Notes under the pieces: generated by a model | The model's input: only the letters and a program-made list of their open reading frames with translations | Told to the model about the DNA's origin: nothing | Database searches by the model: none | NCBI RefSeq assembly: GCF_988242995.1 | Contig: NZ_OZ547043.1 | Length of the DNA: 64,000 nucleotides | Reading direction: 5' to 3' (one strand) | Translations under genes and position numbers: made by a program | In this document: positions 1 through 64,000 of the stretch, piece after piece | How the letters are laid out: every line of letters begins with the position of its first letter | Position numbering within the stretch: position 1 is the first letter of the stretch

Positions 1-43
1 TGTGCTTTACGCCGCCATTAACCCGGCTATCAGGTACAAGTAA
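1..43 (+). CDS. gsiC: 3' end of glutathione ABC transporter permease GsiC (partial, runs off window start)
   Basis: Open frame ending ...[16 protein letters not shown] at 41-43 immediately upstream of gsiD; synteny with gsiABCD operon. Confidence 0.5.
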
Positions 44-45
44 GG

Positions 46-957
46 ATGCGACTATTTAACTGGCGACGTCAGGCGGCGTTAAACGCCATGCCACTGGTCA
101 AACCTGACCAGGTACGTACACCGTGGCATGAATTCTGGCGACGATTTCGCCGTCAGCATATGGCGATGACCGCCGCATTATTCGTTATTTTATTGATTGT
201 AGTGGCCATTTTTGCACGCTGGATCGCTCCCTATGACGCCGAAAATTATTTCGATTATGACAATCTGAATAACGGACCTTCTTTGCAGCACTGGTTTGGC
301 GTTGATTCACTGGGGCGTGACATTTTCAGCCGTGTCCTGGTTGGTGCACAAATCTCGCTGGCGGCGGGCGTGTTTGCCGTGTTTATCGGTGCGGCGATCG
401 GGACGTTGCTGGGCTTGCTGGCTGGATATTATGAAGGCTGGTGGGATCGGCTGATCATGCGCATTTGCGATGTGCTGTTTGCCTTCCCGGGTATTTTACT
501 GGCGATCGCTGTTGTTGCGGTGTTGGGAAGCGGCATTGCTAACGTGATTATTGCAGTCGCCATTTTTTCCATCCCCGCGTTTGCCCGACTGGTGCGCGGC
601 AACACGCTGGTGTTGAAACAGCAAACCTTTATTGAGTCAGCACGCAGTATTGGTGCCAGCGATATGACCATTTTATTGCGTCATATCTTGCCCGGGACCG
701 TCTCGTCTATCGTGGTGTTTTTCACCATGCGCATCGGTACCTCGATTATCTCTGCCGCCAGCCTGTCATTTCTCGGCCTCGGTGCGCAGCCGCCGACACC
801 AGAGTGGGGAGCAATGCTCAATGAGGCACGAGCGGATATGGTTATCGCGCCGCATGTCGCTATTTTTCCGGCCCTGGCTATTTTTCTGACTGTACTGGCG
901 TTCAATTTGTTGGGTGATGGTTTACGCGATGCGCTGGATCCGAAAATTAAAGGATAG
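46..957 (+). CDS. gsiD: glutathione ABC transporter permease GsiD
   Basis: 303-aa ORF; sequence matches my recollection of K-12 GsiD (YliD) full length; ABC permease hydrophobic profile. Confidence 0.93.
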
Positions 958-1134
958 TTACGTTTGAATATTGCTTGAAAGGGTAATCACCTCACAGGAA
1001 ATTATTGCCCTAAGCAAGTGTTGTAACTTTCTGCTGATTTTGTAGAATCGGGTAATTTGGTTAAAAAGCCGCAGCAAGGGACTGTTTTTGCAGCGGCACA
1101 GCGTTCAGACAGTTATTTTGTTAAATGTATTAAC

Positions 1135-3483
1135 ATGCTGAGTTTATACGAAAAGATAAAGATAAGGCTGATAATTTTATTTTTATTGGCAGCACTGTCA
1201 TTTATTGGCCTTTTTTTCATCATTAACTATCAACTGGTATCGGAACGCGCGGTAAAACGTGCCGATAGCCGCTTTGAACTTATTCAGAAAAACGTTGGCT
1301 ATTTCTTTAAAGATATTGAACGTTCGGCCCTGACATTAAAGGACTCACTGTATTTATTAAAAAATACAGAGGAGATTCAACGCGCTGTGATCCTTAAAAT
1401 GGAAATGATGCCATTTTTAGACTCGGTGGGACTGGTACTTGATGATAATAAATATTATCTCTTTTCGCGGAGGGCGAATGATAAAATCGTTGTTTATCAT
1501 CAGGAAGAAGTAAATGGACCGCTTGTCGACGAGTCAGGGCGGGTTATTTTTGCCGATTTTAATCCATCGAAACGACCATGGTCGGTGGCTTCAGATGACT
1601 CTAACAACAGCTGGAATCCGGCCTACAATTGCTTTGATCGTCCGGGTAAAAAATGTATCTCTTTTACGCTACGCATCAACGGCAAAGATCACGATTTGTT
1701 AGCGGTGGATAAAATACATGTCGATTTAAACTGGCGATATCTGAACGAGTATCTTGATCAAATCAGCGCTAATGATGAAGTTCTATTTTTGAAACAAGGC
1801 CATGAGATCATTGCCAAGAATCAACTCGCGCGTGAAAAACTGATTATTTATAATAGCGAAGGTAATTATAATATTATTGATTCTGTCGATACTGAATATA
1901 TTGAAAAAACATCAGCGGTGCCAAACAACGCATTATTCGAAATCTATTTTTATTATCCTGGCGGTAATTTATTGAACGCATCAGATAAACTTTTTTATCT
2001 GCCGTTTGCTTTCATTATTATCGTATTGCTGGTGGTTTATTTAATGACCACTCGTGTGTTCCGTCGGCAATTTTCTGAAATGACCGAGCTGGTTAATACG
2101 CTGGCGTTTTTGCCCGACTCAACGGATCAGATCGAGGCTCTGAAAATTCGCGAAGGCGATGCGAAAGAGATTATCAGCATCAAAAATTCGATCGCGGAAA
2201 TGAAAGATGCTGAAATTGAACGGGCAAATAAATTGCTCTCGCTGATCTCTTACGATCAGGAAAGCGGTTTTATTAAAAATATGGCGATTATTGAGTCCAA
2301 CAATAATCAGTATCTGGCTGTGGGGATCATCAAACTGTGTGGTCTGGAAGCTGTGGAAGCGGTGTTTGGTGTTGATGAACGCAATAAAATCGTCAGGAAA
2401 TTGTGTCAGCGAATTGCCGAGAAATATGCGCAATGCTGCGATATCGTGACATTTAATGCCGATCTCTATTTACTCCTGTGCCGGGAAAATGTACAGACGT
2501 TTACCCGTAAGATAGCGACGGTAAACGATTTTGACAGCAGTTTTGGCTACCGCAATCTGCGCATCCATAAGTCTGCTATTTGTGAACCTTTGCAGGGGGA
2601 AAACGCCTGGAGTTACGCAGAAAAGCTGAAACTGGCGATTTCCAGTATCCGCAACCATATGTTCTCAGAGTTTATTTTCTGTGATGACGCGAAACTCAAC
2701 GAAATAGAAGAGAATATCTGGATTGCGCGTAATATTCGCCATGCAATGGAAATTGGCGAACTATTCCTCGTCTATCAACCGATCGTTGATATTAACACCC
2801 GCGCCATTCTGGGCGCGGAGGCGTTGTGCCGTTGGGTGTCTGCGGAGCGGGGGATCATTTCACCGCTAAAGTTCATTACCATTGCTGAAGATATCGGGTT
2901 TATCAATGAGCTGGGTTATCAGATTATTAAAACGGCAATGGGTGAATTCAGACATTTTAGTCAGCGTGCGTCGCTGAAGGATGATTTCTTACTGCATATT
3001 AATGTTTCGCCCTGGCAGTTAAACGAACCACACTTTCATGAGCGTTTTACCACCATCATGGAAGAAAATGGCCTGAAGGCGAACAGCCTCTGTGTTGAGA
3101 TCACTGAAACCGTGATCGAGCGAATTAATGAACATTTTTATCTCAATATTGAACAACTGCGTAAACAAGGAGTACGGATATCGATTGATGACTTTGGCAC
3201 CGGTTTGTCAAACCTGAAACGTTTTTATGAAATTAATCCAGATAGCATAAAGGTGGACTCACAATTTACCGGCGATATTTTCGGTACTGCGGGAAAAATT
3301 GTGCGCATTATTTTCGATCTGGCACGCTATAACCGGATCCCGGTGATTGCGGAAGGCGTAGAGAGCGAAGACGTTGCGCGCGAATTAATCAAATTAGGAT
3401 GTGTTCAGGCTCAGGGGTATCTGTACCAGAAACCCATGCCGTTCTCCGCCTGGGATAAAAGTGGAAAATTAGTAAAAGAGTAG
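1135..3483 (+). CDS. pdeI: c-di-GMP phosphodiesterase PdeI (YliE), membrane-anchored EAL-domain protein
   Basis: ORF track 1057-3483 trimmed to ATG at 1135 ([12 protein letters not shown]...) giving 782 aa as in K-12; N-terminal TM helix, C-terminal EAL-type region (…ELGYQ…, …DDFGTG…). Confidence 0.9.
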
Positions 3484-3490
3484 TTTACGT

Positions 3491-4819
3491 ATGTCCAGAA
3501 TCAATAAGTTCGTACTTACAGTCAGTCTGCTGATTTTTATCATGATTTCAGCAGTTGCCTGCGGGATCTACACTCAAATGGTAAAGGAACGGGTGTATGG
3601 CCTGAAACAGTCCGTTATTGATACTGCTTTTGCGGTGGCAAATATTGCTGAATATCGGCGTAGCGTGGCAATTGATCTCATCAACACGCTAAACCCCACG
3701 GAGGAACAGCTGTTGGTTGGTTTGCGCACAGCTTACGCCGACTCGGTTTCACCCTCTTATTTGTACGATGTCGGTCCTTATCTGATTTCCAGTGACGAAT
3801 GTATTCAGGTAAAGGAGTTCGAGAAAAATTATTGTGCAGATATTATGCAGATTGTGAAGTATCGACATGTCAAAAATACAGGGTTTATCTCTTTTGACGG
3901 TAAAACCTTCGTCTATTACCTCTATCCGGTAACTCATAATCGTAGTCTGATATTTTTGCTTGGTCTGGAGCGTTTTTCTTTACTGTCAAAATCGCTGGCG
4001 ATGGATAGCGAGAACCTGATGTTCTCTCTGTTTAAGAACGGTAAACCGGTGACCGGTGATGAATATAATGCTAAAAACGCCATCTTCACCGTTTCGGAAG
4101 CGATGGAGCACTTCGCCTATTTGCCGACCGGATTGTACGTATTTGCGTATAAAAAAGATGTTTATTTGCGGGTCTGTACATTGATTATTTTCTTTGCCGC
4201 ATTGGTGGCAGTGATATCGGGTGTCAGTTGCCTCTATCTGGTACGCAGAGTGATTAATCGTGGTATTGTGGAGAAAGAAGCCATCATTAATAACCATTTT
4301 GAACGCGTACTGGATGGCGGGCTTTTCTTTTCAGCTGCCGATGTCAAAAAACTCTACAGTTTGTATAACTCGGCGTTCCTGGATGACCTGACCAAAGCAA
4401 TGGGCAGAAAATCCTTTGACGAAGATTTAAAAGCGCTGCCGGAAAAAGGCGGTTATTTGTGCCTGTTTGACGTCGATAAATTCAAAAACATCAACGACAC
4501 CTTCGGTCATTTGCTGGGCGATGAAGTGTTGATGAAAGTGGTGAAAATCCTTAAATCACAGATCCCCGTAGATAAAGGTAAAGTCTACCGCTTCGGCGGT
4601 GACGAATTTGCGGTGATTTATACGGGTGGAACGCTGGAAGAGTTGCTATCGATTCTAAAAGAAATTGTTCATTTCCAGGTGGGAAGCATTAATTTAAGCA
4701 CCAGTATCGGTGTAGCGCATTCAAATGAATGTACTACCGTTGAACGCTTGAAAATGCTGGCGGATGAGCGGCTGTATAAGAGTAAGAAAAACGGCAGGGC
4801 GCAGATTAGCTGGCAGTAG
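3491..4819 (+). CDS. dgcI: diguanylate cyclase DgcI (YliF), membrane GGDEF protein
   Basis: 442-aa ORF, N-terminal TM segments, C-terminal GGDEF-like region (RFGGDEF at ...[14 protein letters not shown]). Confidence 0.9.
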
Positions 4820-4888
4820 AATTAGAATAGTGTTAGTACCCCTTAATCAAGGGGTACTAATGAATGTGGTAAATCATTTGCAAACATT

Positions 4889-5218
4889 TTACTTTGCAAA
4901 AACTTCCGGCCCTTTTATTGCCAATGTATTCAAAATACGTAATGCCGGGCCGCTCGGTTTTATTTCATTACGTTCCCATTTCGAGACACTTTCTTTTGAC
5001 ATTCCCATTGTATGTGCCAGCACGGATTGTGACATGCCGTATCGGGTGCGGATGGCTTTGATCTCTTCACCCGTCATTGATTTGACTTTGGCTATACGGG
5101 CGCTGACTTCACGAGCTTTGACCATGACGGCAATGGCATCAACTTCACTATCAGACATCAGGCCCAGTGCATTCAGTTCCTTTGCATCTTCCAGCATCAT
5201 TTGTAATTTATCGCTCAT
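4889..5218 (-). CDS. XRE-family helix-turn-helix antitoxin (HigA-like)
   Basis: 109-aa ORF with HTH segment (IRTRYGMSQSVLAHTMGMSKESVSKWERNEIKPSGPALRILN); lies downstream of and overlaps the toxin ORF by 11 bp; this locus is not in K-12 gene order (yliF and rimO are adjacent b-numbers). Confidence 0.8.
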   Translation of the reverse strand: MSDKLQMMLEDAKELNALGLMSDSEVDAIAVMVKAREVSARIAKVKSMTGEEIKAIRTRYGMSQSVLAHTMGMSKESVSKWERNEIKPSGPALRILNTLAIKGPEVFAK

Positions 5219-5594
5219 TTTTCACCTCAATCAAAAAGCCAGTTTCGATCAAATCCTCTATTTGCTTATTGCTAAAGGCCAGAAATGCATTTGCCATTTT
5301 TTTGTAGGCCGCCAGTTCATCATCTTCGATTTCTTTGGTTCCTTTACTGCTTAGACCACTCTTGGACCAACCATCATAAAAAAACACATGATTTGCTGAT
5401 TTAAAAAAGATAATTGTTCTGGCTCCACCACTCTTTCCTTGTTGGAGGGGTAAACGTTTTTTGATGACACCGCTACCTAAATCAGCCTCCCATATGCCCT
5501 GCATCACTTCTTCAGCGGCAGCCATGAGAACTTTATCGTGAATACCAAGTTTTTTCGTGCTTTGGCTGAATCGTCTTGCCTTATACACACCCAT
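5208..5594 (-). CDS. RelE/ParE-superfamily toxin (HigB/Gp49-like)
   Basis: 128-aa ORF, toxin-first arrangement, motif ...KRLPLQQGKSGGARTIIFF...FFYDGWSKS... typical of Gp49/HigB-like toxins; SD AAGGATGG ~8 nt upstream of ATG. Confidence 0.75.
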   Translation of the reverse strand: MGVYKARRFSQSTKKLGIHDKVLMAAAEEVMQGIWEADLGSGVIKKRLPLQQGKSGGARTIIFFKSANHVFFYDGWSKSGLSSKGTKEIEDDELAAYKKMANAFLAFSNKQIEDLIETGFLIEVKNER

Positions 5595-5609
5595 ACATCC
5601 ATCCTTGTG

Positions 5610-5635
5610 GTAATGTTTACTATAGTAACCATTAC
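5610..5635 (-). promoter_or_regulatory. Imperfect 26-bp palindrome (12-bp arms) just upstream of the toxin start; candidate TA operator overlapping promoter
   Basis: gtaatgtttact-at-agtaaccattac read directly; position 15-40 bp upstream of toxin ATG; TA operons are typically autoregulated via such operators. Confidence 0.45.
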
Positions 5636-5819
5636 GCTTATTTCAAGTAATTGCGATCAAAACTTTAATTTGGTGTGAAAAAGTGAGAGTTGCCTCGAGT
5701 ACGATTCATTTTTCTCGATTTATGCGTCAGGGGATTTTGTGCGTAAGGGTAGGACATCGGGAAGGGCAGCAGAGGCAGATCGAAGAACAATATCCTTGTT
5801 AGATCTGCCTTAAGATTAA

Positions 5820-7145
5820 TTAAACCCGGCTACCCCACAAATCGTACTCATCGGCGTGCTCGACTTTCACACGCAGGATATCACCCGGCTTAACGTTGGT
5901 TTCACCATTGAGATAAACCGCGCCGTCGATTTCCGGTGCATCTGCCATGCTGCGACCAATCGCGCCTTCTTCGTCCACTTCGTCGATAATCACCAGAATT
6001 TCACGGCCCACTTTCTCTTGCAGGCGCTCGGCGGAAATCTGCTGCTGCAGCTGCATGAAACGGTTCCAGCGTTCTTCTTTCACTTCTTCCGGAACCTGGT
6101 CAGGCAGGGCATTGGCGTCTGCACCTTCAACCGGGCTGTATTTAAAGCAGCCAACGCGATCCAGACGCGCTTCTTTCAGGAAGTCGAGTAGCATCTGGAA
6201 ATCTTCTTCCGTCTCGCCAGGGAAGCCGACAATAAAGGTTGAGCGTAGGGTCAGTTCCGGGCAGATTTCGCGCCACTGTTTGATGCGCGCCAGTTGGCGA
6301 TCTACAGAACCCGGACGCTTCATCAGTTTGAGAATGCGCGGGCTGGCGTGCTGCAACGGAATGTCCAGATACGGCAGGATTTTGCCTTCTGCCATCAGTG
6401 GGATGACGTCGTCCACATGCGGATAAGGGTAAACGTAGTGCAGACGTGTCCAGATCCCCAGTTTCGATAACTGTTCGCACAGGCTGACCATGCTGGTTTT
6501 TACCGGCTCGCCGTTGTGGAAGCCAGTACGATGTTTAACATCAACGCCATAGGCGGAAGTATCCTGCGAGATCACCAGAATCTCTTTAACGCCAGCATCT
6601 ACCAGACGTTTCGCTTCACTTAACACTTCGCCAATCGGACGGCTCACCAGGTCGCCGCGCATAGACGGAATAATGCAGAAGGTGCAGCGGTGATTACAGC
6701 CTTCAGAAATTTTCAGATAGGCATAATGACGCGGCGTCAGTTTCACGCCTTGTTCTGGCACCAGGCTCAGGAATGGGTTGTGTTTCGGTTTTGGCACGTA
6801 GTGATGAACGTGCTCCAGAACCTGCTCATAGCTATGAGGCCCGGTGATTTCCAGCACTTTCGGGTGGACTTCGCGGATCTGATCTTCTTTTGCCCCCAGA
6901 CAACCGGTCACAATTACCTTGCCGTTTTCATTCAACGCTTCACCAATGGCTTCCAGTGATTCTTGTACCGCGCTGTCAATAAAGCCGCAGGTGTTGACGA
7001 TCACCATGTCCGCATCGTCATAGCTCGGTACCACGTCATAACCTTCAGTGCGTAGTTCGGTGAGAATACGCTCTGAATCAACAAGGTTTTTCGGACAGCC
7101 AAGGGAAACAAAGCCGATTTTCGGCTGGGGAGTTACTTTGCTCAT
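5820..7145 (-). CDS. rimO: ribosomal protein S12 methylthiotransferase RimO
   Basis: 441-aa ORF, radical-SAM CxxxCxxC ([10 protein letters not shown]) and MTTase N-terminal cysteines; matches K-12 RimO. Confidence 0.95.
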
Positions 7146-7357
7146 AGCTTAAAAAATATTCAGTTACAGGAAAGGTCAGGGCAGGGATTCTACAGAGTTC
7201 TGGATAAAATTTGTATCGCAATCTCATTCGCTGGCGGAGGCGAAGGAAATGTAAATTTTGTTAATTCGGCGTGAAGAATTGATCCTGGACAGCATTTTGC
7301 TCAAAAAATAGCCATACTATTTAATTGCAACAAGGCTGGAAAGAGGAGGATCGAAGT

Positions 7358-7741
7358 ATGTTCGTTGACAGACAGCGAATCGATCTGCTGAACCGGTTGA
7401 TCGACGCACGCGTTGACCTCGCCGCATACGTGCAACTGAGGAAGGCAAAAGGATACATGTCCGTCAGCGAAAGCAATCATCTACGAGATAACTTTTTTAA
7501 ACTGAATCGCGAACTGCACGATAAATCGCTGCGGTTGAATCTTCATCTGGATCAGGAAGAGTGGAGTGCTCTTCATCATGCTGAAGAAGCATTAGCGACA
7601 GCCGCAGTATGTTTGATGAGTGGGCACCATGATTGCCCGACTGTTATTACCGTCAACGCCGATAAGCTTGAAAATTGTCTGATGAGCTTAACGCTGAGTA
7701 TCCAGAGCCTGCAGAAGCACGCCATGCTTGAGAAGGCCTGA
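7358..7741 (+). CDS. bssR: biofilm regulator BssR
   Basis: ORF trimmed to ATG at 7358 (MFVDRQRIDLL...), 127 aa, SD GAGGAGGA upstream. Confidence 0.88.
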   Translation: MFVDRQRIDLLNRLIDARVDLAAYVQLRKAKGYMSVSESNHLRDNFFKLNRELHDKSLRLNLHLDQEEWSALHHAEEALATAAVCLMSGHHDCPTVITVNADKLENCLMSLTLSIQSLQKHAMLEKA

Positions 7742-7851
7742 AAACTAAGGGGGAGAAAGCGTCTCCCCCTTCATGTTTAAGTTTTTGTAAAAATGAATTT
7801 GTTATCTCCTCCACTGACTACGCTTTAAGCCAGAGTCAATCCGGAGGCGTT

Positions 7852-8912
7852 ATGCATCGACAATCCTTTTTCCTTGTGCCCCTTATTTGTCTTTCTTCCG
7901 CTCTCTGGGCGGCTCCTGCAACGGTAAATGTCGAAGTACTGCAGGACAAACTCGACCATCCCTGGGCGCTGGCCTTTTTACCCGACAATCACGGTATGTT
8001 AATCACTCTGCGCGGCGGCGAGTTGCGTCACTGGCAAGCAGGAAAAGGATTATCTGCGCCGCTTTCCGGAGTGCCGGAAGTTTGGGCGCACGGGCAGGGT
8101 GGCCTGCTGGATGTGGTTTTAGCGCCTGATTTTGCTCAGTCTCGCCGCATCTGGTTAAGTTATTCCGAAGTTGGCGATGATGGCAAAGCCGGAACTGCTG
8201 TGGGTTATGGCCGCTTAAGTGATGATCTCTCAAAGGTGACCGACTTCCGCACCGTCTTTCGCCAGATGCCAAAACTGTCTACCGGCAACCATTTTGGCGG
8301 GCGGCTGGTATTCGACGGTAAAGGTTATCTTTTTATTGCTCTGGGCGAAAACAATCAGCGCCCGACGGCGCAGGATCTGAATAAATTACAGGGCAAACTG
8401 GTGCGTCTGACCGACCAGGGCGAAATCCCGGATGATAATCCTTTTATAAAGGAATCCGGTGCGCGCGCCGAGATCTGGTCTTATGGCATTCGTAATCCGC
8501 AAGGAATGGCGATGAAATTAATATCCCGCAAAAAGGCAAAAACTACGGCTGGCCGCTGGCAACCTGGGGAATCAACTATTCAGGCTTTAAGATACCGGAA
8601 GCGAAAGGGGAGATCGTCGCCGGGACCGAGCAACCTGTTTTTTACTGGAAAGATTCGCCCGCCGTGAGCGGCATGGCCTTCTATAACAGCGATAAATTCC
8701 CCCAGTGGCAGCAAAAATTATTTATTGGCGCGCTGAAAGATAAAGATGTCATTGTGATGAGCGTCAACGGCGACAAAGTGACAGAAGATGGCCGTATTTT
8801 AACGGACAGAGGGCAGCGAATTCGTGATGTTCGCACTGGACCCGACGGTTATTTATACGTTCTCACCGACGAGTCCAGTGGGGAATTACTTAAAGTTAGC
8901 CCACGCAATTAG
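7852..8912 (+). pseudogene. yliI: yliI (soluble aldose sugar dehydrogenase) disrupted by frameshift
   Basis: Two overlapping ORFs (7852-8667 and 8664-8912) carry the N- and C-terminal parts of one protein; total span 1061 bp is not a multiple of 3; frame switches just after ...NPQGMAM (~8518). Confidence 0.7.
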
Positions 8913-9535
8913 CTAACGGGAATCATCACCACTTTGCGCACTGCTGGGCGTTCAGTGAGTTGCTGATACCAGCGTTGCAGATTTGGACGCGGTGTCCAGG
9001 TCAGGCCAACGTTAAACAAATTGTAGATGAACGGAGCGATAGCGATATCGCCCACACCAAACTCGTCGCCAGAGAACCATTTTACTTTTGCCAGTTCCGC
9101 ATCGAGCAGGGCAAACAGGGCGTCGCACTCTTTACAACTGGCATCAATGGCGGCCTGATCGCGCTCTTCCGGTGGTGTTCTGACTAATCCCATCAGGATC
9201 CCGCGATGAGCATTACTGAGCGTCTGGTTTGCCCAGTCCATCCATTTTTCTGCTTCCGCACGACGTGCCGGTGAGTCGATCCACAGGCGTTTTTGCCCGT
9301 ACTGTGCCGCCAGATAGCGGACAATGGCGTTTGATTCCCAAAGAATGAGATCACTTTCGTCGTCACGCAACAACGGCACCAGCCCGTTAGGGTTCATCGC
9401 CAGAAAATCAGCATCGTGATTTATCCCAAACTCACGGCCCGCGAGAATTTGCTCATAAGGTAGTTCCAGTTCTTCGAGCGTCAGCAATACTTTTTTTACG
9501 TTGGTTGAATTATTCCGACCCCACAGCGTAATCAT
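8909..9535 (-). CDS. gstB: glutathione S-transferase GstB
   Basis: ORF trimmed to [12 protein letters not shown]..., 208 aa, GST fold motifs. Confidence 0.9.
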
Positions 9536-9781
9536 ACTCACCCCTTTTCCGACAGGCAGCCACAGGCTGAACAGGACTCCGATGGTGAAGTAAAGTTAAC
9601 TTTTAAGCAACAGCTGGCAAAAAAATGACACCAGAAGCAGCGAAGCGGCAGGATATTGCATAAACTTTAAAAACTTTACCAACTTACGGTTTCTTTAAGT
9701 TTGTGTGTGCGTTATTAATCACCGAACTTATCATACGGCGATATAACGTATTTTTTTTGAATGGATACTCGGGTGGCATTT

Positions 9782-10984
9782 ATGACGCAATACTCCTCTC
9801 TCCTTCGTGGTCTTGCAGCGGGTTCTGCATTTTTATTCCTTTTTGCCCCAACGGCATTCGCGGCGGAACAAACCGTTGAAGCGCCGAGCGTGGATGCGCG
9901 TGCATGGATTTTAATGGATTACGCCAGCGGTAAAGTGCTGGCAGAAGGCAATGCGGATGAAAAACTGGACCCCGCGAGCCTGACTAAAATCATGACCAGC
10001 TATGTGGTTGGGCAGGCGCTTAAGGCCGATAAGATTAAACTCACCGATATGGTGACGGTCGGTAAAGATGCCTGGGCGACGGGAAATCCGGCACTGCGTG
10101 GTTCATCGGTAATGTTCCTTAAACCGGGCGATCAGGTTTCAGTGGCAGACCTGAACAAAGGTGTGATTATCCAGTCCGGTAATGACGCCTGTATTGCGCT
10201 GGCCGATTACGTTGCCGGGAGCCAGGAGTCATTTATTGATCTGATGAATGGTTATGCCAAAAAACTGGGTCTGACCAACACTACCTTCCAGACGGTGCAC
10301 GGTCTGGATGCGCCGGGGCAGTTCAGTACCGCGCGCGATATGGCATTGCTGGGTAAAGCATTAATCCACGATGTGCCGGAAGAGTACGCCATTCATAAAG
10401 AGAAAGAGTTCACCTTCAACAAAATTCGACAGCCTAACCGTAACCGTCTGCTATGGAGCAGCAATCTGAATGTTGATGGCATGAAGACAGGAACCACGGC
10501 AGGCGCGGGATATAATCTGGTTGCTTCGGCTACCCAGGGCGATATGCGTTTGATCTCCGTAGTACTGGGTGCGAAAACTGACCGTATCCGTTTTAATGAG
10601 TCTGAGAAATTATTGACCTGGGGTTTCCGCTTCTTTGAAACCGTGACGCCAATTAAACCTGATGCCACCTTTGTGACTCAGCGCGTCTGGTTTGGTGATA
10701 AGAGCGAAGTGAATCTCGGGGCAGGTGAAGCGGGCTCAGTGACCATACCGCGTGGGCAGCTGAAAAACCTGAAAGCGAGCTACACGTTAACGGAACCGCA
10801 GCTTACCGCACCGCTGAAAAAAGGTCAGGTTGTCGGGACCATTGATTTCCAGCTTAACGGTAAATCCATTGAGCAGCGTCCGCTGATCGTGATGGAAAAT
10901 GTGGAAGAGGGCGGATTCTTTGGGCGGATGTGGGATTTCGTTATGATGAAATTCCATCAGTGGTTCGGCAGCTGGTTCTCTTAA
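9782..10984 (+). CDS. dacC: D-alanyl-D-alanine carboxypeptidase DacC (PBP6)
   Basis: ORF trimmed to [10 protein letters not shown]..., signal peptide, SxxK (SLTK), SGN and KTG motifs. Confidence 0.93.
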
Positions 10985-11030
10985 TCTTCTGATAACCGGA
11001 TGGCGCGAAACGTCATCCGGTAATACGTCA

Positions 11031-11789
11031 TTAATACATCAACTTAATACGCTGCGTCTGCGCGTACTTCACATACTCATCTTCCGGGCAACAATCGCTC
11101 ACCACAATATCAAAGCGTTTCAGGTCACCCATGCGTGCCGGACGCACCTTGCCAAATTTACTGTGGTCGACAACCAGCACATGCTTTTGCGCCATCGACA
11201 TGGCCCAGTGTTTTACCGGCAACTCTTCAAGATTAAAACAGGTAGCGCCCTTACTGACATGCACCCCCGCCGCGGAATAAAAAGCGATATCCGGGCAAAA
11301 ATTATTCAGCGTTTGCTGAAAATCGATGGGTTTGAAAATGGCGTTACTGGCGTGAAATTCACCACCGCAAAGAAACGCGCGGCAATGGGGTTTCTCTTTC
11401 AGCGCCAGAAAGGTATTTAGCGAATAACAAACGGCGGTGAAAGGGATTTCATTATCAATCGCTTCAATAATCCACGGTGTGGTGGTGCCACAGTCAAAAA
11501 AGAGGGTCTGATCGGGTTCTACCAGCGTCGCAGCCAGTTTTGCCGCCCGACGTTTTTCTTCCACCAGGCGGGATTTTTGATCGCTTAACAGGTAATGGCT
11601 GGCGCTGCGCGGTTCCAGAACAATATAGCCGCCGAGCAAAACGACGGGCGCACTGTGGTTGTTCAGATCGCGACGAATCGTCATCTCCGAAACCCCAAGC
11701 AGGGCGGCGGCGTCTTTAAGATGTAACTTATCGCTGCGTTTTAATTCTTGCAGCAGCTGCCCGATACGCTCTTCGCGACGTGTTTCCAT
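11031..11789 (-). CDS. deoR: DNA-binding transcriptional repressor DeoR
   Basis: 252-aa ORF, N-terminal HTH, DeoR sugar-binding C-terminus; matches K-12 DeoR. Confidence 0.93.
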   Translation of the reverse strand: METRREERIGQLLQELKRSDKLHLKDAAALLGVSEMTIRRDLNNHSAPVVLLGGYIVLEPRSASHYLLSDQKSRLVEEKRRAAKLAATLVEPDQTLFFDCGTTTPWIIEAIDNEIPFTAVCYSLNTFLALKEKPHCRAFLCGGEFHASNAIFKPIDFQQTLNNFCPDIAFYSAAGVHVSKGATCFNLEELPVKHWAMSMAQKHVLVVDHSKFGKVRPARMGDLKRFDIVVSDCCPEDEYVKYAQTQRIKLMY

Positions 11790-11846
11790 AATCCCTCTGA
11801 ATAGTTATTGAAGCGAGCCGCTCAATACTACACTTTTTAGCAGAGA

Positions 11847-12443
11847 TCAGTCACGCACCCAGCCTTTGCGGATCGGTAATGCAAAACAGAAACGATACCA
11901 CGATTGCAGACGTTGATAGAGTTTATGCCCCATCGCTTGCCAGATAATCTGGGCGCTAAGGCAGCCAATCATACCTGCCAGCAATCCACCGAGCATATCC
12001 AGCGGCCAGTGGACGCCAAGATAAACGCGCGACCAGGCAATGACGACGGCCAGCACCATTAAAAGTGAGCCGGACCACAGGCGATGCCAGCATAAAAATG
12101 CCAGTGCAAAGGTGAAAATCACCGTACCGTGATCGCTCGGGAATGAGTCATCCGCCGCATGATGCAGGAAGTTATAGCCGATGTTTTCGACAAAGGGTCG
12201 GTCGTGCGGAAAAAGATGCCCCATCGTCCAGGACACAAACAGGCTGACCGCCAGCGCGATAGCGATTTTTATGACCAGTTGCCGTTGTGCTGTAACCCCC
12301 CACAGCCAAAGTACCGCGGCCAGCAACGGCACCACGGTAATCAAATCTTTAGCAATAAAAATCGCCAACGAGATCATCCACGGCGCAGAGTCTGGCGTCG
12401 CGTTAATAAGAGAGAATAGAGAGAGATTCAAATTTTCCAGCAT
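11847..12443 (-). CDS. ybjG: undecaprenyl-diphosphate phosphatase YbjG (PAP2 family)
   Basis: ORF trimmed to MLENLNLSLF..., multi-pass membrane, PAP2 motifs (PSDH, SRVYLGVHWPLD). Confidence 0.9.
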   Translation of the reverse strand: MLENLNLSLFSLINATPDSAPWMISLAIFIAKDLITVVPLLAAVLWLWGVTAQRQLVIKIAIALAVSLFVSWTMGHLFPHDRPFVENIGYNFLHHAADDSFPSDHGTVIFTFALAFLCWHRLWSGSLLMVLAVVIAWSRVYLGVHWPLDMLGGLLAGMIGCLSAQIIWQAMGHKLYQRLQSWYRFCFALPIRKGWVRD

Positions 12444-12727
12444 AACTTCCCGACGCAAAGTGATTAAAAGGGAGCCAATACAGGCAAGTCGTTGAGAATA
12501 AAGTGCAGGTTAAACTGGGTAAAGCGGCATCGTCTTATTTCCCTCAAGCGGCCTGTTTACGGTGGGTGATTGTAACGGGCATAGGTTAAATAAAACTTAA
12601 AGAAAGCGTAGCTATACTCGCGATAATGTAAGAATGTGCTTAACCGTGGTTTCAGCTACAAAATTCGCTTTCTCGTTAGCTGCGCTTTTATTAAACTTTG
12701 CGCGATTATTATTGGCGAAGAAATTGC

Positions 12728-13960
12728 ATGCAAAATAAATTAGCTTCCGGTGCCAGGCTTGGACGTCAGGCGTTACTTTTCCCTCTCTGTCTGGTGCTTT
12801 ACGAATTTTCAACCTATATCGGCAACGATATGATTCAACCCGGTATGTTGGCCGTGGTGGAACAATATCAGGCGGGCATTGATTGGGTTCCTACTTCGAT
12901 GACTGCGTATCTGGCGGGCGGGATGTTTTTACAATGGCTCCTGGGGCCGCTGTCGGATCGTATTGGCCGCCGTCCGGTGATGCTGGCGGGAGTGGTGTGG
13001 TTTATCGTCACCTGTCTGGCAATATTACTGGCGCAAAACATTGAACAATTCACCCTGTTGCGCTTCTTGCAGGGCATAAGCCTCTGTTTCATTGGCGCTG
13101 TGGGATACGCCGCAATTCAGGAATCCTTCGAAGAGGCGGTTTGTATCAAGATCACCGCGCTAATGGCGAACGTGGCGCTGATTGCTCCGCTACTTGGTCC
13201 GCTGGTGGGCGCGGCGTGGATCCATGTGCTGCCCTGGGAAGGGATGTTTGTCTTGTTTGCTGCATTGGCAGCGATCTCCTTTTTCGGTCTGCAACGAGCT
13301 ATGCCTGAAACCGCCACGCGTATAGGCGAGAAACTGTCGCTGAAAGAACTCGGTCGTGACTATAAGCTGGTGCTGAAGAACGGCCGCTTTGTGGCGGGGG
13401 CGCTGGCGCTGGGATTCGTTAGCCTGCCGTTGTTGGCGTGGATCGCCCAGTCGCCGATTATCATTATTACCGGTGAGCAGTTGAGCAGCTATGAATATGG
13501 TTTGCTGCAAGTGCCTATTTTCGGGGCGTTAATTGCGGGTAACTTGCTGTTAGCGCGTCTGACCTCGCGCCGCACCGTACGTTCGCTGATTATTATGGGC
13601 GGATGGCCGATTATGATTGGTCTGTTGGTCGCTGCTGCGGCAACGGTTATCTCATCGCACGCGTATTTATGGATGACCGTCGGGTTAAGTATTTATGCTT
13701 TCGGCATTGGTCTGGCGAATGCGGGACTGGTGCGATTAACTCTGTTTGCCAGCGATATGAGTAAAGGTACGGTTTCTGCGGCGATGGGAATGCTGCAAAT
13801 GCTGATCTTTACCGTCGGTATTGAAATCAGCAAACATGCCTGGCTGAACGGGGGCAACGGACTGTTTAATCTCTTCAACCTTGTCAACGGAATTTTGTGG
13901 CTGTTGCTGATGGTTATCTTTTTAAAAGATAAACAGATGGGAAATTCGCACGAAGGATAA
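12728..13960 (+). CDS. mdfA: multidrug efflux MFS transporter MdfA (Cmr)
   Basis: ORF trimmed to [14 protein letters not shown]..., 410 aa, 12-TM MFS profile. Confidence 0.93.
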
Positions 13961-14000
13961 AAAAATGCCTGATTGCTTTGTGCGATCAGGCATTCTCAAA

Positions 14001-14285
14001 TTAATGGTGATGGTCGTCAATCTGGTGTTCGATAACCATCCCTTCACCTACGCTGGCAAGATGGCGAACATAAGGATGCGGGCGGTAAGCCGGAGCTGGC
14101 GCGGGAGCCACATAGACGGTTTGCGGCACAGTCGCGACGCTGACCGCTTGTGGAACGCTGACTGAATCAGGAACCACAACCACTTTGTATCCACTCGGCA
14201 CATCGACGGTGACACTTTGCGCCATCGCCACACCAGTAAAGCCCATTAAAAGCGCGCCCAACAGTAGACAATTTTTCATAATCAT
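14001..14285 (-). CDS. ybjH: uncharacterized secreted protein YbjH
   Basis: 94-aa ORF with signal peptide; position between mdfA and ybjI as in K-12. Confidence 0.8.
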   Translation of the reverse strand: MIMKNCLLLGALLMGFTGVAMAQSVTVDVPSGYKVVVVPDSVSVPQAVSVATVPQTVYVAPAPAPAYRPHPYVRHLASVGEGMVIEHQIDDHHH

Positions 14286-14369
14286 TTCGCCTGAAATAAT
14301 GCAGCGGGTTAATTTGCGCGAATTATGCAGCCTTCATTCAGGTATTGTGTTGCCGGGCGTGCTGCCGTT

Positions 14370-15185
14370 TTATTGGTTAAATGGCGCTTCGTGTTTAAGC
14401 ACTTTATCGATCACATCCAGTACGCCTTCACGGTTATTGGAGCCTGCCCGGTATTTTGCCGCTGCGACGACCGCGCTGCCGGCATTTTCCATTGCAAAAC
14501 TAAAGCCTGCCTGACGCAGCATCTCAATATCGTTACCGCCATCGCCAAAGACCACCACTTCGCTGTCGTCTATTCCCCATAATTTCTGCAGTTGGCGAAG
14601 GCCATTGGCTTTATGTACGCCGGGGATAATCAGATCGATACTGCCGTTGCCGGTGTGGACCGGCACCATAATATCGCCGATGGCCTCATGTAATGCTTTT
14701 TGTACTTGTGGAATCAGTTCATCGGAAAGATTCAGACCAAACTTAAAGAAGATATCTTCTAAGTTGTCAAAGTTATCGACGTATTCCAGACGGTGATAAT
14801 ACATTTCCGCCACCGTTTTCATGGCATCGTCATATTTTTTGAGGGTATAGGCGCTATTTTTTCCGCAGGCAATAATTTCCACTTCCGGGCGCGTCAGCAA
14901 ATGTTCCACGACAGTAGCAAACGCATCCTTCGACAGCTCGCCATTAAAAACATCTTTGCCTTCGCTCACTACCCAGCCGCCGTTTTCAGCCACAAAGGCT
15001 ATTTCATTAGCAATTTCCGGAAAGAAAGAGATCAACTGATAATATTGATTCCCGCTGGCGACCACAAAGCGAATGCCTTGTGCTTTCATTTGCTGATACT
15101 GAGCCATAAACCGCTCACGGTTATAGGTTTTTTGATCGCTTAAGAAAGTACCATCCATGTCTACCGCAATTAATTTAATGCTCAT
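14370..15185 (-). CDS. ybjI: HAD-family (Cof-like) phosphatase YbjI, 5-amino-6-(5-phospho-D-ribitylamino)uracil phosphatase
   Basis: HAD motif I DMDGT near N-terminus, motif IV GDGGNDIEM; 271 aa from second Met. Confidence 0.9.
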   Translation of the reverse strand: MSIKLIAVDMDGTFLSDQKTYNRERFMAQYQQMKAQGIRFVVASGNQYYQLISFFPEIANEIAFVAENGGWVVSEGKDVFNGELSKDAFATVVEHLLTRPEVEIIACGKNSAYTLKKYDDAMKTVAEMYYHRLEYVDNFDNLEDIFFKFGLNLSDELIPQVQKALHEAIGDIMVPVHTGNGSIDLIIPGVHKANGLRQLQKLWGIDDSEVVVFGDGGNDIEMLRQAGFSFAMENAGSAVVAAAKYRAGSNNREGVLDVIDKVLKHEAPFNQ

Positions 15186-16393
15186 CAACTATTCTCCATC
15201 GCCGTCTGCGTTTTGGTATCGGGTTTGGCGACGGCTTTCGCGACAATAGCCGCGAGAATAACCAGCGCCAGTACAACCAGCATTGCACTACGTAATCCAT
15301 AATGTTCGCCGAGATAGCCCAGCAGTGGCGGCCCGACGAGGAAAGCCAGATAACCGGTCGTTGCTACCACACTGACGCGGGTTGGTGCATCGGGGCCGGT
15401 ATCGCTGGCGGCAGAAATGGTCAGCGGGAAGCCCAGCGAGGCACCCAGTCCCCAAAGTACAACAGACACCCCAGCGACCCAGGCGCTATCGACAAAAATA
15501 ATCAGCCCAATACCCAACGCTCCCATTAGTGCACTGGCCCGAACCACGGCAACGCGACTGTAACGGTCGATGAACCAACCGCCGGTAAAGCGTCCAACAG
15601 TCATCCCCAGGGTAAAACCGGCATAAATCAGCGAGCCGGAAGTAGGGCTAAAACCGTGACCGTCAACCATTAATAAGGGTAACCAGTCGTTGGCAGAACC
15701 TTCGGCAAAGGCCATCGCCAGCACCACAACACCAATCAGCAGCAACTGGATATCGCGATAAAAAGGTACGCCTTTTTCACCATGCTGGGTGCCATCGGCA
15801 GCATTTTTGCCCGTACCGTCAGGGATTGCCTGAATGGCGATATAAATAGGCGCGATGCCTACCAGCGCCGCCAATAAAATGTGCACCGTTGCCGGAACGC
15901 CAAAGGCCGTCAGTGCCATCCCGACACCAGCGCCTGCCAGCGTGCCCAGGCTATAAAAACCGTGCATCATCGGCAAAACCGTCTTATTCATTTCTCGCTC
16001 AACGGCAGCACCTTCAACGTTTATCGCCACTTCCGCAGAACCAAAACTTGCCCCAAAGACGCCGAGGCCAACCGCGAAGAGCAGGGGCGATGTCAGCCAG
16101 AGTGCCAGACTTAGTATCATCATCCCGATCAATGCGCAGGACATCGTGACCAGGATGACATTACGCGTCCCAAAGCGTTTCACTAACCACGCCGAGCAGA
16201 GAATACCGCTCATTGAACCGATCGACAGACCAAAGAGGACTCCGCCCATTTCAGCGATCGAAACAGAAAGAATATCGCGGATAGCAGGCGTACGGGTTGC
16301 CCAGGACGCCATTAACAGGCCCGGCAAAAAGAAGAACATAAACAGCGCCCAGGTTCGGCGTTTCAATGCATTACGTGAAGAATTTACGGTCAT
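15185..16393 (-). CDS. ybjJ: MFS transporter YbjJ
   Basis: 402-aa hydrophobic ORF, MFS-like; synteny. Confidence 0.88.
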
Positions 16394-16476
16394 AGATCAC
16401 GTCAAAATAAGAAGAGGGAAGACAACATTAGCAAGGTTGTGTACATTTGTACACAATTGCAGAGAGAGGAAATGAC

Positions 16477-17013
16477 ATGCGTCGCGCTAACGATCCGCAA
16501 CGGCGAGAAAAAATTATCCAGGCCACGCTGGAGGCGGTGAAACTTTACGGAATACATGCTGTTACGCACCGCAAAATTGCTACCCTTGCCGGGGTACCGT
16601 TGGGGTCGATGACCTACTATTTTTCAGGAATTGATGAGTTGTTGCTGGAGGCGTTCAGCAGTTTTACTGAGATCATGTCCCGGCAATATCAGGCATTTTT
16701 TAGCGATGTTAGTGATGCTCAAGGCGCATGCCAGGCTATCACCGATATGATCTACAGCTCACAGGTTGCAACGCCGGATAACATGGAGCTGATGTACCAG
16801 CTCTACGCGCTGGCTAGCCGAAAACCGCTATTAAAAACGGTAATGCAAAACTGGATGCAGCGCAGTCAGCAAACGCTCGAACAATGGTTTGAACCCGGAA
16901 CCGCCCGCGCGCTTGATGCGTTTATTGAGGGGATGACGCTGCATTTTGTCACCGACCGTAAGCCGCTATCGCGCGAGGAGATTTTGAGGATGGTTGAGAG
17001 GGTTGCAGGGTAG
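16477..17013 (+). CDS. rcdA: TetR-family transcriptional regulator RcdA (YbjK)
   Basis: ORF trimmed to [16 protein letters not shown]..., 178 aa, N-terminal TetR HTH. Confidence 0.9.
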
Positions 17014-17032
17014 TAGATAAATTATAGGCAAC

Positions 17033-17111
17033 AAAAAACCCACCAACCTTGAACCGAAATGGCGGGGTTGATGGGCTCCACAAAATGGGGACATCAAAGA
17101 AAAGCAGTGGC
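17033..17111 (-). ncRNA. rybB: sigma-E-dependent small RNA RybB
   Basis: Reverse complement reads GCCACTGCTTTTCTTTGATGTCCCCATTTTGTGGAGCCCATCAACCCCGCCATTTCGGTTCAAGGTTGGTGGGTTTTTT, matching the RybB sequence as I recall it, with terminal hairpin and U-tract; located between rcdA and ybjL as in K-12. Confidence 0.88.
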
Positions 17112-17117
17112 ACTAAT

Positions 17118-17150
17118 TAAGACTGATGCCCTGCGGAAAAGTTCTGCGGT
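17118..17150 (-). promoter_or_regulatory. sigma-E type promoter of rybB (-35 GAACTT, -10 TCAGTCT-like)
   Basis: On minus strand: ...cagAACTTttccgcagggcatcagTCTtaattagtg immediately upstream of RybB +1; resembles the sigma-E consensus GGAACTT-N16-TCAAA. Confidence 0.5.
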
Positions 17151-17187
17151 TGTGCAAAAAAATTTCATTTTCAGGGCAACTTCAGTT

Positions 17188-18873
17188 TTATCCTAATCCT
17201 GGCCATACCATGACGATGATTGTCCCTGCCAGCGTCAGCAGGACGTTGGCGATTGCGTAAGTGCCCGCATAGCCCAGCGCCGGGATATTACTGCGAGCTG
17301 TATCACTGATGATCTCCATTGCCGGCGCGCAGGTGCGTGCGCCCATCATTGCGCCGAACAACAGTGCGCGGTTCATTCGCAATACATAAGCACCGAACAA
17401 GAAGCAGATAACCACTGGCACCAGACTGACAATCAATCCGGCAATCAACATCTGACCGCCAATCGCGCCCAGGCCGTTATTAATACCGCTACCAGCGCTC
17501 AGACCAACGCCTGCCATAAACACCATCAAGCCGAACTCCTTCACCATGCTTAATGCGCCCTGCGGAATGTAACCGAAGGTCGGGTGGTTAGCACGCATAA
17601 AGCCCAGCATAATTCCGGCGAATAACAACCCGGCAGCGTTTCCCATGCCGAAACTGAATGTGCTGAACTGGAAGGTGATCATCCCGATCATCAGCCCAAT
17701 AACAAAGAAGGCGCAGAATGCCAGCAAGTCAGTGACCTGGCTGTGAATCGAGATAAAGCCGATGCGATCGGCGATGGTTTTTACGCGACGGGCATCGCCG
17801 CTGACTTGTAAAACGTCACCTTTGTTAAGCACGACGTTGTCATCAATCGGCATCTCAATCTGGCTACGAATGACGCGGTTAAGGAAGCAACCGTGATCGG
17901 TCAACTTCAGTTGTGCCAGGCGTTTGCCAACAGCGTTATGGTTTTTAACGACCACTTCTTCAGTGACGATACGCATGTCGAGAAGGTCACGATCGAAAAC
18001 TTCTTTGCCATTACGGAAGCTGGGATCGAGTCGGGCGTGGGCGTCGGGGTAGCCTACCAACGCTATTTCATCGCCCATTTGTAGCACGGCATCACCGTCT
18101 GGATTTGCCAGAATCCCGTTACGCCGAATACGTTCAATGTAGCAGCCGGTTTGTCGATAAATACCCAGTTCACGCAGATTTTTGCCGTCGGTCCAGGCTA
18201 CCAGCTCCGGGCCGACGCGGTAGGCGCGGATCACCGGCAAATAAACCTTACGGTTGGCATCTGTGTCCAGGCCACGTTCGCGGGCGATTTGCTGGGCGCT
18301 GGTCTGTAAGTCCTGATGCTGCAATTTCGGCAAGTAACGCGCACCAACAATCAAACTCACCAGACCGATTAAATAGGTTAAGGCATACCCGAGGCTCAGA
18401 TTATCCAGTGCCAGTGAGAGCTGCCTGCTTTCCATGCCGGAATGACGCAGTGTATCGCCAGCACCGACCAAAACCGGTGTTGACGTCATAGAGCCTGCTA
18501 ACATACCGGCCGTCAGGCCAATATCCCAGCCAAACAGCTTACCTAACCCTAAGGCGATCACCAGCGCACTGCCAACCATCACCAGTGCTAACATTAGGTA
18601 ATTTTTCCCATCGCGAAAAAAAATGGAAAAAAAGTTCGGTCCGGCTTCGACCCCGACGCAGAAAATAAACAGCATAAAGCCAAGATTAAGCGCGTCGGTG
18701 TTAATGCTGAAATGTTGTTGGCCTAATAACAGCGATACGACTAAAACGCCAATGGAATTACCCAGTTGGATCGAACCAAGTCGTAATTTCCCGAGACATA
18801 GCCCAAGCGCGAGGACCACAAATAATAACAGAATGTAATTCCCATTTAACAATTCGGCGACGTTTATATTCAC
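17188..18873 (-). CDS. ybjL: putative transport protein YbjL (AAE-family transporter with tandem TrkA-C domains)
   Basis: 561-aa ORF, membrane domains flanking soluble central region; matches K-12 YbjL. Confidence 0.92.
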
Positions 18874-19142
18874 GGAGGCTAACTTCTTGTTTACTAGTAA
18901 GCTGTTGAAAGAAATGGTAATTTACGATAATGTTTTTTACCAGAATTCAGGGCGCAGATTCATTCAGCGCACCTAAACGATAGTAAAGTAACAATATATT
19001 TTACTAGTGTAATCACATTAGGTATCAACGGCTATATGAATTGCGTTGGCCTATATTAGCATGGAATGCGAAGCGGCTTTATCTTACTGAACGCCACACT
19101 GGCGAAAAATGTGTTCGATAGACGCAGTGTCAGGAGGAACGA

Positions 19143-19520
19143 GTGAAACATAAACAACGTTGGGCGGGGGCAATCTGCTGTTTTGTCCTCTTCATTGTGG
19201 TGTGCCTTTTTCTGGCGACGCACATGAAAGGCGCTTTTCGGGCTGCCGGGCATCCTGAAATCGGCTTGCTGTTTTTCATTCTTCCTGGAGCAGTTGCCAG
19301 CTTCTTTTCACAGCGTAGAGAAGTCCTGAAACCTCTGTTTGGCGCAATGCTGGCGGCACCCTGTTCAATGCTTATTATGCGGCTGTTTTTTTCACCGACC
19401 CGCTCATTCTGGCAAGAGCTGGCATGGTTACTAAGCGCGGTGTTCTGGTGTGCGCTGGGGGCACTGTGTTTCTTATTTATCAGTAGTTTGTTTAAACCAC
19501 AGCACAGAAAAAATCAGTAA
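19143..19520 (+). CDS. ybjM: inner membrane protein YbjM
   Basis: 125-aa hydrophobic ORF, GTG start preceded by GGAGG. Confidence 0.8.
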   Translation: MKHKQRWAGAICCFVLFIVVCLFLATHMKGAFRAAGHPEIGLLFFILPGAVASFFSQRREVLKPLFGAMLAAPCSMLIMRLFFSPTRSFWQELAWLLSAVFWCALGALCFLFISSLFKPQHRKNQ

Positions 19521-19549
19521 AGCCCTCAACGCGAGGGCTTGTCAGACGA

Positions 19550-19807
19550 TCAGGCGTCCAGATTTTCTTTCACCCATGCAGCAAAATCGGTATAGCCGCC
19601 GATATGTTGCTGATCGACAAAAATCTGCGGCACGGTTTCTACGGGTTTACCTGCCTTTTGTTGTAGATCTTCTTTAGTGATCCCTTCCGCACGAATATCT
19701 ACATACTGATACTGAAAATCATCGCGTTCATTGCTCAATTTCTCAGCCAGATCTTTTGCACGCACACAGTAAGGGCAACCCGGACGACCAAAAATAACGG
19801 TTTGCAT
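19550..19807 (-). CDS. grxA: glutaredoxin 1
   Basis: ORF trimmed to MQTVIFGRPGCPYC..., 85 aa, CPYC active site. Confidence 0.95.
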   Translation of the reverse strand: MQTVIFGRPGCPYCVRAKDLAEKLSNERDDFQYQYVDIRAEGITKEDLQQKAGKPVETVPQIFVDQQHIGGYTDFAAWVKENLDA

Positions 19808-19966
19808 TATTTCTCTCCTCATAGATTTATGCCTGTAATGATCACGCTAAAATGTATTCGCTGAAAGTAGGTTTAACCTGTTGCATTAATTGCTAAAAGC
19901 TATAACTGTTAAACACAATACAGTGAAAAGTTTTAGACTGAAGGCTCACTTTGCAGAGGGAAGCGT

Positions 19967-20254
19967 ATGCGCGCGATCGGTAAATTGCCTAAAAGCGTGT
20001 TGATACTGGAATTTATCGGAATGATGTTGCTGGCGGTGGCGCTGCTGTCGGTAAGCGACTCCCTGTCGCTGCCTGAGCTATTTTCTCGGCCAGAAGTGCA
20101 GATTCTGATGATTTTTCTCGGTGTTTTGCTCATGCTTCCCGCTGCGGTGGTGGTTATTTTTCAGGTGGCAAAACGTCTTGCCCCACAGCTGATGAACCGT
20201 CCACCGCAATATTCACGTTCAGAAAGAGAAAAAGATAATGACGCCAACCATTGA
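19967..20254 (+). CDS. ybjC: small membrane protein YbjC
   Basis: 95-aa ORF, two TM helices; overlaps nfsA start as in the ybjC-nfsA-rimK-ybjN cluster. Confidence 0.82.
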   Translation: MRAIGKLPKSVLILEFIGMMLLAVALLSVSDSLSLPELFSRPEVQILMIFLGVLLMLPAAVVVIFQVAKRLAPQLMNRPPQYSRSEREKDNDANH

Positions 20255-20960
20255 ACTTATTTGTGGCCATCGCTCCATTCGCCATTTCACTGATGAACCC
20301 ATTTCCGAAGCGCAGCGTGAGGCGATTATTAACAGCGCCCGTGCGACGTCCAGTTCCAGTTTTTTGCAGTGCAGTAGCATTATTCGCATTACCGACAAAG
20401 CGTTACGTGATGAACTGGTGACGCTGACCGGCGGGCAAAAACACGTAGCGCAAGCGGCGGAGTTCTGGGTGTTCTGTGCCGACTTTAACCGCCATTTACA
20501 GATCTGTCCGGATGCACAACTTGGCCTGGCGGAACAACTGTTGCTCGGTGTCGTTGATACGGCAATGATGGCGCAGAATGCATTAACCGCAGCGGAATCG
20601 CTGGGATTGGGCGGGGTATATATCGGCGGCCTGCGCAATAATATTGAAGCGGTGACGGAACTTCTGAAATTACCGCAGCATGTTCTGCCGCTGTTTGGGC
20701 TGTGCCTTGGCTGGCCTGCGGATAATCCAGATCTGAAGCCGCGTTTACCGGCCTCCATTTTGGTGCATGAAAACAGCTATCAACCGCTGGATAAAGACGC
20801 ACTGGCGCAGTATGACGAACAACTGGCGGAATATTACCTCACCCGTGGCAGCAATAATCGCCGGGATACCTGGAGCGATCATATCCGCCGAACAATCATT
20901 AAAGAAAGCCGCCCATTTATTCTGGATTATTTGCACAAACAGGGTTGGGCGACGCGCTAA
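20238..20960 (+). CDS. nfsA: oxygen-insensitive NADPH nitroreductase NfsA
   Basis: 240-aa ORF matching K-12 NfsA (MTPTIELICGHRSIRHF...). Confidence 0.95.
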   Translation: MTPTIELICGHRSIRHFTDEPISEAQREAIINSARATSSSSFLQCSSIIRITDKALRDELVTLTGGQKHVAQAAEFWVFCADFNRHLQICPDAQLGLAEQLLLGVVDTAMMAQNALTAAESLGLGGVYIGGLRNNIEAVTELLKLPQHVLPLFGLCLGWPADNPDLKPRLPASILVHENSYQPLDKDALAQYDEQLAEYYLTRGSNNRRDTWSDHIRRTIIKESRPFILDYLHKQGWATR

Positions 20961-21020
20961 AACCGCCACATCGATGTATGATACGCGGGCTTTTGACCAG
21001 GTCTGACAGAGAGGTGCAGG

Positions 21021-21923
21021 GTGAAAATTGCCATATTGTCCCGGGATGGAACGCTCTATTCGTGTAAGCGGCTGCGTGAAGCCGCTATACAGCGCGGTCA
21101 CCTGGTTGAAATTCTTGATCCGCTTTCTTGCTACATGAACATAAATCCTGCGGCGTCTTCTATTCACTACAAAGGCCGCAAGTTACCCCATTTTGACGCA
21201 GTGATCCCGCGTATTGGCACCGCCATTACCTTTTATGGGACGGCGGCACTGCGCCAGTTCGAGATGCTGGGGAGCTATCCGCTCAATGAGTCGGTCGCCA
21301 TTGCCCGGGCGCGTGACAAATTGCGTTCCATGCAACTGCTGGCGCGTCAGGGCATCGACCTGCCTGTCACGGGCATTGCGCATTCGCCGGATGATACCAG
21401 CGATTTAATCGACATGGTCGGTGGTGCGCCGCTGGTGGTCAAGCTGGTTGAAGGCACGCAGGGAATTGGTGTCGTGCTGGCGGAGACGCGCCAGGCGGCG
21501 GAAAGCGTGATTGACGCTTTCCGCGGTCTGAACGCGCATATTCTGGTGCAGGAATATATCAAAGAGGCGCAAGGGTGCGATATCCGCTGTCTGGTTGTTG
21601 GCGATGAAGTGGTCGCTGCGATTGAACGGCGGGCGAAAGAGGGCGATTTTCGTTCCAATTTGCATCGTGGCGGCGCGGCAAGCGTCGCCAGTATCACACC
21701 ACAGGAGCGTGAAATCGCGATAAAAGCCGCGCGAACGATGGCGCTGGACGTTGCTGGTGTGGATATTCTGCGTGCTAATCGCGGGCCGTTGGTGATGGAA
21801 GTGAATGCGTCGCCGGGGCTGGAAGGAATAGAAAAAACCACCGGTATCGACATCGCGGGTAAAATGATCCGCTGGATCGAACGCCACGCTACGACAGAAT
21901 ATTGCCTGAAAACGGGTGGTTAG
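21021..21923 (+). CDS. rimK: ribosomal protein S6 glutamate ligase RimK (ATP-grasp)
   Basis: 300-aa ORF, ATP-grasp motifs; matches K-12 RimK. Confidence 0.95.
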
Positions 21924-22010
21924 TCGCAATCACATTACTGATCATGGTTTTGCCTGCGCTTTTTGCGTAAGCTGTGCCGGTCTTTTTATCGAAAGAGGTT
22001 GTACAAAATT

Positions 22011-22487
22011 ATGACATCGCTGGTCGTTCCTGGTCTGGATACGCTGCGTCAATGGCTCGATGACCTGGGGATGAGTTTTTTTGAATGTGATAACTGTCAG
22101 GCTCTGCATCTGCCCCATATGCAGAATTTCGACGGTGTCTTTGATGCCAAAATCGATCTGATCGATAACACGATCCTGTTTTCTGCCATGGCGGAAGTCC
22201 GACCTTCAGCCGTATTGCCCCTGGCGGCAGATTTATCTGCCATCAATGCCAGTTCGCTGACCGTGAAAGCATTTCTTGATATGCAGGATGATAATCTGCC
22301 AAAGCTGGTGGTTTGCCAGTCTTTATCCGTTATGCAGGGCGTAACCTATGAGCAGTTTGCATGGTTCGTGCGTCAGAGCGAAGAGCAGATTTCGATGGTC
22401 ATTCTTGAAGCTAATGCCCATCAACTGCTGTTACCGACTGACGATGAAGGGCAAAACAACGTTACCGAAAACTATTTCCTCCACTGA
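22011..22487 (+). CDS. ybjN: YbjN (putative sensory transduction regulator family)
   Basis: ORF trimmed to MTSLVVPGLDTLRQW..., 158 aa. Confidence 0.88.
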   Translation: MTSLVVPGLDTLRQWLDDLGMSFFECDNCQALHLPHMQNFDGVFDAKIDLIDNTILFSAMAEVRPSAVLPLAADLSAINASSLTVKAFLDMQDDNLPKLVVCQSLSVMQGVTYEQFAWFVRQSEEQISMVILEANAHQLLLPTDDEGQNNVTENYFLH

Positions 22488-22837
22488 TAACTCCTTTCGA
22501 GTACGCAGTCGCTGCCGCAGTGACTGCGTGCTGCAAAATTATCTGCTGTTTTTAACCTTTTCTTAAAGATTATTTCACTTCTCTTGTGCCGATTTGGCTT
22601 TATCACATAGAGCAAATACGCATAAAAATTTGTTAAATACCGTTTTTTAATCCGAGCTATAGTCTCAAACCCTGGCTAAAGTTATTCTTGCGATGCTTTT
22701 ATATAGCGAGCAGTGCTGGCCGGGAGAGAGTTCTCTTTTCTTACACCGCGCCGATAAAAAATATGCACGTTTATTGCATATCTTTCAGTGTGACAACTTT
22801 TGTTCGTTTGTTAACGAACTTTCAGAAGGAAAGAGAT

Positions 22838-23950
22838 ATGACCGCCTTAAATAAAAAATGGCTATCGGGTCTGGTTGCGGGTGCTCTGATGGCCGTCTCT
22901 GTCGGCACGCTCGCGGCTGAACAAAAAACACTCCACATTTATAACTGGTCTGATTATATCGCCCCGGACACGGTGGCCAATTTTGAAAAAGAAACCGGTA
23001 TTAAAGTCGTCTACGATGTTTTCGACTCTAACGAAGTACTGGAAGGCAAATTAATGGCGGGTAGCACCGGCTTTGACCTGGTGGTGCCGTCAGCAAGCTT
23101 TCTTGAACGCCAGTTGACTGCGGGAGTTTTCCAGCCGCTGGATAAAAGCAAATTGCCGGAGTGGAAGAATCTCGACCCGGAACTGCTGAAGTTGGTTGCC
23201 AAACACGACCCGGATAATAAATTTGCTATGCCCTATATGTGGGCGACAACCGGGATTGGCTATAACGTCGATAAAGTCAAAGCGGTGCTGGGCGAAAACG
23301 CGCCCGTCGATAGCTGGGACTTGATCCTCAAACCTGAAAATCTGGAAAAACTGAAAAGCTGCGGCGTCTCTTTCCTTGATGCACCGGAAGAAGTGTTTGC
23401 TACCGTGCTGAATTATCTCGGCAAAGATCCCAACAGCACTAAAGCGGATGATTACACCGGACCGGCAACCGATCTGCTGTTAAAGCTGCGCCCGAACATT
23501 CGTTATTTCCATTCATCTCAATACATTAACGACCTGGCAAACGGCGATATTTGCGTCGCTATCGGCTGGGCAGGTGATGTCTGGCAGGCGTCAAACCGCG
23601 CGAAGGAAGCGAAGAATGGCGTTAATGTCTCGTTCTCGATTCCGAAAGAAGGGGCGATGGCGTTCTTTGATGTCTTCGCCATGCCTGCGGATGCCAAAAA
23701 TAAAGACGAAGCCTATCAGTTCCTGAATTACCTGCTGCGCCCGGATGTGGTGGCGCATATTTCCGACCATGTGTTCTATGCCAACGCGAACAAAGAAGCT
23801 ACGCCGCTGGTAAGCGCGGAAGTGCGTGATAATCCAGGGATTTATCCTCCGGCGGACGTTCGTGCGAAGTTGTTCACTCTGAAAGTGCAGGATCCAAAAA
23901 TAGACCGTGTGCGCACCCGCGCGTGGACCAAAGTGAAGAGCGGAAAATAA
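22838..23950 (+). CDS. potF: putrescine ABC transporter periplasmic binding protein PotF
   Basis: ORF track 22688-23950 trimmed to ATG at 22838 (MTALNKKWLSGLVAG..., signal peptide), 370 aa. Confidence 0.93.
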   Translation: MTALNKKWLSGLVAGALMAVSVGTLAAEQKTLHIYNWSDYIAPDTVANFEKETGIKVVYDVFDSNEVLEGKLMAGSTGFDLVVPSASFLERQLTAGVFQPLDKSKLPEWKNLDPELLKLVAKHDPDNKFAMPYMWATTGIGYNVDKVKAVLGENAPVDSWDLILKPENLEKLKSCGVSFLDAPEEVFATVLNYLGKDPNSTKADDYTGPATDLLLKLRPNIRYFHSSQYINDLANGDICVAIGWAGDVWQASNRAKEAKNGVNVSFSIPKEGAMAFFDVFAMPADAKNKDEAYQFLNYLLRPDVVAHISDHVFYANANKEATPLVSAEVRDNPGIYPPADVRAKLFTLKVQDPKIDRVRTRAWTKVKSGK

Positions 23951-24044
23951 TCCGCAGTCGTAGATGCCGGACGGGCGCACCACGCCCGCCGGCAATTCGC
24001 ACCATTATGGTGCGCTTGCACACATTCAATGCCGGAGAGCAGCC

Positions 24045-25178
24045 GTGAATGACGCTATCCCTCGCCCGCAGGCGAAAACCCGTAAGGCGCTGACGCCGCT
24101 ATTAGAAATCCGTAATCTGACTAAATCTTACGATGGTCAGCATGCGGTCGATGATGTCAGCCTGACCATCTATAAAGGCGAAATCTTCGCGCTGCTGGGC
24201 GCATCCGGCTGTGGCAAGTCCACGCTGCTGCGTATGCTGGCAGGTTTCGAACAACCTTCTGCCGGGCAGATTATGCTCGATGGCGTCGATTTGTCACAGG
24301 TTCCGCCTTACCTGCGCCCCATCAATATGATGTTTCAGTCTTACGCGCTGTTTCCGCATATGACCGTGGAACAGAACATCGCTTTTGGCCTGAAACAGGA
24401 CAAACTACCGAAAGCGGAAATTGCCAGCCGGGTCAATGAGATGCTCGGCCTGGTGCATATGCAGGAGTTCGCCAAACGCAAACCGCATCAGCTTTCCGGC
24501 GGTCAGCGACAGCGTGTGGCACTGGCCCGAAGCCTTGCCAAGCGCCCGAAACTATTACTGCTCGATGAGCCTATGGGCGCGCTGGATAAAAAGCTGCGTG
24601 ACCGGATGCAGCTTGAAGTGGTGGATATTCTGGAGCGTGTCGGTGTGACCTGCGTGATGGTTACTCACGATCAGGAAGAGGCGATGACCATGGCGGGGCG
24701 CATCGCCATTATGAATCGTGGGAAATTTGTCCAGATTGGCGAACCGGAAGAGATCTATGAGCATCCGACCACCCGCTATAGCGCTGAATTTATTGGCTCG
24801 GTTAATGTCTTTGAATGTGTACTCAAAGAGCGCCAGGAAGATGGTCTGGTGCTTTATTCGCCGGGGCTGGTGCATCCACTGAAAGTCGATGTAGATGCTT
24901 CGGTGGTCGATAACGTGCCGGTGCATGTGGCGCTTCGCCCGGAAAAAATCATGCTTTGCGATCAACCGCCTGCTGACGGCTACAATTTTGCGGTGGGGGA
25001 GGTGATACACATTGCCTATCTCGGCGATCTTTCGGTGTATCACGTTCGTCTGAAAAGTGGGCAAATGATTAGCGCCCAGCTACAAAACGCCCATCGTCAT
25101 CGTAAAGGGTTACCGACCTGGGGCGATGAAGTGCGTTTGTGCTGGGAAGTGGACAGCTGTGTGGTGCTGACGGTTTAA
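24045..25178 (+). CDS. potG: putrescine ABC transporter ATP-binding protein PotG
   Basis: Trimmed to GTG at 24045 (MNDAIPRPQ...), 377 aa; Walker A GASGCGKST, signature LSGGQRQR. Confidence 0.92.
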   Translation: MNDAIPRPQAKTRKALTPLLEIRNLTKSYDGQHAVDDVSLTIYKGEIFALLGASGCGKSTLLRMLAGFEQPSAGQIMLDGVDLSQVPPYLRPINMMFQSYALFPHMTVEQNIAFGLKQDKLPKAEIASRVNEMLGLVHMQEFAKRKPHQLSGGQRQRVALARSLAKRPKLLLLDEPMGALDKKLRDRMQLEVVDILERVGVTCVMVTHDQEEAMTMAGRIAIMNRGKFVQIGEPEEIYEHPTTRYSAEFIGSVNVFECVLKERQEDGLVLYSPGLVHPLKVDVDASVVDNVPVHVALRPEKIMLCDQPPADGYNFAVGEVIHIAYLGDLSVYHVRLKSGQMISAQLQNAHRHRKGLPTWGDEVRLCWEVDSCVVLTV

Positions 25179-25187
25179 GGAGCAAAA

Positions 25188-26141
25188 ATGAGTACACTTG
25201 AACCTGCTGCCCAGTCGAAACCGCCGGGCGGATTTAAGCTGTGGTTGTCGCAGCTGCAAATGAAGCATGGGCGCAAACTGGTGATTGCGCTGCCGTATAT
25301 CTGGCTAATCCTGCTGTTTCTGCTGCCATTTCTGATTGTCTTTAAAATAAGCCTGGCGGAGATGGCGCGCGCTATTCCACCTTATACCGAACTGATGGAG
25401 TGGGCTGACGGGCAACTTTCCATCACTCTTAATCTCGGTAATTTCCTGCAACTGACCGACGATCCGCTCTATTTCGATGCTTATCTCCAGTCGTTACAGG
25501 TGGCGGCGATTTCGACTATTTGCTGTTTACTGATCGGCTATCCGCTGGCGTGGGCGGTGGCGCACAGTAAGCCTTCGACCCGTAATATCTTATTACTACT
25601 GGTGATCCTGCCGTCGTGGACCTCGTTTCTGATTCGTGTCTACGCCTGGATGGGAATATTAAAAAATAACGGCGTGCTGAATAACTTTCTGCTGTGGCTG
25701 GGGGTTATCGATCAACCGCTGACAATTCTTCATACCAATCTGGCCGTTTATATCGGCATTGTTTACGCCTACGTGCCGTTTATGGTGCTGCCGATTTATA
25801 CCGCGTTGATTCGTATTGATTATTCGCTGGTGGAAGCAGCACTGGATCTCGGTGCACGACCGCTGAAAACGTTCTTTACTGTGATCGTGCCGCTGACCAA
25901 AGGGGGGATTATTGCCGGATCGATGCTGGTATTTATCCCGGCTGTGGGCGAGTTTGTGATCCCGGAACTGCTCGGTGGCCCGGACAGCATCATGATCGGG
26001 CGCGTGCTGTGGCAGGAGTTCTTTAACAACCGCGACTGGCCGGTGGCCTCGGCGGTAGCGATCATCATGTTGCTGCTGCTAATTGTGCCGATAATGTGGT
26101 TCCACAAACACCAGCAAAAAAGCGTGGGAGAACACGGATGA
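25188..26141 (+). CDS. potH: putrescine ABC transporter permease PotH
   Basis: 317-aa membrane ORF; matches K-12 PotH. Confidence 0.93.
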   Translation: MSTLEPAAQSKPPGGFKLWLSQLQMKHGRKLVIALPYIWLILLFLLPFLIVFKISLAEMARAIPPYTELMEWADGQLSITLNLGNFLQLTDDPLYFDAYLQSLQVAAISTICCLLIGYPLAWAVAHSKPSTRNILLLLVILPSWTSFLIRVYAWMGILKNNGVLNNFLLWLGVIDQPLTILHTNLAVYIGIVYAYVPFMVLPIYTALIRIDYSLVEAALDLGARPLKTFFTVIVPLTKGGIIAGSMLVFIPAVGEFVIPELLGGPDSIMIGRVLWQEFFNNRDWPVASAVAIIMLLLLIVPIMWFHKHQQKSVGEHG

Positions 26142-26983
26142 ATAATTTACCGGTAGTTCGTTCGCCCTGGCGGATTGTGATTTTGCTGCTGGGCTTCACC
26201 TTTCTCTACGCGCCAATGCTGATGCTGGTGATCTATTCATTCAACAGCTCGAAGCTGGTGACGGTGTGGGCCGGCTGGTCAACGCGCTGGTATGGCGAAT
26301 TATTGCGCGATGACGCGATGATGAGTGCGGTTGGTTTAAGCCTGACAATTGCGGCCTGTGCGGCGACGGCGGCGGCGATCCTCGGGACGATTGCGGCGGT
26401 GGTGCTGGTGCGCTTTGGCAGGTTTCGCGGATCAAATGGTTTTGCCTTTATGATCACCGCGCCGCTGGTGATGCCAGATGTCATCACGGGCTTGTCGCTA
26501 TTGTTGTTATTCGTCGCGCTTGCTCATGCCATTGGCTGGCCTGCGGACCGCGGTATGCTCACCATCTGGCTGGCGCATGTCACTTTCTGTACGGCTTATG
26601 TGGCAGTCGTTATTTCGTCGCGTCTGCGGGAACTGGATAGCTCGATAGAAGAAGCAGCGATGGATCTTGGTGCGACGCCACTGAAAGTGTTTTTCGTCAT
26701 TACGCTACCGATGATCATGCCCGCGATCATTTCTGGCTGGTTACTGGCTTTTACTTTGTCGCTTGATGATCTGGTTATCGCCAGCTTTGTTTCCGGGCCG
26801 GGAGCCACCACGTTACCGATGCTGGTCTTTTCCAGCGTGCGGATGGGGGTGAATCCGGAAATCAACGCCCTGGCAACATTGATCCTCGGTGCGGTCGGAA
26901 TTGTCGGATTTATCGCCTGGTATCTGATGGCTCGCGCAGAAAAACAGCGGATACGCGACATCCAGCGTGCAAGACGTGGCTGA
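26138..26983 (+). CDS. potI: putrescine ABC transporter permease PotI
   Basis: Trimmed to MNNLPVVRSP..., ATGA overlap with potH stop; 281 aa. Confidence 0.93.
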   Translation: MNNLPVVRSPWRIVILLLGFTFLYAPMLMLVIYSFNSSKLVTVWAGWSTRWYGELLRDDAMMSAVGLSLTIAACAATAAAILGTIAAVVLVRFGRFRGSNGFAFMITAPLVMPDVITGLSLLLLFVALAHAIGWPADRGMLTIWLAHVTFCTAYVAVVISSRLRELDSSIEEAAMDLGATPLKVFFVITLPMIMPAIISGWLLAFTLSLDDLVIASFVSGPGATTLPMLVFSSVRMGVNPEINALATLILGAVGIVGFIAWYLMARAEKQRIRDIQRARRG

Positions 26984-27042
26984 AGACACTAAAATTTGCC
27001 AACCTGGCTACATAATGCCGCGCATGTCGCGGCATTGTTTTC

Positions 27043-27531
27043 ATGGAAGACGAAACGTTGGGATTTTTTAAGAAAACATCTTCATCTCATGCTCGCCTGA
27101 ATGTGCCTGCGCTGGTGCAGGTGGCGGCGCTCGCCATTATTATGATCCGTGGCCTCGACGTGCTGATGATTTTCAATACGCTGGGCGTGCGCGGTATTGG
27201 CGAGTTCATTCATCGCAGCGTACAAACCTGGAGTCTAACGCTGGTCTTTTTAAGCAGTCTGGTGTTGGTTTTTATTGAGATCTGGTGTGCGTTTTCACTG
27301 GTGAAAGGGCGTCGCTGGGCGCGCTGGCTGTATCTGTTGACACAAATCACGGCCGCAAGTTACTTGTGGGCGGCTTCGCTGGGGTATGGTTATCCGGAGC
27401 TGTTCAGCATTCCCGGTGAATCAAAACGTGAAATCTTCCATAGCCTGATGCTGCAGAAGCTGCCGGATATGCTCATCCTGATGCTGCTGTTCGTTCCCTC
27501 GACCAGTCGGCGGTTCTTCCAGTTGCAATAA
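27043..27531 (+). CDS. ybjO: inner membrane protein YbjO
   Basis: 162-aa hydrophobic ORF; synteny. Confidence 0.85.
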   Translation: MEDETLGFFKKTSSSHARLNVPALVQVAALAIIMIRGLDVLMIFNTLGVRGIGEFIHRSVQTWSLTLVFLSSLVLVFIEIWCAFSLVKGRRWARWLYLLTQITAASYLWAASLGYGYPELFSIPGESKREIFHSLMLQKLPDMLILMLLFVPSTSRRFFQLQ

Positions 27532-27571
27532 TGTGTATAATCGTCGCCCCTGATGATGTGAAGGTCAATGT

Positions 27572-28699
27572 ATGCAGTGCGCACTTTACGACGCGGGTCG
27601 CTGTCGTTCCTGTCAGTGGATAACGCAGCCGATTCCAGAGCAACTCTCCGCTAAAACCGCCGATCTTAAAAATCTGCTCGCCGACTTTCCGGTTGAGGAA
27701 TGGTGCGCGCCGGTGTCAGGCCCGGAACAAGGGTTTCGTAATAAAGCCAAAATGGTGGTGAGTGGTAGCGTTGAAAAAACACTGCTCGGTATGCTGCATC
27801 GAGACGGCACACCAGAAGACCTTTGTGACTGCCCGCTTTATCCTGACTCATTTGCGCCCGTTTTTGCGGCGCTAAAACCGTTTATCGCCCGAGCGGGGTT
27901 AACGCCCTACAACGTGGCGCGTAAGCGTGGCGAACTGAAATACATTCTGCTGACTGAAAGCCAGAGCGATGGCGGCATGATGCTGCGCTTTGTACTGCGT
28001 TCTGATACCAAGCTGGCGCAACTGCGTAAGGCGCTGCCGTGGTTACAGGAACAACTACCGCAGCTGAAAGTTATTACCGTCAATATTCAGCCGGTACATA
28101 TGGCGATTATGGAAGGGGAGACGGAGATCTACCTGACTGAACAACAGGCGCTGGCAGAGCGTTTTAATGACGTACCGCTGTGGATCCGTCCGCAAAGTTT
28201 CTTCCAGACTAATCCGGCGGTCGCCAGCCAGTTGTACGCCACCGCGCGCGACTGGGTACGACAGCTGCCGGTTAAACATATGTGGGATCTGTTCTGCGGC
28301 GTGGGGGGCTTTGGTTTACACTGCGCGACGCCTGACATGCAGTTAACCGGGATCGAAATTGCACCAGAGGCCATTGCCTGTGCGAAGCAGTCAGCCGCTG
28401 AACTGGGCTTAACGCGTTTGCAATTTCAGGCGCTGGACTCCACTCAGTTTGCCACCGCCCAGGGGGAAGTGCCTGAGCTGGTGCTGGTTAACCCGCCGCG
28501 CCGCGGCATTGGTAAACCGCTGTGTGATTATCTCTCAACGATGGCACCGCGTTTTATTATCTACTCCAGCTGTAACGCCCAAACCATGGCGAAAGATATC
28601 CGCGAACTGCCAGGTTACCGCATCGAACGGGTACAGCTTTTTGATATGTTCCCGCACACCGCGCACTATGAAGTGCTGACGCTGCTGGTGAAGCAATAA
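27572..28699 (+). CDS. rlmC: 23S rRNA (uracil747-C5)-methyltransferase RlmC (RumB)
   Basis: 375-aa ORF; N-terminal Cys cluster (CxxxxxxCRSC), SAM-dependent MTase motifs. Confidence 0.93.
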
Positions 28700-28722
28700 A
28701 AAAGCCGCAGGTGCGGCTTTCT
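28698..28722. terminator. bidirectional intrinsic terminator between convergent rlmC and artJ
   Basis: aaaaAGCCGCAggTGCGGCTttct: 7-bp perfect stem flanked by A-run and T-run. Confidence 0.7.
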
Positions 28723-28727
28723 GAATC

Positions 28728-29459
28728 TTACTGCGGGAACCACTGGTCATTGATTTTCTGATATGTACCGTCAGCTTTAATTGCTGCCAGCGCATTATTC
28801 AGTTTTTCCAGCAGAGCTTTGTTATCCGGACGTACAGCGATACCCAGGCCGGTGCCGAAGTACTGCGGATCGGTCACTTTCTCAGTCGCAACGCCCAGTT
28901 GTGGATTGGTTTTCAGCCATTCGTTTACCACCGCTGTGTCACCAAATACCCCATCAATACGACCATTTTTCAGGTCGATAAAGGCATTCTGATAACTGTC
29001 ATAGGAGACAGTTTTCACTTCCGGGTGCTGATCCTGAATATATTTCTGGTGCGTGGTGCCGTTTTCCATCCCAATACGTTTGCCTTTCAGATCGGCAAAC
29101 GTTTTGTAGGTATCTTTTTTGGCAATCACGACGGCTGAGTTTTCATAGTAGGGCGTGGTAAAAGATACCTGTTTGCTACGCTCCGGGGTGATATCCATAC
29201 CGGAGATTACGGCGTCATATTTTCTGAATTTCAGTGACGGGATCAGGCTGTCGAACGCGTGATTAGTAAAAGTACATTCTGCCTGCATTTGTTTGCACAA
29301 GGCTTTTGCCAGATCGATATCAAAGCCGACAATCTCATTATTAGCACCTATAGATTCAAAGGGTGGATAGGTGGCTGAAACGCCAAAATTGATTTTCTCT
29401 GCGGCAGAAGCACCGAAAGTAAAGGAAGCAAGTAAAGCGGCAAGAACTAACTTTTTCAT
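28728..29459 (-). CDS. artJ: arginine ABC transporter periplasmic binding protein ArtJ
   Basis: ORF trimmed to MKKLVLAALLASF..., 243 aa, signal peptide; paralog of artI. Confidence 0.93.
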   Translation of the reverse strand: MKKLVLAALLASFTFGASAAEKINFGVSATYPPFESIGANNEIVGFDIDLAKALCKQMQAECTFTNHAFDSLIPSLKFRKYDAVISGMDITPERSKQVSFTTPYYENSAVVIAKKDTYKTFADLKGKRIGMENGTTHQKYIQDQHPEVKTVSYDSYQNAFIDLKNGRIDGVFGDTAVVNEWLKTNPQLGVATEKVTDPQYFGTGLGIAVRPDNKALLEKLNNALAAIKADGTYQKINDQWFPQ

Positions 29460-29519
29460 GATGGAACTCCCGTCTGTCAATCTTATGATTTTTGGCCGTG
29501 TCTGCGGCATGGGATAACA

Positions 29520-29570
29520 ATGCCATCAAGTGAATTTATATGCAATAAATATGATTAAATAATTTACATG
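29520..29570 (-). promoter_or_regulatory. artJ promoter region with AT-rich ARG-box-like repeats (candidate ArgR operator)
   Basis: tgaatttatatgcaataaatatgattaaataatttacatga resembles tandem ARG boxes; ArgR control of artJ is established. Confidence 0.4.
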
Positions 29571-29571
29571 A

Positions 29572-29609
29572 AATAAAAAAAGACGGACAACTTAGTGGGT
29601 TGTCCGTCT
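29572..29609 (-). terminator. intrinsic terminator of artPIQM operon
   Basis: 11-bp perfect stem AGACGGACAAC / GTTGTCCGTCT with 7-nt loop, followed (in transcript direction) by U-run. Confidence 0.75.
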
Positions 29610-29634
29610 TCATTATAAGAATTTATGCACTATG

Positions 29635-29672
29635 CAGGTCGGGTAAGACGTCCACGACGCATCCGGCATCAG
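29635..29672. repeat. REP (repetitive extragenic palindromic) element downstream of artM
   Basis: Minus-strand reads CTGATGCCGGATGCGTCGTGGACGTCTTACCCGACCTG, close to the REP consensus GCCGGATGCGGCG...CTTATCCGGCCTAC. Confidence 0.6.
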
Positions 29673-29684
29673 CACGAAGCCACA

Positions 29685-30353
29685 TTAATTCCGCCGTTCG
29701 AATGCCAGTGCTTTGCGCTCGATCAGACGCATCATCAGCGTCAGCAGACCGTTAACAATCAGGTAAATAATCCCTGCCGCACCGAACACCATGACATCGT
29801 AGGTGCGTCCGTACAACAACTGGCTATATCCCATCACTTCCATCAGCGTAATGGTGTAAGCCAGAGAGGTACTTTTGAACACCAGCACCACTTCGTTGGA
29901 ATAAGAAGAGAGCGAGCGTTTAAAGGCATACGGCAGCAGGATCGCCAGCGTATCTTTTTTGCTCATTCCCAGAGCGCTACAGGACTGCCACTGACCTTCC
30001 GGGATCGCACGAATTGCACCGTAAAACAGCTGCGTGGTATATGCTGCACTGTTCAGCGACAACGCAATCAGTGCGCATAACCACGGTTCTGACAACAGAT
30101 GCCACAGTGCCGGATACTTCTGCAACGTTGGGAACTGGCCCGGCCCGTAATAAATCAGGAAGATCTGCACCAGCAGCGGCGTACCGGTAAACAGCGTGAT
30201 ATAACCCCGCACCAGCCACACCAGCACCGGCGTTTTCAGCGTCAGGATGATGGTAAAAATCAACGCCAGAATCAGTGCCACAATCAGCGAGGCAACGGTT
30301 AGCGTCAAGCTGGTGTGCAGCCCTTTCATCAGTTCGGGTAAATACTCAAACAT
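29685..30353 (-). CDS. artM: arginine ABC transporter permease ArtM
   Basis: 222-aa membrane ORF matching K-12 ArtM. Confidence 0.93.
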   Translation of the reverse strand: MFEYLPELMKGLHTSLTLTVASLIVALILALIFTIILTLKTPVLVWLVRGYITLFTGTPLLVQIFLIYYGPGQFPTLQKYPALWHLLSEPWLCALIALSLNSAAYTTQLFYGAIRAIPEGQWQSCSALGMSKKDTLAILLPYAFKRSLSSYSNEVVLVFKSTSLAYTITLMEVMGYSQLLYGRTYDVMVFGAAGIIYLIVNGLLTLMMRLIERKALAFERRN

Positions 30354-31069
30354 TAGCTGGGCCTCCGCTCAAAACGTGTCGCGCGCAGGTCAATGCGTTT
30401 GAGAATGTACTGACTGAGCAGGGTGATCACCAGGTAAATCGCCGCCGCCACAATGTACCAGGTAAATGGTTCCTGGGTACGGGTAGCGATGCTTTTGGTT
30501 TGTAGCATTAAATCATTCACACTAATCAAACTGACCAGCGCGGTATCTTTCAGCAGCACCAGCCACTGGTTACCGAGACCAGGCAGCGCATGACGCCACA
30601 TCTGCGGCATCACCAGACGGAAAAAGATAGCCGATTTCGACAGCCCCAGCGCCTGGCCGGATTCCCACTGACCCATCGGCACCGCTTTCAACGCGCCGCG
30701 CAGCGTTTGCGAGGCATAGGCGGCATACAGCAGCGACAGAGCGATGACACCACAAAGGAACGGGCTAACGTCGAAGTTCTCAATGTCCATCTGCACCGGG
30801 ATCTGCACGAACCCAAGATTGATAGTGAAGCCATCCGAAAGCGTCAGCAGCAGCTGCGAGGAGCCAAAATAGATAAACAGCACCACCAGAATTTCTGGCA
30901 GGCCACGCAGAATGGTTACCAGCGCTGAACCTGCCCACGCGACAGGACGCCATTTTGCCGACTCCCATACCGCAAAGAACATCGCCAGCGCCAGCCCGAC
31001 AATCAATGCACAAACGGCAAGGCCGACGGTCATCCCGGCGGCGCTTGCTAAAGGAAAAAATTCATTCAT
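30353..31069 (-). CDS. artQ: arginine ABC transporter permease ArtQ
   Basis: 238-aa membrane ORF; stop/start coupled to artM. Confidence 0.93.
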
Positions 31070-31075
31070 CAGGAA

Positions 31076-31807
31076 TTACTTCTGGAACCATTTGTTATAG
31101 ATGGTTTCGTAAGTGCCATCTTTCTTCACTTTTTCCAGCGCAGTGTTGAGTTTCTGCTGCAGTTCAGTGTTGCCCTGACGTACCGCGATGCCGAGGCCAG
31201 TACCGAAATAATCTTTATCGGTCACTTTATCGCCCACTGCCGCCAGTTTCGGGTTGTCTTTCAGCCACTCGGTGACCACTGCAGTGTCACCGAATACGCT
31301 GTCGATACGACCGTTTTGCAGATCCAGTTTTGCGTTCTGGTAGCTGTCATACGGAACGGTGGTGATTTCCGGGTGCTTATCCATAATGAACTTCTGGTGT
31401 GTCGTCCCGTTCTGAACGCCGACTTTTTTGCCTTTCAGCTGATCAACACTGGTGTATTTGCCTTGCTGACCCACAAACAGGGCAGAGTTGTCATAGTACG
31501 GCGTGGTAAACAGCACCTGCTTTTCACGCTCCGGAGTGATATCCATGCCCGCCATCACTGCTTCTACGCGACGGAATTTCAGGCTTGGGATCAGGCTGTC
31601 AAACGCCTGGTTAGAGAAAGTACAGGTTGCATCAATCTCTTTACACAGTGCCTGTGCCAGGTCGACGTCAAAACCAACGATCTGGTTGTTTGCATCAATC
31701 GATTCAAACGGAGGATAGGAGGCTTCGGTAGCAAAACGAATAGTTTCGGCAGCTGTGGCGGAAAGACTAAAACCTGCAATTAACGCGGCAATCAGAACTT
31801 TTTTCAT
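31076..31807 (-). CDS. artI: arginine ABC transporter periplasmic binding protein ArtI
   Basis: 243-aa ORF with signal peptide, paralogous to ArtJ. Confidence 0.93.
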   Translation of the reverse strand: MKKVLIAALIAGFSLSATAAETIRFATEASYPPFESIDANNQIVGFDVDLAQALCKEIDATCTFSNQAFDSLIPSLKFRRVEAVMAGMDITPEREKQVLFTTPYYDNSALFVGQQGKYTSVDQLKGKKVGVQNGTTHQKFIMDKHPEITTVPYDSYQNAKLDLQNGRIDSVFGDTAVVTEWLKDNPKLAAVGDKVTDKDYFGTGLGIAVRQGNTELQQKLNTALEKVKKDGTYETIYNKWFQK

Positions 31808-31824
31808 TGTTGTTATCCCGAATA

Positions 31825-32553
31825 TTAGTGAGAGAGATAGTTTTTAAATGCTTCGGTTTGCGGCTCGGTAAAGCAGCTCGCGTCGCCTTGTTCTACGATA
31901 TGACCGTTTTCCATATACACTACTCGGCTGGCGGTTTTACGCGCCACTTCAACTTCGTGGGTGACGATCACCTGGGTAATATTCGTTTCTGCCAACTCAC
32001 GAATGATGCTGACGATTTGTGCCGTAATTTCCGGGTCCAGTGCGGCGGTCGGTTCATCGAACAGCAGTACCTGCGGTTCCATCATCAACGCACGGGCAAT
32101 AGCAACACGCTGCTGCTGACCACCAGAAAGATGCAGCGGGTAACGATCGCTATAAGGTTTGAGACGCAGACGTTCCAGCAGTTTTTCTGCACGGGTCAGC
32201 GCCTGATCTTTGCTCAACCCCAGTACACGGCAGGGCGCTTCAATCAGGTTTTGCTGCACGGTCAGATGCGGCCACAGGTTGTATTGCTGAAACACCATGC
32301 CAACGTTACGACGCAAATCGCGAATCGCTTTGTCAGAGGGTGTTTTGGTGAAATCGAAATGGTTGCCTGCAATGTTGAGCGTACCGGAGCGCGGCATCTC
32401 AAGCAGATTGAGTACACGCAGCAGCGAGCTTTTACCCGCGCCGCTGGGGCCAAGTAACACCAGCGTTTCGCCCTGTGGGCAATCCAGCGTGATATCGAAC
32501 AGCGCCTGATGCGCGCCGTAGAAGCAATTAATGCCGTTTAATTGAATACTCAT
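31825..32553 (-). CDS. artP: arginine ABC transporter ATP-binding protein ArtP
   Basis: ORF track extended to 32652; trimmed to [13 protein letters not shown]..., 242 aa; Walker [18 protein letters not shown]. Confidence 0.92.
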
Positions 32554-32770
32554 TGACACTCGTATACTGGCAGTCTGATAGCTATTGAGGTCGAAGATAG
32601 TACCTTTGACAGAATAATTATGCAATATTTCTGCTTTAAAAGTTAAAAGCAAAGCGCATTATTCAATAAACATAGCACAAAATAACGGGGGCGGTGGTCG
32701 GCGAGCATAAATGTCGGCATTCCTCACGAAATGCCGGACAATTTACGGGGTTTATTGGTTGATCAAGGCG

Positions 32771-33286
32771 TTAGCGATTCTCGATGGACTGACGGAGCGT
32801 ACCCGCTGTGGCATGAACGCTACCGCCTAAGTAGCGCACATCGTCGATGACCCAACACTGGCCTTCCTGAATCATTAACACTTCATCCTGCCAGCCCTGG
32901 TCACCCTGTTTGAGATCCACGCGCAATGGAATGTTACGGGCATCACGATTAGGGATAGTCGATGCACTGGCAACGTGGGCGCTGTCTGGCAAGGTGGTTC
33001 GACTGGAGAACGGATCGCTGCTTAACAATTCACGATGACTGTTATCGCGGCTGGCATCGCTAAGTAGGGTTGCCAGTTTGTCACTCAAATAGGGGCGCAG
33101 GGCGGTAATGTCATTGCTGCGATGTTGAATGCGGTAGTCATAGAATTGTTGAGCCACGCTGTCAGGGCCACCCTGGACACAGGAACCGGTGCGGGGGCCG
33201 TTATCTTTATAAGCTGGCGTGACGGTGGTACAGGCACTCAGCAGCAGTGCACATGGAATAAGTAGAGATAGTGAACGGTAGCGCAT
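32771..33286 (-). CDS. ybjP: lipoprotein YbjP
   Basis: Lipobox LLSAC near N-terminus; 171 aa from MRYRSLSLL... Confidence 0.88.
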   Translation of the reverse strand: MRYRSLSLLIPCALLLSACTTVTPAYKDNGPRTGSCVQGGPDSVAQQFYDYRIQHRSNDITALRPYLSDKLATLLSDASRDNSHRELLSSDPFSSRTTLPDSAHVASASTIPNRDARNIPLRVDLKQGDQGWQDEVLMIQEGQCWVIDDVRYLGGSVHATAGTLRQSIENR

Positions 33287-33921
33287 AATCATTTCCTTAT
33301 TAGCTTGCTGTCTGTGTCACACTACGACCAAACACTATCAGATTATTTAATACATTGTTTTTAGTACAATTCTGAAACAATCTGAACACCTGATTAGGTT
33401 TGAGTCCATTGCTGGCTACCCACTCAAGGTTGCTCGTAGCTGACTTACTTAAATTACCCAAACAATAGACAGTGTAAACCATTTGTGAGGTTGAGCGTGT
33501 TATATGGCTGAAATGATCATTTAAGGTAAATATGATAGTTCTGAAATGGCGGGATAAATCCTCCTGTAGAGGTTAAGAGCATCTGCAAGAAGCCAGTTTC
33601 ACATTTATAACGCGTGATAAATGAACGCGGTTATTGTCTAATCATTACAGAATTTTTCACATGCAATAAGAGATCCTGCGATTAAGATGATTGCTAAAAT
33701 TACATTGTATTTTTGAAAATGAGCGAAATTTGATAGTCCCAGCTTTGACTTTTGATAATATTATATATGCTACAGTTGTGGGTAAAGAATTTAAGCTAAT
33801 GAGTTTGAGCGAAGAATAAATCAAACTGTATCAGTGTTTCGTTAATTAATATGAGTATAAATGCGTTGTGCTTTTATAATAATAAAGCACGAGGAGTTCA
33901 GAGGAATATCTTTTCCCTTGG

Positions 33922-46178: not shown

Positions 46179-46620
46179 GAAAACCCAGTCCTTGCAAAGA
46201 TGAAGTCGAAATGCGCGATGACACACTACTGAAAGCGGAAGGACGAGTAAAGTTGCAATTAAAAGGAAATGTTATGCATAAGGATCGGTAGGGTATTCAT
46301 TTTCATTTAAAGATATTCTTGCGCTTTAATTACAAACCGCACCGGTGTTGGTGGCGTCAAAATCGCCGAGGCGTTCCCTGAAGGCCGGGGCAGCCCACAT
46401 GGATGTGGGCTGAGGGCGCGTTTTACAGGGATGTTACCTCGCGCCCGACCCGGTAGCCGCAAGGGATAAGTCGAGGGCACCGCGCAGCGGCGATTGGCCG
46501 CCCCCTGCGCGCTCCCTGCGCCAGTGACTATATGTGGCTTAACACATCAAGGAGCGCAACAGGAAGATGAATCAATATATTTAAAAAAGGCCTGACATTG
46601 CGCCAGGCCTTCTGCGTTAA

Positions 46621-47316
46621 TTAATTACGTTTTTCCAGCAGGGTCCGGTAAATCAGACCACCGATAATACCGCCGACAATTGGCACCACCCAGAAGAACC
46701 ACAGTTGTTCTAATGCCCAGCCGCCCTGGAAGATAGCAACCGCGGTGCTGCGCGCCGGGTTAACAGAAGTGTTAGTCACCGGAATACTGATTAAGTGAAT
46801 CAGGGTTAAGGCCAGACCAATAGCGATCGGCGCAAAACCAGCAGGAGCGAATTTGTCGGTTGCGCCGTGGATCACCAGCAGGAAACCTGCACTCAATACC
46901 AGTTCAACTACCAGCGCGGAAAGCATGGAATAACCGCCTGGCGAATGCTCGCCATAACCGTTAGAAGCAAAACCGCTGGCTGCCGCGTCAAAACCCGTTT
47001 TACCACTGGCAATTAAATACAGCAGCGCCGCCGCAACAATACCGCCGACAACCTGGGCAATTACGTAGCCAACGACTTCTTTTGCCGGGAAACGTCCGCC
47101 AGCCCATAAACCAATAGTGACCGCCGGGTTAAAATGACCACCAGAAATATGACCAACAGCAAAGGCCATCGTCAGAACGGTCAGACCGAATGCCAGCGCC
47201 ACGCCGGCAAAACCAATGCCTAATTCCGGGAAGCCTGCGGCCAGTACGGCACTACCACAGCCACCAAAAACAAGCCAGAAAGTACCAAAACATTCAGCTG
47301 CTAATTTTCTGAACAT
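46621..47316 (-). CDS. aqpZ: aquaporin Z
   Basis: 231 aa from [12 protein letters not shown]...; two NPA motifs (HFNPAV, SVNPAR). Confidence 0.96.
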
Positions 47317-47741
47317 ATCCACCTCAATTAAAAATTGACCCTGTGAAAAATATGGTCGTTTTATAGGGTCGTCGTAAAAAAGTGACGACGGAAATAATGC
47401 GCGGCTATTTTAAAAACGAAGGCAAATCATTCGCCAGATAAATAAATCCAGTAAATTTGATTTAGGGCAACAGCGGGTTGCCCCATATAGTCATTTGTCT
47501 GATTGACAGTGTAGTGCAAGCGAAAGATTTAATCCTTTAGGCGTAATAAAAAATAATTTATCATGCTAATTATTTGATTTTGTTGTTTTTGCAGGCTTAT
47601 CAGCAAGAGGGAGTATAACGCGATTATTCGCTCATTTTTCAGACATTTGCCATGCTTAAATGTGATGTCATCACGTATTAGCAAGGCCTTTCCCGTTATA
47701 CTGCCAGCGTAAAGGATAAGTCACATATTTCTGGAGGGGAT

Positions 47742-49400
47742 ATGATTCTTGAGCGCGTTGAAATTGTGGGTTTTCGCGGTATCAACCGTTTGTCGTTGAT
47801 GCTGGAACAAAACAACGTCCTGATTGGGGAGAACGCGTGGGGTAAATCCAGCTTGCTGGACGCCTTAACCTTGCTGCTATCGCCAGAATCAGATCTCTAC
47901 CATTTTGAGCGCGACGATTTCTGGTTCCCGCCGGGAGATATCAACGGTCGGGAACATCATCTGCATATTATTTTGACCTTCCGCGAATCGCTGCCAGGCC
48001 GACATCGGGTTCGCCGTTATCGGCCGTTGGAAGCGTGCTGGACGCCATGCACTGATGGCTATCACCGTATTTTTTATCGTCTGGAAGGGGAGAGTGCGGA
48101 AGACGGCAGCGTGATGACACTGCGCAGTTTTCTCGATAAAGACGGACATCCGATTGATGTTGAGGATATTAACGATCAGGCACGCCATCTGGTGCGTTTA
48201 ATGCCGGTGCTGCGCTTGCGTGATGCCCGTTTTATGCGCCGTATTCGTAACGGCACGGTGCCAAATGTCCCCAATGTGGAAGTCACCGCGCGCCAGCTCG
48301 ATTTCCTCGCCCGTGAGTTGTCCTCACATCCGCAAAATCTCTCTGATGGACAGATTCGTCAGGGACTTTCCGCAATGGTACAGCTGCTTGAGCATTATTT
48401 CTCTGAGCAGGGGGCCGGACAGGCGCGATATCGTTTAATGCGGCGGCGAGCCAGCAATGAGCAACGAAGCTGGCGCTATCTGGATATCATCAACCGGATG
48501 ATTGACCGACCAGGAGGGCGCTCGTATCGGGTTATTTTGCTCGGCCTGTTTGCTACTTTGTTGCAGGCAAAAGGCACATTGCGACTGGATAAAGACGCCC
48601 GTCCATTGTTGCTGATCGAAGATCCAGAAACCCGTTTACACCCCATTATGCTTTCAGTTGCCTGGCATCTGTTGAATCTTCTGCCATTGCAGCGCATTGC
48701 CACCACCAACTCTGGCGAGCTGCTTTCGTTAACGCCGGTAGAACATGTTTGCCGACTGGTACGTGAGTCCTCGCGCGTTGCCGCCTGGCGTCTGGGGCCG
48801 AGTGGTTTGAGTACCGAAGACAGCCGACGCATCTCTTTCCACATTCGTTTTAATCGTCCGTCATCGCTGTTTGCACGCTGCTGGCTGCTGGTGGAAGGCG
48901 AAACGGAAACCTGGGTTATCAATGAACTGGCGCGTCAGTGCGGACATCATTTTGATGCCGAAGGGATCAAGGTCATTGAGTTTGCCCAGTCCGGGCTAAA
49001 GCCACTGGTTAAATTTGCCCGGCGAATGGGGATTGAATGGCATGTACTGGTCGATGGCGATGAGGCAGGGAAGAAATATGCCGCTACGGTACGCAGCCTG
49101 TTGAATAACGATCGGGAAGCCGAACGAGAACATTTAACGGCGTTACCGGCGCTGGATATGGAACATTTTATGTATCGCCAGGGATTTTCCGATGTGTTCC
49201 ACCGCGTGGCGCAAATCCCGGAAAATGTACCGATGAATCTGCGCAAAATTATCTCGAAAGCGATCCATCGCTCTTCCAAACCCGATCTTGCCATTGAAGT
49301 GGCAATGGAGGCAGGACGTCGTGGTGTGGATTCCGTACCGACGCTGCTGAAAAAAATGTTCTCACGCGTGCTGTGGCTGGCGCGCGGTCGCGCGGATTAA
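47742..49400 (+). CDS. ybjD: OLD-family nuclease YbjD (N-terminal ABC/AAA ATPase, C-terminal TOPRIM)
   Basis: 552-aa ORF; Walker A GENAWGKSSLLDA near residue 30; acidic C-terminal region consistent with TOPRIM (…LLVEGETETWV…, …HVLVDGDEAGKKY…); SD GGAGGGG upstream. Confidence 0.92.
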   Translation: MILERVEIVGFRGINRLSLMLEQNNVLIGENAWGKSSLLDALTLLLSPESDLYHFERDDFWFPPGDINGREHHLHIILTFRESLPGRHRVRRYRPLEACWTPCTDGYHRIFYRLEGESAEDGSVMTLRSFLDKDGHPIDVEDINDQARHLVRLMPVLRLRDARFMRRIRNGTVPNVPNVEVTARQLDFLARELSSHPQNLSDGQIRQGLSAMVQLLEHYFSEQGAGQARYRLMRRRASNEQRSWRYLDIINRMIDRPGGRSYRVILLGLFATLLQAKGTLRLDKDARPLLLIEDPETRLHPIMLSVAWHLLNLLPLQRIATTNSGELLSLTPVEHVCRLVRESSRVAAWRLGPSGLSTEDSRRISFHIRFNRPSSLFARCWLLVEGETETWVINELARQCGHHFDAEGIKVIEFAQSGLKPLVKFARRMGIEWHVLVDGDEAGKKYAATVRSLLNNDREAEREHLTALPALDMEHFMYRQGFSDVFHRVAQIPENVPMNLRKIISKAIHRSSKPDLAIEVAMEAGRRGVDSVPTLLKKMFSRVLWLARGRAD

Positions 49401-50389
49401 CCGCGAAACATCGTGGCCATTTGTGGCTGAATAGCGTCGAGCATCTCATAGCGCCGACGGTATTCAGCCCGTTTTTTACTGGCGATTTCGGCAATCTCTT
49501 TTCGTGCTATCTGTGCCGGAAGGCGGTAATGGCGTTCAGCATCACATACGCCGCCTACCGACTCCCAGAACGCGTTGTAATCAGCATGGATCTTGCCTTC
49601 TTTATCGCGATAACGCAGGCTGCGGTAAATATGTGTTTCATTGCTGACGGCAATGATCTGCTCTACCTGCAAACGTTGGGCAAACAGACAGGCCGCTTCC
49701 ATCACAAGGCGTTTGGGAAATAGCCCGTGGCAGGCTTTCGTCGCATTCTGGATTTCCTGATGTGGAATTTCCCATTTTGCGCCTTGCAGTCCGCCAATAA
49801 ACATTGTTCTTTCCCCCTGATATTCACACAGGGTAAACGTGATCTCTGCCAGAGGAATACCTTCGCTGTTGCGGAACAGGATTGTGCTGTCACCTTCTTT
49901 ATCCATTGAGATCATCATGGTCAGCTCAAGTGTGAACTGCTCGCCGTTTTTGCCTTCCAGCTTCGCCAGTTGCAGCCCGGGGGTATTCAAATATAAGCTG
50001 AATTCTTCCGCCGACATACATCCGCGGAGTAACGCATAATGGTAACGTAACGCCTCCAGCAATTGCTTACGGCTAAGATTCGCCGCAAGGTAAGGGCGAT
50101 GCAGACGCACAGGCAGTCGCGGCTGGCGCGTTAACAACACATTGAGATTAGGCCAGTGGGAAAGTTCGTTCATCCACTCAACGCTTAAACGCGGCATAAT
50201 CAACGAGCGCAGCAAAAATTTCTGGCGAAAACTACGGCGATGCCAGAATTTACCCGGCCGACACTGTCCACGTGCCAGACTAAGAAAAAGTGACAGGCTG
50301 CTGAGAGATTCAGATGGCGTAAAGGTCCGTTCAGTTAGCTGCGACATATTCATGAAATCAATGGTTATACATGACGTCGATTTCACCAT
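49397..50389 (-). CDS. ybjX: VirK-like DUF535 protein YbjX
   Basis: 330-aa ORF; convergent with ybjD with 4-bp overlap; synteny with K-12. Confidence 0.88.
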   Translation of the reverse strand: MVKSTSCITIDFMNMSQLTERTFTPSESLSSLSLFLSLARGQCRPGKFWHRRSFRQKFLLRSLIMPRLSVEWMNELSHWPNLNVLLTRQPRLPVRLHRPYLAANLSRKQLLEALRYHYALLRGCMSAEEFSLYLNTPGLQLAKLEGKNGEQFTLELTMMISMDKEGDSTILFRNSEGIPLAEITFTLCEYQGERTMFIGGLQGAKWEIPHQEIQNATKACHGLFPKRLVMEAACLFAQRLQVEQIIAVSNETHIYRSLRYRDKEGKIHADYNAFWESVGGVCDAERHYRLPAQIARKEIAEIASKKRAEYRRRYEMLDAIQPQMATMFRG

Positions 50390-50444
50390 TGCGTATCTTA
50401 ACCAAACATCAATAGTGTGATTACTAACGTAAATTTTAGGGTTT

Positions 50445-50461
50445 TGTTGATATTTCGTTGA
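50445..50461. promoter_or_regulatory. PhoP-box-like direct repeat in ybjX-macA divergent intergenic region
   Basis: TGTTGA-tattt-CGTTGA resembles the PhoP consensus (T/G)GTTTA-N5-(T/G)GTTTA; PhoP control of macAB and ybjX is established. Confidence 0.35.
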
Positions 50462-50503
50462 AGTTAATGACCCGGATTGGCATATGGAGTATTCAGAATA
50501 TTT

Positions 50504-51619
50504 ATGAAAAAGCGGAAAACCGTGAAGAAGCGTTACGTTATTGCGCTGGTGATAGTCATTGCCGGGCTGATTACGTTATGGAGAATTCTTAACGCACCCG
50601 TGCCGACTTATCAGACGCTGATTGTGCGCCCCGGTGATTTACAGCAAAGCGTGCTGGCGACCGGAAAGCTGGACGCGCTGCGTAAGGTTGATGTGGGCGC
50701 GCAGGTCAGCGGTCAGTTGAAAACGCTGTCGGTGGCGATTGGCGATAAAGTAAAAAAAGACCAGCTTTTAGGGGTTATTGATCCTGAACAGGCTGAAAAC
50801 CAGATTAAGGAGGTGGAAGCAACGCTGATGGAGCTACGCGCGCAGCGGCAGCAGGCGGAAGCGGAGCTGAAACTGGCGCGGGTGACGTATTCCCGTCAGC
50901 AACGTCTTGCACAAACGCAAGCGGTTTCACAGCAGGATCTCGATACCGCCGCGACGGAGATGGCTGTGAAACAGGCGCAAATTGGCACCATTGACGCGCA
51001 AATCAAGCGCAATCAGGCCTCACTCGATACGGCTAAAACCAATCTCGATTACACCCGCATCGTTGCCCCGATGGCCGGGGAAGTCACGCAAATAACCACT
51101 CTGCAAGGCCAGACGGTGATTGCCGCACAACAAGCACCGAACATTCTGACGCTGGCAGATATGAGCACCATGCTGGTAAAAGCGCAGGTTTCTGAAGCGG
51201 ATGTAATCCACCTGAAGCCGGGGCAAAAAGCCTGGTTTACGGTGCTTGGCGATCCACTGACGCGCTACGAGGGGCAAATCAAGGATGTGCTACCGACGCC
51301 GGAAAAGGTTAACGACGCTATTTTCTATTACGCCCGTTTTGAAGTACCCAACCCCAATGGTTTGCTGCGGCTGGATATGACCGCGCAAGTGCATATTCAG
51401 CTCACCGATGTGAAAAATGTGCTGACGATCCCTCTGTCGGCGTTAGGCGATCCGGTTGGCGATAATCGTTATAAAGTCAAATTGTTGCGTAATGGTGAAA
51501 CACGCGAGCGTGAAGTGACGATTGGCGCACGTAACGATACCGATGTTGAGATTGTCAAAGGGCTGGAAGCGGGCGATGAAGTGGTGATTGGTGAGGCCAA
51601 ACCAGGAGCTGCACAATGA
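50504..51619 (+). CDS. macA: macrolide efflux membrane fusion protein MacA
   Basis: Trimmed to [21 protein letters not shown]..., 371 aa. Confidence 0.94.
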
Positions 51620-53562
51620 CGCCCTTGCTCGAATTAAAGGATATTCGTCGCAGCTATCCTGCCGGTGATGAGCAGGTTGAGGTGCTGAAGGGCATCACCC
51701 TCGATATTTATGCTGGTGAGATGGTGGCGATTGTCGGCGCTTCGGGTTCCGGTAAATCGACCCTGATGAATATTCTCGGCTGCCTGGATAAGGCCACCAG
51801 CGGCACCTATCGCGTAGCCGGTCAGGATGTTGCCACTCTGGACGCCGATGCGCTGGCGCAACTGCGCCGCGAGCATTTCGGCTTTATTTTCCAGCGTTAC
51901 CATTTGCTTTCGCATTTAACCGCCGAGCAGAACGTTGAAGTACCCGCCGTCTATGCCGGTCTTGAGCGGAAACAGCGGCTGCTTCGCGCCCAGGAGTTGC
52001 TGCAACGACTGGGGCTGGAAGACCGTACAGAGTATTATCCGGCACAGCTTTCGGGTGGTCAGCAACAGCGCGTCAGCATCGCGCGGGCATTGATGAACGG
52101 CGGTCAGGTAATTCTTGCCGATGAACCGACCGGCGCACTGGACAGCCATTCTGGCGAAGAGGTGATGGCGATCCTGCATCAGCTGCGCGATCGCGGGCAT
52201 ACGGTGATTATCGTTACCCACGATCCGCAGGTCGCTGCTCAGGCCGAGCGGGTGATCGAAATTCGCGACGGCGAAATTGTGCGCAATCCTCCCGCCGTTG
52301 AAAAAGTGAATGTTGCTGGCGGGACGGAACCTGTTGTCAACACGGCCTCTGGCTGGCGGCAATTTGTCAGCGGTTTTAACGAAGCGCTGACGATGGCATG
52401 GAGGGCGCTGGCAGCGAATAAAATGCGTACTTTACTGACCATGCTGGGGATTATTATCGGTATTGCGTCGGTGGTTTCAATTGTCGTGGTGGGCGACGCC
52501 GCCAAACAAATGGTGCTGGCGGATATTCGTTCTATTGGTACGAATACTATTGATGTCTATCCCGGGAAAGATTTTGGCGATGACGATCCGCAATATCAGC
52601 AGGCGCTGAAGTACGATGACTTAATCGCCATCCAAAAACAACCGTGGGTCGCCTCAGCCACACCTGCCGTCTCGCAAAACCTGCGCCTGCGTTATAACAA
52701 TGTTGATGTGGCTGCCAGTGCCAATGGCGTGAGCGGCGATTATTTTAATGTCTATGGCATGACCTTCAGTGAAGGGAACACCTTTAATCAGGAGCAGCTG
52801 AACGGTCGTGCGCAGGTGGTGGTTCTCGACAGTAATACTCGCCGCCAGCTTTTCCCCCATAAAGCAGATGTGGTTGGCGAGGTGATTCTGGTCGGCAATA
52901 TGCCCGCCAGAGTCATTGGTGTGGCGGAAGAAAAACAGTCGATGTTTGGTAGCAGTAAAGTGCTGCGTGTCTGGCTACCTTACAGCACGATGTCCGGGCG
53001 AGTTATGGGCCAGTCGTGGCTCAACTCCATAACTGTCAGGGTGAAAGAAGGATTTGACAGCGCCGAGGCGGAACAGCAACTCACGCGTTTACTTTCACTG
53101 CGCCACGGTAAGAAGGATTTCTTTACCTGGAACATGGACGGCGTCTTGAAAACCGTTGAAAAGACCACACGTACTTTACAACTGTTTCTGACGCTGGTGG
53201 CGGTGATTTCGCTGGTGGTGGGCGGTATTGGTGTAATGAATATTATGCTGGTGTCAGTGACCGAGCGGACGCGGGAAATTGGCATTCGCATGGCTGTAGG
53301 TGCGCGAGCAAGCGATGTTTTGCAACAGTTTCTGATCGAAGCCGTACTGGTTTGCCTGGTCGGTGGCGCGTTGGGAATAACACTGTCACTGTTAATTGCT
53401 TTCACCTTACAGCTTTTCTTACCCGGCTGGGAGATTGGTTTTTCACCGTTGGCGCTGCTGCTGGCGTTTCTCTGCTCGACGGTCACCGGGATTTTATTTG
53501 GCTGGTTACCCGCACGAAATGCGGCACGACTGGATCCAGTAGATGCTCTGGCACGAGAGTAA
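51616..53562 (+). CDS. macB: macrolide export ABC transporter ATPase/permease MacB
   Basis: 648-aa ORF; Walker [10 protein letters not shown], signature LSGGQQQR, C-terminal FtsX-like permease; ATGA overlap with macA. Confidence 0.96.
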
Positions 53563-53572
53563 TTTTTGAGAT

Positions 53573-53603
53573 AAAAATGCCAGCCGATCGGGCTGGCATT
53601 TTG
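53573..53603. terminator. bidirectional intrinsic terminator between convergent macB and cspD
   Basis: aaaaaTGCCAGCCgatcGGCTGGCAttttg: 8-bp stem with A- and T-runs. Confidence 0.75.
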
Positions 53604-53634
53604 CCTTTAGGATGTACACAATGAGACAGAAGAG

Positions 53635-53859
53635 CTATGCGACTGCCGCTTCTACTTCGACGGGCACAATAACACTGGCGTGATTGCCTTTTGGCCCCTG
53701 GTGGACATCAAACTGAACGGATTGTCCAGCTTTTAGCGTTCTGTAACCATCCATCTGAATGGTGGAATAATGAGCGAAAATATCTTCGCCGCCGCCTTCA
53801 GGGCAGATGAAACCAAACCCTTTGGCATTGTTGAACCACTTAACAGTACCCTTTTCCAT
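53635..53859 (-). CDS. cspD: stationary-phase cold-shock-domain protein CspD
   Basis: Trimmed to MEKGTVKWFNNAKGFGFI..., 74 aa; RNP1 motif KGFGFI. Confidence 0.94.
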   Translation of the reverse strand: MEKGTVKWFNNAKGFGFICPEGGGEDIFAHYSTIQMDGYRTLKAGQSVQFDVHQGPKGNHASVIVPVEVEAAVA

Positions 53860-54181
53860 GCTTCGACATCCTTCGCAAATCTTATACAAGTAAGATGGAA
53901 TAAACCGGGGTCAGAGAGGGGGCTGTTCAAAACCTCGCCAACTCTAGAAATACAATTTAGAGAATTAGGGCGAGCCGTCAAGCATTTGACAGGGGCCAGG
54001 GGGCAGGTATGAATCAAAAATTTGAAGCAGTTAACGCTATTGACAGGAATGTGACAGATGTCGCTGATGCCAACGATAGATGATAGTTATCTATCATGTG
54101 GAGTAGATTGGTCAGGCAAATAAGCTCTTGTCAGCGGCAGGGCGTTCTGCCGATAACCGTAACCGAAGATGATAACTGACA

Positions 54182-54502
54182 ATGGGTAAAACGAACGACT
54201 GGCTGGACTTTGATCAACTGGCGGAAGAAAAAGTTCGCGACGCGCTAAAACCGCCATCTATGTATAAAGTGATATTAGTCAATGATGATTACACTCCGAT
54301 GGAGTTTGTTATTGACGTGTTACAAAAATTCTTTTCTTATGATGTAGAACGTGCAACGCAATTGATGCTCGCTGTTCACTACCAGGGGAAGGCCATTTGC
54401 GGAGTCTTTACCGCCGAGGTTGCAGAAACCAAAGTGGCGATGGTGAACAAGTACGCGAGGGAGAATGAGCATCCATTGCTGTGTACGCTAGAAAAAGCCT
54501 GA
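54182..54502 (+). CDS. clpS: ATP-dependent Clp protease adaptor ClpS
   Basis: 106-aa ORF matching ClpS. Confidence 0.96.
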
Positions 54503-54532
54503 ATGCAGGCATAAAAATTGGGGGAGGTGCCT

Positions 54533-56809
54533 ATGCTCAATCAAGAACTGGAACTCAGTTTAAATATGGCTTTCGCCAGAGCGCGCGAGCACCGTCATGA
54601 GTTTATGACCGTCGAGCACTTGTTACTGGCGCTGCTCAGTAACCCATCTGCCCGGGAGGCGCTGGAAGCGTGTTCTGTGGATTTGGTTGCGCTCCGTCAG
54701 GAACTGGAAGCCTTTATTGAACAAACCACACCCGTTCTGCCTGCCAGTGAAGAGGAGCGCGACACACAGCCGACGCTGAGTTTTCAGCGTGTACTGCAAC
54801 GTGCGGTCTTCCATGTCCAGTCCTCCGGTCGCAATGAGGTTACCGGTGCAAACGTTCTGGTCGCTATCTTTAGCGAACAGGAGTCGCAGGCGGCATATCT
54901 GTTGCGTAAACATGAAGTCAGCCGTCTCGATGTGGTGAACTTTATCTCTCATGGCACGCGTAAAGACGAGCCGACACAGTCTTCTGATCCTGGCAGCCAG
55001 CCAAACAGCGAAGAACAAGCTGGTGGGGAGGAACGTATGGAGAATTTCACGACGAACCTGAATCAGCTTGCGCGCGTGGGCGGAATCGACCCACTGATTG
55101 GTCGTGAGAAGGAGCTGGAGCGTGCTATTCAGGTTCTCTGCCGTCGCCGTAAAAACAACCCGCTGCTGGTGGGGGAATCTGGTGTCGGTAAAACCGCGAT
55201 TGCGGAAGGTCTTGCCTGGCGAATTGTTCAGGGTGATGTGCCGGAAGTGATGGCTGACTGTACGATTTACTCTCTCGATATCGGTTCTCTGTTAGCGGGC
55301 ACAAAATATCGCGGCGACTTTGAAAAACGTTTTAAAGCGTTGCTCAAGCAGCTGGAGCAGGACACTAACAGCATCCTGTTTATTGATGAGATCCACACCA
55401 TTATCGGTGCGGGTGCAGCGTCTGGTGGTCAGGTCGATGCGGCTAACCTGATCAAACCGTTGCTCTCCAGCGGTAAAATTCGCGTAATTGGTTCGACAAC
55501 CTATCAGGAGTTCAGCAACATTTTCGAGAAAGACCGTGCTTTGGCGCGTCGCTTCCAGAAAATTGATATTACTGAACCGTCGATCGAAGAAACTGTTCAA
55601 ATCATCAACGGCCTGAAACCGAAGTATGAAGCGCACCACGATGTGCGTTATACCGCAAAAGCGGTGCGTGCAGCGGTAGAGCTGGCGGTGAAATACATTA
55701 ACGATCGTCATCTGCCGGATAAAGCCATTGACGTCATCGACGAAGCGGGCGCTCGCGCACGCCTGATGCCGGTAAGCAAACGCAAGAAAACCGTTAATGT
55801 GGCGGATATTGAGTCCGTGGTGGCCCGTATTGCGCGCATTCCAGAGAAGAGTGTTTCTCAGAGTGACCGCGATACCCTGAAAAACCTCGGCGATCGCCTG
55901 AAAATGCTGGTCTTCGGTCAGGATAAAGCCATTGAGGCGCTGACTGAAGCCATTAAGATGGCGCGTGCAGGTTTAGGTCACGAACATAAACCGGTCGGTT
56001 CGTTCCTGTTTGCCGGCCCTACCGGGGTCGGGAAAACAGAGGTGACGGTACAGCTTTCGAAAGCTTTGGGCATTGAGCTTCTGCGCTTTGATATGTCCGA
56101 GTATATGGAACGCCATACCGTCAGCCGTCTGATTGGTGCGCCTCCGGGATACGTTGGTTTTGATCAGGGCGGTTTGCTGACTGATGCGGTCATCAAGCAT
56201 CCACATGCGGTGCTGCTGCTGGACGAAATCGAGAAAGCGCACCCGGACGTGTTCAATATTCTGTTGCAGGTGATGGACAACGGTACGCTGACCGATAACA
56301 ACGGACGCAAAGCGGACTTCCGTAACGTGGTATTGGTGATGACCACCAACGCTGGGGTACGAGAAACTGAGCGCAAATCCATTGGTCTTATCCACCAGGA
56401 CAACAGCACCGATGCGATGGAAGAGATCAAGAAGATCTTTACGCCGGAGTTTCGTAACCGTCTCGACAACATTATCTGGTTCGATCATCTCTCCACCGAC
56501 GTGATCCATCAGGTAGTGGATAAATTCATCGTCGAGTTGCAGGTTCAGTTGGATCAGAAAGGTGTTTCTCTGGAAGTGAGCCAGGAAGCGCGTAACTGGC
56601 TGGCCGAGAAAGGTTACGACCGGGCAATGGGCGCACGTCCGATGGCGCGTGTCATCCAGGACAACCTGAAAAAACCGCTCGCCAACGAACTGTTGTTTGG
56701 TTCGCTGGTGGACGGCGGTCAGGTGACGGTTGCGCTGGATAAAGAGAAAAATGAGCTGACTTATGGATTCCAGAGTGCACAAAAGCACAAGGCGGAAGCA
56801 GCGCATTAA
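54533..56809 (+). CDS. clpA: ATP-dependent Clp protease ATP-binding subunit ClpA
   Basis: Trimmed to [14 protein letters not shown]..., 758 aa; two AAA+ modules ([16 protein letters not shown]). Confidence 0.96.
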
Positions 56810-56823
56810 TCTGATTGTCAGGT

Positions 56824-56860
56824 AGGTTGGTGAAGTCCGTAATCTCGAAAGAGGTTACGG
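56824..56860 (+). terminator. clpA intrinsic terminator
   Basis: AGTCCGTAATCTC-gaaa-GAGGTTACGGACT followed by TTTTT. Confidence 0.75.
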
Positions 56861-57021
56861 ACTTTTTGTTTGTAGGCTGGGGCGGTGAAAACCCTATTTT
56901 TGGAGGTGAAGGTAAGTTGTTGATAATTAATGGTGCTGGAAGGTAAGAATAAAAAAGGGTGGCAGCAGGAAAATGAGATGGTTTTGCTTTATTAATAACG
57001 GACTAAACGTGTAGTATTTGA

Positions 57022-57109
57022 GTTCACTGCCGTACAGGCAGCTTAGAAAGCCAACCGAAAGAAAAACTCGATTTTTATACCGTTCACTGCCGTACAGGCA
57101 GATAAAATG
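57022..57109 (+). CRISPR. orphan type I-F CRISPR remnant: two 28-bp repeats flanking one 32-bp spacer
   Basis: Repeat 1 GTTCACTGCCGTACAGGCAGCTTAGAAA (57022-57049) matches the E. coli/Yersinia I-F repeat; spacer gccaaccgaaagaaaaactcgatttttatacc (57050-57081); repeat 2 GTTCACTGCCGTACAGGCAGataaaatg (57082-57109) degenerate at 3' end; AT-rich leader-like sequence upstream; no cas genes in window. Confidence 0.82.
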
Positions 57110-57508
57110 CGAAAAAAAACTCGTACTTTCGTACGAGCTTTTCTTTAAATATGGCGGTGAGGGGGGATTGACTCGCTTCGCTCGCCCTGCGGGCAGCCCA
57201 CTCACTGCGTTCGTGGTCTGTCCAACTGGCTGCGCCAGTTGTCGAACCCCGGTAGGGGCTTCTCATCCCCCTTGGAGTGCAATATGCGAAAAAAAAGCTC
57301 GCACTTTCGTACGAGCTCTTCTTTGAATATGGCGGTGAGGGGGGGATTGACTCGCTTCGCTCGCCCTGCGGGCAGCCCACTCACTGTGTTCGTGGTCTGT
57401 CCAACTGGCTGCGCCAGTTGTCGAACCCCGGTCGGGGCTTCTCATCCCCCTTGGAGTGCAATATGCGAAAAAAAAGCTCGCACTTTCGTACGAGCTCTTC
57501 TTTGAATA
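57110..57508. repeat. tandem ~179-bp direct repeats (2 full units plus a partial third) each containing a tRNA-Ser 3'-end fragment and a terminator hairpin, abutting serW
   Basis: TGGCGGTGAGGGGGGATT recurs at ~57152, ~57332 and 57509 (the last is the intact tRNA 3' end); each copy is preceded by the hairpin + A-run terminator gcgaaaaaaaaGCTCGCACtttcGTACGAGC; units are ~98% identical. Confidence 0.85.

Positions 57509-64000: not shown

Follow-up and report, generated by a model that had tools for sequence, protein, structure and literature searches.

The preliminary description of this DNA had proposed that a toxin-antitoxin (TA) cassette lying directly downstream of pdeI and dgcI might alter transcription termination of, or readthrough from, this c-di-GMP signalling pair. 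The locus raises the question of whether the two genes differ from their K-12 counterparts and whether the DNA behind them affects how their transcripts end. We analysed the locus within a window of 64,000 nucleotides (contig NZ_OZ547043.1). Our overall reading, which we hold with considerable confidence, is that a conserved core gene pair borders an old spacer that exists in two alleles, and that the allele found here carries a TA operon together with a replacement hairpin.

The pdeI-dgcI gene pair

1021-1048, plus strand: promoter-like site TTGTAA-16-TAGAAT, 87 nt before the start of pdeI (9 of 12 matches; weak evidence)
1135-3483, plus strand: pdeI (yliE), encoding a membrane sensor protein of 782 aa with CHASE9 and EAL domains; ortholog of K-12 b0833
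3491-4819, plus strand: dgcI (yliF), encoding a membrane sensor protein of 442 aa with GAPES2 and GGDEF domains; ortholog of K-12 b0834

Both open reading frames are intact and occupy exactly 1135-3483 and 3491-4819, which confirms that the two genes are adjacent, as first described. They form an ordinary conserved E. coli pair of true orthologs of K-12 b0833 and b0834 and are not a chance pattern. Genes, synteny (gsiD-pdeI-dgcI-...-rimO-bssR-yliI), domain architecture and the intact EAL, DDFGTG and GGDEF motifs are the same as in K-12, with 99% identity at the protein level and, in the K-12 ortholog test, 98.1-98.3% identity at the DNA level. The differences from K-12 comprise six substitutions in PdeI and five in DgcI, a dgcI stop codon that reads TAG instead of TAA, and a dgcI-rimO spacer of 1000 bp containing a TA operon as opposed to one of 46 bp. 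Since the gap between pdeI and dgcI measures 7 nt and a consensus terminator scan found no terminator-like site in it, the two genes are probably co-transcribed. The promoter-like site upstream of pdeI (1021-1048) has an identical copy in K-12; the total number of promoter-like sites in the region does not exceed that in shuffled sequence.

In PdeI, Pfam assigns the CHASE9 domain to residues 35-150 and the EAL domain (PF00563) to residues 532-767, the latter with 234.3 bits against a gathering cut-off of 31.3. The catalytic motifs EALCR and DDFGTG are found at residues 562 and 685, respectively, and all EAL signature motifs that were checked are intact. For the PdeI ortholog of CFT073, the full set of catalytic residues has been tabulated (PMC3484386). 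In DgcI, the GAPES2 domain covers residues 26-229 (Pfam) and the GGDEF domain (PF00990) residues 295-437, with a score of 89.3 bits (cut-off 23.8) and an intact GGDEF active site at residues 369-373. The RxxD inhibitory site (I-site) expected five residues before this motif is absent from the 11-residue stretch that was inspected. An RxxD I-site is optional, however, and not a defining trait of GGDEF diguanylate cyclases. Moreover, the CFT073 table gives the I-site of DgcI as 'GE', in agreement with its absence here (PMC3484386). Finally, hydrophobic segments lie on either side of the sensor domain in both PdeI (residues 12-30 and 286-304) and DgcI (residues 8-26 and 224-242), an arrangement that fits membrane-bound proteins with a periplasmic sensor.

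What the two proteins do to c-di-GMP is less straightforward than the term "known antagonistic pair", used in the preliminary description, suggests. That they are neighbours is known, and the pair is already catalogued in the E. coli c-di-GMP network, with nothing unusual indicated; for the antagonism, we found no supporting paper. The term is an overstatement, because overexpression of PdeI raised c-di-GMP about 11-fold (PMC11651652) and the DgcI protein of K-12 is undetectable (PMC5635695). Regarding a net phosphodiesterase role of PdeI, the literature is conflicting, the result of PMC11651652 standing against the intact EAL motifs. It could therefore be that the two proteins are not antagonistic at all and that both raise c-di-GMP or act locally via protein contacts, with PdeI being a trigger or sensor instead of a net phosphodiesterase. 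The rise in c-di-GMP was abolished by G412S, a substitution in the divergent GGDEF region of PdeI (PMC11651652), and G412 is retained in this strain. The NCBIfam GepA model aligns to PdeI residues 378-774, which corresponds to the GGDEF-EAL span. Moreover, the DgcI ortholog of Shigella flexneri makes c-di-GMP and needs its GG residues to do so, and a GG-to-AA mutant of it still has an effect on invasion (PMC11327459). We nevertheless consider this possibility rather unlikely: besides the intact EAL signature, the reported rise comes from overexpression experiments, and Pfam, even with E relaxed to 5, finds no GGDEF domain in PdeI, despite the divergent GGDEF region described in the literature, which makes c-di-GMP synthesis by PdeI itself doubtful.

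Two alleles of the dgcI-rimO spacer

4820-5814, no strand assigned: allele-specific segment of 995 nt, a TA operon bracketed by two hairpins, which stands for the 41-nt hairpin spacer of K-12
4832-4861, no strand assigned: perfect hairpin of 12-13 bp without a U-tract, located where dgcI and the antitoxin gene converge with their 3' ends
4889-5218, minus strand: gene for an HTH antitoxin of 109 aa, similar to HigA2 and to the C-terminal part of MqsA (Pfam HTH_3, 1.9e-9)
5208-5594, minus strand: gene for a HigB2-like toxin of the RelE superfamily, 128 aa (PF06296, 113.8 bits, Pfam)
5610-5635, no strand assigned: near-perfect palindrome of 26 bp (92% complementary, arms abutting) just upstream of the toxin start; candidate antitoxin operator
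5619-5646, minus strand: promoter-like site TTGAAA-16-TATAGT, with 10 of 12 matches the best in the region; candidate promoter of the TA operon
5773-5810, no strand assigned: second hairpin, 10 nt past the rimO stop (minus strand), which takes the rimO side of the single shared hairpin of K-12
5820-7145, minus strand: rimO, which in K-12 is the next gene after dgcI and convergent with it; in this strain the cassette lies in between

The dgcI-rimO spacer exists as two alleles in E. coli, of which about 79% of genomes have the K-12 type and about 21% the cassette. At this locus the cassette is found in 1138 of 5426 complete E. coli genomes, O157:H7 included, whereas the short K-12-type junction is intact in 4283. 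In about 1140 genomes the K-12 junction is split into two places, a number that agrees with that of the cassette carriers. Calling the insertion strain-specific was therefore wrong, because the cassette is a common and old allele. In strain BS-01 the cassette has decayed, and most of the antitoxin gene is gone. In the alignment with K-12, the boundaries of the exchanged segment are the third base of the dgcI stop codon and a point 5 nt past the rimO stop.

As noted earlier, the cassette directly follows dgcI: it consists of two genes, separated from dgcI by a spacer of 69 bp. The toxin gene lies upstream of the antitoxin gene in the operon, the two overlap by 11 nt and both converge on dgcI. 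The cassette resembles the type II TA system HigB2/HigA2 of Vibrio cholerae (PDB 5ja8, 5ja9, 5jaa), and its toxin activity is putative. In both systems the toxin gene comes first and is followed by the HTH antitoxin gene. Moreover, HigB2 and HigA2 are, independently, the best solved relatives of the two cassette proteins. For the antitoxin this is the HigA-2 chain 5jaa_A (E 5.7e-4), and its NCBIfam matches to MqsA-family and NadS models both fall under the curated cut-offs. As a single sequence, the toxin has no match in PDB or NCBIfam, and HigB2 is reached only by profile and fold search: its alignment profile hits HigB-2 of V. cholerae (E 1.5e-4), and for its predicted structure (pLDDT 87.6) HigB2 is the top-scoring PDB entry (E 3e-4, probability 1.0). 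The relationship is nonetheless very distant: the structural alignment shows about 14% identity, the TM-scores are 0.47/0.57, and only residues 41-86 of the cassette toxin take part in the sequence match. This toxin is also a member of PF06296, and its predicted model shows two additional helices at the C-terminus.

Relatives of the toxin are found in other Enterobacterales and on plasmids, and the identical protein occurs on at least 1000 contigs. In reference genomes the two genes are already labelled as a toxin-antitoxin pair; our literature search, which was not aimed at the cassette, returned no experimental study of the pair in E. coli. The palindrome at 5610-5635 overlaps the -10 hexamer of the promoter-like site of the TA operon and is a candidate operator for the antitoxin.

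Age and origin of the cassette allele

The cassette is collinear with that of O157:H7 and 98.7% identical to it (1.3% divergence), while pdeI, dgcI and rimO are 98.0-99.4% identical between the two genomes (0.6-2.0% divergence). Since the cassette has diverged to a similar extent as its flanking genes, this indicates that it is an old resident of the locus. The short hairpin spacer is kept in E. whittamii and in one cryptic-clade Escherichia, which indicates that the cassette allele is derived and the short spacer ancestral. The basis for this polarity is few outgroups, as full-length orthologs from outside typical E. coli numbered three among the matches listed by a contig scan with DgcI. E. 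albertii NBRC 107761 has a different insert between the same two stop codons. As in the cassette allele, the whole spacer has been replaced by cargo transcribed in the direction of rimO; unlike the cassette, this cargo comprises one ORF of about 237 aa with HEAT repeats and no TA pair.

The opposite order of events would be that E. coli originally had the cassette allele and that loss of the TA genes by deletion produced the K-12-type spacer. Between distant lineages the divergence of the cassette is close to that of the core flanks, as expected for an old element, and the decayed copy in BS-01 demonstrates that decay does happen. However, the 41-nt hairpin spacer of K-12 has no sequence in common with the cassette and is therefore not a deletion remnant. 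Moreover, E. whittamii and the cryptic-clade strain carry the same hairpin spacer as K-12, and the short allele is in the majority (4283/5426). We therefore judge an origin of the short spacer by deletion to be improbable. A recent insertion of a mobile element was rejected: a search of the cassette ends turned up neither target-site duplications nor terminal inverted repeats, nothing points to a transposon or integrase, and the flanking SNP patterns are mosaic. We favour the view that the cassette is an old allele that may have spread by recombination in its flanks, because of this mosaic pattern.

Transcription termination at the junction

The hairpin at 4832-4861 lies 13 nt past the dgcI stop codon and has a predicted stability of -19.3 kcal/mol on the plus strand and -17.7 kcal/mol on the minus strand (z-scores -5.8 and -5.2). 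Its K-12 counterpart lies 11 nt past the stop and is predicted at -20.2 kcal/mol. In O157:H7 the stem is retained despite a change at the loop-closing pair. The hairpin is likely to be a 3'-end-forming or stabilising structure for the dgcI and antitoxin transcripts. In neither allele is dgcI followed by a canonical intrinsic terminator: there is a hairpin, but its tail contains only 3-5 U in 12 nt and thus no U-tract, and the consensus terminator scan gave no hit next to dgcI in the spacer of either allele. An Rfam search of the whole window at gathering thresholds returned nothing in positions 1-9000. Both alleles resemble hairpins shared by convergent genes, which act as bidirectional terminators or as 3'-end protectors of Rho-terminated transcripts, in that a stable hairpin lies midway between the converging stop codons. 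They differ from the canonical definition in that a U-tract is absent on either side in either allele.

For K-12, a Rho-dependent termination region has been reported inside pdeI at genome coordinate 873644, with a score of 2.68 and a significance of 5e-6 (PMC7815308). Transfer of coordinates places its equivalent as follows.

Approximately 1800, plus strand: equivalent of the K-12 Rho region, with K-12 coordinate 872979 corresponding to window position 1135 (PMC7815308)

The supplementary files of the same study, which covers three growth conditions, list no 3' end for dgcI or rimO (PMC7815308), and neither gene is mentioned in the TERMITe supplementary tables. Because of the Rho region in pdeI, the lack of a listed dgcI 3' end and the undetectable DgcI protein, few transcripts may reach the junction under laboratory conditions.

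The sequence gives no sign of altered dgcI termination, as the hairpins of the two alleles are alike in position and predicted strength and both are without a U-tract. In the K-12-type allele, a single hairpin in the 46-bp spacer would serve both dgcI and rimO. In the cassette allele, this spacer is exchanged for a HigB2/HigA2-like type II TA operon with its own putative promoter and palindromic operator, and two hairpins, one toward dgcI and one toward rimO, bracket the operon. The dgcI-side hairpin is close to that of K-12 in place and predicted stability and may thus preserve formation of the dgcI 3' end. On this reading, PdeI and DgcI are proteins of the inner membrane that combine a periplasmic sensor domain with the catalytic motifs of c-di-GMP turnover. 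Since the replacement hairpin sits at nearly the same position and has a similar stability, the effect of the cassette on pdeI-dgcI is most likely none or small, with 3'-end formation preserved by a hairpin of predicted equivalence.

We see only a slim chance that the cassette does change termination or readthrough, be it through readthrough antisense to the antitoxin gene or through convergent TA transcription that collides with, or is antisense to, the dgcI 3' end. The spacer sequence is wholly unlike that of K-12, termination may leak because neither hairpin is followed by a U-tract, and opposing transcription would now come from a TA operon that has a good promoter-like site. As this convergent partner is an autoregulated TA operon instead of the housekeeping gene found in K-12, the amount of opposing transcription could change. 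However, the replacement hairpin at a matching position makes an effect unlikely, the convergent arrangement itself is common to both alleles, and the K-12 observations on Rho, the dgcI 3' end and DgcI levels also argue against it. Moreover, that the allele is common and old speaks against a disruptive effect, though a modulatory one is possible.

It is very improbable that the dgcI-rimO junction is a cargo slot in Escherichia (hairpin only, HigBA2-like TA or HEAT-repeat gene) in which TA derepression is coupled to c-di-GMP signalling; if true, a stress-derepressed TA promoter would, in about 21% of E. coli, drive convergent transcription against the dgcI 3' end and tie TA activation to signalling through DgcI/PdeI as well as to the PdeI-high subpopulation, which is prone to persistence. 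Term-seq studies exist for both K-12 (PMC7815308) and O157:H7 Sakai (PMC7547250), and the termination hypothesis is testable from these datasets, since the two strains differ naturally at the junction.

The pdeI-dgcI pair and its neighbours

The window derives from an E. coli chromosome: its first 9 kb are matched in 5425 of 5426 complete E. coli genomes, with strain NY1601 as the top match (100% identity). The gene layout was taken from the RefSeq annotation of this match together with the ORF list.

Genes in and around the pair (window coordinates, strand, gene)
46-957, +, gsiD
1135-3483, +, pdeI
3491-4819, +, dgcI
4889-5218, -, HTH protein gene
5208-5594, -, RelE/ParE-family toxin gene
5820-7145, -, rimO
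beyond rimO, bssR, then yliI

The span 1135-4819, which the preliminary description had assigned to the pair, coincides exactly with the stretch from the start of pdeI to the stop of dgcI. Both proteins are 99% identical to their K-12 counterparts (b0833 and b0834), and synteny is the same. In PdeI, a periplasmic CHASE9 domain (35-150) is followed by an EAL domain (532-767, 234 bits) with intact EALCR and DDFGTG motifs. DgcI combines a periplasmic GAPES2 domain (26-229) with a GGDEF domain (295-437, 89 bits), whose GGDEF motif spans residues 369-373; an RxxD I-site is absent from DgcI. The sensor domains of both proteins are each flanked by two strongly hydrophobic segments. Since the two genes are separated by only 7 nt, and no hairpin-terminator-like site was found in this gap, pdeI and dgcI are likely co-transcribed.

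That the two genes are neighbours is well established, and homologous pairs of yliE and yliF also accompany plasmid-borne bcs clusters (bioRxiv 10.1101/2025.05.09.653004). However, we found no demonstration in the literature of the antagonism between PdeI and DgcI that had been taken as known. Overexpression of PdeI raised c-di-GMP ~11-fold, and a G412S exchange in its divergent GGDEF region abolished this rise (PMC11651652); PdeI of the window retains G412. In K-12, dgcI is barely expressed and its protein is not detectable (PMC5635695). Shigella DgcI, when expressed, is an active cyclase (PMC11327459), and deletion of yliF changed adherence in CFT073 (PMC3484386). A Rho-dependent termination region lies within K-12 pdeI (genome coordinate 873644, Rho score 2.68), and the supplementary files of the same study list no 3' end for either dgcI or rimO (PMC7815308). 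The region, which corresponds to window position ~1800, may explain why dgcI is expressed at such a low level, and is a hint that transcription of the pdeI-dgcI operon ends prematurely under some conditions. Finally, the sigma-54 holoenzyme is reported to bind in vitro to a site within yliE, upstream of yliF (PMC8743547).

A replaced spacer between dgcI and rimO

The stop codons of dgcI and rimO are 46 bp apart in K-12 versus 1000 bp in the window. The alignment with K-12 loses homology at the last base of the dgcI stop codon (TAA in K-12, TAG in the window) and regains it 5 nt past the rimO stop. The window thus carries 995 nt (4820-5814) in place of 41 nt in K-12, and neither a target-site duplication nor terminal inverted repeats were found at the ends of this segment. 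Carriers of the 1-kb spacer number 1138 among the 5426 complete genomes and include many O157:H7 strains; they nearly always have a single, chromosomal copy. The K-12-type junction is intact in 4283 genomes and split into two places in ~1140, so the locus is essentially biallelic and the cassette is not strain-specific. The preliminary description is confirmed in what it observed and supported in part in how it interpreted this. Both the pair and the cassette are already annotated and ordinary.

The K-12 spacer contains a hairpin of 12-13 bp that starts 11 nt past the dgcI stop, with predicted energies of -20.2 kcal/mol (dgcI strand) and -23.0 kcal/mol (rimO strand). In the window, a perfect hairpin (4832-4861) starts 13 nt past the dgcI stop (predicted -19.3 kcal/mol on the + strand, -17.7 on the - strand), and its stem is kept in the O157:H7 version. 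A second hairpin (5773-5810) follows rimO; the cassette thus supplies a substitute for the shared K-12 hairpin on the dgcI side and on the rimO side. In neither allele is the hairpin followed by a U-tract, and a consensus scan called no terminator at the dgcI-side junction of the window or K-12. The convergent arrangement is also retained, the opposing unit being the TA operon in the window versus rimO in K-12. Judging from the predicted structures, nothing in the sequence points to a changed 3' end of pdeI-dgcI, and the proposed effect of the cassette on termination finds no support there.

The toxin-antitoxin cassette and its history

Within the cassette, the toxin gene precedes the antitoxin gene with an 11-nt overlap. 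The best promoter-like site in the region, TTGAAA-16-TATAGT, shares its -10 hexamer with a 26-bp palindrome (5610-5635). The toxin is recognised by Pfam PF06296 (114 bits). Among TA-related proteins of solved structure, its partner, an HTH_3 protein, is best matched by V. cholerae HigA-2 (E 5.7e-4). A toxin profile built from 28 homologs matches HigB-2 (E 1.5e-4), and HigB2 is also the best match of the confidently predicted toxin structure (pLDDT 87.6; Foldseek E 3e-4, TM-scores 0.47/0.57). By homology, the toxin is most likely a ribosome-dependent mRNA endonuclease that would be restrained by the antitoxin, and the latter would autorepress the operon. Relatives of the toxin with 50-73% identity are found in Kluyvera, Xenorhabdus, Photorhabdus, Providencia and Pantoea, and more distant copies are carried by plasmids of many genera.

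The cassettes of the window and O157:H7 are collinear and 98.7% identical, and the flanking genes are 98.0% (pdeI), 98.1% (dgcI) and 99.4% (rimO) identical. The SNPs of the flanks form mosaic patterns, and the final 120 bp of dgcI include a short run of shared sites. These comparisons fit an old allele that homologous recombination has maintained and moved. E. coli BS-01 (NZ_CP172816.1; 4003-4871 of locus L004) has a decayed copy of the cassette that has lost most of the antitoxin gene and keeps a diverged toxin ORF (85% identity over 108 aa). In the annotation of BS-01, pdeI is a pseudogene interrupted by an internal stop.

A scan of species-representative genomes recovered at least three full-length DgcI orthologs outside typical E. 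coli. In E. whittamii and a cryptic-clade Escherichia (PdeI 92% identical), the spacer is short and forms the hairpin of K-12, GCAGGCCGG...CCCGGCCTG. In E. albertii NBRC 107761 (locus L006, 6330-7089), in contrast, the stop codons are ~760 bp apart, and a HEAT-repeat ORF of ~237 aa on the rimO strand (Pfam HEAT_2, 1.4e-14) takes the place of hairpin or TA cassette. Thus, judging from the outgroups among the matches listed, the short hairpin spacer is most likely ancestral, and different cargo has entered the junction more than once, in a sister species too.

Other features of the window

In yliI (7852-8912; aldose sugar dehydrogenase), the window lacks 55 bp at 8506/8507 that are present in NY1601, elsewhere 100% identical, and in the best eight matching genomes listed. 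The deletion, with the 10-nt direct repeat TGGCGATGAA on either side, causes a frameshift that leaves a shortened 271-aa ORF; this makes yliI a pseudogene private to the strain, unless the assembly is in error. Downstream of a 763-aa ORF and beside a tRNA gene, the window has an orphan type I-F CRISPR remnant (57022-57103), in which a 32-nt spacer separates a complete 28-nt repeat (Rfam CRISPR-DR4) from a truncated second one; the ORF list shows no cas genes in the vicinity. Finally, the RybB sRNA is found at 17030-17108 on the - strand as a full-length Rfam match (104 bits).

Follow-up and report, generated by a model that had tools for sequence, protein, structure and literature searches.

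The HigB-2/HigA-2 module of Vibrio cholerae (VCA0468/0469; PDB structures: 5JAA, 5JA8, 5J9I and 8A0W/8A0X) encodes a toxin of the Pfam family PF06296 (PMC11980606), and the toxin gene precedes the antitoxin gene. The active site of HigB2 includes Lys49 (PMC10098735), and replacement of Arg51, Arg64, Tyr82 and Lys84 by alanine lowers activity 170- to 3000-fold (PMC5416850). The operator bound by HigA2 is an inverted repeat that extends from just after the -35 hexamer across the -10 hexamer (PMC11006873). A second characterized pair, ToxP/AntitoxP, is encoded by the plasmid QpH1 of Coxiella burnetii (CBUA0028/0027). ToxP inhibits translation and its toxicity is abolished by the K79E replacement; AntitoxP binds ToxP as well as the promoter, the system autoregulates, and it is needed for plasmid maintenance (PMC10098735). 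The HigB/HigA pairs of E. coli K-12 (YgjN/YgjM) and of Rts1 are likewise toxin-first and combine a RelE-superfamily fold with a helix-turn-helix (HTH) antitoxin, but their toxins belong to other families, PF09907 and PF05015, respectively. Rts1 HigB is devoid of the C-terminal helix, and the Rts1 antitoxin is fully folded and leaves the active site uncovered (PMC5416850).

Here we describe a two-gene cassette located between the 3' ends of dgcI and rimO in a 64,000-nucleotide stretch of an E. coli chromosome (the window; assembly GCF_988242995.1, contig NZ_OZ547043.1), which very probably functions as a type II toxin-antitoxin operon of the HigB2/HigA2 (PF06296) family.

Layout of the locus

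The stop codons of dgcI (4819) and rimO (5820) are separated by 1000 bp, and this gap holds two open reading frames on the minus strand, with the toxin gene first (Table 1). The list of open reading frames agrees exactly with the initial annotation, which had placed two minus-strand genes, for proteins of 128 and 109 aa, between the two 3' ends, in toxin-first order and with an 11-bp overlap (5208-5218, same strand). The ribosome-binding site of the antitoxin gene is read within the toxin gene, and this arrangement would allow translational coupling. A promoter scan predicted one promoter upstream of the toxin gene and none ahead of the antitoxin gene.

Table 1. Features of the cassette and its flanks (window coordinates)
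Feature	Position	Strand	Description
Hairpin, perfect 12-bp stem	4833..4860	.	TTAGTACCCCTT-AATC-AAGGGGTACTAA; arms 100% complementary; between convergent dgcI and antitoxin 3' ends
Antitoxin gene, HigA2-like	4889-5218	-	109 aa, ATG start
Toxin gene, HigB2-like, Pfam PF06296	5208-5594	-	128 aa, ATG start; predicted ribosome-dependent mRNA endonuclease
Shine-Dalgarno GAGGTG	5223..5228	-	antitoxin ATG 4 nt downstream; within toxin gene 3' end; read from sequence
Shine-Dalgarno AAGGA	5602..5606	-	toxin ATG 7 nt downstream; read from sequence
Candidate operator	5610..5635	.	minus strand GTAATGGTTAC-TATA-GTAAACATTAC; 26-bp near-palindrome, four GTA/TAC boxes
Sigma-70-type promoter	5619..5646	-	TTGAAA (5646-5641), 16 nt, TATAGT (5624-5619); 10/12 consensus positions
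Non-coding flank specific to cassette allele	5651..5819	.	contains hairpin 5773-5810

For the hairpin that follows the antitoxin gene, RNA folding gives -18.7 (minus strand) and -21.4 kcal/mol (plus strand), with z-scores of about -3.3 to -3.5; it is a candidate bidirectional terminator, which the consensus terminator scan missed because no T-run follows. For the hairpin on the rimO side, the folding energies are -16.2 and -16.9 kcal/mol, with z close to -3, and it would be the predicted terminator of rimO. No Rfam family was found in positions 4600-6000.

In a genome of the K-12 lineage, the spacer between dgcI and rimO is only 46 bp long, and no gene is annotated in it, as the initial annotation had stated for K-12. 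The only sequence that the long and short alleles have in common between the two stop codons is 5 bp long, ATTAA, next to the rimO stop; therefore, the difference between them is a replacement rather than a simple insertion accompanied by target-site duplication. Neither target-site duplication, nor terminal inverted repeats, nor a nearby integrase or transposase was seen at the locus. The neighbours of the cassette are housekeeping or c-di-GMP genes, with no defence island or mobile element, whereas the V. cholerae module resides in the superintegron and ToxP/AntitoxP is plasmid-borne.

The toxin

The toxin matches the Pfam model PF06296 ('RelE') with E-value of 7.9e-33 and 113.7 bits, residues 1-124 covering positions 1-120 of the 120-position model. 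The Gp49 family (PF05973), to which it had initially been assigned, is absent from the Pfam matches even at E<=10, and PF06296 takes its place. The Rts1 (PF05015) and K-12 (PF09907) types of HigB were also considered and rejected; the toxin matches neither profile, and close structural similarity was not found. No NCBIfam model matches the toxin, and the only match in PHROGs was a weak one, to a family of unknown function.

A single-sequence phmmer search of PDB with the toxin gave no match even at E<=10, so that a profile of homologues was needed; a profile built from 104 of them retrieved the V. cholerae HigB-2 chains at 1e-9. The AlphaFold2 model of the toxin (pLDDT 90.7, pTM 0.86) has the RelE/BECR fold, with HigB2 as the nearest solved structure. 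Sequence identity to VcHigB2 is about 27%, and the E. coli protein is longer (128 residues compared to about 110), with an extra helical extension at the C-terminus. Coxiella ToxP, 35-37% identical over almost the full length in a tblastn search, is closer to the E. coli toxin than VcHigB2 is.

The active site residues of VcHigB2, Lys49, Arg51, Arg64, Tyr82 and Lys84, align with Lys45, Arg47, Arg59, Trp76 and Lys78 of the E. coli toxin, four of the five being identical. Among 64-104 family members, Lys45, Arg47 and Arg59 are invariant and Lys78, which occupies the position of Lys79 in ToxP, is conserved in at least 90%. The catalytic tyrosine of VcHigB2 (Tyr82) is a tryptophan in the E. coli toxin (Trp76), and therefore the aromatic character is kept and the hydroxyl is lost; aligned relatives have Trp or Tyr in this position, and the family consensus has Phe.

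Both mRNA cleavage and gyrase poisoning are found on the same fold in this superfamily, and the name given to the protein by PGAP says only 'RelE/ParE family toxin', which would also suit a ParE-like gyrase poison. Yet the characterized members of PF06296, VcHigB2 and Coxiella ToxP, inhibit translation (PMC5416850, PMC10098735, PMC11980606), and the basic and aromatic residues required for RNA cleavage are conserved in the E. coli protein, so we regard poisoning of gyrase as exceedingly improbable.

The antitoxin

The antitoxin begins with a segment of about 46 residues, which is followed by a C-terminal XRE-type HTH domain (residues ~47-106), and is recognized by the HTH_3 model (PF01381, E-value of 3.4e-9, residues 53-94). 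VcHigA2 has the same order of parts, an N-terminal segment and a C-terminal XRE HTH, and the two proteins align over 60 residues, positions 47-106 of the E. coli antitoxin with positions 38-96 of VcHigA2 (PDB structures: 5jaa and 5j9i; E-value of 6e-4). In contrast, the N-terminal segment of VcHigA2 is a helix followed by a strand, whereas that of the E. coli antitoxin is modelled with two helices: these span residues 2-43 with pLDDT of 88-98 in an AlphaFold2 model of a single toxin-linker-antitoxin chain (pTM 0.75). The recognition helix differs as well in the residues that contact DNA; Arg68, Glu71, Asn72 and Arg77, which contact bases in VcHigA2, align with Glu76, Ser79, Lys80 and Glu85. 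AntitoxP is 32% identical to the E. coli antitoxin and has a different N-terminus.

The MqsA and NadS family models match the antitoxin only below their cut-offs. Identity with the MqsR/MqsA system was rejected, as the score with TIGR03830 is 47.1 bits, below the cut-off of 61.8, and only the C-terminal half aligns. The 109-residue protein has no cysteine, which excludes the zinc-binding CxxCG...CxxCG domain of the MqsA type, and PF15731 matches only in positions 53-125.

Promoter and candidate operator

Promoter-like sites are no more frequent in the region than expected by chance (2 found and 2.6 expected). The layout of the predicted promoter, a -35 hexamer, a 16-nt spacer and a -10 hexamer, is the same in the cassettes of Enterobacteriaceae bacterium UBA5654 and Kluyvera. 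The 26-bp imperfect palindrome that had been noticed initially contains the -10 hexamer together with the larger part of the promoter spacer, and indeed has 13-nt arms complementary at 12 of 13 positions, without a spacer between them. A degenerate form of the palindrome occurs once in the 64-kb window, with 0.00 occurrences expected from 100 shuffles. The block recurs, equally far from the toxin start, in 10 other cassettes; across the cassettes, 109 of 143 symmetric positions are counted at the true centre, compared to 20-55 at all other centres, and symmetric double changes are seen at positions 4/23 and 5/22. The proposal that the palindrome is an autoregulatory operator remains plausible, with strong sequence evidence in its overlap with the promoter spacer and -10 hexamer and in its position and symmetry, conserved in the 10 related cassettes.

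The operator of VcHigA2 has the same placement, from the -35 hexamer to across the -10 hexamer (PMC11006873). Its architecture is different, with one 7-bp inverted repeat (7-N5-7) in V. cholerae compared to 26 bp and four GTA/TAC boxes in E. coli. In the Coxiella system, which shares with the E. coli cassette the gene order and a short overlap, a palindrome is likewise found in the promoter spacer beside a TATAGT -10 hexamer, but its core, TCACTTAGTGA, is unlike the E. coli core.

Related cassettes in other genera

Homology between genera is confined to a unit at positions 4888..5650 (minus strand, 763 bp), i.e., the promoter, the operator and both genes up to the antitoxin stop. In blastn comparisons with the cassettes of UBA5654 (75% identity) and Kluyvera (69%), the alignments covered exactly this span and nothing outside of it. 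Chromosomal relatives are present in Kluyvera sichuanensis and UBA5654, and further relatives, on plasmids and chromosomes, were found in the Morganellaceae and Erwiniaceae (Providencia, Moellerella, Xenorhabdus, Proteus, Morganella, Erwinia and Pantoea). Relatives were also sought by a genome-wide scan for the peptide KEIEDDEL; of the 62 loci that it gave, about 50 were unrelated, matching by chance in AT-rich genomes. No experimental work on the Morganellaceae, Erwiniaceae, Kluyvera or UBA5654 cassettes was found in the literature.

The toxins of these cassettes are 38-74% identical to the E. coli toxin and the antitoxins 50-78%; lengths of the open reading frames and their overlap are alike, and the same 26-bp GTA-N5-TAC-TATA-GTA-N5-TAC operator is seen at a distance from the start codon equal to that in E. 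coli. Many of them are located on plasmids, adjoining transposases or replication genes, whereas the E. coli cassette is chromosomal. In Morganella psychrotolerans, the toxin gene is frameshifted and the adjoining antitoxin gene is intact. The non-coding DNA that flanks the related cassettes is unrelated to the E. coli flanks; in particular, positions 4820-4887 and 5651-5819 are unlike the Kluyvera loci, the UBA5654 loci and the K-12 spacer. A 12-nt match between a flank and UBA5654 was discarded, as it corresponds to the gsiD stop region.

The copies in Kluyvera and UBA5654 share with E. coli the gsiD-rimO/bssR neighbourhood and the orientation. Because related cassettes occupy the same neighbourhood in other genera, the short allele of E. 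coli may be the derived state. On a broader reading, the cassette would have been resident in the gsiD-rimO/bssR region of Enterobacteriaceae for a long time and not be a recent insertion; most E. coli lineages would have lost it, and selection would maintain it in the others. Its regulation would depart from the V. cholerae prototype in having two tandem GTA-N5-TAC palindromes, possibly bound by two antitoxin dimers, and it might play a part at the level of the host, in defence, for instance, or in cross-talk with the c-di-GMP and biofilm genes nearby. This scenario is compatible with the shared neighbourhood and orientation in three genera, with the synonymous divergence of the cassette between genera, which is at least that of the neighbouring gsiC and gsiD, with the 98.5-100% identity typical of E. 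coli among its copies in this species (see below), and with conservation of the four-box operator; taken as a whole, we consider it unlikely.

Distribution and selection in E. coli

The cassette is found in 1128 of 5426 complete E. coli genomes (20.8%), with 98.5-100% identity over the whole 1000 bp, and so it is a common lineage-variable allele rather than the strain-specific element initially proposed. O157:H7, O55:H7, CE10 and 042 carry it, and K-12 and CFT073 do not; the locus is essentially biallelic, with either the cassette or the short spacer. Three matches to E. coli 'plasmids' turned out to be chromosome-sized or mislabelled records. In the BS-01 assembly, the locus is shortened; this looks like a problem of assembly quality, because pdeI in the same assembly also has an internal stop.

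Chromosomal toxin-antitoxin loci are often degraded, and the cassette might be a decaying relic without function, or might consist of an HTH regulator and an inert partner, and persist by hitch-hiking alone; the frameshift in M. psychrotolerans and the shortened BS-01 locus could be quoted in favour of this. However, in all of the sampled E. coli genomes that have the cassette with full-length coverage, both open reading frames are intact and annotated. The sequence differs from that of O157 Sakai at 13 nucleotides in 1000 bp, with only one, conservative, amino acid change, and the promoter and operator are unchanged. The dN/dS ratio between genera is 0.07-0.12 for the toxin and antitoxin genes, i.e., both are under purifying selection. 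With the catalytic residues, promoter and operator all preserved, a non-functional locus is very improbable.

Another possibility concerns the role of the module, not its mechanism: it might act mainly in anti-phage abortive infection, where infection would free the toxin and translation would be shut down before completion of the phage cycle. Members of the RelE/ParE superfamily have been discussed as defence toxins (PMC11980606), and a variable accessory locus found in 20.8% of genomes would fit such a role. But the toxin matches no family in PADLOC-DB v2, where the models that match the antitoxin are all generic HTH models; the cassette lies outside of defence islands and mobile elements; no similar DNA was found in phage genomes; and the characterized relatives are documented as plasmid-stabilizing or stress-induced (PMC5416850, PMC10098735, PMC5906591). 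We therefore find a mainly defensive role improbable.

Proposed mechanism

The interpretation of the gene pair as a type II system made of a RelE/ParE-superfamily toxin and an XRE-HTH antitoxin, with a palindromic operator upstream and no counterpart in K-12, is borne out by the family model, the match of the toxin profile to HigB-2, the predicted fold, the catalytic residues, the anatomy of the operon, the conservation of the candidate operator among cassettes and the K-12 junction. In the HigB2/HigA2-type operon that we favour, the sigma-70 promoter (5646-5619, minus strand) would give rise to a single transcript with the toxin cistron followed by that of the antitoxin, which begins within the 3' end of the former and whose ribosome-binding site is predicted to be the stronger of the two. 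The toxin would, by homology, be a RelE-fold, ribosome-dependent mRNA endonuclease that cuts codons in the A-site, with Lys45, Arg47, Arg59, Trp76 and Lys78 as putative catalytic residues. The N-terminal segment of the antitoxin would neutralize the toxin, and an antitoxin dimer would probably place its C-terminal HTH domains on the 26-bp palindrome over the promoter spacer and -10 hexamer, repressing the operon. When the antitoxin is lost, by proteolysis or with the locus itself, the toxin would be freed and translation would stop. Toxicity, neutralization and DNA binding we infer from homologues with 27-37% identity, and likewise we infer a biological role in addiction or stabilization, in stress response, or in defence.

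Significance

The module is an ordinary one, of a kind already known and already labelled as toxin-antitoxin in public annotation: in RefSeq and UniRef, the names 'type II toxin-antitoxin system RelE/ParE family toxin' and 'addiction module toxin RelE' are in use for the toxin, on more than 1000 contigs. The antitoxin is known to PGAP only as 'helix-turn-helix domain-containing protein', and a literature search by accession, locus tag and gene names found no study of the E. coli locus. As crystal structures of the PF06296 family have been solved and its mechanism has been worked out, the significance beyond annotation is small. What is added is the precise family assignment (HigB2/HigA2, PF06296) with the HTH partner named as the antitoxin, a defined promoter and a 26-bp candidate operator with comparative support, and a population picture in which about 21% of complete E. 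coli genomes have the cassette. Its presence or absence could serve as a lineage marker, and the cassette and short alleles make a clean natural pair for testing the role of chromosomal HigBA2 in pathogenic E. coli.

Locus organisation and expression signals

Two minus-strand ORFs, a toxin gene and an antitoxin gene whose ATG lies 11 bp within it, occupy the 1000 bp between the stop codons of dgcI (4819) and rimO (5820). Both the ORF list and the sequence contain the 128-aa ORF and the overlapping 109-aa ORF that the initial annotation had placed between the 3' ends of these genes, with the 11-bp overlap and the toxin gene first. The cassette is very probably a canonical HigBA2-type module, in which the toxin would act as a ribosome-dependent mRNA endonuclease, the N-terminal segment of the antitoxin would neutralise it, and the antitoxin would repress the shared promoter through a 26-bp operator.

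Promoter-like sites in the region are no more numerous than expected by chance, so the promoter assignment rests on position and conservation. The ribosome-binding site of the antitoxin, located inside the toxin gene, is stronger than that of the toxin and fits a putative translational coupling of the antitoxin. Promoter prediction gave nothing upstream of the antitoxin gene, in agreement with the inactivity of the internal promoters predicted in Acinetobacter and Coxiella (PMC5906591, PMC10098735).

Features of the cassette and its surroundings
Feature	Position	Strand	Basis or context
Toxin ORF, 128 aa	5208-5594	minus	ORF list and sequence
Antitoxin ORF, 109 aa	4889-5218	minus	ORF list and sequence
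Near-consensus promoter, TTGAAA-16-TATAGT	5646-5619	minus	promoter scan
Candidate operator, 26-bp palindrome	5610-5635		upstream of toxin gene
Toxin ribosome-binding site, AAGGA	7 nt before toxin ATG	minus	sequence
Antitoxin ribosome-binding site, GAGGTG	4 nt before antitoxin ATG, in toxin gene	minus	sequence
Perfect hairpin, 12-bp stem	4833-4860		between convergent dgcI and antitoxin 3' ends
Second hairpin	5773-5810		downstream of rimO

The toxin

Membership of the toxin in the RelE/ParE superfamily, as initially proposed, is borne out by an end-to-end match to PF06296 ('RelE', E 7.9e-33). The proposed family, Gp49 (PF05973), has to be replaced, as the Pfam search gave no match to it, nor to Rts1-type HigB (PF05015) or K-12-type HigB (PF09907). 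A PDB search with the toxin as a single sequence gave no match; a profile (A1) built from 104 of its 950 relatives, found among 1.84 billion representative proteins, matched the HigB-2 chains of 5JA9, 5JA8, 5JAA and 8A0X at about 1e-9, and the AlphaFold2 model based on A1 is confident (pLDDT 90.7, pTM 0.86).

In Vibrio cholerae HigB-2 (VcHigB2), replacement of R51, R64, Y82 or K84 by alanine lowers activity 170- to 3000-fold (PMC5416850), and K49 is also counted in the active site (PMC10098735). When the toxin is aligned with VcHigB2 and with ToxP of the Coxiella burnetii plasmid QpH1 (A3), K49/R51/R64/Y82/K84 correspond to K45/R47/R59/W76/K78; four of the five positions are identical, and at the fifth Tyr is replaced by the likewise aromatic Trp. 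Across the family alignments, K45, R47 and R59 do not vary, and conservation of K78 is 90% or higher. ToxP, 35-37% identical to the toxin, inhibits translation, is bound and neutralised by AntitoxP, and loses toxicity upon K79E substitution (PMC10098735), at the position equivalent to K78. The possibility that the toxin is instead a ParE-like gyrase poison is unlikely because of its specific family, its conserved RNase residues, and a much closer fit to HigB2 structures than to ParE.

The antitoxin

The prediction of an XRE-type HTH protein also stands: the C-terminal half of the 109-aa protein matches PF01381 (E 3.4e-9), and this domain aligns over 60 residues with residues 38-96 of V. cholerae HigA-2 (VcHigA2). 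Both proteins have the same build, an N-terminal segment followed by the HTH domain; in VcHigA2 the former is disordered and binds toxin, and the latter serves for dimerisation and DNA binding (PMC5416850). Identity with MqsA was rejected, since the likeness stays below the family cut-off and is confined to the C-terminal domain, and the protein has no cysteine. We identify the HTH protein as the antitoxin of the cassette.

A structure of the toxin joined to the antitoxin by a 30-residue Gly-Ser linker, predicted from 14 toxin-antitoxin pairs and 50 toxin-only homologues (A2), reaches pTM 0.75; the linker is disordered, and residues 2-43 of the antitoxin fold into two helices at pLDDT 88-98. 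These scores would be consistent with a defined toxin-antitoxin complex.

The candidate operator

The imperfect palindrome noticed earlier is complementary at 12 of 13 positions, with no spacer. It takes in the -10 hexamer, the bases transcribed first and the greater part of the promoter spacer. Its degenerate form occurs once in the 64-kb window and in none of 100 shuffles. The placement relative to the promoter is the same as in V. cholerae, where footprinting and a crystal structure have HigA2 bound to one inverted repeat, from after the -35 to over the -10 (PMC11006873).

Related cassettes were collected blind to the operator, by plasmid DNA and protein similarity and by coding-sequence pattern in species-representative genomes. 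The 26-bp block recurs, with its distance from the start codon unchanged, in 10 distinct cassettes (toxin identity 50-74%) from Kluyvera, an Enterobacteriaceae MAG, Providencia (2), Moellerella, Xenorhabdus (2), Proteus (2) and Morganella. Positions 1-3 (GTA), 9-11 (TAC), 12-15 (TATA), 16-18 (GTA) and 24-26 (TAC) are invariant or nearly so, and the boxes are separated by variable 5-nt segments. When all 11 sequences are pooled, the true centre gives 109 Watson-Crick symmetric position pairs out of 143, compared to 20-55 for every other centre of the alignment. Two alternative symmetric pairs occur at positions 4/23 and 5/22, e.g., GTAAT...ATTAC in E. coli and GTACC...GGTAC in Providencia. Promoter constraint alone is inadequate to account for this pattern, because the promoter hexamers do not include the outer boxes.

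More distant cassettes, in Coxiella, Photobacterium, Chimaeribacter and Pantoea dispersa, have different palindromes in the equivalent place. The base-contacting recognition-helix residues of VcHigA2 differ in our antitoxin, as expected of co-evolving operator-repressor pairs. Another description of the candidate operator is a pair of 11-bp palindromes (GTA-N5-TAC) in tandem, at a distance of 15 bp; one or two antitoxin dimers may occupy it.

Distribution in E. coli

The cassette had been described as strain-specific and missing from K-12. It is indeed missing from K-12, and from CFT073, but it is not strain-specific: among 5426 complete E. coli genomes, 1128 have the full 1000-bp allele, at 98.5-100% identity and always between dgcI and rimO, 4285 have the 46-bp K-12-type spacer, and only about a dozen have any other state. 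Carriers include O157:H7, O55:H7, O7:K1 CE10, APEC O78:H4 and strain 042 (CBG33750); in O157 Sakai the pair corresponds to ECs_5399 and ECs_5400, under the annotation 'addiction module toxin RelE'. Compared to Sakai, there are 13 substitutions in 1000 bp; a single one alters an amino acid (T86S, toxin), and the promoter and operator are untouched.

Between the stop codons the two alleles have only 5 bp in common. Target duplications, inverted repeats and a recombinase were sought near the cassette, and none was found. Its G+C content is 41%, versus 50% in the window and 42-44% in the neighbouring pdeI and dgcI.

The short allele (L002, 1621-1666, 46 bp) is mostly a GC-rich hairpin, CAGGCCGG...CCGGCCTG, presumably a bidirectional terminator for dgcI and rimO, and resembles neither end of the cassette allele. 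In E. coli BS-01 (NZ_CP172816.1, 853513-854381) the dgcI-rimO interval measures 869 bp rather than 1000 bp, the annotation gives the toxin 122 aa and has no antitoxin, and pdeI has an internal stop; either the cassette is degraded or the assembly has indel errors. A 1198-bp contig of a 'Collinsella sp.' MAG, 100% identical to the E. coli cassette and the dgcI 3' end, almost certainly comes from E. coli and was placed in this actinobacterial MAG by a binning error.

Nearby, yliI (aldose sugar dehydrogenase, 7852-8970) lacks 55 bp that are present in O157 Sakai and strain 266917_2; the deletion, with its junction near 8511, lies between two short repeats of GATGAA. Because of the resulting frameshift the ORF stops at 8667 and encodes 271 aa rather than 371 aa, which makes yliI of this strain a probable pseudogene.

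Relatives in other genera and origin

The nearest relatives outside E. coli occupy the equivalent chromosomal neighbourhood in the same orientation. In Enterobacteriaceae bacterium UBA5654 (74%/78% toxin/antitoxin identity) the cassette lies between gsiD and an SMI1-like gene adjoining rimO, and in Kluyvera sichuanensis (68%/74%) between gsiD and bssR. Homology covers 4888-5650, ending exactly at the promoter and the antitoxin stop; the flanks of the cassette are unrelated to those at either locus.

Synonymous sites are saturated between genera, their divergence is at least that of the neighbouring gsiC and gsiD, and dN/dS is 0.07-0.12 in toxin and antitoxin genes alike. These comparisons show sustained purifying selection; because of such signals, the cassette is unlikely to be a dead relic. 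The data are compatible with an old presence in the region and later loss from the majority of E. coli lineages; alternatively, there may have been repeated acquisition at a permissive site.

The block of pdeI, dgcI and the cassette (1057-5819) has 41-44% G+C, versus 53% in rimO and 50% in the window, and Kluyvera and the UBA5654 MAG lack pdeI and dgcI, with the cassette directly adjoining gsiD; the stretch from gsiD to rimO thus appears to be variable among Enterobacteriaceae. In UBA5654 the space separating rimO from the toxin promoter holds a 316-aa ORF (L064, 7759-8709), absent there in E. coli, which by eye looks like an SMI1/KNR4 (SUKH) immunity-type protein. Morganella psychrotolerans has an intact cassette copy (L071) and a second one (L072, 6879-7579) with the toxin gene frameshifted over two frames and the antitoxin intact, an example of toxin decay with the antitoxin kept.

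Significance

The cassette may have a role in defence, but it has no PADLOC match and no defence-island context, and no finding here favours such a role. We found no paper on this particular locus. With identical proteins public on more than 1000 contigs under toxin-antitoxin names, and the HigBA2 family characterised both structurally and mechanistically, the cassette is already known and ordinary. The present analysis refines this knowledge by assigning the toxin to its family, recognising the antitoxin in the HTH protein, defining the operator by comparison, and charting the cassette across the E. coli population.

Follow-up and report, generated by a model that had tools for sequence, protein, structure and literature searches.

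According to Dar and Sorek 2018 (PMC6061677), Rho-dependent transcripts of Escherichia coli have their steady-state 3' ends a short way past stable stem-loops. Such stem-loops have neither U-rich tails nor upstream A-tracts, and they protect the RNA against PNPase and RNase II. The sequence situated just downstream of them is enriched in C over G and carries rut sites (PMC6061677).

In the 64-kb stretch of DNA analyzed here (the window, whose numbering is used throughout), a perfect palindrome stands between two facing transcription units, the diguanylate cyclase gene dgcI on one side and a toxin-antitoxin operon on the other. To all appearances it is an ordinary stem-loop of a kind already known, U-less and placed at the 3' ends of facing genes. 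As several of its traits match those of the class described by Dar and Sorek, we take it to be a protective 3'-end stem-loop shared by the facing dgcI and toxin-antitoxin transcripts, a reading to which we assign a probability of about 0.6. The literature searched contained nothing on this locus or on the 3' ends of its transcripts, and neither Hücker 2017 nor Adams 2021 lists it in the accompanying data.

The palindrome and its surroundings

The gene upstream of the palindrome on the plus strand is dgcI (3491-4819), which codes for a GGDEF diguanylate cyclase, as judged from the open reading frame and from the way in which RefSeq annotates an identical E. coli record. The two-gene operon that faces it lies on the minus strand. 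Its first gene encodes a RelE-type toxin (5208-5594; PF06296, E = 6.9e-33) and its second an HTH_3 (Xre-type) antitoxin (4889-5218; PF01381, E = 1.9e-9), both assignments being in agreement with the annotation; no solved structure of a relative was found. The other flank of the cassette is formed by rimO (5820-7145, minus strand; open reading frame and annotation). Promoter and repeat scans revealed a composite site at 5610-5646 on the minus strand, in which a promoter-like sequence (5646 to 5619, TTGAAA-16-TATAGT, a 10/12 promoter match) overlaps a near-palindrome (5610-5635, GTAATGTTTACTATAGTAACCATTAC, 93% complementary). The near-palindrome is probably the operator through which this uncharacterised PF06296 toxin / HTH_3 antitoxin pair regulates its own expression.

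On the plus strand, a 196-codon open frame (4764-5354) spans the palindrome and, in antisense, the entire antitoxin gene together with a portion of the toxin gene. A stop-free stretch resembling it is present in an enteric relative of the cassette (locus L035) and none in the Kluyvera relatives; given this lack of conservation in Kluyvera, the frame is probably not a gene.

The repeat finder and direct reading of the sequence both gave the perfect palindrome TTAGTACCCCTT-aatc-AAGGGGTACTAA at 4833-4860 (both strands), exactly as an earlier sequence-only reading of this DNA had described it. Its two arms (4833-4844 and 4849-4860) are 12 nt long and 100% complementary, and they enclose the 4-nt loop AATC. 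Between the dgcI stop codon TAG (4817-4819) and the palindrome lie 13 nt, and 28 nt separate it from the stop codon of the antitoxin gene on the minus strand. The pattern is single in the 64-kb window, was matched in 0 of 100 shuffles and greatly exceeds what chance would give; for perfect inverted repeats with arms of 12 bp or more and loops of 3-8 nt, Markov simulations predict 0.02 in the window, which contains three. Folding as RNA gave the plus-strand form an energy of -21.4 kcal/mol (z = -4.6) and the minus-strand form one of -17.7 kcal/mol (z = -5.0), a stability that was equalled by none of 200 shuffles. The same hairpin is obtained in the dgcI RNA (plus strand) and in the toxin-antitoxin RNA (minus strand). 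An Rfam scan at E values up to 10 returned no family in the region 4500-6000.

Four other perfect inverted repeats of 10-12 bp are found in the window, at 53574-53602, 29580-29610, 21498-21524 and 7747-7771. The repeat at 29580-29610 scores as a minus-strand terminator; those at 21498-21524 and 7747-7771 are U-less, as is the palindrome at 4833-4860.

Among the traits of a canonical terminator, the palindrome possesses the stable stem-loop soon after the stop codon and lacks the U-tract and the A-tract. The tails that follow the stem (UGAAUGUGG, plus strand; CACUAUUCU, minus strand) are U-poor: three U are counted in the first 8 nt past the full stem on either strand, and two to three past a stem trimmed to 9 bp. 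The sequences upstream of the hairpin, AGAATTAGAATAGTG and GATTTACCACATTCA, are not A-tracts. Furthermore, the palindrome is not among the entries of a consensus terminator scan of the window, and a d'Aubenton-Carafa-type score was -12 and -23 for the palindrome, compared with +35 to +40 for the canonical terminators of the same window. The sequence-only reading had stated that no U-run stands on either side, which holds for both tails, and that the palindrome is not a canonical intrinsic terminator, a view with which its absence from the scan and the negative scores in both directions are in agreement.

On the toxin-antitoxin transcript, the 80 nt that lie directly downstream of the hairpin (4753-4832, minus strand) are antisense to the dgcI 3' end. 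Base counts showed this stretch to be C-rich and G-poor (C = 28, G = 10), which places it in the top 0.45% of the 80-nt windows taken on both strands of the 64-kb window and makes it a candidate Rho-utilisation region. Such a C-over-G bias is partly expected for the antisense strand of any coding region, and the dgcI 3' end that carries it is also present in K-12. On the plus strand, the 80 nt downstream of the hairpin on the dgcI side are unremarkable, the excess of C over G being only 4-8.

Two alleles of the dgcI-rimO region

Comparison with K-12 and ST131 delimited an allele-specific segment of 996 bp (4819-5814), which contains the hairpin, the antitoxin and toxin genes, the promoter region and a second hairpin on the rimO side. 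K-12 W3110 and ST131 have 42 bp (ATCATTATTCGCAGGCCGGACAAATGATTTTGCCCGGCCTGA) instead of these 996 bp, and the 42-bp sequence of the empty site was not found in the 64-kb window. The homology between the two alleles stops at the two stop codons, on the dgcI side and on the rimO side. A forced alignment of the two alleles gave 11/17 matches between ACTAATGAATGTG and the K-12 loop ACAAATGATTTTG, which were taken as chance.

On the dgcI side the alleles diverge at position 4819, which is the last base of the dgcI stop codon and precedes the start of the palindrome by 14 nt. The proposal that the palindrome stands at the junction is right as far as proximity is concerned, and the divergence point itself lies outside the palindrome. 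The stronger proposal, that it marks the integration junction of the cassette, found no support. As 42 bp are swapped for 996 bp, the event is an allelic replacement and not a clean insertion. No terminal inverted repeats and no target duplication were seen at the 996-bp segment, the repeat finder revealed no inverted or direct repeat joining 4819-4870 with 5760-5820, and no recombinase gene is present, the segment encoding only the two toxin-antitoxin genes.

The 42-bp segment forms a hairpin of its own, which begins 12 nt after the dgcI stop codon, is U-less and has a folding energy of -20 to -24 kcal/mol (z of -4.4 and -5.8; d scores of -15 and -23). At the rimO end of the cassette, the repeat finder and folding identified an imperfect hairpin on both strands (5773-5810, AGGCAGATC...GATCTGCCT; -16.2 and -16.9 kcal/mol, z about -3). 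It has no U-run, lies 10 nt past the rimO stop codon and is likely to be the rimO 3'-end hairpin; the cassette allele would therefore provide rimO with a 3' hairpin separate from that of dgcI and the toxin-antitoxin operon. The palindrome belongs to one of two old dgcI-rimO intergenic alleles, each of which brings its own U-less 3' hairpin.

The distribution of the palindrome was surveyed in 5,426 complete E. coli genomes with a 38-nt probe centred on it. The probe matched 1,138 genomes, at one site each, and none of the remaining 4,288; two "places" per genome were reported because the palindrome matches both strands. Some cassette DNA at dgcI-rimO is carried by an equal number of genomes (1,138), of which 1,128 have at least 80% of the cassette. 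The cassette is present in about 21% of the complete E. coli genomes, including O157:H7, 042 and ATCC 8739. In the comparison with strains devoid of the toxin-antitoxin pair, the palindrome was absent from the empty sites of K-12 and ST131. Since it is strictly linked to the toxin-antitoxin allele, it is not a feature that dgcI and rimO share whether or not the pair is there.

Two alleles of the palindrome itself were observed. In 696 genomes it is identical to the probe, with T at 4844 and a perfect stem, and in 441 it shows one mismatch. This mismatch is T4844G in O157:H7 Sakai, TW14359, ATCC 8739 and a few sampled contigs, its identity having been read in these rather than in all 441 genomes; in Sakai the palindrome occupies approximately 1,001,012-1,001,039 of NC_002695.2. 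In the G allele the innermost pair is broken, which leaves an 11-bp stem and a 6-nt loop (-16.8 vs -17.7 kcal/mol). As the cassette alleles within E. coli are at least 98.5% identical, the conservation of the stem within the species is uninformative with regard to selection.

In some E. coli lineages (L031-L034, toxin gene at 2501-2815) the toxin is shortened to 104 aa from 128 aa. This short form, protein P0013, was recorded in 41 blocks of the searched collection and suggests toxin decay in part of the population. The contigs concerned keep an intact antitoxin and the palindrome, and both the T and the G alleles of the latter were seen among them. In two genomes filed as "complete" E. coli in RefSeq, BS-01 (NZ_CP172816.1, L004) and HS-02 (NZ_CP172818.1, L039), the cassette region is degraded and homopolymer-rich, which looks like uncorrected long-read error. 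These "divergent" copies, ridden with homopolymers and also yielding spurious hypothetical proteins, were disregarded.

Plasmid and phage records gave no true match to the palindrome. Three matches recorded as "plasmid" seem to come from E. coli chromosomes deposited under that label; two of these records are 4.9 Mb long. In species-representative genomes, the pattern AGTACCCCT-N6-AGGGGTACT was found at 8 loci, of which 7 are unrelated hairpins in Firmicutes, Actinobacteria and Saccharibacteria, a number near the approximately 4 that a hand estimate attributes to chance. The eighth (L013, CAMP/JAIJJM010000872.1), a 1,198-nt contig of a "Collinsella sp." metagenome-assembled genome, displays the dgcI/palindrome/antitoxin junction and is identical to E. 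coli over the compared stretch of approximately 100 nt. In all likelihood, close to certainty, the contig comes from E. coli and was mis-binned into the Collinsella assembly.

The exact toxin protein was found in the dgcI-rimO context only. In the nearest relatives outside E. coli, the toxin is 68-76% and the antitoxin 73-81% identical. Wherever the downstream flank could be read, the antitoxin of these relatives faces gsiD, in the same chromosomal neighbourhood; loci L046-L048 end before the next gene, so that their downstream neighbour is not readable. In Kluyvera georgiana (L026) and a close relative of it (L040), the order is PTS genes, toxin-antitoxin, gsiDCB; in K. sichuanensis (L042), bssR, toxin-antitoxin, gsiDCB; in the enteric locus L035, rimO, a SUKH gene, toxin-antitoxin, gsiDCB; and on a metagenome scaffold (L049), toxin-antitoxin, about 290 nt, gsiD. 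The E. coli arrangement differs in that pdeI-dgcI sits between gsiD and the antitoxin gene.

The chromosomal relatives of the cassette share the gsi-rimO-bssR neighbourhood, and the pairwise identities of toxin and antitoxin order the lineages as gsiD does. This common neighbourhood, together with a divergence parallel to that of gsiD, points to an old residence and not to a recent insertion. The comparison suggests that the toxin-antitoxin cassette is an old resident of the neighbourhood, with vertical descent and local rearrangement. A presence/absence polymorphism within E. coli fits these data, and a mobile cassette with a junction scar does not. The idea of a recent insertion has to be corrected, since in several enteric genera the pair seems to have occupied the gsi-rimO neighbourhood for a long time.

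The palindrome does not accompany the cassette outside E. coli. After the antitoxin gene it is replaced by other sequence in Kluyvera, in two further enterics and in an Enterobacter assembly, and the plasmid copies of the cassette in Providencia and Xenorhabdus are also devoid of it. Its absence from related cassettes, which look long resident, further weakens the claim that it marks an integration junction.

A probable protective 3' hairpin and the competing explanations

Between the antitoxin stop codon and that of the facing gene, a non-homologous, U-less stem-loop was seen in six of the seven chromosomal relatives compared, namely L026 (Kluyvera georgiana), L040, L042 (K. sichuanensis), L046, L035 and L050 (Enterobacter). 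These equivalent hairpins are mostly G+C-rich. In the seventh, L049, with its spacer of about 290 nt, no clear hairpin was found. When the sequences were compared by reading, the stem was unchanged between L026 and L040 and the flanks differed; between L042 and L046 the stem was retained and the loop largely rewritten. The occurrence of a hairpin in six of seven relatives despite unrelated sequences argues that a hairpin is wanted at this position. As hairpins between facing genes are so common, those of the relatives are weak evidence for any one mechanism, and the hairpin of L026 (z of -1.3) is not more stable than shuffles of its own G+C-rich sequence.

From the features of the locus, we infer the following scheme. 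The palindrome would be transcribed from both strands, and each RNA would form a stable stem-loop of 11-12 bp just past its stop codon. Because no U-tract follows, the hairpin alone probably does not free the RNA polymerase. Transcription would most likely continue into the untranslated antisense of the facing gene and would stop there, either by the action of Rho or by collision with an oncoming polymerase. Thereafter the RNA would be shortened by the 3'-to-5' exonucleases PNPase and RNase II until they reach the hairpin base, and the hairpin would in this way both set and protect the steady-state 3' end. By limiting read-through, the arrangement would keep dgcI transcription from making antisense RNA against the antitoxin. 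The role of the palindrome in the cassette allele would be that of the unrelated 42-bp hairpin for dgcI and rimO in K-12-type genomes.

An RNA stability element was the alternative offered by the sequence-only reading, and it appears to be the best-supported explanation. The polymorphism found in 441 genomes, which breaks the innermost pair of the stem, speaks against a protective role. Beyond annotation, the hairpin matters little; should it limit the passage of dgcI transcription into the antitoxin gene, the balance between toxin and antitoxin could be affected.

It is also conceivable, and in our opinion unlikely, that the palindrome is a weak, non-canonical bidirectional intrinsic terminator which acts without a U-tract, perhaps aided by NusA/NusG or by head-on polymerase collisions. 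Its position and stability are terminator-like, and most facing gene pairs have a bidirectional terminator at such a site. The window provides an example at 53574-53602 (AAAATGCCAGCC...GGCTGGCATTTT), where a perfect 12-bp palindrome scores as a canonical bidirectional terminator. Furthermore, collisions between polymerases are reported in a preprint (10.1101/2022.10.23.513370) to contribute to bidirectional termination. However, the palindrome at 4833-4860 has few U after its stem and no A-tract, its d scores are -12 and -23, and the consensus scan did not retain it. In addition, A-U pairs prevail in the outer part of its stem, whose 3' arm closes with ACUAA instead of leading into U residues.

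Another explanation, to which we give a small chance, is that the palindrome is a fossil at the DNA level, devoid of present function. An inverted duplication or a template switch at an old gene-order junction would have created it, and it would have been kept as harmless. A perfect palindrome of 12 bp does need either selection or a mechanical origin, and this one lies within 14 nt of the allele boundary. In one version of this explanation, the palindrome would derive from the 12 nt with which an ancestral gsiD ended. In the outgroup loci that come closest, L035 and L049, the antitoxin gene faces gsiD directly, and the reverse complement of their gsiD 3' end is identical to TACCCCTTAATC (left arm and loop, plus strand, 4836-4848). 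The matched end consists of the last 12 nt of gsiD (L035:3261-3272 and L049:1010-1021), which terminates in ..AAG ATT AAG GGG TAA (..GATTAAGGGGTA-A). A 12-nt match of this kind was obtained in about 4 of 10,000 shuffles of the 69-nt intergenic region (P about 4e-4), which counts in favour of a fossil. However, the identity runs opposite to synteny; in the syntenic orientation it covers 8 nt only, with the loop reverse-complemented. The comparison with gsiD was made post hoc, no further homology flanks the match, and the gsiD gene of E. coli itself ends differently, in AAAATTAAAGGATAG (943-957). The hairpins found at this position in six of the seven chromosomal relatives, despite their unrelated sequences, also speak against this explanation.

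A fossil origin and a present function in RNA are not mutually exclusive. An improbable scenario that combines them would start from an older toxin-antitoxin pair: the Escherichia lineage would have received pdeI-dgcI by insertion between gsiD and the antitoxin gene, and a scrap of the gsiD end would have been copied into a perfect hairpin and later used as a 3'-end structure, the K-12 state being in that case a secondary loss.

That the palindrome is an operator for a dimeric DNA-binding protein, such as the HTH antitoxin or a regulator of dgcI, is very improbable. Its perfect two-fold symmetry and 12-bp half-sites are typical of operators, and the gene of an HTH protein is only 28 nt away. 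Nevertheless, the palindrome is downstream of both genes and not at a promoter. The promoter has its own near-palindrome (5610-5635), which is unrelated in sequence and has a similar counterpart upstream of the toxin gene in L035; the operator idea was rejected because the palindrome shows no similarity to it. Moreover, the palindrome occurs nowhere else in the window or in any of the 5,426 E. coli genomes, and relatives of the cassette have entirely different sequences at its position.

Finally, it is hardly credible that the cassette was brought in by a mobile element or at a recombination site (attC, dif-like Xer, REP- or MITE-type) of which the palindrome would be the end or the site itself, despite its closeness to the edge of the allele-specific DNA. 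The far end of the 996-bp segment carries no repeat that matches it, and direct repeats at the flanks are missing. The palindrome is single-copy in each genome that has it, is absent from true plasmid and phage records and, in the representative genomes of other species, appears only in the mis-binned E. coli contig. No recombinase gene is at hand, and a comparison by eye showed no likeness to attC core sites or XerCD arms. The cassette relatives appear to be vertically inherited beside gsiD, and the site does not travel, plasmid and chromosomal relatives carrying other sequence after the antitoxin gene.

Comparison with known systems

The reading that we favour, a protective 3' stem-loop shared by the two facing transcripts, can be set against four described types of element. 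Compared with the stem-loops of Dar and Sorek (PMC6061677), the palindrome is likewise stable, soon after a stop codon and free of a U-rich tail and of an A-tract. The C-over-G bias directly downstream, partly expected of antisense coding DNA, is strong on the toxin-antitoxin strand and unremarkable on the dgcI side. The palindrome departs from that class in that a single perfect one would serve two facing transcripts. With the canonical bidirectional intrinsic terminators it has in common a location between facing stop codons and the formation of the same hairpin on both strands; unlike them, it has no flanking A-tract and U-tract, and it scores negatively both ways. Extragenic palindromes of the REP/BIME type are also found in 3' untranslated regions and could act, as this one could, as exonuclease barriers; in contrast to them, the palindrome is single-copy and, compared by eye, shows no resemblance to the REP consensus. 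Its counterpart in position is the K-12/ST131 hairpin (CAGGCCGG...CCGGCCTG), which starts 12 nt after the dgcI stop codon, against 13 nt for the palindrome, and is U-less and of similar stability, but has an unrelated G+C-rich stem and serves dgcI and rimO.

Follow-up and report, generated by a model that had tools for sequence, protein, structure and literature searches.

The window analyzed here is a 64,000-nucleotide stretch of E. coli chromosome (contig NZ_OZ547043.1 of assembly GCF_988242995.1), one part of which carries the gene order rimO, bssR, yliI, gstB, and dacC. The rimO gene (5820-7145, minus strand) is followed by bssR (7358-7741, plus strand), which is intact and encodes 127 aa, and by a broken yliI that occupies its usual slot in the bssR-gstB interval (7852-8912, plus strand). 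The gstB gene (8909-9541, minus strand) is intact and convergent, its 3' end overlapping the yliI stop codon by 4 nt, and dacC (9761-10984, plus strand) lies beyond it. Between dgcI and rimO, the window encodes a RelE/ParE-family toxin (5211-5594, minus strand) and an HTH antitoxin (4892-5218, minus strand) that are 100% identical to the annotated pair of strain NY1601, whereas the dgcI-rimO gap of K-12 MG1655 measures only 46 bp.

The original prediction had named the gene at 7852-8912 as yliI (asd), encoding a PQQ-dependent soluble sugar dehydrogenase, and this assignment is supported by its GSDH domain (PF07995), by DNA identity, and by its locus. A megablast search of 5,426 complete E. coli genomes found yliI in 5,424 of them, with 100% DNA identity between annotated yliI and the window copy. 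The best matches are identical at 100% in two pieces, which together span 1116 bp as compared to the 1061 bp present in the window. The intact gene is 1116 bp long and encodes 371 aa both in K-12 MG1655 (b0837, locus L014), in agreement with the length originally given for the K-12 protein, and in strain 266917_2 (locus L001, WP_000555051.1). The window copy thus resembles E. coli Asd and the GSDH family in sequence and lies at the conserved site on the chromosome, flanked by bssR and gstB, as expected of an orthologue; what it lacks is an unbroken 371-codon frame for the complete six-blade propeller.

The full-length 371-aa protein has PDB 2g8s as a match (E 4e-243), with the 2g8s chain aligned from residue 21, and mature YliI starts at approximately A21. 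PDB 2G8S is the structure of E. coli Asd (Southall et al. 2006, cited in PMC6881789). The fold is a six-blade propeller in which carbonyls of the main chain hold Ca2+, while PQQ is bound by a conserved C-terminal Arg (PMC6881789). YliI acts with PQQ in the periplasm and is present at low abundance (PMC13088180; bioRxiv 10.1101/2022.06.07.495086), and both PQQ uptake by E. coli and PQQ-dependent growth of a PTS mutant have been described (10.1101/2022.06.07.495086).

Translation of the window copy places the two parts of the protein in different frames. The 5' remnant (7852-8514, plus strand) comprises codons 1-221 in the native frame, signal peptide included, and is 100% identical to intact alleles. 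The ATG open reading frame that contains it runs from 7852 to 8667 and encodes 271 aa, of which the first 221 residues, ending in ...IRNPQGMAM, belong to YliI. The remainder is an out-of-frame tail (8515-8667, plus strand) of 50 aberrant codons (KLISRKKAKTTAGRW...) that is closed by a TGA stop codon at 8665-8667. The 3' remnant (8514-8912, plus strand) holds residues E240-N371 and the stop codon in a second frame. Translation of this frame from 8514 gives 132 residues, EINIPQKGKNYGWP...LKVSPRN and a stop, which is the C terminus of YliI, and the remaining two frames of the 3' segment contain many stops. Consistent with this split, positions 1-189 of the Pfam GSDH profile are matched by the 5' open reading frame (E 1.9e-70) and positions 207-332 by the 3' frame (E 7.7e-47), as compared to positions 1-332 for the intact protein, and tblastn aligns residues 236-371 of NY1601 YliI at window positions 8502-8909. 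The division into 221 N-terminal and about 130 C-terminal residues, with the switch placed immediately after ...NPQGMAM at ∼8518-8525, had been read from the DNA at the outset and agrees with the translation, the Pfam split, and the alignment. A -1 shift is required to join the two halves, and the 3' remnant is untranslatable from the yliI start. An 82-aa GTG open reading frame inside the 3' remnant (8664-8912, plus strand), which gene callers also report in other strains with a broken yliI, is a by-product and not a gene.

The lesion itself is a simple one. Alignment of the window copy with yliI of 266917_2 reveals a single uninterrupted gap that is exactly 55 bp long, the approximate number of bases originally thought to be missing, and no other difference. 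Since 55 bp is not a multiple of three (55 = 18 x 3 + 1), the frame is lost after Met221 and translation meets the stop codon of the tail. Two perfect copies of the 10-bp sequence TGGCGATGAA form a direct repeat in the intact allele, the first at gene positions 656-665 and the second at 711-720 (2156-2165 and 2211-2220 of L001); they lie 55 bp apart in the order ...CAAGGAA TGGCGATGAA TCCGTGG...CGCGCGG TGGCGATGAA ATTAAT.... This pair is the longest direct repeat within yliI. In the window, a sole surviving copy of TGGCGATGAA marks the deletion junction (8507-8516, plus strand), so that one copy of the repeat and the 45-bp spacer, 55 bp in total, have been lost (gene positions 666-720 or an equivalent register). 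The spacer sequence of the intact allele, TCCGTGGAGTAATGCACTATGGCTGAATGAACATGGCCCGCGCGG, is gone from the window gene, and the 25-mer CAAGGAATGGCGATGAAATTAATAT would mark the deletion allele. Both endpoints therefore fall in a direct repeat of which one copy is kept, as slippage or microhomology deletion, the mechanism suggested beforehand, would leave them; the chance that a random deletion would be flanked by 10 bp of identity is ∼4^-10, or ∼1e-6.

A shorter repeat had initially been reported at this junction, namely GATGAA. A direct repeat is indeed located there, but the full repeat is the 10-bp TGGCGATGAA, and the match is reduced to an exact GATGAA only in K-12-type copies. The second copy reads TGGTGATGAA in the K-12 allele and in several others, with a synonymous C-to-T change that makes Gly238 GGT, and the 6-mer probably stems from such a K-12-like, imperfect second copy. 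Alignment with the K-12 gene leads to the same deletion: the same 55 nt are absent, and mismatches number 9 across the left-hand 665 nt and 2 across the right-hand 406 nt. A 40-nt probe carrying the GGC version of the second copy matches 842 of the 5,426 complete genomes, and the perfect 10-bp repeat is thus present in at least ∼15% of complete E. coli genomes. With respect to a possible hairpin as the stimulus of slippage, the 45-nt spacer folds no better than shuffled sequence (z +1.0 to +1.5), and a hairpin is neither needed nor indicated for the 55-bp deletion.

The junction was then sought in other genomes with a 40-nt probe in which each side, including the repeat, contributes 25 nt and so falls under the 28-nt megablast word. 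The probe had no exact match in the 5,426 complete E. coli genomes, and a mismatch-tolerant blastn search, with an E-value that excludes half-matches, likewise returned 0/5,426. The exact 40-mer and 25-mer were absent from metagenome contigs, the 40-mer was absent from species-representative genomes, and the 271-aa product had no exact counterpart among ∼15 billion predicted proteins. As controls of the probe design, the corresponding probe for the intact allele retrieved the 842 genomes given above and a probe for another indel junction of the window retrieved 107. Since none of the ∼842 genomes with the perfect repeat carries the 55-bp deletion, the event is rare, a point that counts against the explanation preferred below, as does the lack of a hairpin in the spacer.

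The closest complete genome is that of NY1601, isolated from chicken faeces in China, which is 99.8% identical over 25 kb. Over window positions 1-11,549 the two sequences have 0 mismatches and differ only by the 55-bp gap. The window shares 57.5 kb with NY1601, and across this region each of the other 53 NY1601 proteins is encoded by the window at full length and without gaps (53/53); YliI alone is split. The shared region contains only two further indels, both of them intergenic. The first is a 1-bp difference in poly-A length between artM and artJ (29581), where the window has one additional A relative to NY1601 inside a divergent tract. The second lies between aqpZ and lysO (46487-46495), where the window has one copy of GCGGCGATT and NY1601 has two copies with a G+C-rich spacer, a difference of 41 bp. 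This junction is common to 107 complete E. coli genomes and, being a common natural allele, was rejected as a sign of a systematic artefact. Based on the clean 11.5 kb and the 53 intact genes, a generally error-prone assembly was also rejected. Taken together, the unique junction, the identity of NY1601 over 11.5 kb, and the intact state of the other 53 genes indicate that the deletion is recent and strain-specific and lies within an otherwise clean assembly.

Several other features were observed in the window. Nearly all SNPs relative to NY1601 are located at ∼19,300-35,000, at roughly 10-20 per kb, in a block that runs from ybjM through potFGHI, artJ, and the art operon to ybjQ, as compared to 0-3 differences in 1-11.5 kb and in 36-57.5 kb; the block looks like a recombination tract. 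Between clpA and tRNA-Ser, positions 57107-57527 contain a 179-bp tandem repeat (2.4 copies, 97% identity), each unit of which holds a sequence resembling a tRNA 3' end (GGCGGTGAGGGGGGGATT...). NY1601 matches this repeat in several registers, and its copy number may differ there. The same interval contains a lone match to Rfam CRISPR-DR4 (57022-57049, plus strand) that scores 50 bits, where the gathering score is 35, and neither a CRISPR array nor cas genes were seen near it; we take the clpA-infA interval to be the site of E. coli type I-F CRISPR arrays or their vestiges. At tRNA-Ser(GGA) (57509-57596, minus strand), NY1601 carries an island of ∼12 kb with a tyrosine integrase, whereas in the window open reading frames follow directly after the tRNA gene and continue to position 64000. 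By their length and the K-12 gene order, we presume these to be infA (72 aa), aat (234 aa), cydC (573 aa), and cydD (588 aa). A 353-aa open reading frame with a TTG start is presumably trxB by length and gene order, K-12 TrxB having ∼321 aa.

The alternative that deserves the most attention is that yliI of the isolate is intact and that the 55 bp were lost through sequencing, assembly, or cloning, that is, in clones, in polishing, or in the assembly step. The allele is known from the window alone, and a singleton is also how an error would look; the sequence immediately on either side shows 100% identity to genomes in which the gene is whole, and cloned or amplified DNA can in general yield repeat-flanked deletions. 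However, the same assembly is free of mismatches over 11.5 kb and leaves every other gene of the region intact, with its further indels confined to intergenic positions and one of these common to 107 genomes. In addition, the typical errors of sequencing platforms are homopolymer indels of 1-2 bp rather than precise 55-bp deletions from repeat to repeat, and at 10 bp the repeat falls short of any k-mer length in common assembly use and as a general matter cannot collapse in k-mer or overlap assemblers. A genuine mutation is favored because the junction is unique, the flanks are clean, the endpoints fall on the 10-bp repeat, and this repeat is too short to collapse, and we consider an artefact to be unlikely.

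Broken copies of yliI are not restricted to the window. The leftover 82-aa open reading frame has been called on dozens of contigs, with Shigella fragments among the cluster, and ten contigs that carry it were examined for the lesion in yliI. Four contain a full-length yliI with internal stops (L004, L006, L007, and L010), three contain 1-bp deletions (L005, L008, and L009; the gene position affected is 742, 842, or the pair 385 and 738), and one contains larger deletions (L002). Among the assemblies, three have one stop in common, which leads to a 256-aa product. The final two contigs (L003 and L011, metagenome) were rejected as lesions, since they have only scaffold N-runs. In L009 (GCA_053309235.1), many neighboring genes are split as well, and the assembly looks to be error-rich and of low accuracy. 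The junction of the window occurs in none of the ten contigs. Recurrent, independent lesions of this kind fit weak or relaxed selection on an enzyme reliant on imported PQQ.

The recurrent inactivation of yliI in E. coli and Shigella assemblies could also be given a stronger meaning. It is conceivable that the GGC form of the repeat makes yliI deletion-prone, such that the gene is recurrently and irreversibly switched off, or that loss of YliI is advantageous in some niche. If the deletion-prone reading were true, the window would have caught one such switch-off event, but we regard this pair of proposals as highly doubtful. A deletion that was itself selected, or one that marks a clade as a lineage-wide pseudogene, is likewise very improbable. 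None of the other genomes and metagenomes searched contains the junction, the closest relative has an intact gene with identical flanks and thus leaves no clade to be marked, and the recurrence is explained equally well if selection is relaxed because the enzyme depends on external PQQ.

One further proposal is that the two frames are functional, either because programmed -1 ribosomal frameshifting joins them or because the fragments work as separate proteins. Slippage on A-AAA-AAG is established in E. coli. The sequence CGC AAA AAG at 8527-8535, read in the shifted frame, resembles this AAAAAG lysine slippery motif, and ribosomes that slipped by -1 at AAA AAG (8530-8535) would resume the native frame of the C terminus. 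However, the heptamer is imperfect, with C and not A at position 1, and AAAAAG is ordinary coding sequence of intact yliI that did not evolve with the split. Two frames arranged in this manner at the junction are found in none of the 5,424 genomes that bear yliI, and neither a conserved two-frame layout nor a dedicated slippery site is present. The rejoined product would still be without residues 222-239 and would carry ∼6 wrong residues in the propeller core, and, with regard to separate function, the 3' fragment has no signal peptide. Given a normal yliI sequence, a unique arrangement, and 18 missing core residues, programmed frameshifting at CGC AAA AAG was rejected, and a functional two-frame gene has a negligible probability.

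Our preferred explanation, to which we assign a probability of roughly 0.85, is that yliI of the window is a genuine, recent, strain-specific null allele, which arose in the sequenced isolate or its stock. The parent would have been the allele present in NY1601 and 266917_2, with its perfect pair of TGGCGATGAA copies. A nascent strand or a repair intermediate may have mispaired between the two copies, and a RecA-independent slipped-strand or microhomology-mediated deletion would then have dropped one copy together with the spacer. The resulting product is predicted to keep the signal peptide and approximately the first 57% of the six-blade β-propeller, and to be without residues 222-239 (NPWSNALWLNEHGPRGGD), roughly the last two blades, and the C-terminal Arg that binds PQQ. 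Such a propeller should be able neither to close nor to bind PQQ and Ca2+. The Ca2+ ligands Gly247 and Pro248 of sGDH may correspond to the HGPRGG loop that is deleted in the window gene, a correspondence on which the argument does not draw. The truncated product would be expected to lack PQQ/Ca2+-dependent sugar oxidation and is probably degraded in the periplasm.

Loss of YliI could be tolerated because the protein is a low-abundance accessory enzyme that would be active only with externally acquired PQQ; to our knowledge, E. coli is unable to synthesize PQQ. Given that gstB is convergent and intact, a polar effect is not expected, and with bssR also intact no neighboring gene should be affected. 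For annotation, the appropriate label is that of a yliI pseudogene with a frameshift due to a 55-bp deletion, in place of two hypothetical proteins. The allele provides a clean example of a short-repeat deletion with a known parent allele, and further supports the view that yliI is dispensable and frequently lost. Beyond this, it is an ordinary singleton pseudogene, in which a known gene was disrupted by a textbook mechanism, and no new biology is implied.

Compared with K-12 yliI (b0837, asd), the window gene has the same locus, the same neighbors, and the same GSDH domain (PF07995), with 11 nt differences over the 1061 retained positions. It differs in the missing 55 bp, in the frameshift after codon 221, and in the early stop, and the repeat of K-12 is imperfect (TGGTGATGAA). 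The allele encoding WP_000555051.1, found in 266917_2 and NY1601, is 100% identical at the nucleotide level over both retained segments, with the 55-bp deletion as the sole difference, and is inferred to be the parent. In GCA_000714265.1, GCA_000194725.2, and GCA_000713895.1, yliI is also inactivated and the same 82-aa open reading frame is left over, but the lesions are other ones. RecA-independent slipped-strand or microhomology deletion between short direct repeats is a classical mutational class in E. coli. The spacer of the window case is without a hairpin, and nothing sets the case apart from this class, with which it shares the loss of one repeat copy and the spacer, a repeat of 10 bp, and a period of 55 bp.

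Follow-up and report, generated by a model that had tools for sequence, protein, structure and literature searches.

The 64,000-nt stretch of DNA analysed here (contig NZ_OZ547043.1 of assembly GCF_988242995.1; hereafter, the window) carries on its minus strand, between ybjL and rcdA, what is almost certainly the ordinary, sigma-E-driven chromosomal rybB gene of an E. coli strain. The locus has the family membership, the boundaries and the synteny of that gene, together with a promoter and a seed identical to those of K-12, a promoter core conserved across genera and a terminator stem that covaries; no sequence evidence against this explanation was seen. When the whole window was scanned with Rfam 15 at gathering thresholds, three matches were returned, one of them to RybB (RF00110). 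It lies on the minus strand at 17108..17030 and scores 104.1 bits against a gathering threshold of 40 (E 2.5e-20), with model positions 1-79 of 79 covered, i.e., without truncation. A permissive scan of 16800..17400 gave RF00110 alone, no other family appearing there up to E = 1. In the alignment to MG1655, the limits of the 79-nt K-12 gene (ncRNA rybB, b4417, annotated at 887979..888057) map to 17111..17033 on the minus strand of the window, so that the Rfam span is offset by 3 nt from the K-12-defined gene. The gene and its flanks are as follows.

17033..17111, minus strand: rybB, encoding the 79-nt RybB sRNA, GCCACUGCUUUUCUUUGAUGUCCCCAUUUUGUGGAGCCCAUCAACCCCGCCAUUUCGGUUCAAGGUUGGUGGGUUUUUU (RF00110; limits from K-12 b4417).
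17011..17013, plus strand: stop codon TAG of rcdA, flanking rybB on one side.
17188..18873, minus strand: ybjL, flanking rybB on the other side and on the same strand.

Within the K-12 limits, the minus strand of rybB reads from GCCACUGC to GGGUUUUUU. The window corresponds to roughly 871-935 kb on the K-12 map, and rybB has been placed in the same intergenic position, from rcdA/ybjK to ybjL, in both Salmonella and E. coli (PMC1804206). A 301-nt query taken around rybB matches 5,422 of 5,426 complete E. coli genomes, in which the annotated neighbours are rcdA and ybjL; the 3' half of the gene alone (51 nt) is matched in 5,260 of the 5,426. The first-pass annotation of this DNA had reported a RybB sequence between rcdA and ybjL as a known element and had proposed an Rfam scan for the family as a check. 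That scan has now been run and gave the full-length match far over the gathering threshold, the flanking genes bear out the location, as in K-12, and a K-12 counterpart, b4417, is indeed annotated at the corresponding place. The span then proposed, 17033-17150, starts at the 3' end of rybB as set by b4417 and ends at position -39, and thus comprises the RNA plus its core promoter; its strand, previously unstated, is minus. The same annotation had held that the gene is missed by ORF-based annotation, and this is what is found in the RefSeq/PGAP record NZ_CP032515.1, which is 100% identical over the 301 nt and lists rcdA and ybjL with no rybB feature, unlike the curated K-12 record, which carries an ncRNA rybB. 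Since standard PGAP annotation leaves the gene out, RNA-family scans are needed to record rybB.

Three parts can be distinguished in the RNA.

17096..17111, minus strand: 5' seed or target-recognition region, read as single-stranded, which includes CACUGCUUUU and is identical to K-12.
17037..17077, minus strand: Rho-independent terminator hairpin of 12 pairs, 17077..17066 with 17048..17037.
17033..17038, minus strand: 3' U-tract UUUUUU, the terminator tail, read from the sequence.

The 16-nt extent given here to the 5' seed region is reportedly that of Papenfort et al. in 2010. The RNA begins with GCCACUGCUUUU... and contains CRCUGCUUUU, the seed looked for in a member of RF00110 and one that is common to RybB, MicV, and VrrA (PMC6694218). 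Among 62 distinct homologues, nt 21-25 are near-invariant, and nt 1-20 are invariant by construction, being the search pattern. The minimum free energy structure proposes a helix between seed nt 2-5 and GUGG, which we rejected, as it lacks covariation and 19 of the 62 sequences disrupt it. The best reading is an unpaired seed, which is also what its function requires.

The terminator folds at -20.5 kcal/mol (z = -4.2) and includes one wobble pair, U17071-G17043. Over the 62 distinct RybB sequences, its stem is paired in 97.2% of cells, and 6 of the 12 pairs show compensatory changes, as in the double change CCCAUCAACC/GGUUGAUGGG versus CCCGAUAGUC/GACUAUCGGG. Taken jointly, the three helices tested gave a covariation of 0.254, compared to 0.135 in shuffles (a value of 0.254 being reached in 0 of 500) and to at most 0.093 when the partners were slid. 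The 3' part of RybB has served as an Hfq-binding scaffold (PMC6694218), and the U-tract is presumed to be the Hfq-binding 3' end.

Upstream of the RNA, the following elements were recognized, the last of which lies beyond the span of the first-pass annotation.

17137..17145, minus strand: -35 element AGAACTTTT, matching the consensus GGAACTTTT at 8 of 9 positions.
17118..17123, minus strand: -10 element GTCTTA, matching the consensus GTCAAA at 4 of 6 positions.
17156..17165 (-54..-45), minus strand: A/T tract AAATTTTTTT, UP-element-like.

In the promoter, GAACTT (17144..17139) is separated by a 16-nt spacer from TCTTA (17122..17118), and 6 nt more lead to the G at 17111, all on the minus strand; the consensus sequences used here, GGAACTTTT and GTCAAA, are those published for sigma-E in connection with rybB and micA (PMC1804206). 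The -10 hexamer departs from that published consensus at 2 of 6 positions, and the K-12 hexamer does likewise. All 86 aligned nt upstream of the rybB start are those of K-12, with no base different.

Conservation of the promoter was assessed on 120 loci picked from a species-level genome collection with RybB nt 1-20 as the sole criterion, 117 of which had enough flank; these belong to many genera of Enterobacterales, including Escherichia, Salmonella, Citrobacter, Enterobacter, Klebsiella, Serratia, Yersinia, Xenorhabdus, Proteus, and Providencia, and positions were counted ungapped, at fixed spacing. Over the 117 loci, the values were as follows.

-33..-27, GAACTTT: 98-100% conserved.
-13..-10, AGTC: 93-100% conserved, with the G, T, and C of -12..-10 at 100% each.
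-7 and -6, AA: 100% and 95%, respectively.
-1, T: 100%.
-25..-14, spacer: variable, 39-69%.
-54..-45, A/T tract: A or T as the consensus, 58-90%, with the T at -48..-45 at 79-90%.

The window has the consensus base at all the conserved promoter positions, and the T/T at -9/-8, where its -10 hexamer is not canonical, is the commonest state among the 117 loci and is found in K-12 too. At the other end of the gene, the U-run is kept in 116 of the 117. Conserved cores on both sides of a variable spacer, at fixed spacing, are, as judged from sequence comparison, the signature of a selected sigma-E promoter. Thus, the sigma-E-like promoter that the first-pass annotation had seen upstream of RybB is upheld by its geometry, by its identity to K-12 and by its conservation in 117 loci.

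The motif in its loose form would be of little help by itself. GAACTT-N15-17-TCNNA occurs three times in the window, where chance predicts 1.17, and at least three were obtained in 13 of 100 shuffles, which is not significant; hence, the rybB promoter is judged real from its position, its K-12 identity and its cross-genus conservation and not from the loose motif alone. The two other matches lie at 31388..31415 (plus strand) and at 54209..54236 (minus strand), the latter within a 106-aa ORF (54182..54502) on the opposite strand, and given the three matches against 1.17 expected, we took both as chance occurrences and did not retain them as sigma-E promoters. A promoter/terminator scanner that has no sigma-E model and limits hairpin loops to 3-8 nt returned no terminator and, on the plus strand, a single weak sigma-70-like site. 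This negative outcome carries no weight, the RybB terminator being missed because its hairpin loop is longer than 8 nt.

The expected function of this promoter comes from published experiments. In E. coli, a rybB-lacZ fusion responds to RpoE by induction and to RseA by repression (PMC12249550), and in Salmonella lacking rpoE the activity of the rybB promoter is near background (PMC1804206). RpoE dependence would extend to the present strain by virtue of the identity of its promoter to that of K-12, whose sigma-E dependence is experimental. UP-element strength has been modelled for 60 sigma-E promoters, among which that of rybB ranks with the strong, active basal ones (PMC3326320); the AAATTTTTTT tract resembles a UP element and may act as one.

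The 3' end of rybB coincides with a second known element, an attachment site for P2-type prophages.

17017..17043, both strands: 27-bp attB core of P2 type (Felsduovirus), GTGGGTTTTTTGTTGCCTATAATTTAT on the rybB sense strand, empty.

This core takes in the final 11 nt of RybB (five stem bases plus the U-tract) and the 16 nt that follow, and it stops 3 nt short of the rcdA stop codon. No prophage occupies the site in the window: the rcdA stop (17013) and the RybB 3' end (17033) are contiguous, 19 nt apart. In about 1,200 of the 5,422 complete E. coli genomes matched by the 301-nt query (~22%), the match is broken near 17017, and in every case examined a P2-type prophage lies at the break, with ogr beside rybB and the integrase beside rcdA. 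The junctions of the prophage bear a 27-bp direct repeat, GTGGGTTTTTTGTTGCCT(GA/AT)AATTTAT, as seen in lysogen NZ_OZ392484.1. The attB core of the window is identical to the attL core of this lysogen, as to that given for lysogen DG351-2, and stands two bases apart from the prophage-side (attR) core of the examined lysogens and from the core of L183, an IMG/VR contig.

L183 is the one such contig in which the core is flanked by phage sequence on both sides, and its core is read as a probable attP. A further 56 viral contigs from the scan that gave L183 have an attR joined to rybB, and the annotated attR of Klebsiella phage 4LV2017 falls on the RybB match. Ahead of the core on the phage side lie the integrase gene and a short complementary segment (ACCCAT...GTGGGTTTTTT), so the phage copy looks like the 3' half of an int terminator. 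Since the phage supplies an identical 3' end, RybB keeps an intact terminator after integration. A further contig, L191 (IMGVR_UViG_2703718839_000004), has at 8001..8028 a phage-side core whose left flank belongs neither to rybB nor to the int side (...catcatgcaaaaaaaaTGGGTTTT...), which hints at a junction that was rearranged or at integration of this phage group at a secondary site.

The att site in rybB is already published. Under the name 'rybB ncRNA', it is the insertion site of a P2-type prophage in E. coli W, B, and Crooks and is empty in K-12 (PMC3032704); it is also defence-island hotspot #29, where only Felsduovirus prophages, integrated in rybB, were found in 109 genomes (PMC10121019), and it has an equivalent Klebsiella island in Kpn38RybB (PMC4048246). 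As P2-type prophages often carry defence systems, the empty, phage-compatible attB of the window marks a place for comparison with relatives of the strain. As a separate observation, about 12 nt past the U-tract (GTTGCCTGAAAT; window 17021..17032), beyond the point where the annotated RNA ends, are conserved in distant genera, namely, Citrobacter, Enterobacter, Buttiauxella, Serratia, and Yersinia (loci L009, L032, L044, L049, L056, L094, and many others). This conservation could possibly come from selection on the context of the terminator or from homogenisation by phages that carry the sequence in attP.

It is in this core that the window and K-12 differ. The RNA itself has one substitution, at 17043, where K-12 has A and the window has G, turning a U-A pair of the terminator into U-G and weakening the stem by 0.6 kcal/mol (-20.5 versus -21.1). 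A U-G at pair 17071-17043 occurs in 3 of the 62 distinct sequences, the window itself being counted, and no other species-level RybB sequence with a CCCAUCAACC arm has G at 17043. Nevertheless, of 5,262 matching complete E. coli records, 738 (~14%) have exactly this 51-nt 3' half, G included, and the G is a minority but common E. coli allele. In the 16 nt past rybB, four positions are unlike K-12 (17029, 17028, 17024, and 17021). Hence, all five differences fall inside the 27-bp core, with zero in the other ~185 aligned nt. Six empty-site E. coli alleles, few and selected by identity class, show the same tendency, 6 of their 7 variable sites over 311 nt lying within the core (binomial P ~3e-6, or ~1e-3 when only the 111 nt used for picking the sequences are counted). 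We did not find this clustering of substitutions in the cited literature on the rybB att site.

A possible origin of these variants, which we hold only tentatively, is that the 17043 G and the downstream GCCTAT allele are footprints of P2-type phage traffic, left by exchange or repair as the phages integrated and excised, or by recombination of an attL with an attR core, and did not arise by ordinary point mutation. This concerns where the variants come from and is compatible with an ordinary rybB. In its favour are the confinement of the window/K-12 differences to the core, the concentration there of the variable sites of the six empty-site alleles, the lack of the stem G in the other species-level sequences with the same arm and the frequency with which complete E. 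coli genomes are interrupted at this very point. Moreover, the core alleles form a mosaic (GCCTGA, GCCTAA, GCCTAT, ATCTAA..T, ATCTAA..C, and GTCTGA), in which the GCCTAT of the window differs from GCCTGA at 17025/17024 only. O157 strains and E. whittamii carry GCCTGA, like the phage-borne core, so the K-12 core, ATCTAA..C, looks derived. As for the stem base, the attL of DG351-2, i.e., the int-side arm of the prophage, has G before TGGG, and the attL of hubt-sl and L183 have A.

Several points stand against a footprint. A tyrosine recombinase that integrates and excises precisely leaves attB as it was, so that a scar would need an extra process. The bacterial halves of the DG351-2 attR and attL rebuild exactly the window allele, which is hence an attB allele used by the phage and fits a standing one. 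The stretch after the terminator is weakly constrained and could vary for that reason, and the sequences compared were, as said, few and chosen by identity class. Both A and G at the position of 17043 occur on phage arms and on host arms, and the attR junctions of the 56 viral contigs, 53 with A and 3 with G, are at about the host frequency, so that G is not linked to lysogeny. In its general form, recurrent P2-type phage traffic would rewrite the terminator end and the 3' flank of RybB, the core being a hot spot and the 17043 G a phage-derived base that might tune termination or Hfq binding; we regard this as doubtful. If true, the att core would be a mutational hot spot within a core-genome regulatory RNA, and the clustering is in any case a small lead on how phages may shape the ends of sRNA genes.

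Whatever its origin, the 17043 substitution raises the question of whether rybB could be silent or impaired in this strain, a variant in the promoter or terminator leaving the RNA unmade or badly terminated. The weakening of the terminator stem by this substitution speaks for such a defect, and a small effect of the G on termination or Hfq binding is conceivable. Nevertheless, a silent gene appears very unlikely: the 86 nt upstream of +1 are those of K-12 base for base, the affected pair is kept as U-G, as in the other sequences among the 62 that have it, the recurrence of this 51-nt 3' half in 738 complete E. coli records speaks against a deleterious allele, and the Rfam score is far over threshold. 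Finally, that the locus encodes a small protein instead of an RNA, from an ORF at 16949..17113 (minus strand, 54 aa, GTG start) or at 17059..17196 (plus strand, 45 aa), can be dismissed as wholly improbable, since both ORFs do appear in the six-frame list but the 62 homologues have 1-nt and 2-nt indels, an invariant 25-nt 5' block and compensatory stem changes, i.e., an RNA pattern whose indels and stem covariation rule out the overlapping ORFs as genes, the ORF at 16949..17113 runs antisense across the end of rcdA, and no CDS is annotated there in the records examined (NZ_CP032515.1 and K-12).

Other RNA elements were noted in the window, away from rybB. Two 28-bp type I-F CRISPR repeats (RF01317) lie on the plus strand at 57022..57049 (50.1 bits) and 57082..57109 (29.7 bits), identical over their first 20 nt and separated by one 32-nt spacer. 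They come just after a large ORF (54518..56809), which we take from the K-12 map to be clpA, and they resemble what is presumably the residual CRISPR array found between clpA and infA in E. coli strains without I-F cas genes. A tRNA-Ser(GGA) gene lies at 57509..57596, and downstream of it, at 57112..57523 on the minus strand, are two tandem 179-nt units, 99% identical, each having at its end a copy of the final ~18 nt of the tRNA-Ser and a hairpin. Against the Rfam family RtT (RF00391), these units score 41.6 and 38.2 bits, just under the gathering threshold of 45, and other E. coli records annotate them as 'RtT sRNA'. Strains appear to differ in how many units they have, as only 1,016 of 5,425 genomes cover at least 80% of the 661-nt stretch in one place.

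Returning to the ordinary, sigma-E-driven rybB, we propose the following working. Envelope stress would free sigma-E (RpoE) from RseA; RNA polymerase carrying sigma-E would then read the GAACTT-16 nt-TCTTA promoter and start at the G at 17111. Transcription would end at the hairpin and U-tract, at 17033, to give the 79-nt RNA. Hfq would bind the 3' hairpin and U-tail, leaving the unpaired GCCACUGCUUUU... end to pair with mRNAs of outer membrane proteins (OMPs), e.g., ompC and ompW, whose translation would be blocked and whose decay would be faster. The load of unfolded porins would thus fall, and this feedback would lower sigma-E activity. Sigma-E dependence, Hfq binding and target repression are taken, for this strain, from the literature on K-12 and Salmonella or from the near-identity of its RNA to that of K-12 (78/79) and should be read as expected properties.

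The first-pass annotation had concluded that this strain has an intact envelope-stress sRNA circuit. This stands for the rybB gene and its promoter; for the whole circuit, it goes beyond the evidence, the genes rpoE, rseA, hfq, ompC, and ompW presumably lying, on the K-12 map, outside the region of the window. The word intact also needs qualification for the gene itself, which is complete and not identical to the reference, having in its terminator stem the 17043 substitution with the pair kept as U-G. An intact rybB in an E. coli genome is expected and already known, the gene being a textbook sigma-E-dependent sRNA, and beyond annotation quality its finding here matters little.

Compared to known systems, the locus is closest to rybB of K-12, with which it shares the site between rcdA (ybjK) and ybjL, the 86 nt upstream, the seed and the hairpin with its U-tail, for 78 of 79 nt identical. 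As an attachment site, it has at the 3' end of rybB the same 27-bp core as Rybb*W, Rybb*B, and Rybb*Cr (of E. coli W, B, and Crooks, respectively), as hotspot #29 and as Kpn38RybB; the site is empty like that of K-12, whereas its core allele is five positions from that of K-12 and nearer to the phage-borne core. In its proposed regulation, RybB is like MicA and MicL, the other sigma-E-dependent sRNAs of E. coli, and MicV/VrrA of Vibrio, all of them Hfq-dependent sRNAs that are made from a sigma-E promoter and repress mRNAs of abundant OMPs or lipoproteins (PMC6694218, PMC4102768). MicA, MicL, MicV, and VrrA are, nonetheless, other genes, with other loci and other sequences, and the region of the window described here matches the RybB family, RF00110, alone.

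Follow-up and report, generated by a model that had tools for sequence, protein, structure and literature searches.

In the 64,000-nt stretch of DNA analyzed here (the window), the core gene ybjP and a divergently oriented, strain-variable pentapeptide-repeat gene are separated by an unusually long and AT-rich intergenic gap. The locus raises the question of what this DNA does and which of its two neighbors it serves. Our analysis suggests that the gap is likely a two-part divergent regulatory region created by the insertion of a ∼2.5-kb islet, with the promoters and 5′-UTR of ybjP in its left part and the upstream region of an apparently silent island gene in its right part.

Extent, Composition, and Coding Content of the Gap

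The window region corresponds to artJ-artMQIP-ybjP-ybjQ-amiD of Escherichia coli. According to the RefSeq annotation of identical and near-identical loci, the ybjP coding sequence, which specifies a DUF3828 lipoprotein, occupies positions 32771–33286 on the minus strand. The island ORF (33934–35703, plus strand) encodes a 589-residue pentapeptide-repeat protein that is confined to E. coli and Shigella. Setting the borders by the RefSeq start codon of ybjP (ATG, 33286) and by the ATG of the island ORF (33934), we obtain a gap of 647 bp (33287–33933). An earlier note, made from the sequence alone, had placed it at 33293–33921, using a longer ybjP ORF and the GTG at 33922, and was off by at most 12 nt at each end. 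In a 35-kb neighborhood of strain Sakai, the equivalent gap (623 bp) is the longest among all intergenic gaps.

The gap had been called very AT-rich, and its GC content is indeed 0.347, compared with 0.501 for the whole window. Among 629-bp segments of the window, just 3% have a GC content this low, and all of them lie inside the same islet. The gap is not richer in AT than the island ORF (GC 0.323); its left 328 bp (GC 0.378) are the least AT-rich portion of the islet, and its right 313 nt have a GC content of 0.307. The sole other stretch of the window with a GC content below 0.40 is found around positions 850–1900 (0.38–0.40 in 629-bp segments).

We searched for a conserved protein-coding gene by homology, using Pfam, NCBIfam, and protein clusters, and found none in the gap; neither Pfam nor NCBIfam matches any of the four longest ORFs (60, 55, 42, and 32 codons). 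The earlier statement that ∼630 bp lack a credible ORF describes a long, ORF-poor gap correctly (647 bp) but overlooks ORF60, a 60-codon frame that is open in all seven alleles compared. ORF55, ORF42, and ORF32 are disrupted by stop codons or frameshifts in other alleles.

Origin and Distribution of the Islet

The ∼125-bp ybjP-ybjQ spacer of K-12, E. albertii, Salmonella, and Citrobacter aligns with the first 41 nt of the gap (33287–33327, from the ribosome-binding site AAGGAA through CTACGA), and outgroup alignment identifies the other end of the ancestral spacer at 35856–35913 (plus strand), next to ybjQ, where it carries the main ybjQ promoter. Between these two remnants lies an AT-rich islet of ∼2.5 kb (33328–35855, limits approximate to ∼10 nt), which is absent from K-12 and from 80 outgroup loci. 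In alignments with the outgroup spacers, the insertion replaced the central ∼26–29 nt of the ancestral sequence, and all of the gap except its first 41 nt is islet DNA.

The outgroup comprised 80 loci with YbjP from species-representative genomes (Escherichia, Salmonella, Citrobacter, Enterobacter, Klebsiella, Kosakonia, and others). Neither the ORF nor, by blastn, the islet DNA is found in any of these 80 Enterobacteriaceae loci. About 60 of their ybjP-ybjQ gaps measure 96–170 bp, a few 209–280 bp, and five Citrobacter gaps are larger; ∼12 loci yielded no usable measurement. Within E. coli, the islet occurs in 1128 of 5426 complete genomes at 83–100% identity, in single copy and always at the same chromosomal locus. 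Strain AF39 is 100% identical to the window over the gap and the downstream ORF, and K-12 and CFT073 lack the islet and have a ybjP-ybjQ spacer of only 125 bp. A phage collection contained no match to the islet, and a plasmid collection returned only three very large E. coli records (0.73–4.9 Mb), which we read as chromosomes or chromosome fragments.

The islet contains one ORF only, with no integrase, transposase, tRNA, or att site. A repeat search revealed short chance matches but no terminal inverted repeats, and a classical mobile element or genomic island was rejected on these grounds. The hexamer TATCAG occurs near both islet ends (33336–33341 and 35859–35864). The designation of the gap as xenogeneic DNA is borne out, because the sequence is strain-variable, missing from the outgroups, AT-rich, and noncoding.

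Unrelated insertions of 1.1–3.2 kb occupy the ybjP-ybjQ spacer at five Citrobacter loci. Judged by translations alone, they carry a cold-shock-protein-like gene together with a small Cys-rich ORF as well as an AppA-like phosphatase, and a single species has a QnrB-like pentapeptide-repeat gene. The spacer looks like a recurrent insertion hotspot in Enterobacteriaceae.

The genes flanking the islet carry traces of recombination. Compared with K-12, the 5′ 300 nt of ybjP in the window are ∼79% identical and the 3′ 216 nt ∼98%, with 99.3% identity in artP and 100% in the artP-ybjP spacer. The split within ybjP indicates that the islet haplotype reaches into the 5′ half of the gene and that a recombination breakpoint lies near 32986. 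ybjP is highly polymorphic in Escherichia, and other representatives carry further alleles (82–91% identity). On the other side, ybjQ of the window (35914–36237) shares only 93–97% identity with the ybjQ of all other islet-bearing strains examined, AF39 among them. As the AF39 gap and ORF are 100% identical, a further breakpoint must lie just right of the ORF (35704–35913).

Transcription Start Sites in and around the Gap

Start sites at this locus have been mapped by Cappable-seq in O157:H7 strain EDL933 under eight conditions (Zehentner et al. 2023, PMC10469882, Table S5). Listed for ybjP (RS04960) on the minus strand are 1,033,012 (LB, M9, and salt in exponential phase; salt in stationary phase) and 1,033,014 (stationary LB and stationary acid), together accounting for six of the eight conditions, as well as 1,033,043 (exponential salt, stationary M9, and stationary salt). 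We find that these sites correspond to window positions 33463, 33465, and 33494, respectively, and that the 45 nt upstream of each are identical; the sites themselves come from the O157:H7 allele, which is 98% identical to the window and in which the island gene is a split pseudogene.

Because the EDL933 start sites map inside the gap, its left 177–208 nt represent the ybjP 5′-UTR. On the minus strand, the leader measures 177–179 nt from the main start (33287–33465) and 208 nt from the second start, at which it extends to 33494. The ybjP promoter region can be assigned to 33466–33530 (minus strand) from its position relative to the mapped starts, and it is almost invariant in the seven alleles. 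As read from the sequence, a −10-like TACACT (33476–33471) would serve the 33463/33465 start, and TTTACC (33530–33525) and CATATA (33506–33501), separated by an 18-nt spacer, would serve the 33494 start, all on the minus strand.

The gap had been described as a leader upstream of the island ORF. This label fails, as the genes point away from each other and transcription of the left part runs toward ybjP. The accompanying suggestion that the gap contains promoter or regulatory elements is correct insofar as experimentally mapped start sites lie within it, but those mapped serve ybjP on the opposite strand and not the island ORF.

Two further sets of starts are listed in the EDL933 data. A plus-strand antisense start within ybjP (1,032,702; window ∼33153) was recorded in four of the eight conditions (PMC10469882), and the TAGAAT upstream of it is also present in the window. 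A transcript from this site would run antisense through the 5′ end and the 5′-UTR of ybjP toward the island ORF. For ybjQ, starts are reported that correspond to window 35880, in ancestral DNA (EDL933 1,035,442), and to 35836, in islet DNA (PMC10469882); the GATAAT of the main ybjQ promoter (35868–35873, plus strand) lies upstream of the 35880 start.

Allele Comparison Divides the Gap in Two

We compared seven alleles (eight copies, AF39 being identical to the window), of which WL297 is the most divergent. The gap splits at ∼33620: the left part is 91.7–100% identical across alleles and free of indels, whereas identity in the right part ranges from 76 to 99.7%, with 3–13 gap positions. The island ORF is 81–100% identical. 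In WL297, position 33621 marks an abrupt rise in divergence from ≤10% to 40%, and the border between the conserved and variable parts coincides with a 22-bp near-perfect palindrome detected in the repeat search (CATTTATAACG followed by CGTGATAAATG, 33602–33623). In strain CUWW06, an IS1 element follows position 33619 (3328–4095 of the CUWW06 locus), and the sequence from there to 12 nt short of the ORF stop codon is lost. A metagenome contig lacks ∼33311–34252 (at 3686–3690 of that locus), which removes most of the gap and 318 nt from the beginning of the ORF. Mosaic structure is plainly visible in allele JNE21.

The left part appears best conserved and indel-free because the ybjP promoters and 5′-UTR reside there, with a probable contribution from recombination history. 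Its higher conservation may in part reflect that history rather than constraint, given the sharp step at ∼33620, the mosaic structure of JNE21, and the finding that in WL297 the left part diverges by 8.3% compared with 5.2% at third codon positions of ybjP. The right part, a few conserved blocks aside, seems to evolve at a roughly neutral rate: its divergence is 24% in WL297 and 8% in O157, compared with 27.5 and 5.6%, respectively, at third positions or synonymous sites of the ORF.

These rates would also be expected if most of the gap were functionless spacer, made up of decayed islet remnants whose pattern of conservation stems from recombination breakpoints only. The near-synonymous divergence of the right part, the natural deletions (the IS1-mediated loss right of 33619 and the loss of 33311–34252), and the frequent recombination evident from mosaic alleles all speak for such an interpretation. 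We regard it as quite unlikely, since the mapped ybjP starts and their upstream sequences lie inside the gap, the left part of the O157 allele carries only 7 differences although the local synonymous rate predicts ∼19, a block that includes a promoter candidate (33715–33764) is nearly invariant within the otherwise variable right part, and no relic of a known protein is detectable.

ORF60 in the ybjP Leader

ORF60 (33300–33482, minus strand) lies just upstream of ybjP, and the left part might encode a genuine small protein, translated from an upstream ORF that shares its transcript with ybjP, in which case the gap would not be fully noncoding. Its frame is open in seven of seven alleles, including an 83%-identical one, within a region that has no indels, and it ends 8 nt from the start of the long ybjP ORF. 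It is a hypothetical protein in some GenBank entries, and the EDL933 start-site study works with an annotation that places a minus-strand “RS04965 hypothetical protein” at this position, with 1,033,043 as a shared start site (PMC10469882). However, we identified relatives in only 4 of 5.8 billion protein clusters, all from E. coli or Shigella, and found no Pfam or NCBIfam match. Variable sites are distributed 2/7/10 over the three codon positions (∼p = 0.08) and are thus not concentrated at third positions, WL297 has lost the stop codon, and the ATG is not preceded by a Shine-Dalgarno sequence. This ATG (33482) is located upstream of the main ybjP start at 33463/33465, so most ybjP transcripts would lack it. 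ORF60 is also not among the translated intergenic ORFs reported from Ribo-seq of O157:H7 Sakai (PMC5597208), and it has been dropped from current RefSeq. Taken together, ORF60 is probably not a gene, and a coding function for the left part is very improbable.

The Island Gene and Its Upstream Region

The 589-codon frame is intact in seven of the eight copies (six of seven alleles), with only the O157:H7 copy broken. Divergence from WL297 by codon position (0.166/0.119/0.275) indicates coding constraint on the ORF. The protein scores just under the cut-off of Pfam Pentapeptide_4, and weak NCBIfam matches to HalA and Qnr cover the pentapeptide repeats only and fall far below their cut-offs. Among 1.84 billion representative proteins, we recovered nothing beyond its own cluster, fragments of it, and pentapeptide proteins that are unrelated and align over residues ∼357–465, and PADLOC defence models gave no match to the ORF. 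Identity with EspX3′ was considered and rejected, as EspX3′ corresponds to ECs4654/4655 and the island locus to ECs0949/0950. A literature search with the locus tags ECs0949/0950 and Z1095–Z1098, or with ybjP/ybjQ and pentapeptide, returned nothing on this locus.

Both a 600- and a 589-residue form of the protein are present in the database. The longer form starts at an annotated GTG, present in most alleles, which is GAG in the window (33901–33903, plus strand, by alignment). Because this GTG is out of frame in WL297, the ATG at 33934 is the only start codon that is in frame in all seven alleles, and we argue that it is the start of this orphan gene. In many genomes, RefSeq lists the gene among pseudogenes, with the label “missing C-terminus” or “frameshifted.” Many of the “missing C-terminus” calls look like artefacts, seemingly caused by use of the upstream GTG (equivalent to 33901) and of a truncated reference.

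Our best candidate for an island gene promoter is a sigma-70-like sequence, TTGATA-18-GATAAT (33730–33759, plus strand), which agrees with the consensus at 10 of 12 positions. Neither hexamer varies among the seven alleles, in a right part that is only 76% identical in WL297. Transcription from the predicted start near 33766 would yield a 5′-UTR of ∼168 nt; none of the start sites listed for EDL933 falls here. Toward the end of this putative leader, a weakly supported hairpin can be recognized in the sequence (33866–33892, plus strand; stem GTGCTTT/AAAGCAC, 9-nt loop), directly followed by a Shine-Dalgarno-like GAGGAG (33891–33896, plus strand).

A long 5′ region, a conserved hairpin adjoining the ribosome-binding region, and conserved blocks in an otherwise fast-evolving right part are features that would be compatible with a small RNA or a structured cis-regulatory leader of the riboswitch or thermometer type controlling the island gene. 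The hairpin stem is, however, maintained in RNAalifold by one-sided, G-U-compatible changes only, without compensatory pairs, and over the predicted structure as a whole a compensatory change is seen in just 2 of 39 pairs, a comparison of seven alleles with low statistical power. Rfam 15, searched at E ≤ 1 over positions 32000–37000, gave no match in the gap (a sub-threshold CRISPR-DR53 match at 32705–32741 lies outside it, in the artP/ybjP interval), and no terminator-like site was found in the gap on either strand. The minimum free energy of the conserved left 328 nt is no better than that of shuffled sequences (z = −0.10 and −0.09 on the two strands), indicating no excess stability. Finally, no plus-strand start within the gap appears among the EDL933 start sites listed (PMC10469882). 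The small RNA that had been suggested as possible for the gap thus finds no counterpart in these searches, and RNA-based control of the island gene of either kind is highly unlikely.

For the island gene itself (RS04970), no gene-specific start within 250 nt upstream and no antisense start is found among the sites listed for the eight EDL933 conditions (PMC10469882). Judging from these listed sites, which derive from the split-pseudogene allele of O157, the island gene appears to be silent in laboratory culture.

Possible Silencing by H-NS

In E. coli, horizontally acquired DNA of high AT content is a well-established preferred target for coating by H-NS. The earlier note had seen phased A/T tracts in the gap as a signature of such silencing. 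We measured AA/TT and A4/T4-tract power at periods of 10–11.5 bp against dinucleotide-preserving shuffles and detected no phasing over the whole gap (p = 0.77 for AA/TT and 0.74 for A4/T4), with neither half performing better. The high-affinity H-NS motif TCGATAAATT, allowing ≤2 mismatches, has no match between 31233 and 34019, and its count over the entire window is not above chance. Published H-NS ChIP datasets cover K-12, SE11, and SE15 (PMC4720273) and CFT073 (PMC9765446), and of these strains K-12 and CFT073 lack the islet. H-NS binding to the gap is plausible from its base composition, and the lack of a listed start site for the island gene would fit silencing.

Discussion

We propose that some E. 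coli lineages acquired a ∼2.5-kb AT-rich islet in the short spacer that ancestrally separated ybjP and ybjQ and that the gap now would work in two directions. Its left part (∼33287–33620, GC 38%) would serve ybjP on the minus strand, with 33463/33465 presumably the starts used in most conditions and 33494 the one used with salt or in stationary phase. The resulting 177–208-nt 5′-UTR would consist almost wholly of islet DNA, with the promoters directly upstream. The right part (∼33621–33933, GC 31%) would form the upstream region and short 5′-UTR of the pentapeptide-repeat orphan gene, for which TTGATA-18-GATAAT is the best promoter candidate. Coating of the AT-rich tract (30–32% GC, ∼2 kb) by H-NS/StpA would be the most likely cause of the apparent silence of this gene.

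Overall, the gap is an ordinary feature, an uncharacterized case of a familiar kind. As in other divergent bacterial promoter regions, ybjP (minus strand) and the island ORF (plus strand) diverge from a single intergenic region, inside which the ybjP starts are mapped. It departs from the usual arrangement in being unusually long (647 bp), in having halves that differ in composition and evolutionary rate, and in that, among the EDL933 start sites listed, transcription is detectable for only one of the two genes.

A second resemblance is to the H-NS-bound upstream regions of acquired E. coli genes such as ybdO (Higashi et al. 2016, PMC4720273), which share with the gap the AT-rich, strain-variable DNA upstream of a foreign gene, an evolution faster than that of adjoining core DNA, and a gene that is silent, in the case of the island gene apparently so, in standard culture. 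The gap differs from these regions in having neither a phasing or curvature signal nor a high-affinity motif, and H-NS occupancy is here inferred. Moreover, part of it has been taken over as promoter and 5′-UTR of a core gene on the opposite strand.

The island gene itself recalls the EspX1–X7 loci for pentapeptide type III effectors of EHEC. It too is an AT-rich pentapeptide-repeat gene of E. coli and a pseudogene in O157:H7, and one database source names its product “putative type III effector.” It is, however, none of the named EspX genes, and among 1.84 billion representatives the protein has no full-length relative outside its own cluster.

The islet may have done more than supply a new start of transcription. 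It could have rewired ybjP, with the foreign promoters and the 177–208-nt 5′-UTR acting as a genuine regulatory device and subjecting the gene, in about one-fifth of E. coli genomes, to a regulation unlike that in K-12-type strains. This could operate through ORF60 as a condition-specific upstream ORF of the salt/stationary transcript, or through the plus-strand transcript from ∼33153 acting as an antisense regulator. We consider such a device unlikely and favor the simpler two-part divergent region.

The importance of the locus is limited, and it provides a clean, small example of how a short AT-rich insertion can pull apart the promoters of two core genes. The ancestral promoter stays with ybjQ, and the mildly interesting point is that ybjP, a core gene, is now transcribed from starts in foreign DNA in about one of every five E. 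coli genomes. As a result of the islet insertion, the regulation of ybjP could differ between E. coli lineages.

Follow-up and report, generated by a model that had tools for sequence, protein, structure and literature searches.

The window, i.e., the entire stretch of 64,000 nucleotides of contig NZ_OZ547043.1 (assembly GCF_988242995.1) analysed here, carries the gene order hcp-lysO-[element]-aqpZ-ybjD, which is that of E. coli in the K-12 orientation. The features around the element are as follows.

43483-45141, minus strand: hcp
46178, minus strand: ATG of lysO
46329-46562, plus strand being the G-rich ('sense') strand: TRIP1a/RRS-lysO, 234 bp (~275 bp in intact alleles)
46621-47316, minus strand: aqpZ, with its stop codon at 46621-46623
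47742, plus strand: start of ybjD

The spacer between the lysO ATG and the aqpZ stop codon covers 46179-46620 (442 bp). A first-pass annotation of this DNA had put its start at 46227, a position which we traced to a GTG-extended ORF; the true spacer begins at 46179. The GC-rich block at 46329-46562 reaches 63.2% GC over its 234 bp, whereas the window is at 50.1% and each flank at 39%. It is situated upstream of lysO, 150 bp from the start codon, and downstream of aqpZ, 58 bp from the stop codon. aqpZ is followed by its own terminator-like hairpin at 46587-46611.

The same annotation had described the spacer as dense in hairpins, and the structures it named are present. A perfect hairpin claimed at around 46391-46412 was found there as CAGCCCACAT-gg-ATGTGGGCTG, with 10 nt per arm and 100% complementarity; when folded, it forms a 9-bp stem with a UGGA loop. 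The further GC-rich palindromic segments were borne out as well: the string quoted for them, GGCCGCCCCCTGCGCGCTCCCTGCGCC, occupies 46496-46522, and additional inverted repeats pair 46414-46420 with 46440-46446, 46476-46490 with 46502-46516, and 46509-46518 with 46548-46557. The structure in the spacer is more than chance, because both the z-scores of the single-strand fold against shuffled sequences (window copy, -2.8; intact K-12 copy, -4.7) and the pairing across 94 homologous copies, described below, exceed their controls. Two coding interpretations of the block were rejected. The small ORFs at 46307-46480 (minus strand) and 46494-46595 (plus strand) are interrupted by 1-2-nt indels between copies, and the variation in them follows base pairs. 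Likewise, a putative Shine-Dalgarno sequence with a tiny ORF (AAGGAG...ATG) at the 3' end turned out to be the 3' strand of a helix, AAGGAGCGC, which covaries with its partner strand.

The GC-rich block is far from unique. A megablast search of 5,426 complete E. coli genomes with the spacer detected related sequence in all but one of them (5,425), at a median of three places per genome (range 1-10, the maximum being 8 by megablast and 10 by sensitive blastn); K-12 has three places by megablast, and the 64-kb window contains a single copy. The repeated portion of the spacer corresponds to about 46329-46567. In E. coli the copies reside at lysO-aqpZ, dusC-yohP (the other nearly identical copy in K-12), putP-efeU (partial), alx-sstT, copA-ybaP and yegH-asmA. 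An exact-pattern scan of one genome per species retrieved ~100 copies from Escherichia, Citrobacter, Enterobacter, Klebsiella, Raoultella, Leclercia, Silvania, Atlantibacter, Kluyvera and Pseudocitrobacter, with 13 places in one K. pneumoniae chromosome and three to six in Citrobacter, Leclercia and Silvania; the neighbours of the copies in other genera include pcaC, sitD and yeiP. We found no match to the element in the phage collection, and in the plasmid collection, the matches to which included mislabelled chromosome-sized records of up to 5.4 Mb, the records examined gave no transposase context.

The block is a copy of a known E. coli repeat, namely TRIP1a, also called RRS-lysO, and not a new kind of element; both its presence and its position in E. 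coli have been documented. The position that defines TRIP1a, between aqpZ and ybjE/lysO, is the one occupied by 46329-46562. The homology boundaries, ATTACAAAC...GCGCAACA, were set by comparing K-12 with the inverted copy of O157 and by copy-to-copy alignments. Over its full length the spacer is 93% identical to the lysO-aqpZ spacer of K-12 MG1655, and outside a 41-nt gap it is 100% identical to strain AR_0067. Thus, among the possibilities raised in the first-pass annotation, that of another repetitive-element family proved right: the element is multi-copy in E. coli, is found in at least 10 genera, and already bears a name. Its statement that the spacer is not a canonical REP also holds, as sequence and length differ, the median number of places is three per genome, and the K-12 annotation lists no REP here. 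The historical 'RSA' repeat (150/151 bp, six K-12 copies; PMC5172473), which came into consideration owing to the 150-nt core of the element, is an unlikely identity when judged by copy number, given the median of three places per E. coli genome, even by sensitive blastn, and the three in K-12 by megablast.

TRIP1 originates from the survey of intergenic repeats by Rudd 1999. According to Li 2024 (PMC10888264), TRIP1a is located upstream of ybjE, at 158 bp from its start, and downstream of aqpZ, at 70 bp from its stop; TRIP1b to TRIP1e occupy further loci, and the TRIP1 loci are stable and syntenic across E. coli. The authors give 3448 forward and 1255 reverse copies of TRIP1a, with 27% of TRIP1a and 49% of TRIP1c reversed, and predict a stable 'double-Y' fold for TRIP1 RNA. 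Pham, Wood, Dunbar, Cox and Goodman (PMC10592627) equate the lysO and dusC copies, which they name Replication Risk Sequences (RRS), with the TRIP1 of Rudd, and describe them as 222-bp GC-rich repeats, each ~650 kb from dif. There, a G-quadruplex (G4) motif on the G-rich strand of the RRS, GGGGGTGCAGGGGGCGGCGG, is reported to block Pol I, II and IV in vitro, and, on the lagging-strand template, to give rise to RecA- and SSB-loaded gaps of up to 2 kb (ssGap-seq peaks). The RRS are further described there as conditionally essential, one RRS being sufficient, and deletion or inversion of both copies as altering supercoiling genome-wide (Psora-seq). In the window the G-rich strand of the element is the plus strand, with the genes oriented as in K-12, and the GC skew of the plus strand is positive (0.031, z 5.5 over 63.6 kb), so that the G-rich strand is the template of the lagging strand. 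All in all, the locus is probably best explained as a TRIP1a/RRS-lysO that acts at the DNA level and that is present here as a G4-deleted and presumably weakened allele.

The basis for calling the allele G4-deleted is a gap that shows in alignments with K-12, with AR_0067 and with the dusC copies: 41 nt, TTGTTCGCCAGAGCCCGGGGGTGCAGGGGGCGGCGGCGATT, are missing from the window copy at the following position.

46487-46495, plus strand: deletion junction, the single remaining copy of the 9-bp direct repeat GCGGCGATT, which occurs twice in intact alleles

With these nucleotides the window copy lost the whole G4 motif, the 5' arm GCAGGGGGCGGC of a 12-bp hairpin and three pairs of the closing helix. 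We searched the window for GGGGGTGCAGGGGGCGGCGG with up to three mismatches and obtained no match, and in the window copy we found no motif of four runs of two or more Gs; its maximum G4Hunter score is 1.04. The copy is thus TRIP1/RRS by descent, while it lacks the very feature that has been credited with the function, and without the defining G4 the published mechanism is not simply transferable to it. We also searched with a 37-mer that spans the junction and for which intact alleles cannot seed a megablast match; it was found in 106 of the 5,426 complete genomes (2%), once in each and from varied hosts and laboratories. The deletion is therefore a real allele, either recurrent or inherited, and not a quirk of one assembly. 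PCN061, which like UMNF18 carries the deletion, keeps an intact G4 copy at dusC-yohP, and at least one G4-bearing copy exists in 5,372 of 5,426 complete genomes (99%), the other 54 having no match to the G4 52-mer. Both observations fit the published view that one RRS suffices. We infer that G4-dependent stalling is weakened or lost at this allele, and that the strain depends on whichever other copy or copies it has. Internal deletion derivatives of the element are frequent in general, with the window copy, TRIP1b and LI60C3 as examples.

We then examined an alignment of 94 distinct copies (alignment A1), for which RNAalifold predicted a consensus on the G-rich strand with 40 pairs in 11 helices, namely P1, P2, P3, P4 enclosing two hairpins, P5 and P6. 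The elements of this fold in the window copy are listed below.

46358-46368, plus strand: 5' strand of P1, CAAAATCGCCG; compensatory changes in 5 of 8 pairs (helix 1), recovered in the MFE fold
46385-46390, plus strand: 5' strand of the junction helix P4, CCGGGG, pairing with CCCGG at 46449-46453; 100% paired, invariant and partly fixed by the search pattern
46391-46412, plus strand: hairpin 1, loop AUGGAU at 46399-46404 with GGA at 46401-46403
46414-46446, plus strand: hairpin 2, GGGCGCG...CGCGCCC, with an inner ACA/UGU stem; loop AGGGAU at 46427-46432 with GGA at 46429-46431
46461-46470, plus strand: 3' strand of P3, AAGGGATAAG; a third conserved GGA motif, AGGRATAAG, in columns nearly invariant in A1
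46480-46490, plus strand: mini-hairpin P5, CCGC-GCA-GCGG, capped by a GNA triloop; 3 of its 4 pairs (helix 9) show compensatory changes
46488-46495, plus strand: partner of P1, CGGCGATT(TT); the deletion shortens P1 from 8 to ~5 pairs
46497-46508, plus strand: orphan 3' arm of P6, GCCGCCCCCTGC; in the intact K-12 fold it forms the 12-bp hairpin with GCAGGGGGCGGC
46509-46517 and 46549-46557, plus strand: P7, GCGCTCCCT/AAGGAGCGC, the 3'-terminal helix, identified by eye (inverted repeat I6)

Across the 94 copies, 98.4% of the cells assigned to pairs are paired, as against 84.3% in column shuffles and ~40% when the partners are slid, and none of 500 shuffles reaches the observed score for pairing or for covariation. 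Compensatory changes were detected in 25 of the 40 pairs, in 573 cells, although the sequences in A1 are related and the cell counts hence represent non-independent events. The closing P1 stem around the two hairpins, which is the helix shortened in the window copy, is supported by covariation, with compensatory changes in nine of the 13 pairs of helices 1 and 2 together. The stem of hairpin 1 covaries at four of six pairs (CCCAC/GTGGG, CCCGC/GCGGG, GCCAG/CTGGC and ACGCG/CGCGG), and both the inner and the outer pairs of hairpin 2 covary. Pair 27/120 of P3 alternates among UA, CG and GC; P5 occurs as CCGC/GCGG, TTGC/GCAA, TCGC/GCGA and CCAC/GTGG; and all five pairs of helices 10 and 11, in P6, covary. 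P7 reads GCGCTCC/GGAGCGC in Escherichia, CGTTCAC/GTGAACG in Citrobacter and Enterobacter, and GCGCTCCC/GGGAGCGC in Klebsiella. As for the loops, the search pattern fixed the first loop as well as part of P4, and the invariance of the loop of hairpin 1 is consequently no evidence of conservation. The loop of hairpin 2 was free to vary, and GGA is retained there in 93 of 94 copies. Throughout the family, compensatory changes thus preserve a multi-helix fold.

Which strand is kept able to fold can be read from the imperfect pairs. G-T/U pairs account for 65 cells in 21 pairs, and A-C pairs for seven cells in four pairs. As G-T/U is tolerated far above A-C, the asymmetry fits selection for folding of the G-rich strand when it is single-stranded, with the proviso that the structure itself had been predicted on this strand. 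It is no proof of an RNA, because G-T is the most tolerated mismatch in folded single-stranded DNA too.

The orientation of the selected strand bears directly on another possibility raised in the first-pass annotation, namely that the spacer harbours a regulatory leader for aqpZ or lysO. Under this explanation the block would be a cis-regulatory leader or riboswitch of lysO, or an element in the 3' region of aqpZ, and its high degree of structure and its distances of 150 bp and 58 bp from the two genes would be as anticipated. Nevertheless, the conserved fold is antisense to both lysO and aqpZ here, Rfam returned no riboswitch match, and the 3' end of aqpZ is already furnished with a terminator-like hairpin of its own. 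In O157:H7, the element at lysO-aqpZ has the opposite orientation to that in K-12 and in the window, the inversion being precise and covering 276 bp from ATTACAAAC to GCGCAACAA; inversion at this locus was also seen in other strains, and the orientation at dusC-yohP is polymorphic likewise. In addition, the copies adjoin genes as unrelated as dusC, alx and yegH in E. coli and pcaC, sitD and yeiP in other genera. A leader is refuted by this orientation polymorphism and multi-locus distribution, and we regard it as extremely improbable.

We then return to the DNA-level reading of TRIP1a/RRS-lysO. In the published model, the unwinding of the fork would allow the G-rich strand to fold into a very stable secondary structure together with a G-quadruplex, the folded lagging-strand template would stall DNA polymerases, and the stall would leave a transient gap of up to 2 kb, onto which SSB and RecA are loaded. 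In K-12 the two copies flank the Ter region and influence supercoiling, and at least one of them is conditionally essential. Several of our observations are in tension with the model as a description of the family. Firstly, 45 of the 94 copies, which belong to Escherichia, Klebsiella, Kluyvera, Atlantibacter and some Silvania, have a G4Hunter score of 1.5 or higher, and 41, which belong to Citrobacter (about 1.0 in one copy) and many Enterobacter and Leclercia, score below 1.2. G4 propensity is thus lineage-specific and not conserved in the family, whereas a hairpin at the position of the G4 and the GGA loops are. Secondly, outside K-12 the element cannot be counted on to occupy the lagging-strand template, because the GC skew of the flanks, taken on the G-rich strand of the element, is positive at 27 loci and negative at 34, and because 27-49% of E. 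coli copies are reversed according to Li 2024. Thirdly, 13 places in one Klebsiella chromosome are a misfit to two sites symmetric about dif; together with the yegH-asmA locus and the distribution over ~10 genera, they go beyond the 'two symmetric copies plus a few extra' of the published descriptions. Finally, a polymerase block that is purely structural leaves the strict conservation of the loop unexplained. The natural G4-deleted allele (106 of 5,426 genomes) provides a direct natural test of the published G4 mechanism. Jointly, this allele, the conserved fold with its GGA loops, and the lack of conservation in G4 and orientation make the mechanism testable.

The distribution of the copies invites a different view, in which the element is a selfish, non-autonomous mobile repeat whose fold and loops serve its own spread, for example through an enzyme that recognises a single-stranded intermediate. 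The window copy would then be a passenger, and the replication effects would be by-products of a stable structure. In agreement with this view, copy number varies widely (from 1-10 in E. coli to 13 in the K. pneumoniae chromosome, with 3-6 in Citrobacter, Leclercia and Silvania), and a single locus can show presence, absence, truncation and both orientations of the element. Some copies lie nested between REPs, one is tandemly duplicated in Klebsiella, and derivatives with internal deletions, such as the window copy, TRIP1b and LI60C3, are common. The copies favour spacers between convergent genes (36 of 70) and avoid divergent promoter regions (4 of 70), and their orientation is constrained neither by GC skew nor by transcription: between co-directional gene pairs, the element is sense in 15 cases and antisense in 15. 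On the other hand, the copies compared displayed neither terminal inverted repeats longer than ~7 nt nor a target-site duplication, and no associated transposase or match in the phage collection was found. A classical MITE was rejected for the former reasons, the only terminal match being TTGCGC(T)/(A)GCGCAA, of ~7 nt and in some copies, with no duplication seen. The stability and synteny of the loci across E. coli in Li 2024 (PMC10888264) likewise speak against this view, and the conditional essentiality and genome-wide topology effects given in PMC10592627 favour a role for the host, in K-12 at any rate. We consider a selfish repeat possible, albeit on the doubtful side, and its selfish nature would be compatible with the other readings.

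The conserved loops lead to the remaining possibility of the first-pass annotation, a structured RNA. In an Rfam scan nothing attained the gathering threshold, and the sole family to match was TwoAYGGAY (RF01731), on the plus strand and over the full length of the model, hairpins and closing stems both being in register. Against the gathering threshold of 43 bits, the copies scored as follows.

Window copy: 28.8 bits, E 0.04, below threshold
K-12 copy: 30.6 bits, E 0.007, below threshold
Leclercia copy: 31.3 bits, E 0.004, below threshold

None of 11 further copies passed the threshold. By the criterion of Rfam the element is no member of TwoAYGGAY, while its architecture is like that of one: a closing stem and two adjacent hairpins joined by AG, with loops that resemble AYGGAY. 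TwoAYGGAY was described by Weinberg et al. (2010) as multi-copy in Psychromonas and as carrying ACAUGGAUGU loops, and no function was proposed for it. Loop 1 of the element is AUGGAU, a reading that the search pattern imposed on the other copies. In the window, loop 2 reads AGGGAU, with R in place of Y at position 2; it conforms to A-U-GGA-Y in 14 of 94 copies (AUGGAU in 12 and AUGGAC in 2).

The loops also resemble ligands of CsrA, whose SELEX consensus is ruACArGGAugu with the GGA in a hairpin loop (PMC5694010). It can be speculated that the G-rich strand is transcribed into a structured RNA akin to TwoAYGGAY, the two loops of which would clamp a CsrA dimer; such an RNA may titrate CsrA, or may put a host transcript, for example the 3' UTR of dusC, under CsrA control. 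The two loops, ACA-U-GGA-UGU and ACA-G-GGA-UGU, are 30 nt apart and match the CsrA consensus, and the second retains its GGA in the 93 of 94 copies without being forced to by the search pattern. The repeat of CsrB is CAGGA(U/C/A)G, and the copies of O157 and Atlantibacter read CAGGAYG, which matches it. Both Clostridiales and gamma-Proteobacteria, the taxa in which TwoAYGGAY occurs, encode CsrA. The 65:7 asymmetry of G-U over A-C points to the G-rich strand, and Li 2024 (PMC10888264) likewise predict the stable 'double-Y' fold for the RNA.

Nevertheless, other evidence disagrees with an RNA. We did not find a conserved sigma-70-like promoter upstream of the copies (weak -35/-10 matches in 14 of 105, at scattered positions), nor a terminator, and a consensus scan of 46100-46700 for promoters and terminators found none. 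The orientation of the element relative to its neighbouring genes is unbiased (the 15 sense and 15 antisense cases in co-directional pairs), and aqpZ or lysO transcripts reaching the element here would hold the complementary strand, without the GGA loops. In the CsrA CLIP-seq of K-12 (Potts 2017), neither dusC nor ybjE has a listed peak, and the half-life of dusC in a csrA mutant, 3.25 min becoming 1.74 min, is flagged as not significant. Reads from repeat elements are frequently thrown away as multi-mappers in such data. The tolerance of G-T in folded single-stranded DNA weighs against reading the asymmetry as a sign of transcription, as do the TwoAYGGAY scores, all of which are below threshold, against membership. 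Of the structured-RNA idea, the strand-specific conserved fold stands, whereas no conserved promoter or terminator accompanies it and the sole experimental function on record acts on DNA. We treat the CsrA-binding RNA as speculative and unlikely.

A broader proposal is that TRIP1/RRS is the enterobacterial branch of TwoAYGGAY, in which selection across genera would keep a strand-specific fold with two (A)NGGA hairpin loops identical to the high-affinity ligand of CsrA, and not the G4. We put this forward tentatively, as a conjecture that may well prove incorrect. If it were true, the biology of the RRS would involve a loop-specific partner, being either CsrA on a transcript or a binder of the folded single strand. 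Alternatively, and without excluding the former, the TwoAYGGAY 'RNA' would really be a DNA-level element of replication gaps or topology. If the proposal holds, the G4-deleted allele in 2% of complete genomes would test the G4 against the hairpin fold. The likeness to TwoAYGGAY ties an orphan Rfam motif to an element with an experimental phenotype.

Among known systems, the K-12 TRIP1a/RRS is the one that shares locus, sequence and orientation with the window copy. The GC content is 63% here and 62-65% as reported, and the fold predicted here is the reported 'double-Y'. The difference lies in the 41 nt, including GGGGGTGCAGGGGGCGGCGG, that the window copy lacks; we did not meet the 41-nt-deletion allele in the available portions of PMC10888264 and PMC10592627.

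REP is an imperfect palindrome of ~35 bp with hundreds of copies per genome. Like REP/BIME and ERIC (IRU), the TRIP1 family consists of GC-rich palindromic sequences that occupy intergenic spacers, with a preference for the downstream side of genes, and in Klebsiella its copies are interleaved with REPs. Nevertheless, it differs from REP/BIME and ERIC (IRU) in sequence, in the size of its unit (~270 bp against 35-127 bp), in having several helices in place of a single hairpin, and in its 1-13 copies against tens to hundreds.

CsrB and CsrC likewise present GGA in loops closed by ACA/UGU, and the spacing of the two sites in TRIP1 could be bridged by one CsrA dimer. In contrast, TRIP1 has 2-3 such sites against 9-22, occurs as a repeat where they are single dedicated genes, and comes without a promoter or terminator of its own that we found and without support from K-12 CLIP-seq.

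TwoAYGGAY, finally, has in common with the enterobacterial elements the closing stem, the two-hairpin junction, the A-Y/R-GGA-Y loops and the ACA/UGU closing pairs, and both are multi-copy within a genome and occur in gamma-Proteobacteria. The enterobacterial elements are far GC-richer, usually have AGGGAY as the second loop, and possess the extra helices P2/P3, P5, P6 and P7 and ~120 nt more on the 3' side; the activity recorded experimentally for the E. coli element is on DNA, not RNA.

In the window, the spacer between lysO and aqpZ holds, besides the TRIP1a repeat, a hairpin whose first base lies 10 nt past the aqpZ stop codon:

46587-46611, - strand: candidate intrinsic terminator of aqpZ, with arms AAGGCCTG and CAGGCCTT, a 9-nt loop and then a T run on the - strand

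Judged from its sequence, this hairpin, which is outside the repeat, is likely the intrinsic terminator of aqpZ. It was overlooked by the terminator scan because the scan accepts loops of up to 8 nt. On the other flank of the repeat, at window positions ~46290-46328 (GTTTTCATTTAAAGATATTC), as well as upstream of the lysO copy in K-12, we could trace in part a further AT-rich 5' extension. This extension of ~100 nt is conserved and common to the Citrobacter copies, and carries only weak promoter-like hexamers:

L013, L015, L026, L033-L037, L060, L071, L073, L093 and L094: Citrobacter copies with the 5' extension

Variant alleles of the lysO-aqpZ locus were also observed among E. coli strains. 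LI60C3 (L005:1454-1773) possesses the inverted element of the O157 type with a large internal deletion, which takes out both hairpins and thereby leaves a spacer of 320 bp. In O157:H7 F8092B (L002:1762-2457), the aqpZ gene contains an internal stop and carries a pseudogene annotation. A megablast search with the 52-mer bearing the G-quadruplex (G4) motif returned nothing for 54 of the 5,426 complete E. coli genomes, and these 54 have either diverged copies or no G4-bearing Replication Risk Sequence at all.

One Klebsiella pneumoniae chromosome carries the TRIP1-family repeat at 13 places. Copies in this species sit among REP sequences (L007:1049-1786; L085-L090), and those at L007 form a tandem pair, 437 bp apart. 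Four copies in other genera are interrupted, past the 3' strand of helix P2, by an unrelated module of ~60 nt (CAAAATTGCCGGGAGCAATTTTG...GGCCCCGAAGGGGTGAGCCCC), which may be another small repeat nested within the TRIP1-family element:

L049, L050, L080 and L083: copies with the inserted module, in Silvania, Enterobacter, Leclercia and E. whittamii

Near-identical enterobacterial copies (L027, L055, L021 and L075) also appeared in MAGs named 'Desulfacinum', 'Sporobacter termitidis' or 'Proteobacteria bacterium', and in a Bacillus assembly, where the contig is 583 bp long and of low coverage. They appear to reflect contaminated bins or assemblies, not real host range.

In K-12-like strains, TRIP1c lies within the dusC 3' UTR in the sense orientation. 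The half-life of dusC (b2140) mRNA in K-12 was 3.25 min in the wild type versus 1.74 min in the csrA mutant, a shift marked as not significant, and dusC had no CLIP peak (Potts 2017 Supplementary Data 2).

TRIP1-like copies were also found in the E. coli yegH-asmA spacer:

L107:2001-2349: TRIP1-like copy
L108:2001-2237: TRIP1-like copy

The element there is a member of an Enterobacter-like subfamily, and a REP comes after it. A full-length version is present in ~42 complete E. coli genomes, and most E. coli genomes retain a 5'-truncated relic without the closing helix P1 or either GGA hairpin. The yegH-asmA spacer is a sixth TRIP1-like locus of E. coli, beyond TRIP1a-e of Li et al. 2024 (PMC10888264).

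Follow-up and report, generated by a model that had tools for sequence, protein, structure and literature searches.

ybjD of Escherichia coli is a stand-alone OLD-family ATPase-nuclease gene that groups by sequence with Gabija GajA and is conserved like a core housekeeping gene

Results

The ybjD locus

We analysed a 64-kb stretch of DNA (the window) in which ybjD, also named oldB, lies between the divergent upstream gene aqpZ and the convergent gene ybjX, with macA-macB beyond ybjX. An earlier note on this DNA, made from the sequence, had described ybjD as a stand-alone OLD-family ATPase-nuclease gene, and our analysis confirms that observation. The features at the locus are as follows:

47697..47702, + strand: probable -10 element TATACT of ybjD's own promoter (21-species upstream alignment)
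47733..47737, + strand: Shine-Dalgarno sequence GGAGG (sequence; conserved in the upstream alignment)
47742..49400, + strand: ybjD (oldB) coding sequence, 552 aa, OLD-family ATPase-Toprim protein (open reading frame, ATG start)
49397..49400, no strand assigned: TTAA, the overlapping ybjD and ybjX stop codons (junction GAT TAA CCG)
49397..50389, - strand: ybjX (VirK/DUF535), 330 aa as the longest open reading frame (Pfam DUF535)
49456..49483, + strand: terminator-like hairpin with T-run, inside the ybjX coding region (consensus scan only)

The convergent 4-bp overlap with a VirK-like ybjX and the macAB/ybjX neighbourhood, both pointed out previously, are borne out. The ybjD stop codon TAA occupies 49398-49400 and that of ybjX is the reverse complement of 49397-49399; because TTAA contains both, the overlap consists of stop codons only. 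Of the 58 species that carry ybjX, 45 retain this stop-stop arrangement. The YbjX protein matches DUF535 (PF04393) over residues 48-325 with an E-value of 3e-102. As for its extent, the reading frame given in the earlier note is real, but position 50389 is the start of the longest open reading frame, and RefSeq places the start 36 nt further in (49397..50353, 318 aa). The ybjD product is labelled 'ATP-dependent endonuclease' in RefSeq.

We considered ybjX as an obligate partner of ybjD and rejected it: ybjX is missing from 23 of 81 Enterobacterales loci that retain ybjD, and it evolves several times faster, with identities of only 44-75% where those of YbjD are 80-91%. The terminator-like hairpin begins 56 nt beyond the ybjD stop codon and is consistent with the published listing of ybjD-ybjX as a convergent 'excludon' (PMC12288877). 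An Rfam scan near ybjD returned no match at the gathering threshold, thus neither a structured RNA nor a retron ncRNA.

Upstream of ybjD, phylogenetic footprinting with the 21-species alignment leaves two conserved blocks only across Enterobacteriaceae, the Shine-Dalgarno sequence and the TATACT element 40 nt ahead of the ATG. The alignment shows neither a conserved -35 element nor a conserved operator, and a scan of the region for the sigma-70 consensus gave no match. Operators of the LexA, CRP or PhoP type were rejected, since footprinting retains none of them, and a 13-bp palindrome was likewise discarded as an operator, being confined to E. coli and E. albertii. Transcription of ybjD would be low-level and probably constitutive, from its own promoter. 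The aqpZ-ybjD intergenic region has also served as a neutral insertion site in a paper on translesion synthesis, and the mentions of ybjD checked there refer to this use.

Domain architecture and active-site residues

The domains and motifs of YbjD map to the window as follows:

47742..48872, + strand: N-terminal ABC-type ATPase domain, residues 1-377 (Pfam, structure model)
47826..47849, + strand: Walker A/P-loop G29-E-N-A-W-G-K35-S36 (column counts)
48606..48644, + strand: Walker B and D-loop, L289-LLIEDPETRLHP-301 (column counts; pairwise alignments with Bacillus cereus GajA and L095 GajA)
48708..48710, + strand: H-loop position, N323 in place of the conserved His (alignments)
48873..49397, + strand: Toprim nuclease domain and C-terminal helical region, residues 378-552 (PF20469, model)
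48894..48908, + strand: Toprim glutamates E385-G-E387-T-E389, proposed metal A/B ligands (alignment)
49053..49061, + strand: Toprim DxD motif D438-G-D440 (column counts)
49155..49163, + strand: second acidic pair D472-M-E474, proposed metal B site (column counts)
49278..49283, + strand: K513-P514, candidate catalytic lysine (invariant, 63/63)

The ybjD product would be an ABC-type nucleotide-binding domain fused to a C-terminal two-metal Toprim nuclease. The Walker A ATPase plus TOPRIM architecture proposed earlier is supported by Pfam, PADLOC and Foldseek, and the profile search suggested as a check finds both halves: DUF2813 covers residues 1-375 (E 2e-160), with AAA_15 and SMC_N also matching the N-terminus, and OLD-like_TOPRIM (PF20469) covers residues 376-440 (E 3.8e-16). 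The scores for DUF2813, PF20469 and the DUF535 domain of YbjX are all far above chance level. NCBIfam models gave only N-terminal P-loop matches, far under family cut-offs. The AlphaFold model of YbjD has a pLDDT of 88.8, exceeding 90 in the strands and helices of residues 380-547, and its secondary structure places a helical insertion in the ATPase domain at about residues 177-277. Searched against the PDB with Foldseek, the model matches GajA (E 3.5e-19), then the OLD protein of Thermus scotoductus (Ts OLD, 6p74; E 5e-16) and retron Eco8 OLD (E 5e-13). A profile of the YbjD family run against the PDB has Ts OLD (6p74) as its best match at 2e-21 and GajA at 1e-19, the two being about equidistant.

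Residue conservation was counted in a 63-sequence family alignment, with active-site residues of GajA taken from PMC10822852 and the roles of ATPase residues mapped from E276/H283 of Ts OLD and D299/H306 of P2 Old (PMC7049728). In the Toprim domain, E385, G386, E387 and E389 are invariant (63/63) and aligned with GajA E379/E383; D440 is invariant and D438 present in 62 of 63, aligned with GajA D432/D434; E474 is invariant and D472 again present in 62 of 63. From motif order only, D472/E474 would correspond to D511/D513 of GajA and D541/E543 of P2 Old, and K513 is the putative equivalent of the OLD catalytic lysine. The nuclease residues remain invariant among relatives of 28-54% identity, and dN in the Toprim half is about half that of the ATPase half. 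Together, this invariance and low dN argue that the nuclease is needed natively.

In the ATPase domain the Walker A motif is well kept, with G29, E30, N31 and G34 at least 94% conserved and position 35 occupied by Lys in 56 and by Arg in 6 of the 63 sequences. E293 is the Walker B acid and H300 the D-loop His, and the residue that follows Walker B is D294 where GajA and P2 Old have Glu. At the H-loop, His is found in all five GajB-linked GajAs, in B. cereus GajA and in P2 Old, whereas 22 of 23 members of the stand-alone clade have N, Q or Y. Both the Glu after Walker B and the H-loop His are thus present in the five GajB-linked proteins and B. cereus GajA, while YbjD has D294 and N323, and 62 of the 63 family sequences lack the E294 equivalent, the H323 equivalent or both. 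This pair, intact in GajB-linked GajAs and P2 Old and broken in the stand-alone family, points to an ATPase that acts as a sensor.

Relationship to Gabija GajA

PADLOC, also among the checks suggested earlier, gives a strong match of YbjD to its GajA model (PDLC00094; 267 bits, E 7e-80) and 84 bits to its Old model. One relative carrying a helicase partner is informative: the GajA of locus L095, itself a member of DUF2813, is 31% identical to YbjD over the full length (E 1e-80), scores 757 bits on PDLC00094 and is followed by a GajB helicase gene with a 4-bp overlap. We built a neighbour-joining distance tree of 29 sequences, including five GajB-linked proteins, rooted on the long P2 Old branch. 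The L095 GajA and all stand-alone proteins group together with 100% support, the other GajB-linked proteins being basal, and this GajA is sister to the YbjD clade and its nearest sampled relative. In the Toprim half alone the stand-alone clade is not separated from the L095 GajA (1% support). Identity between YbjD and P2 Old is 18% in the trimmed alignment. The likeness to P2 Old implied by the earlier note is therefore misleading: judged by sequence and tree, YbjD groups with Gabija GajA and apart from the Class 1 archetypes P2 Old and Ts OLD.

The helicase partner of Gabija is missing. Using tblastn with three GajB helicases against 114 sequences, including five Gabija control loci, we found GajB-like matches only in the five controls, and none in the window or in about 100 stand-alone loci. 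Gene neighbourhoods agree, with no GajB/UvrD helicase near ybjD in the window, in 80 Enterobacterales loci or in about 25 distant loci. The earlier statement that ybjD has no helicase or other partner gene thus stands. With no helicase, retron or AriA partner at its locus, ybjD has the stand-alone context of Class 1.

Distribution, inheritance and selection

ybjD is present with an intact reading frame in 5424 of 5426 complete E. coli genomes. Across Enterobacterales (80 species) it occupies one syntenic locus, hcp-lysO-ybjD-macAB, and orthologues are found in Vibrionales and Aeromonadales. The identity of YbjD tracks that of neighbouring genes (r = 0.91-0.94), and the gene tree mirrors the species tree, with 100% support for the gammaproteobacterial clade and an internal order that follows taxonomy. 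The dN/dS ratio is 0.015-0.05, at or under that of most neighbouring genes, with dS saturated over these divergences.

Among 2.9 million viral contigs only two match ybjD, one of which (IMG/VR L094) is the E. coli ybjD locus itself; the sole family match in the phage collection is an unannotated 2-kb record, and the 'plasmid' matches are mislabelled chromosomes or chromids. An origin of ybjD from phages or plasmids was rejected, since phages and true plasmids are essentially devoid of the family. The patchy, mobile distribution in defence islands or mobile elements that is generic to defence genes is not seen for ybjD, which shows instead the species-tree-congruent vertical inheritance and strong purifying selection that would be expected of a non-defence OLD protein like the archaeal Cran1. 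In its conservation ybjD resembles core housekeeping genes and not the genes of defence islands, and inheritance this strict speaks against a mobile anti-phage system of the ordinary kind. As a core gene of E. coli, Salmonella, Klebsiella and relatives, ybjD has probably been sequenced more often than any other OLD-family gene.

Discussion

ybjD in the published record

The OLD-family reading of ybjD is already in the literature: YbjD is the seed of the OLD family (Schiltz 2019), has been placed in Class 1 by context (PMC6755086, PMC13261556) and was named oldB in a micropublication of May 2026 (PMC13261556). That work also bears on the anti-phage role, which the earlier note had treated as an open question although it has been put to the test. 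The Keio ybjD knockout and its parent do not differ in their response to 68 BASEL phages. Over-expression at a non-toxic inducer level gives weak phenotypes, namely reduced plaquing of Bas18 and Bas20 and reduced plaque size of Bas64-68, and these are kept without the Toprim domain; the K35A mutant keeps the phenotype and is more toxic, and YbjD is non-lethal in recBC(ts) cells (PMC13261556). A change in phage sensitivity, which the note had proposed to look for, is accordingly absent on deletion and present on over-expression, weakly and independently of the nuclease.

Our literature searches found no published biochemistry of YbjD and nothing further on ybjD, DUF2813 or orphan GajA. The gene is non-essential, has no known housekeeping phenotype and is among the still uncharacterised genes of E. 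coli K-12. To this record we add the core status, synteny and selection of ybjD, its affinity to GajA, the invariance of its Toprim residues and the replacement of ATPase residues in the stand-alone clade.

A domesticated GajA-type nuclease

We propose, with a probability of roughly 0.55, that YbjD represents a GajA-type lineage without GajB, an ATP-gated nuclease that has become fixed as a host-domesticated core gene of Enterobacterales. A Gabija GajA-type ancestor would have lost its GajB helicase and become a single-copy, vertically inherited core gene. The ATPase domain would still bind ATP, one or both of the residues that drive hydrolysis having been lost (D294 for Glu, N323 for the H-loop His), and would for that reason be a nucleotide sensor or gate, not a motor. 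Judging from residue identity, ATP would be bound without being hydrolysed, and the Glu-to-Asp change may retain some activity. ATP-bound YbjD would be held inactive; with no ATP bound, it would engage a nucleic acid substrate for cleavage at the invariant Toprim site, DNA being the likeliest substrate by analogy with GajA. P2 Old and AriB cut tRNA. The native task would more likely lie in the surveillance or processing of host nucleic acids, or in a last-resort reaction to depleted nucleotide pools, than in a dedicated anti-phage function in an arms race.

The published phenotype of K35A, the silent knockout and the dispensable Toprim domain (PMC13261556) count in favour of the ATPase as a sensor, and the over-expression phenotypes probably report only a binding activity of the ATPase domain. 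Against domestication, the only experimental phenotypes of ybjD are anti-phage ones. A more specific version of this proposal, which we hold tentatively and think somewhat doubtful, is that the YbjD clade consists of GajA proteins that have lost both GajB and the hydrolysis residues, and would serve as a domesticated nucleotide-sensing nuclease in housekeeping (genome maintenance or stress), a bacterial counterpart of Cran1 whose anti-phage phenotype would be a side effect of over-expressing the ATPase domain. On this view YbjD may work in trans with a housekeeping helicase of the UvrD/Rep type.

Defence itself is the rival with the most behind it, and we consider it unlikely. YbjD would then be a genuine single-gene Class 1 OLD system that detects an infecting phage and either aborts the infection or degrades the nucleic acid of the phage, its target phages lying outside the BASEL panel or its activity requiring native regulation. 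All characterised bacterial OLD members are reported to act in defence (review PMC10568477), and the strong PADLOC matches to GajA and the reduced plaquing on over-expression would fit, as would the toxicity of K35A, which resembles that of a de-repressed abortive-infection effector. Weighing against such a system are the unchanged sensitivity of the knockout and a phenotype that needs neither the Toprim domain nor the Walker A Lys, together with a gene that is universal in E. coli, syntenic across the order and absent from phages and true plasmids. Its dN/dS shows no sign of an arms race, and it lies outside any defence island, among genes for an aquaporin, a lysine exporter and an efflux pump.

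Those neighbours raise another reading, in which YbjD acts with MacAB efflux and/or YbjX in a PhoP/envelope-stress module and the adjacency is a functional link rather than synteny alone. ybjD stays next to macAB throughout Enterobacterales and lies directly upstream of macA on the same strand in ybjX-less Klebsiella and Proteus; in three diverged Succinivibrionaceae a DUF2813 gene lies behind macA-macB-OEP in the same orientation and either abuts OEP or overlaps it by 4 bp. Cathelicidin also raises ybjD together with PhoPQ-regulated arn genes (PMC6737244), and the stop-stop overlap with ybjX is widely kept. We nevertheless regard this link as improbable, because macAB is not found near the orthologues of Aeromonas, Vibrio, Photobacterium and Salinivibrio or near six other stand-alone relatives, ybjX evolves fast and is lost from many species that keep ybjD, ybjD has its own conserved promoter, no biochemical rationale joins a nuclease to an efflux pump, and ancestral synteny shared by related gammaproteobacterial orders could account for the adjacency. 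Least credible is a reading of ybjD as the functionless remnant of an old Gabija system that has persisted only by chance or through its overlap with ybjX. The loss of the helicase and of canonical ATPase residues and the silent knockout would suit a relic, but the frame is intact in nearly every E. coli genome, the nuclease residues are invariant across distant relatives, ybjD is retained where ybjX is absent, and purifying selection, measured over saturated dS, effectively refutes it.

Should YbjD prove to be a defence nuclease that the host has domesticated, it would give bacteria a clean case of an immune effector taken over for host function, and one that warns against inferring a defence system from an OLD/GajA homologue plus an over-expression phenotype. 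A nuclease site that stays invariant while the H-loop His and the post-Walker-B Glu are lost specifically in this clade offers a direct and cheap experimental handle.

Comparison with known systems

Gabija GajA, a Class 2 OLD nuclease such as that of B. cereus VD045, is the best structural match of YbjD and shares with it the ABC ATPase and Toprim domains, a similar length and the same Toprim acidic residues. Published behaviour of YbjD K35A fits the inhibition of GajA by ATP binding (cited in PMC13261556). Unlike GajA, YbjD has no adjacent GajB and has the H-loop His, the post-Walker-B Glu or both replaced; and whereas GajA is a gene of islands and plasmids, ybjD is a chromosomal core gene for which no defence was seen at native expression.

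The Class 1 proteins P2 Old, Ts OLD and Vibrio cholerae OLD are stand-alone and two-domain like YbjD. Killing by P2 Old is abolished by mutants of the H-loop, the Walker motifs and the Toprim domain, every such mutant being inactive (PMC7049728); the phenotype of YbjD, in contrast, needs neither the Walker A Lys nor the Toprim domain, and recBC(ts) cells are not killed. P2 Old is phage-borne, and the YbjD family is essentially absent from phages.

The PARIS proteins AriA/AriB (Class 4) and retron Eco8 OLD (Class 3) have the logic of ABC ATPase plus Toprim in common with YbjD and are weaker PADLOC or structural matches to it. PARIS is split in two genes and Eco8 OLD is tied to a retron reverse transcriptase and ncRNA, neither of which lies near ybjD.

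Cran1, an OLD-family ATPase of Sulfolobales with a role in the cell cycle (PMC12796447), resembles YbjD in its vertical inheritance in step with the species tree. In both proteins it is the ATPase, not the nuclease, on which the observed phenotype depends; over-expression does harm, and no defence role is evident. Cran1 is archaeal, essential and in a separate clade (U11), whereas ybjD is bacterial and non-essential with no cell-cycle phenotype reported, so that the likeness between them is one of analogy only.

The ybjD-ybjX locus

ybjD and ybjX, named 'ATP-dependent endonuclease' and 'VirK/YbjX family protein' in RefSeq, converge in the window as follows:

47742-49400, + strand: ybjD, 552-aa open reading frame
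49397-50389, - strand: ybjX, longest open reading frame, convergent with ybjD
49397-49400: TTAA shared by the ybjD and ybjX stop codons (junction GAT-TAA-CCG)

The 4-bp convergent overlap reported in the earlier note is therefore real and consists of the stop codons alone, since both lie within the TTAA. The end coordinate 50389 used there corresponds to a 330-aa version of YbjX (DUF535 in Pfam); RefSeq starts the gene at 50353, 36 nt (12 codons) further inside, giving 318 aa. The exact stop-stop overlap (YTAR) is kept in 45 of the 58 species having ybjX (loci L002-L081), and the pair has been described as a convergent 'excludon' in E. coli RNA-seq work (PMC12288877). ybjX was nevertheless rejected as a partner of ybjD: it is missing from 23 of the 81 loci that keep ybjD and evolves several-fold faster, with YbjX identity at only 44-75% where YbjD is 80-91% identical, and dN of 0.15-0.50 versus 0.055-0.12, that is, up to five-fold higher.

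Upstream, a 419-bp AT-rich spacer separates aqpZ from ybjD. Among 21 aligned species, TATACT 40 nt 5' of the ybjD ATG and a GGAGG Shine-Dalgarno sequence are conserved; neither a -35 element nor an operator is. The perfect 13-bp palindrome GTGATGTCATCAC (47662-47674, about 70 nt 5' of the ybjD start) is probably not a conserved operator, because only the window (E. coli) has it, E. albertii carries a version differing by one base, and the other aligned genera lack it. A terminator-like hairpin lies 56 nt past the ybjD stop, within ybjX; no Rfam family matches the ybjD locus.

ybjD is a vertically inherited core gene

ybjD is present at full length in 5424 of 5426 complete E. coli genomes (96-100% nucleotide identity), nearly always as a single copy (median one, at most two), and its G+C content of 52-55% is similar to that of the surrounding DNA. 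The window's copy matches that of strain NY1601, from chicken faeces, at 100% identity and that of the 4FA chromosome, which was used for annotation, at 98.2%, so 4FA is not the source strain of the window. Among 80 Enterobacterales species sampled with one locus each, the neighbourhood hcp-lysO-(aqpZ)-ybjD-(ybjX)-macA-macB is shared from Escherichia to Serratia, Hafnia and Pectobacterium, and it recurs in Proteus. YbjD identity correlates with that of Hcp, LysO, MacA and MacB (Pearson 0.91-0.94), with similar means of about 82-84%, and drops stepwise beyond the Enterobacterales core (Proteus 56%, Aeromonas 45%, Vibrio 43%). Furthermore, dN/dS is 0.015-0.05 (Nei-Gojobori, against seven genera), equal to or below that of most neighbouring genes, and dN of the Toprim half is about half that of the ATPase half.

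The phage collection contained no real YbjD homologue, and 'plasmid' matches were rejected as mislabelled chromosomes and chromids. Only two of 2.9 million viral contigs match. One, L094 from IMG/VR, is simply the aqpZ-ybjD-ybjX-macA segment of the E. coli chromosome. The PHROG family phrog_4747 (function unknown) matches YbjD residues 233-538 with 391 bits despite the near-absence of the YbjD family from phage genome collections; both it and L094 look like host sequence wrongly attributed to prophages. Taken together, universality, synteny, identity tracking that of the neighbours, low dN/dS and near-absence from phages and plasmids are the hallmark of a core gene passed down vertically rather than of a mobile defence module.

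The macAB adjacency extends to three relatives from Succinivibrionaceae (mutual identity 55-99%, identity to YbjD about 34%), where macA-macB-OEP is followed on the same strand by the DUF2813/OLD gene and then by a HAD-type hydrolase gene:

L098, 1428-7641: macA-macB-OEP-DUF2813
L105, 2013-8644: macA-macB-OEP-DUF2813
L106, 2439-8641: macA-macB-OEP-DUF2813

OEP and the DUF2813 gene overlap by 4 bp in two of the three loci and are 13 nt apart in the third; MacB is 53% identical to that of E. coli. In Enterobacterales ybjD instead lies just upstream of macAB (47742-53562 in the window), the same adjacency in a different gene order. This recurrence could reflect ancestral synteny or a functional tie, but the Aeromonas and Vibrionaceae loci examined lack the link, and a functional tie is unlikely.

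YbjD is related to Gabija GajA

The ATPase-TOPRIM architecture of OLD nucleases proposed from sequence alone proved correct, because Pfam, model, structure and profile matches agree. More specifically, residues 1-375 are DUF2813 (E 2e-160) and residues 376-440 OLD-like_TOPRIM (E 4e-16). A confident AlphaFold model (pLDDT 88.8, pTM 0.87; alignment of 63 relatives) best matches the solved structures of Gabija GajA (E 3.5e-19), Thermus scotoductus OLD (E 5e-16) and retron Eco8 OLD, and the family profile matches Ts OLD (2e-21) and GajA (1e-19) almost equally. The PADLOC search suggested earlier favoured one of the two defence relatives: the top model is GajA (PDLC00094, 267 bits), with the Old model far lower at 84 bits.

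The preference for the GajA model stems from kinship with a protein on the second matching viral contig, L095. This 570-aa protein (31% full-length identity to YbjD, E 1e-80) is a DUF2813 member (206 bits) scoring 757 bits on PDLC00094, and is followed with a 4-bp overlap by a UvrD-type helicase (882 bits on GajB). The pair belongs to a compact defence island (135-11066), preceded by a HEPN_Swt1+DUF499 protein that matches the PADLOC HmaC model (1115 bits) and followed, on the opposite strand, by an MmeI-like N6-methyltransferase fusion. Four more plasmid-borne relatives are likewise 'AAA family ATPase' and 'ATP-dependent helicase' pairs. The earlier note's statement that ybjD has no helicase partner holds for the 64-kb window and extends to every stand-alone locus examined, none of which carries a GajB-like helicase.

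Neighbour joining of 29 proteins with P2 Old as the root, a distance method on a small sample with a long outgroup branch, places the GajB-linked proteins in a basal grade. The L095 GajA and all stand-alone proteins form one clade (100% support), within which the stand-alone proteins are monophyletic (98-99%) and contain a gammaproteobacterial clade (100%) whose order follows taxonomy. The L095-plus-stand-alone clade receives 79% support from the ATPase half and 94% from the Toprim half; the ATPase half, not the Toprim half, sets L095 apart. These sequences suggest that the YbjD clade arose from a GajA-type protein by loss of GajB.

Distant stand-alone relatives occur in varied, mostly metabolic contexts (Pfam-annotated). 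In L107 (7001-10597), P0397, the fourth DUF2813 protein from Succinivibrionaceae and a more divergent one, is encoded after a Lon-like protease and before a 549-aa TIR-domain protein, a context that, unlike those of other stand-alone members, hints at defence. In the metagenomic locus L086 (162-4882), P0184 is flanked on one side by a PhdYeFM-PIN toxin-antitoxin pair and on the other by a family B DNA polymerase gene, with all these genes on one strand. Five relatives of 1000-1867 aa (P0149, P0162, P0163 of loci L092/L093, P0165 and P0175) have large insertions in the ATPase domain that recall SMC/Rad50 coiled coils, and their long C-terminal extensions lack a Pfam match; one is near a Pol I gene.

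The Toprim site is kept and the ATPase site altered

Selection is keeping the YbjD nuclease, because across 63 stand-alone relatives (28-54% identity) no part of the protein is as well conserved as its Toprim residues. All 63 have E385, E387, E389, D440, E474 and K513-P514, and D438 and D472 are each found in 62. The Walker A motif largely survives (position K35: K in 56, R in 6, S in 1). Two other ATPase positions are altered. One directly follows the Walker B acid and holds the catalytic Glu in canonical ABC ATPases; the other is the H-loop His. The canonical pair, E and H, is present in B. cereus GajA, P2 Old and each of the five GajB-linked GajAs; YbjD has D294 and N323, and at least one is replaced in 22 of 23 stand-alone tree members and 62 of 63 alignment members. 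Asn in place of the H-loop His has been noted in some Class 1 homologues, and H-loop, D-loop and Walker mutations abolish P2 Old killing (Schiltz et al., 2020, PMC7049728). The YbjD-clade ATPase may thus bind ATP and hydrolyse it poorly, and would therefore work as a gate.

Comparison with published work and known systems

The observation and architectural reading of ybjD are right and already published: YbjD (b0876) seeded the OLD-family search of Schiltz et al., 2019 (PMC6755086), which placed it in Class 1 (stand-alone), and a May 2026 micropublication proposing the name oldB (PMC13261556) directly addressed whether it is an anti-phage system, as the earlier note had asked. That work settles the question only partly. 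All 68 BASEL phages plate on the Keio ybjD knockout as on its parent, and pBAD over-expression lowers plaquing of Bas18 and Bas20 and shrinks Bas64-68 plaques (PMC13261556); the expected change in sensitivity was thus seen on over-expression and not on deletion. The phenotype survives Toprim point mutations and full Toprim deletion, is lost on ATPase-domain deletion, and is retained in K35A with higher toxicity (PMC13261556). An ATP gate would be consistent with the behaviour of K35A and with the way ATP binding inhibits GajA (cited in PMC13261556). Though this phenotype does not need the nuclease, the native function must, judging by the alignment, use its invariant site.

This evidence speaks against ybjD being a typical defence system and in favour of an orphan GajA-like OLD nuclease, core and under strong constraint, whose ATPase has probably turned into a nucleotide-binding gate. 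The gene itself is already known; its domestication is a testable reading, and instructive if true. YbjD shares the stand-alone context of Class 1 OLD proteins, but with a probable GajA-type ancestry 'Class 1' would describe its context, not its descent. It differs from Gabija GajA in carrying D294 and N323 in place of E and H, and from P2 Old both in these positions and in that P2 Old kills recBC(ts) cells and YbjD does not (PMC13261556).
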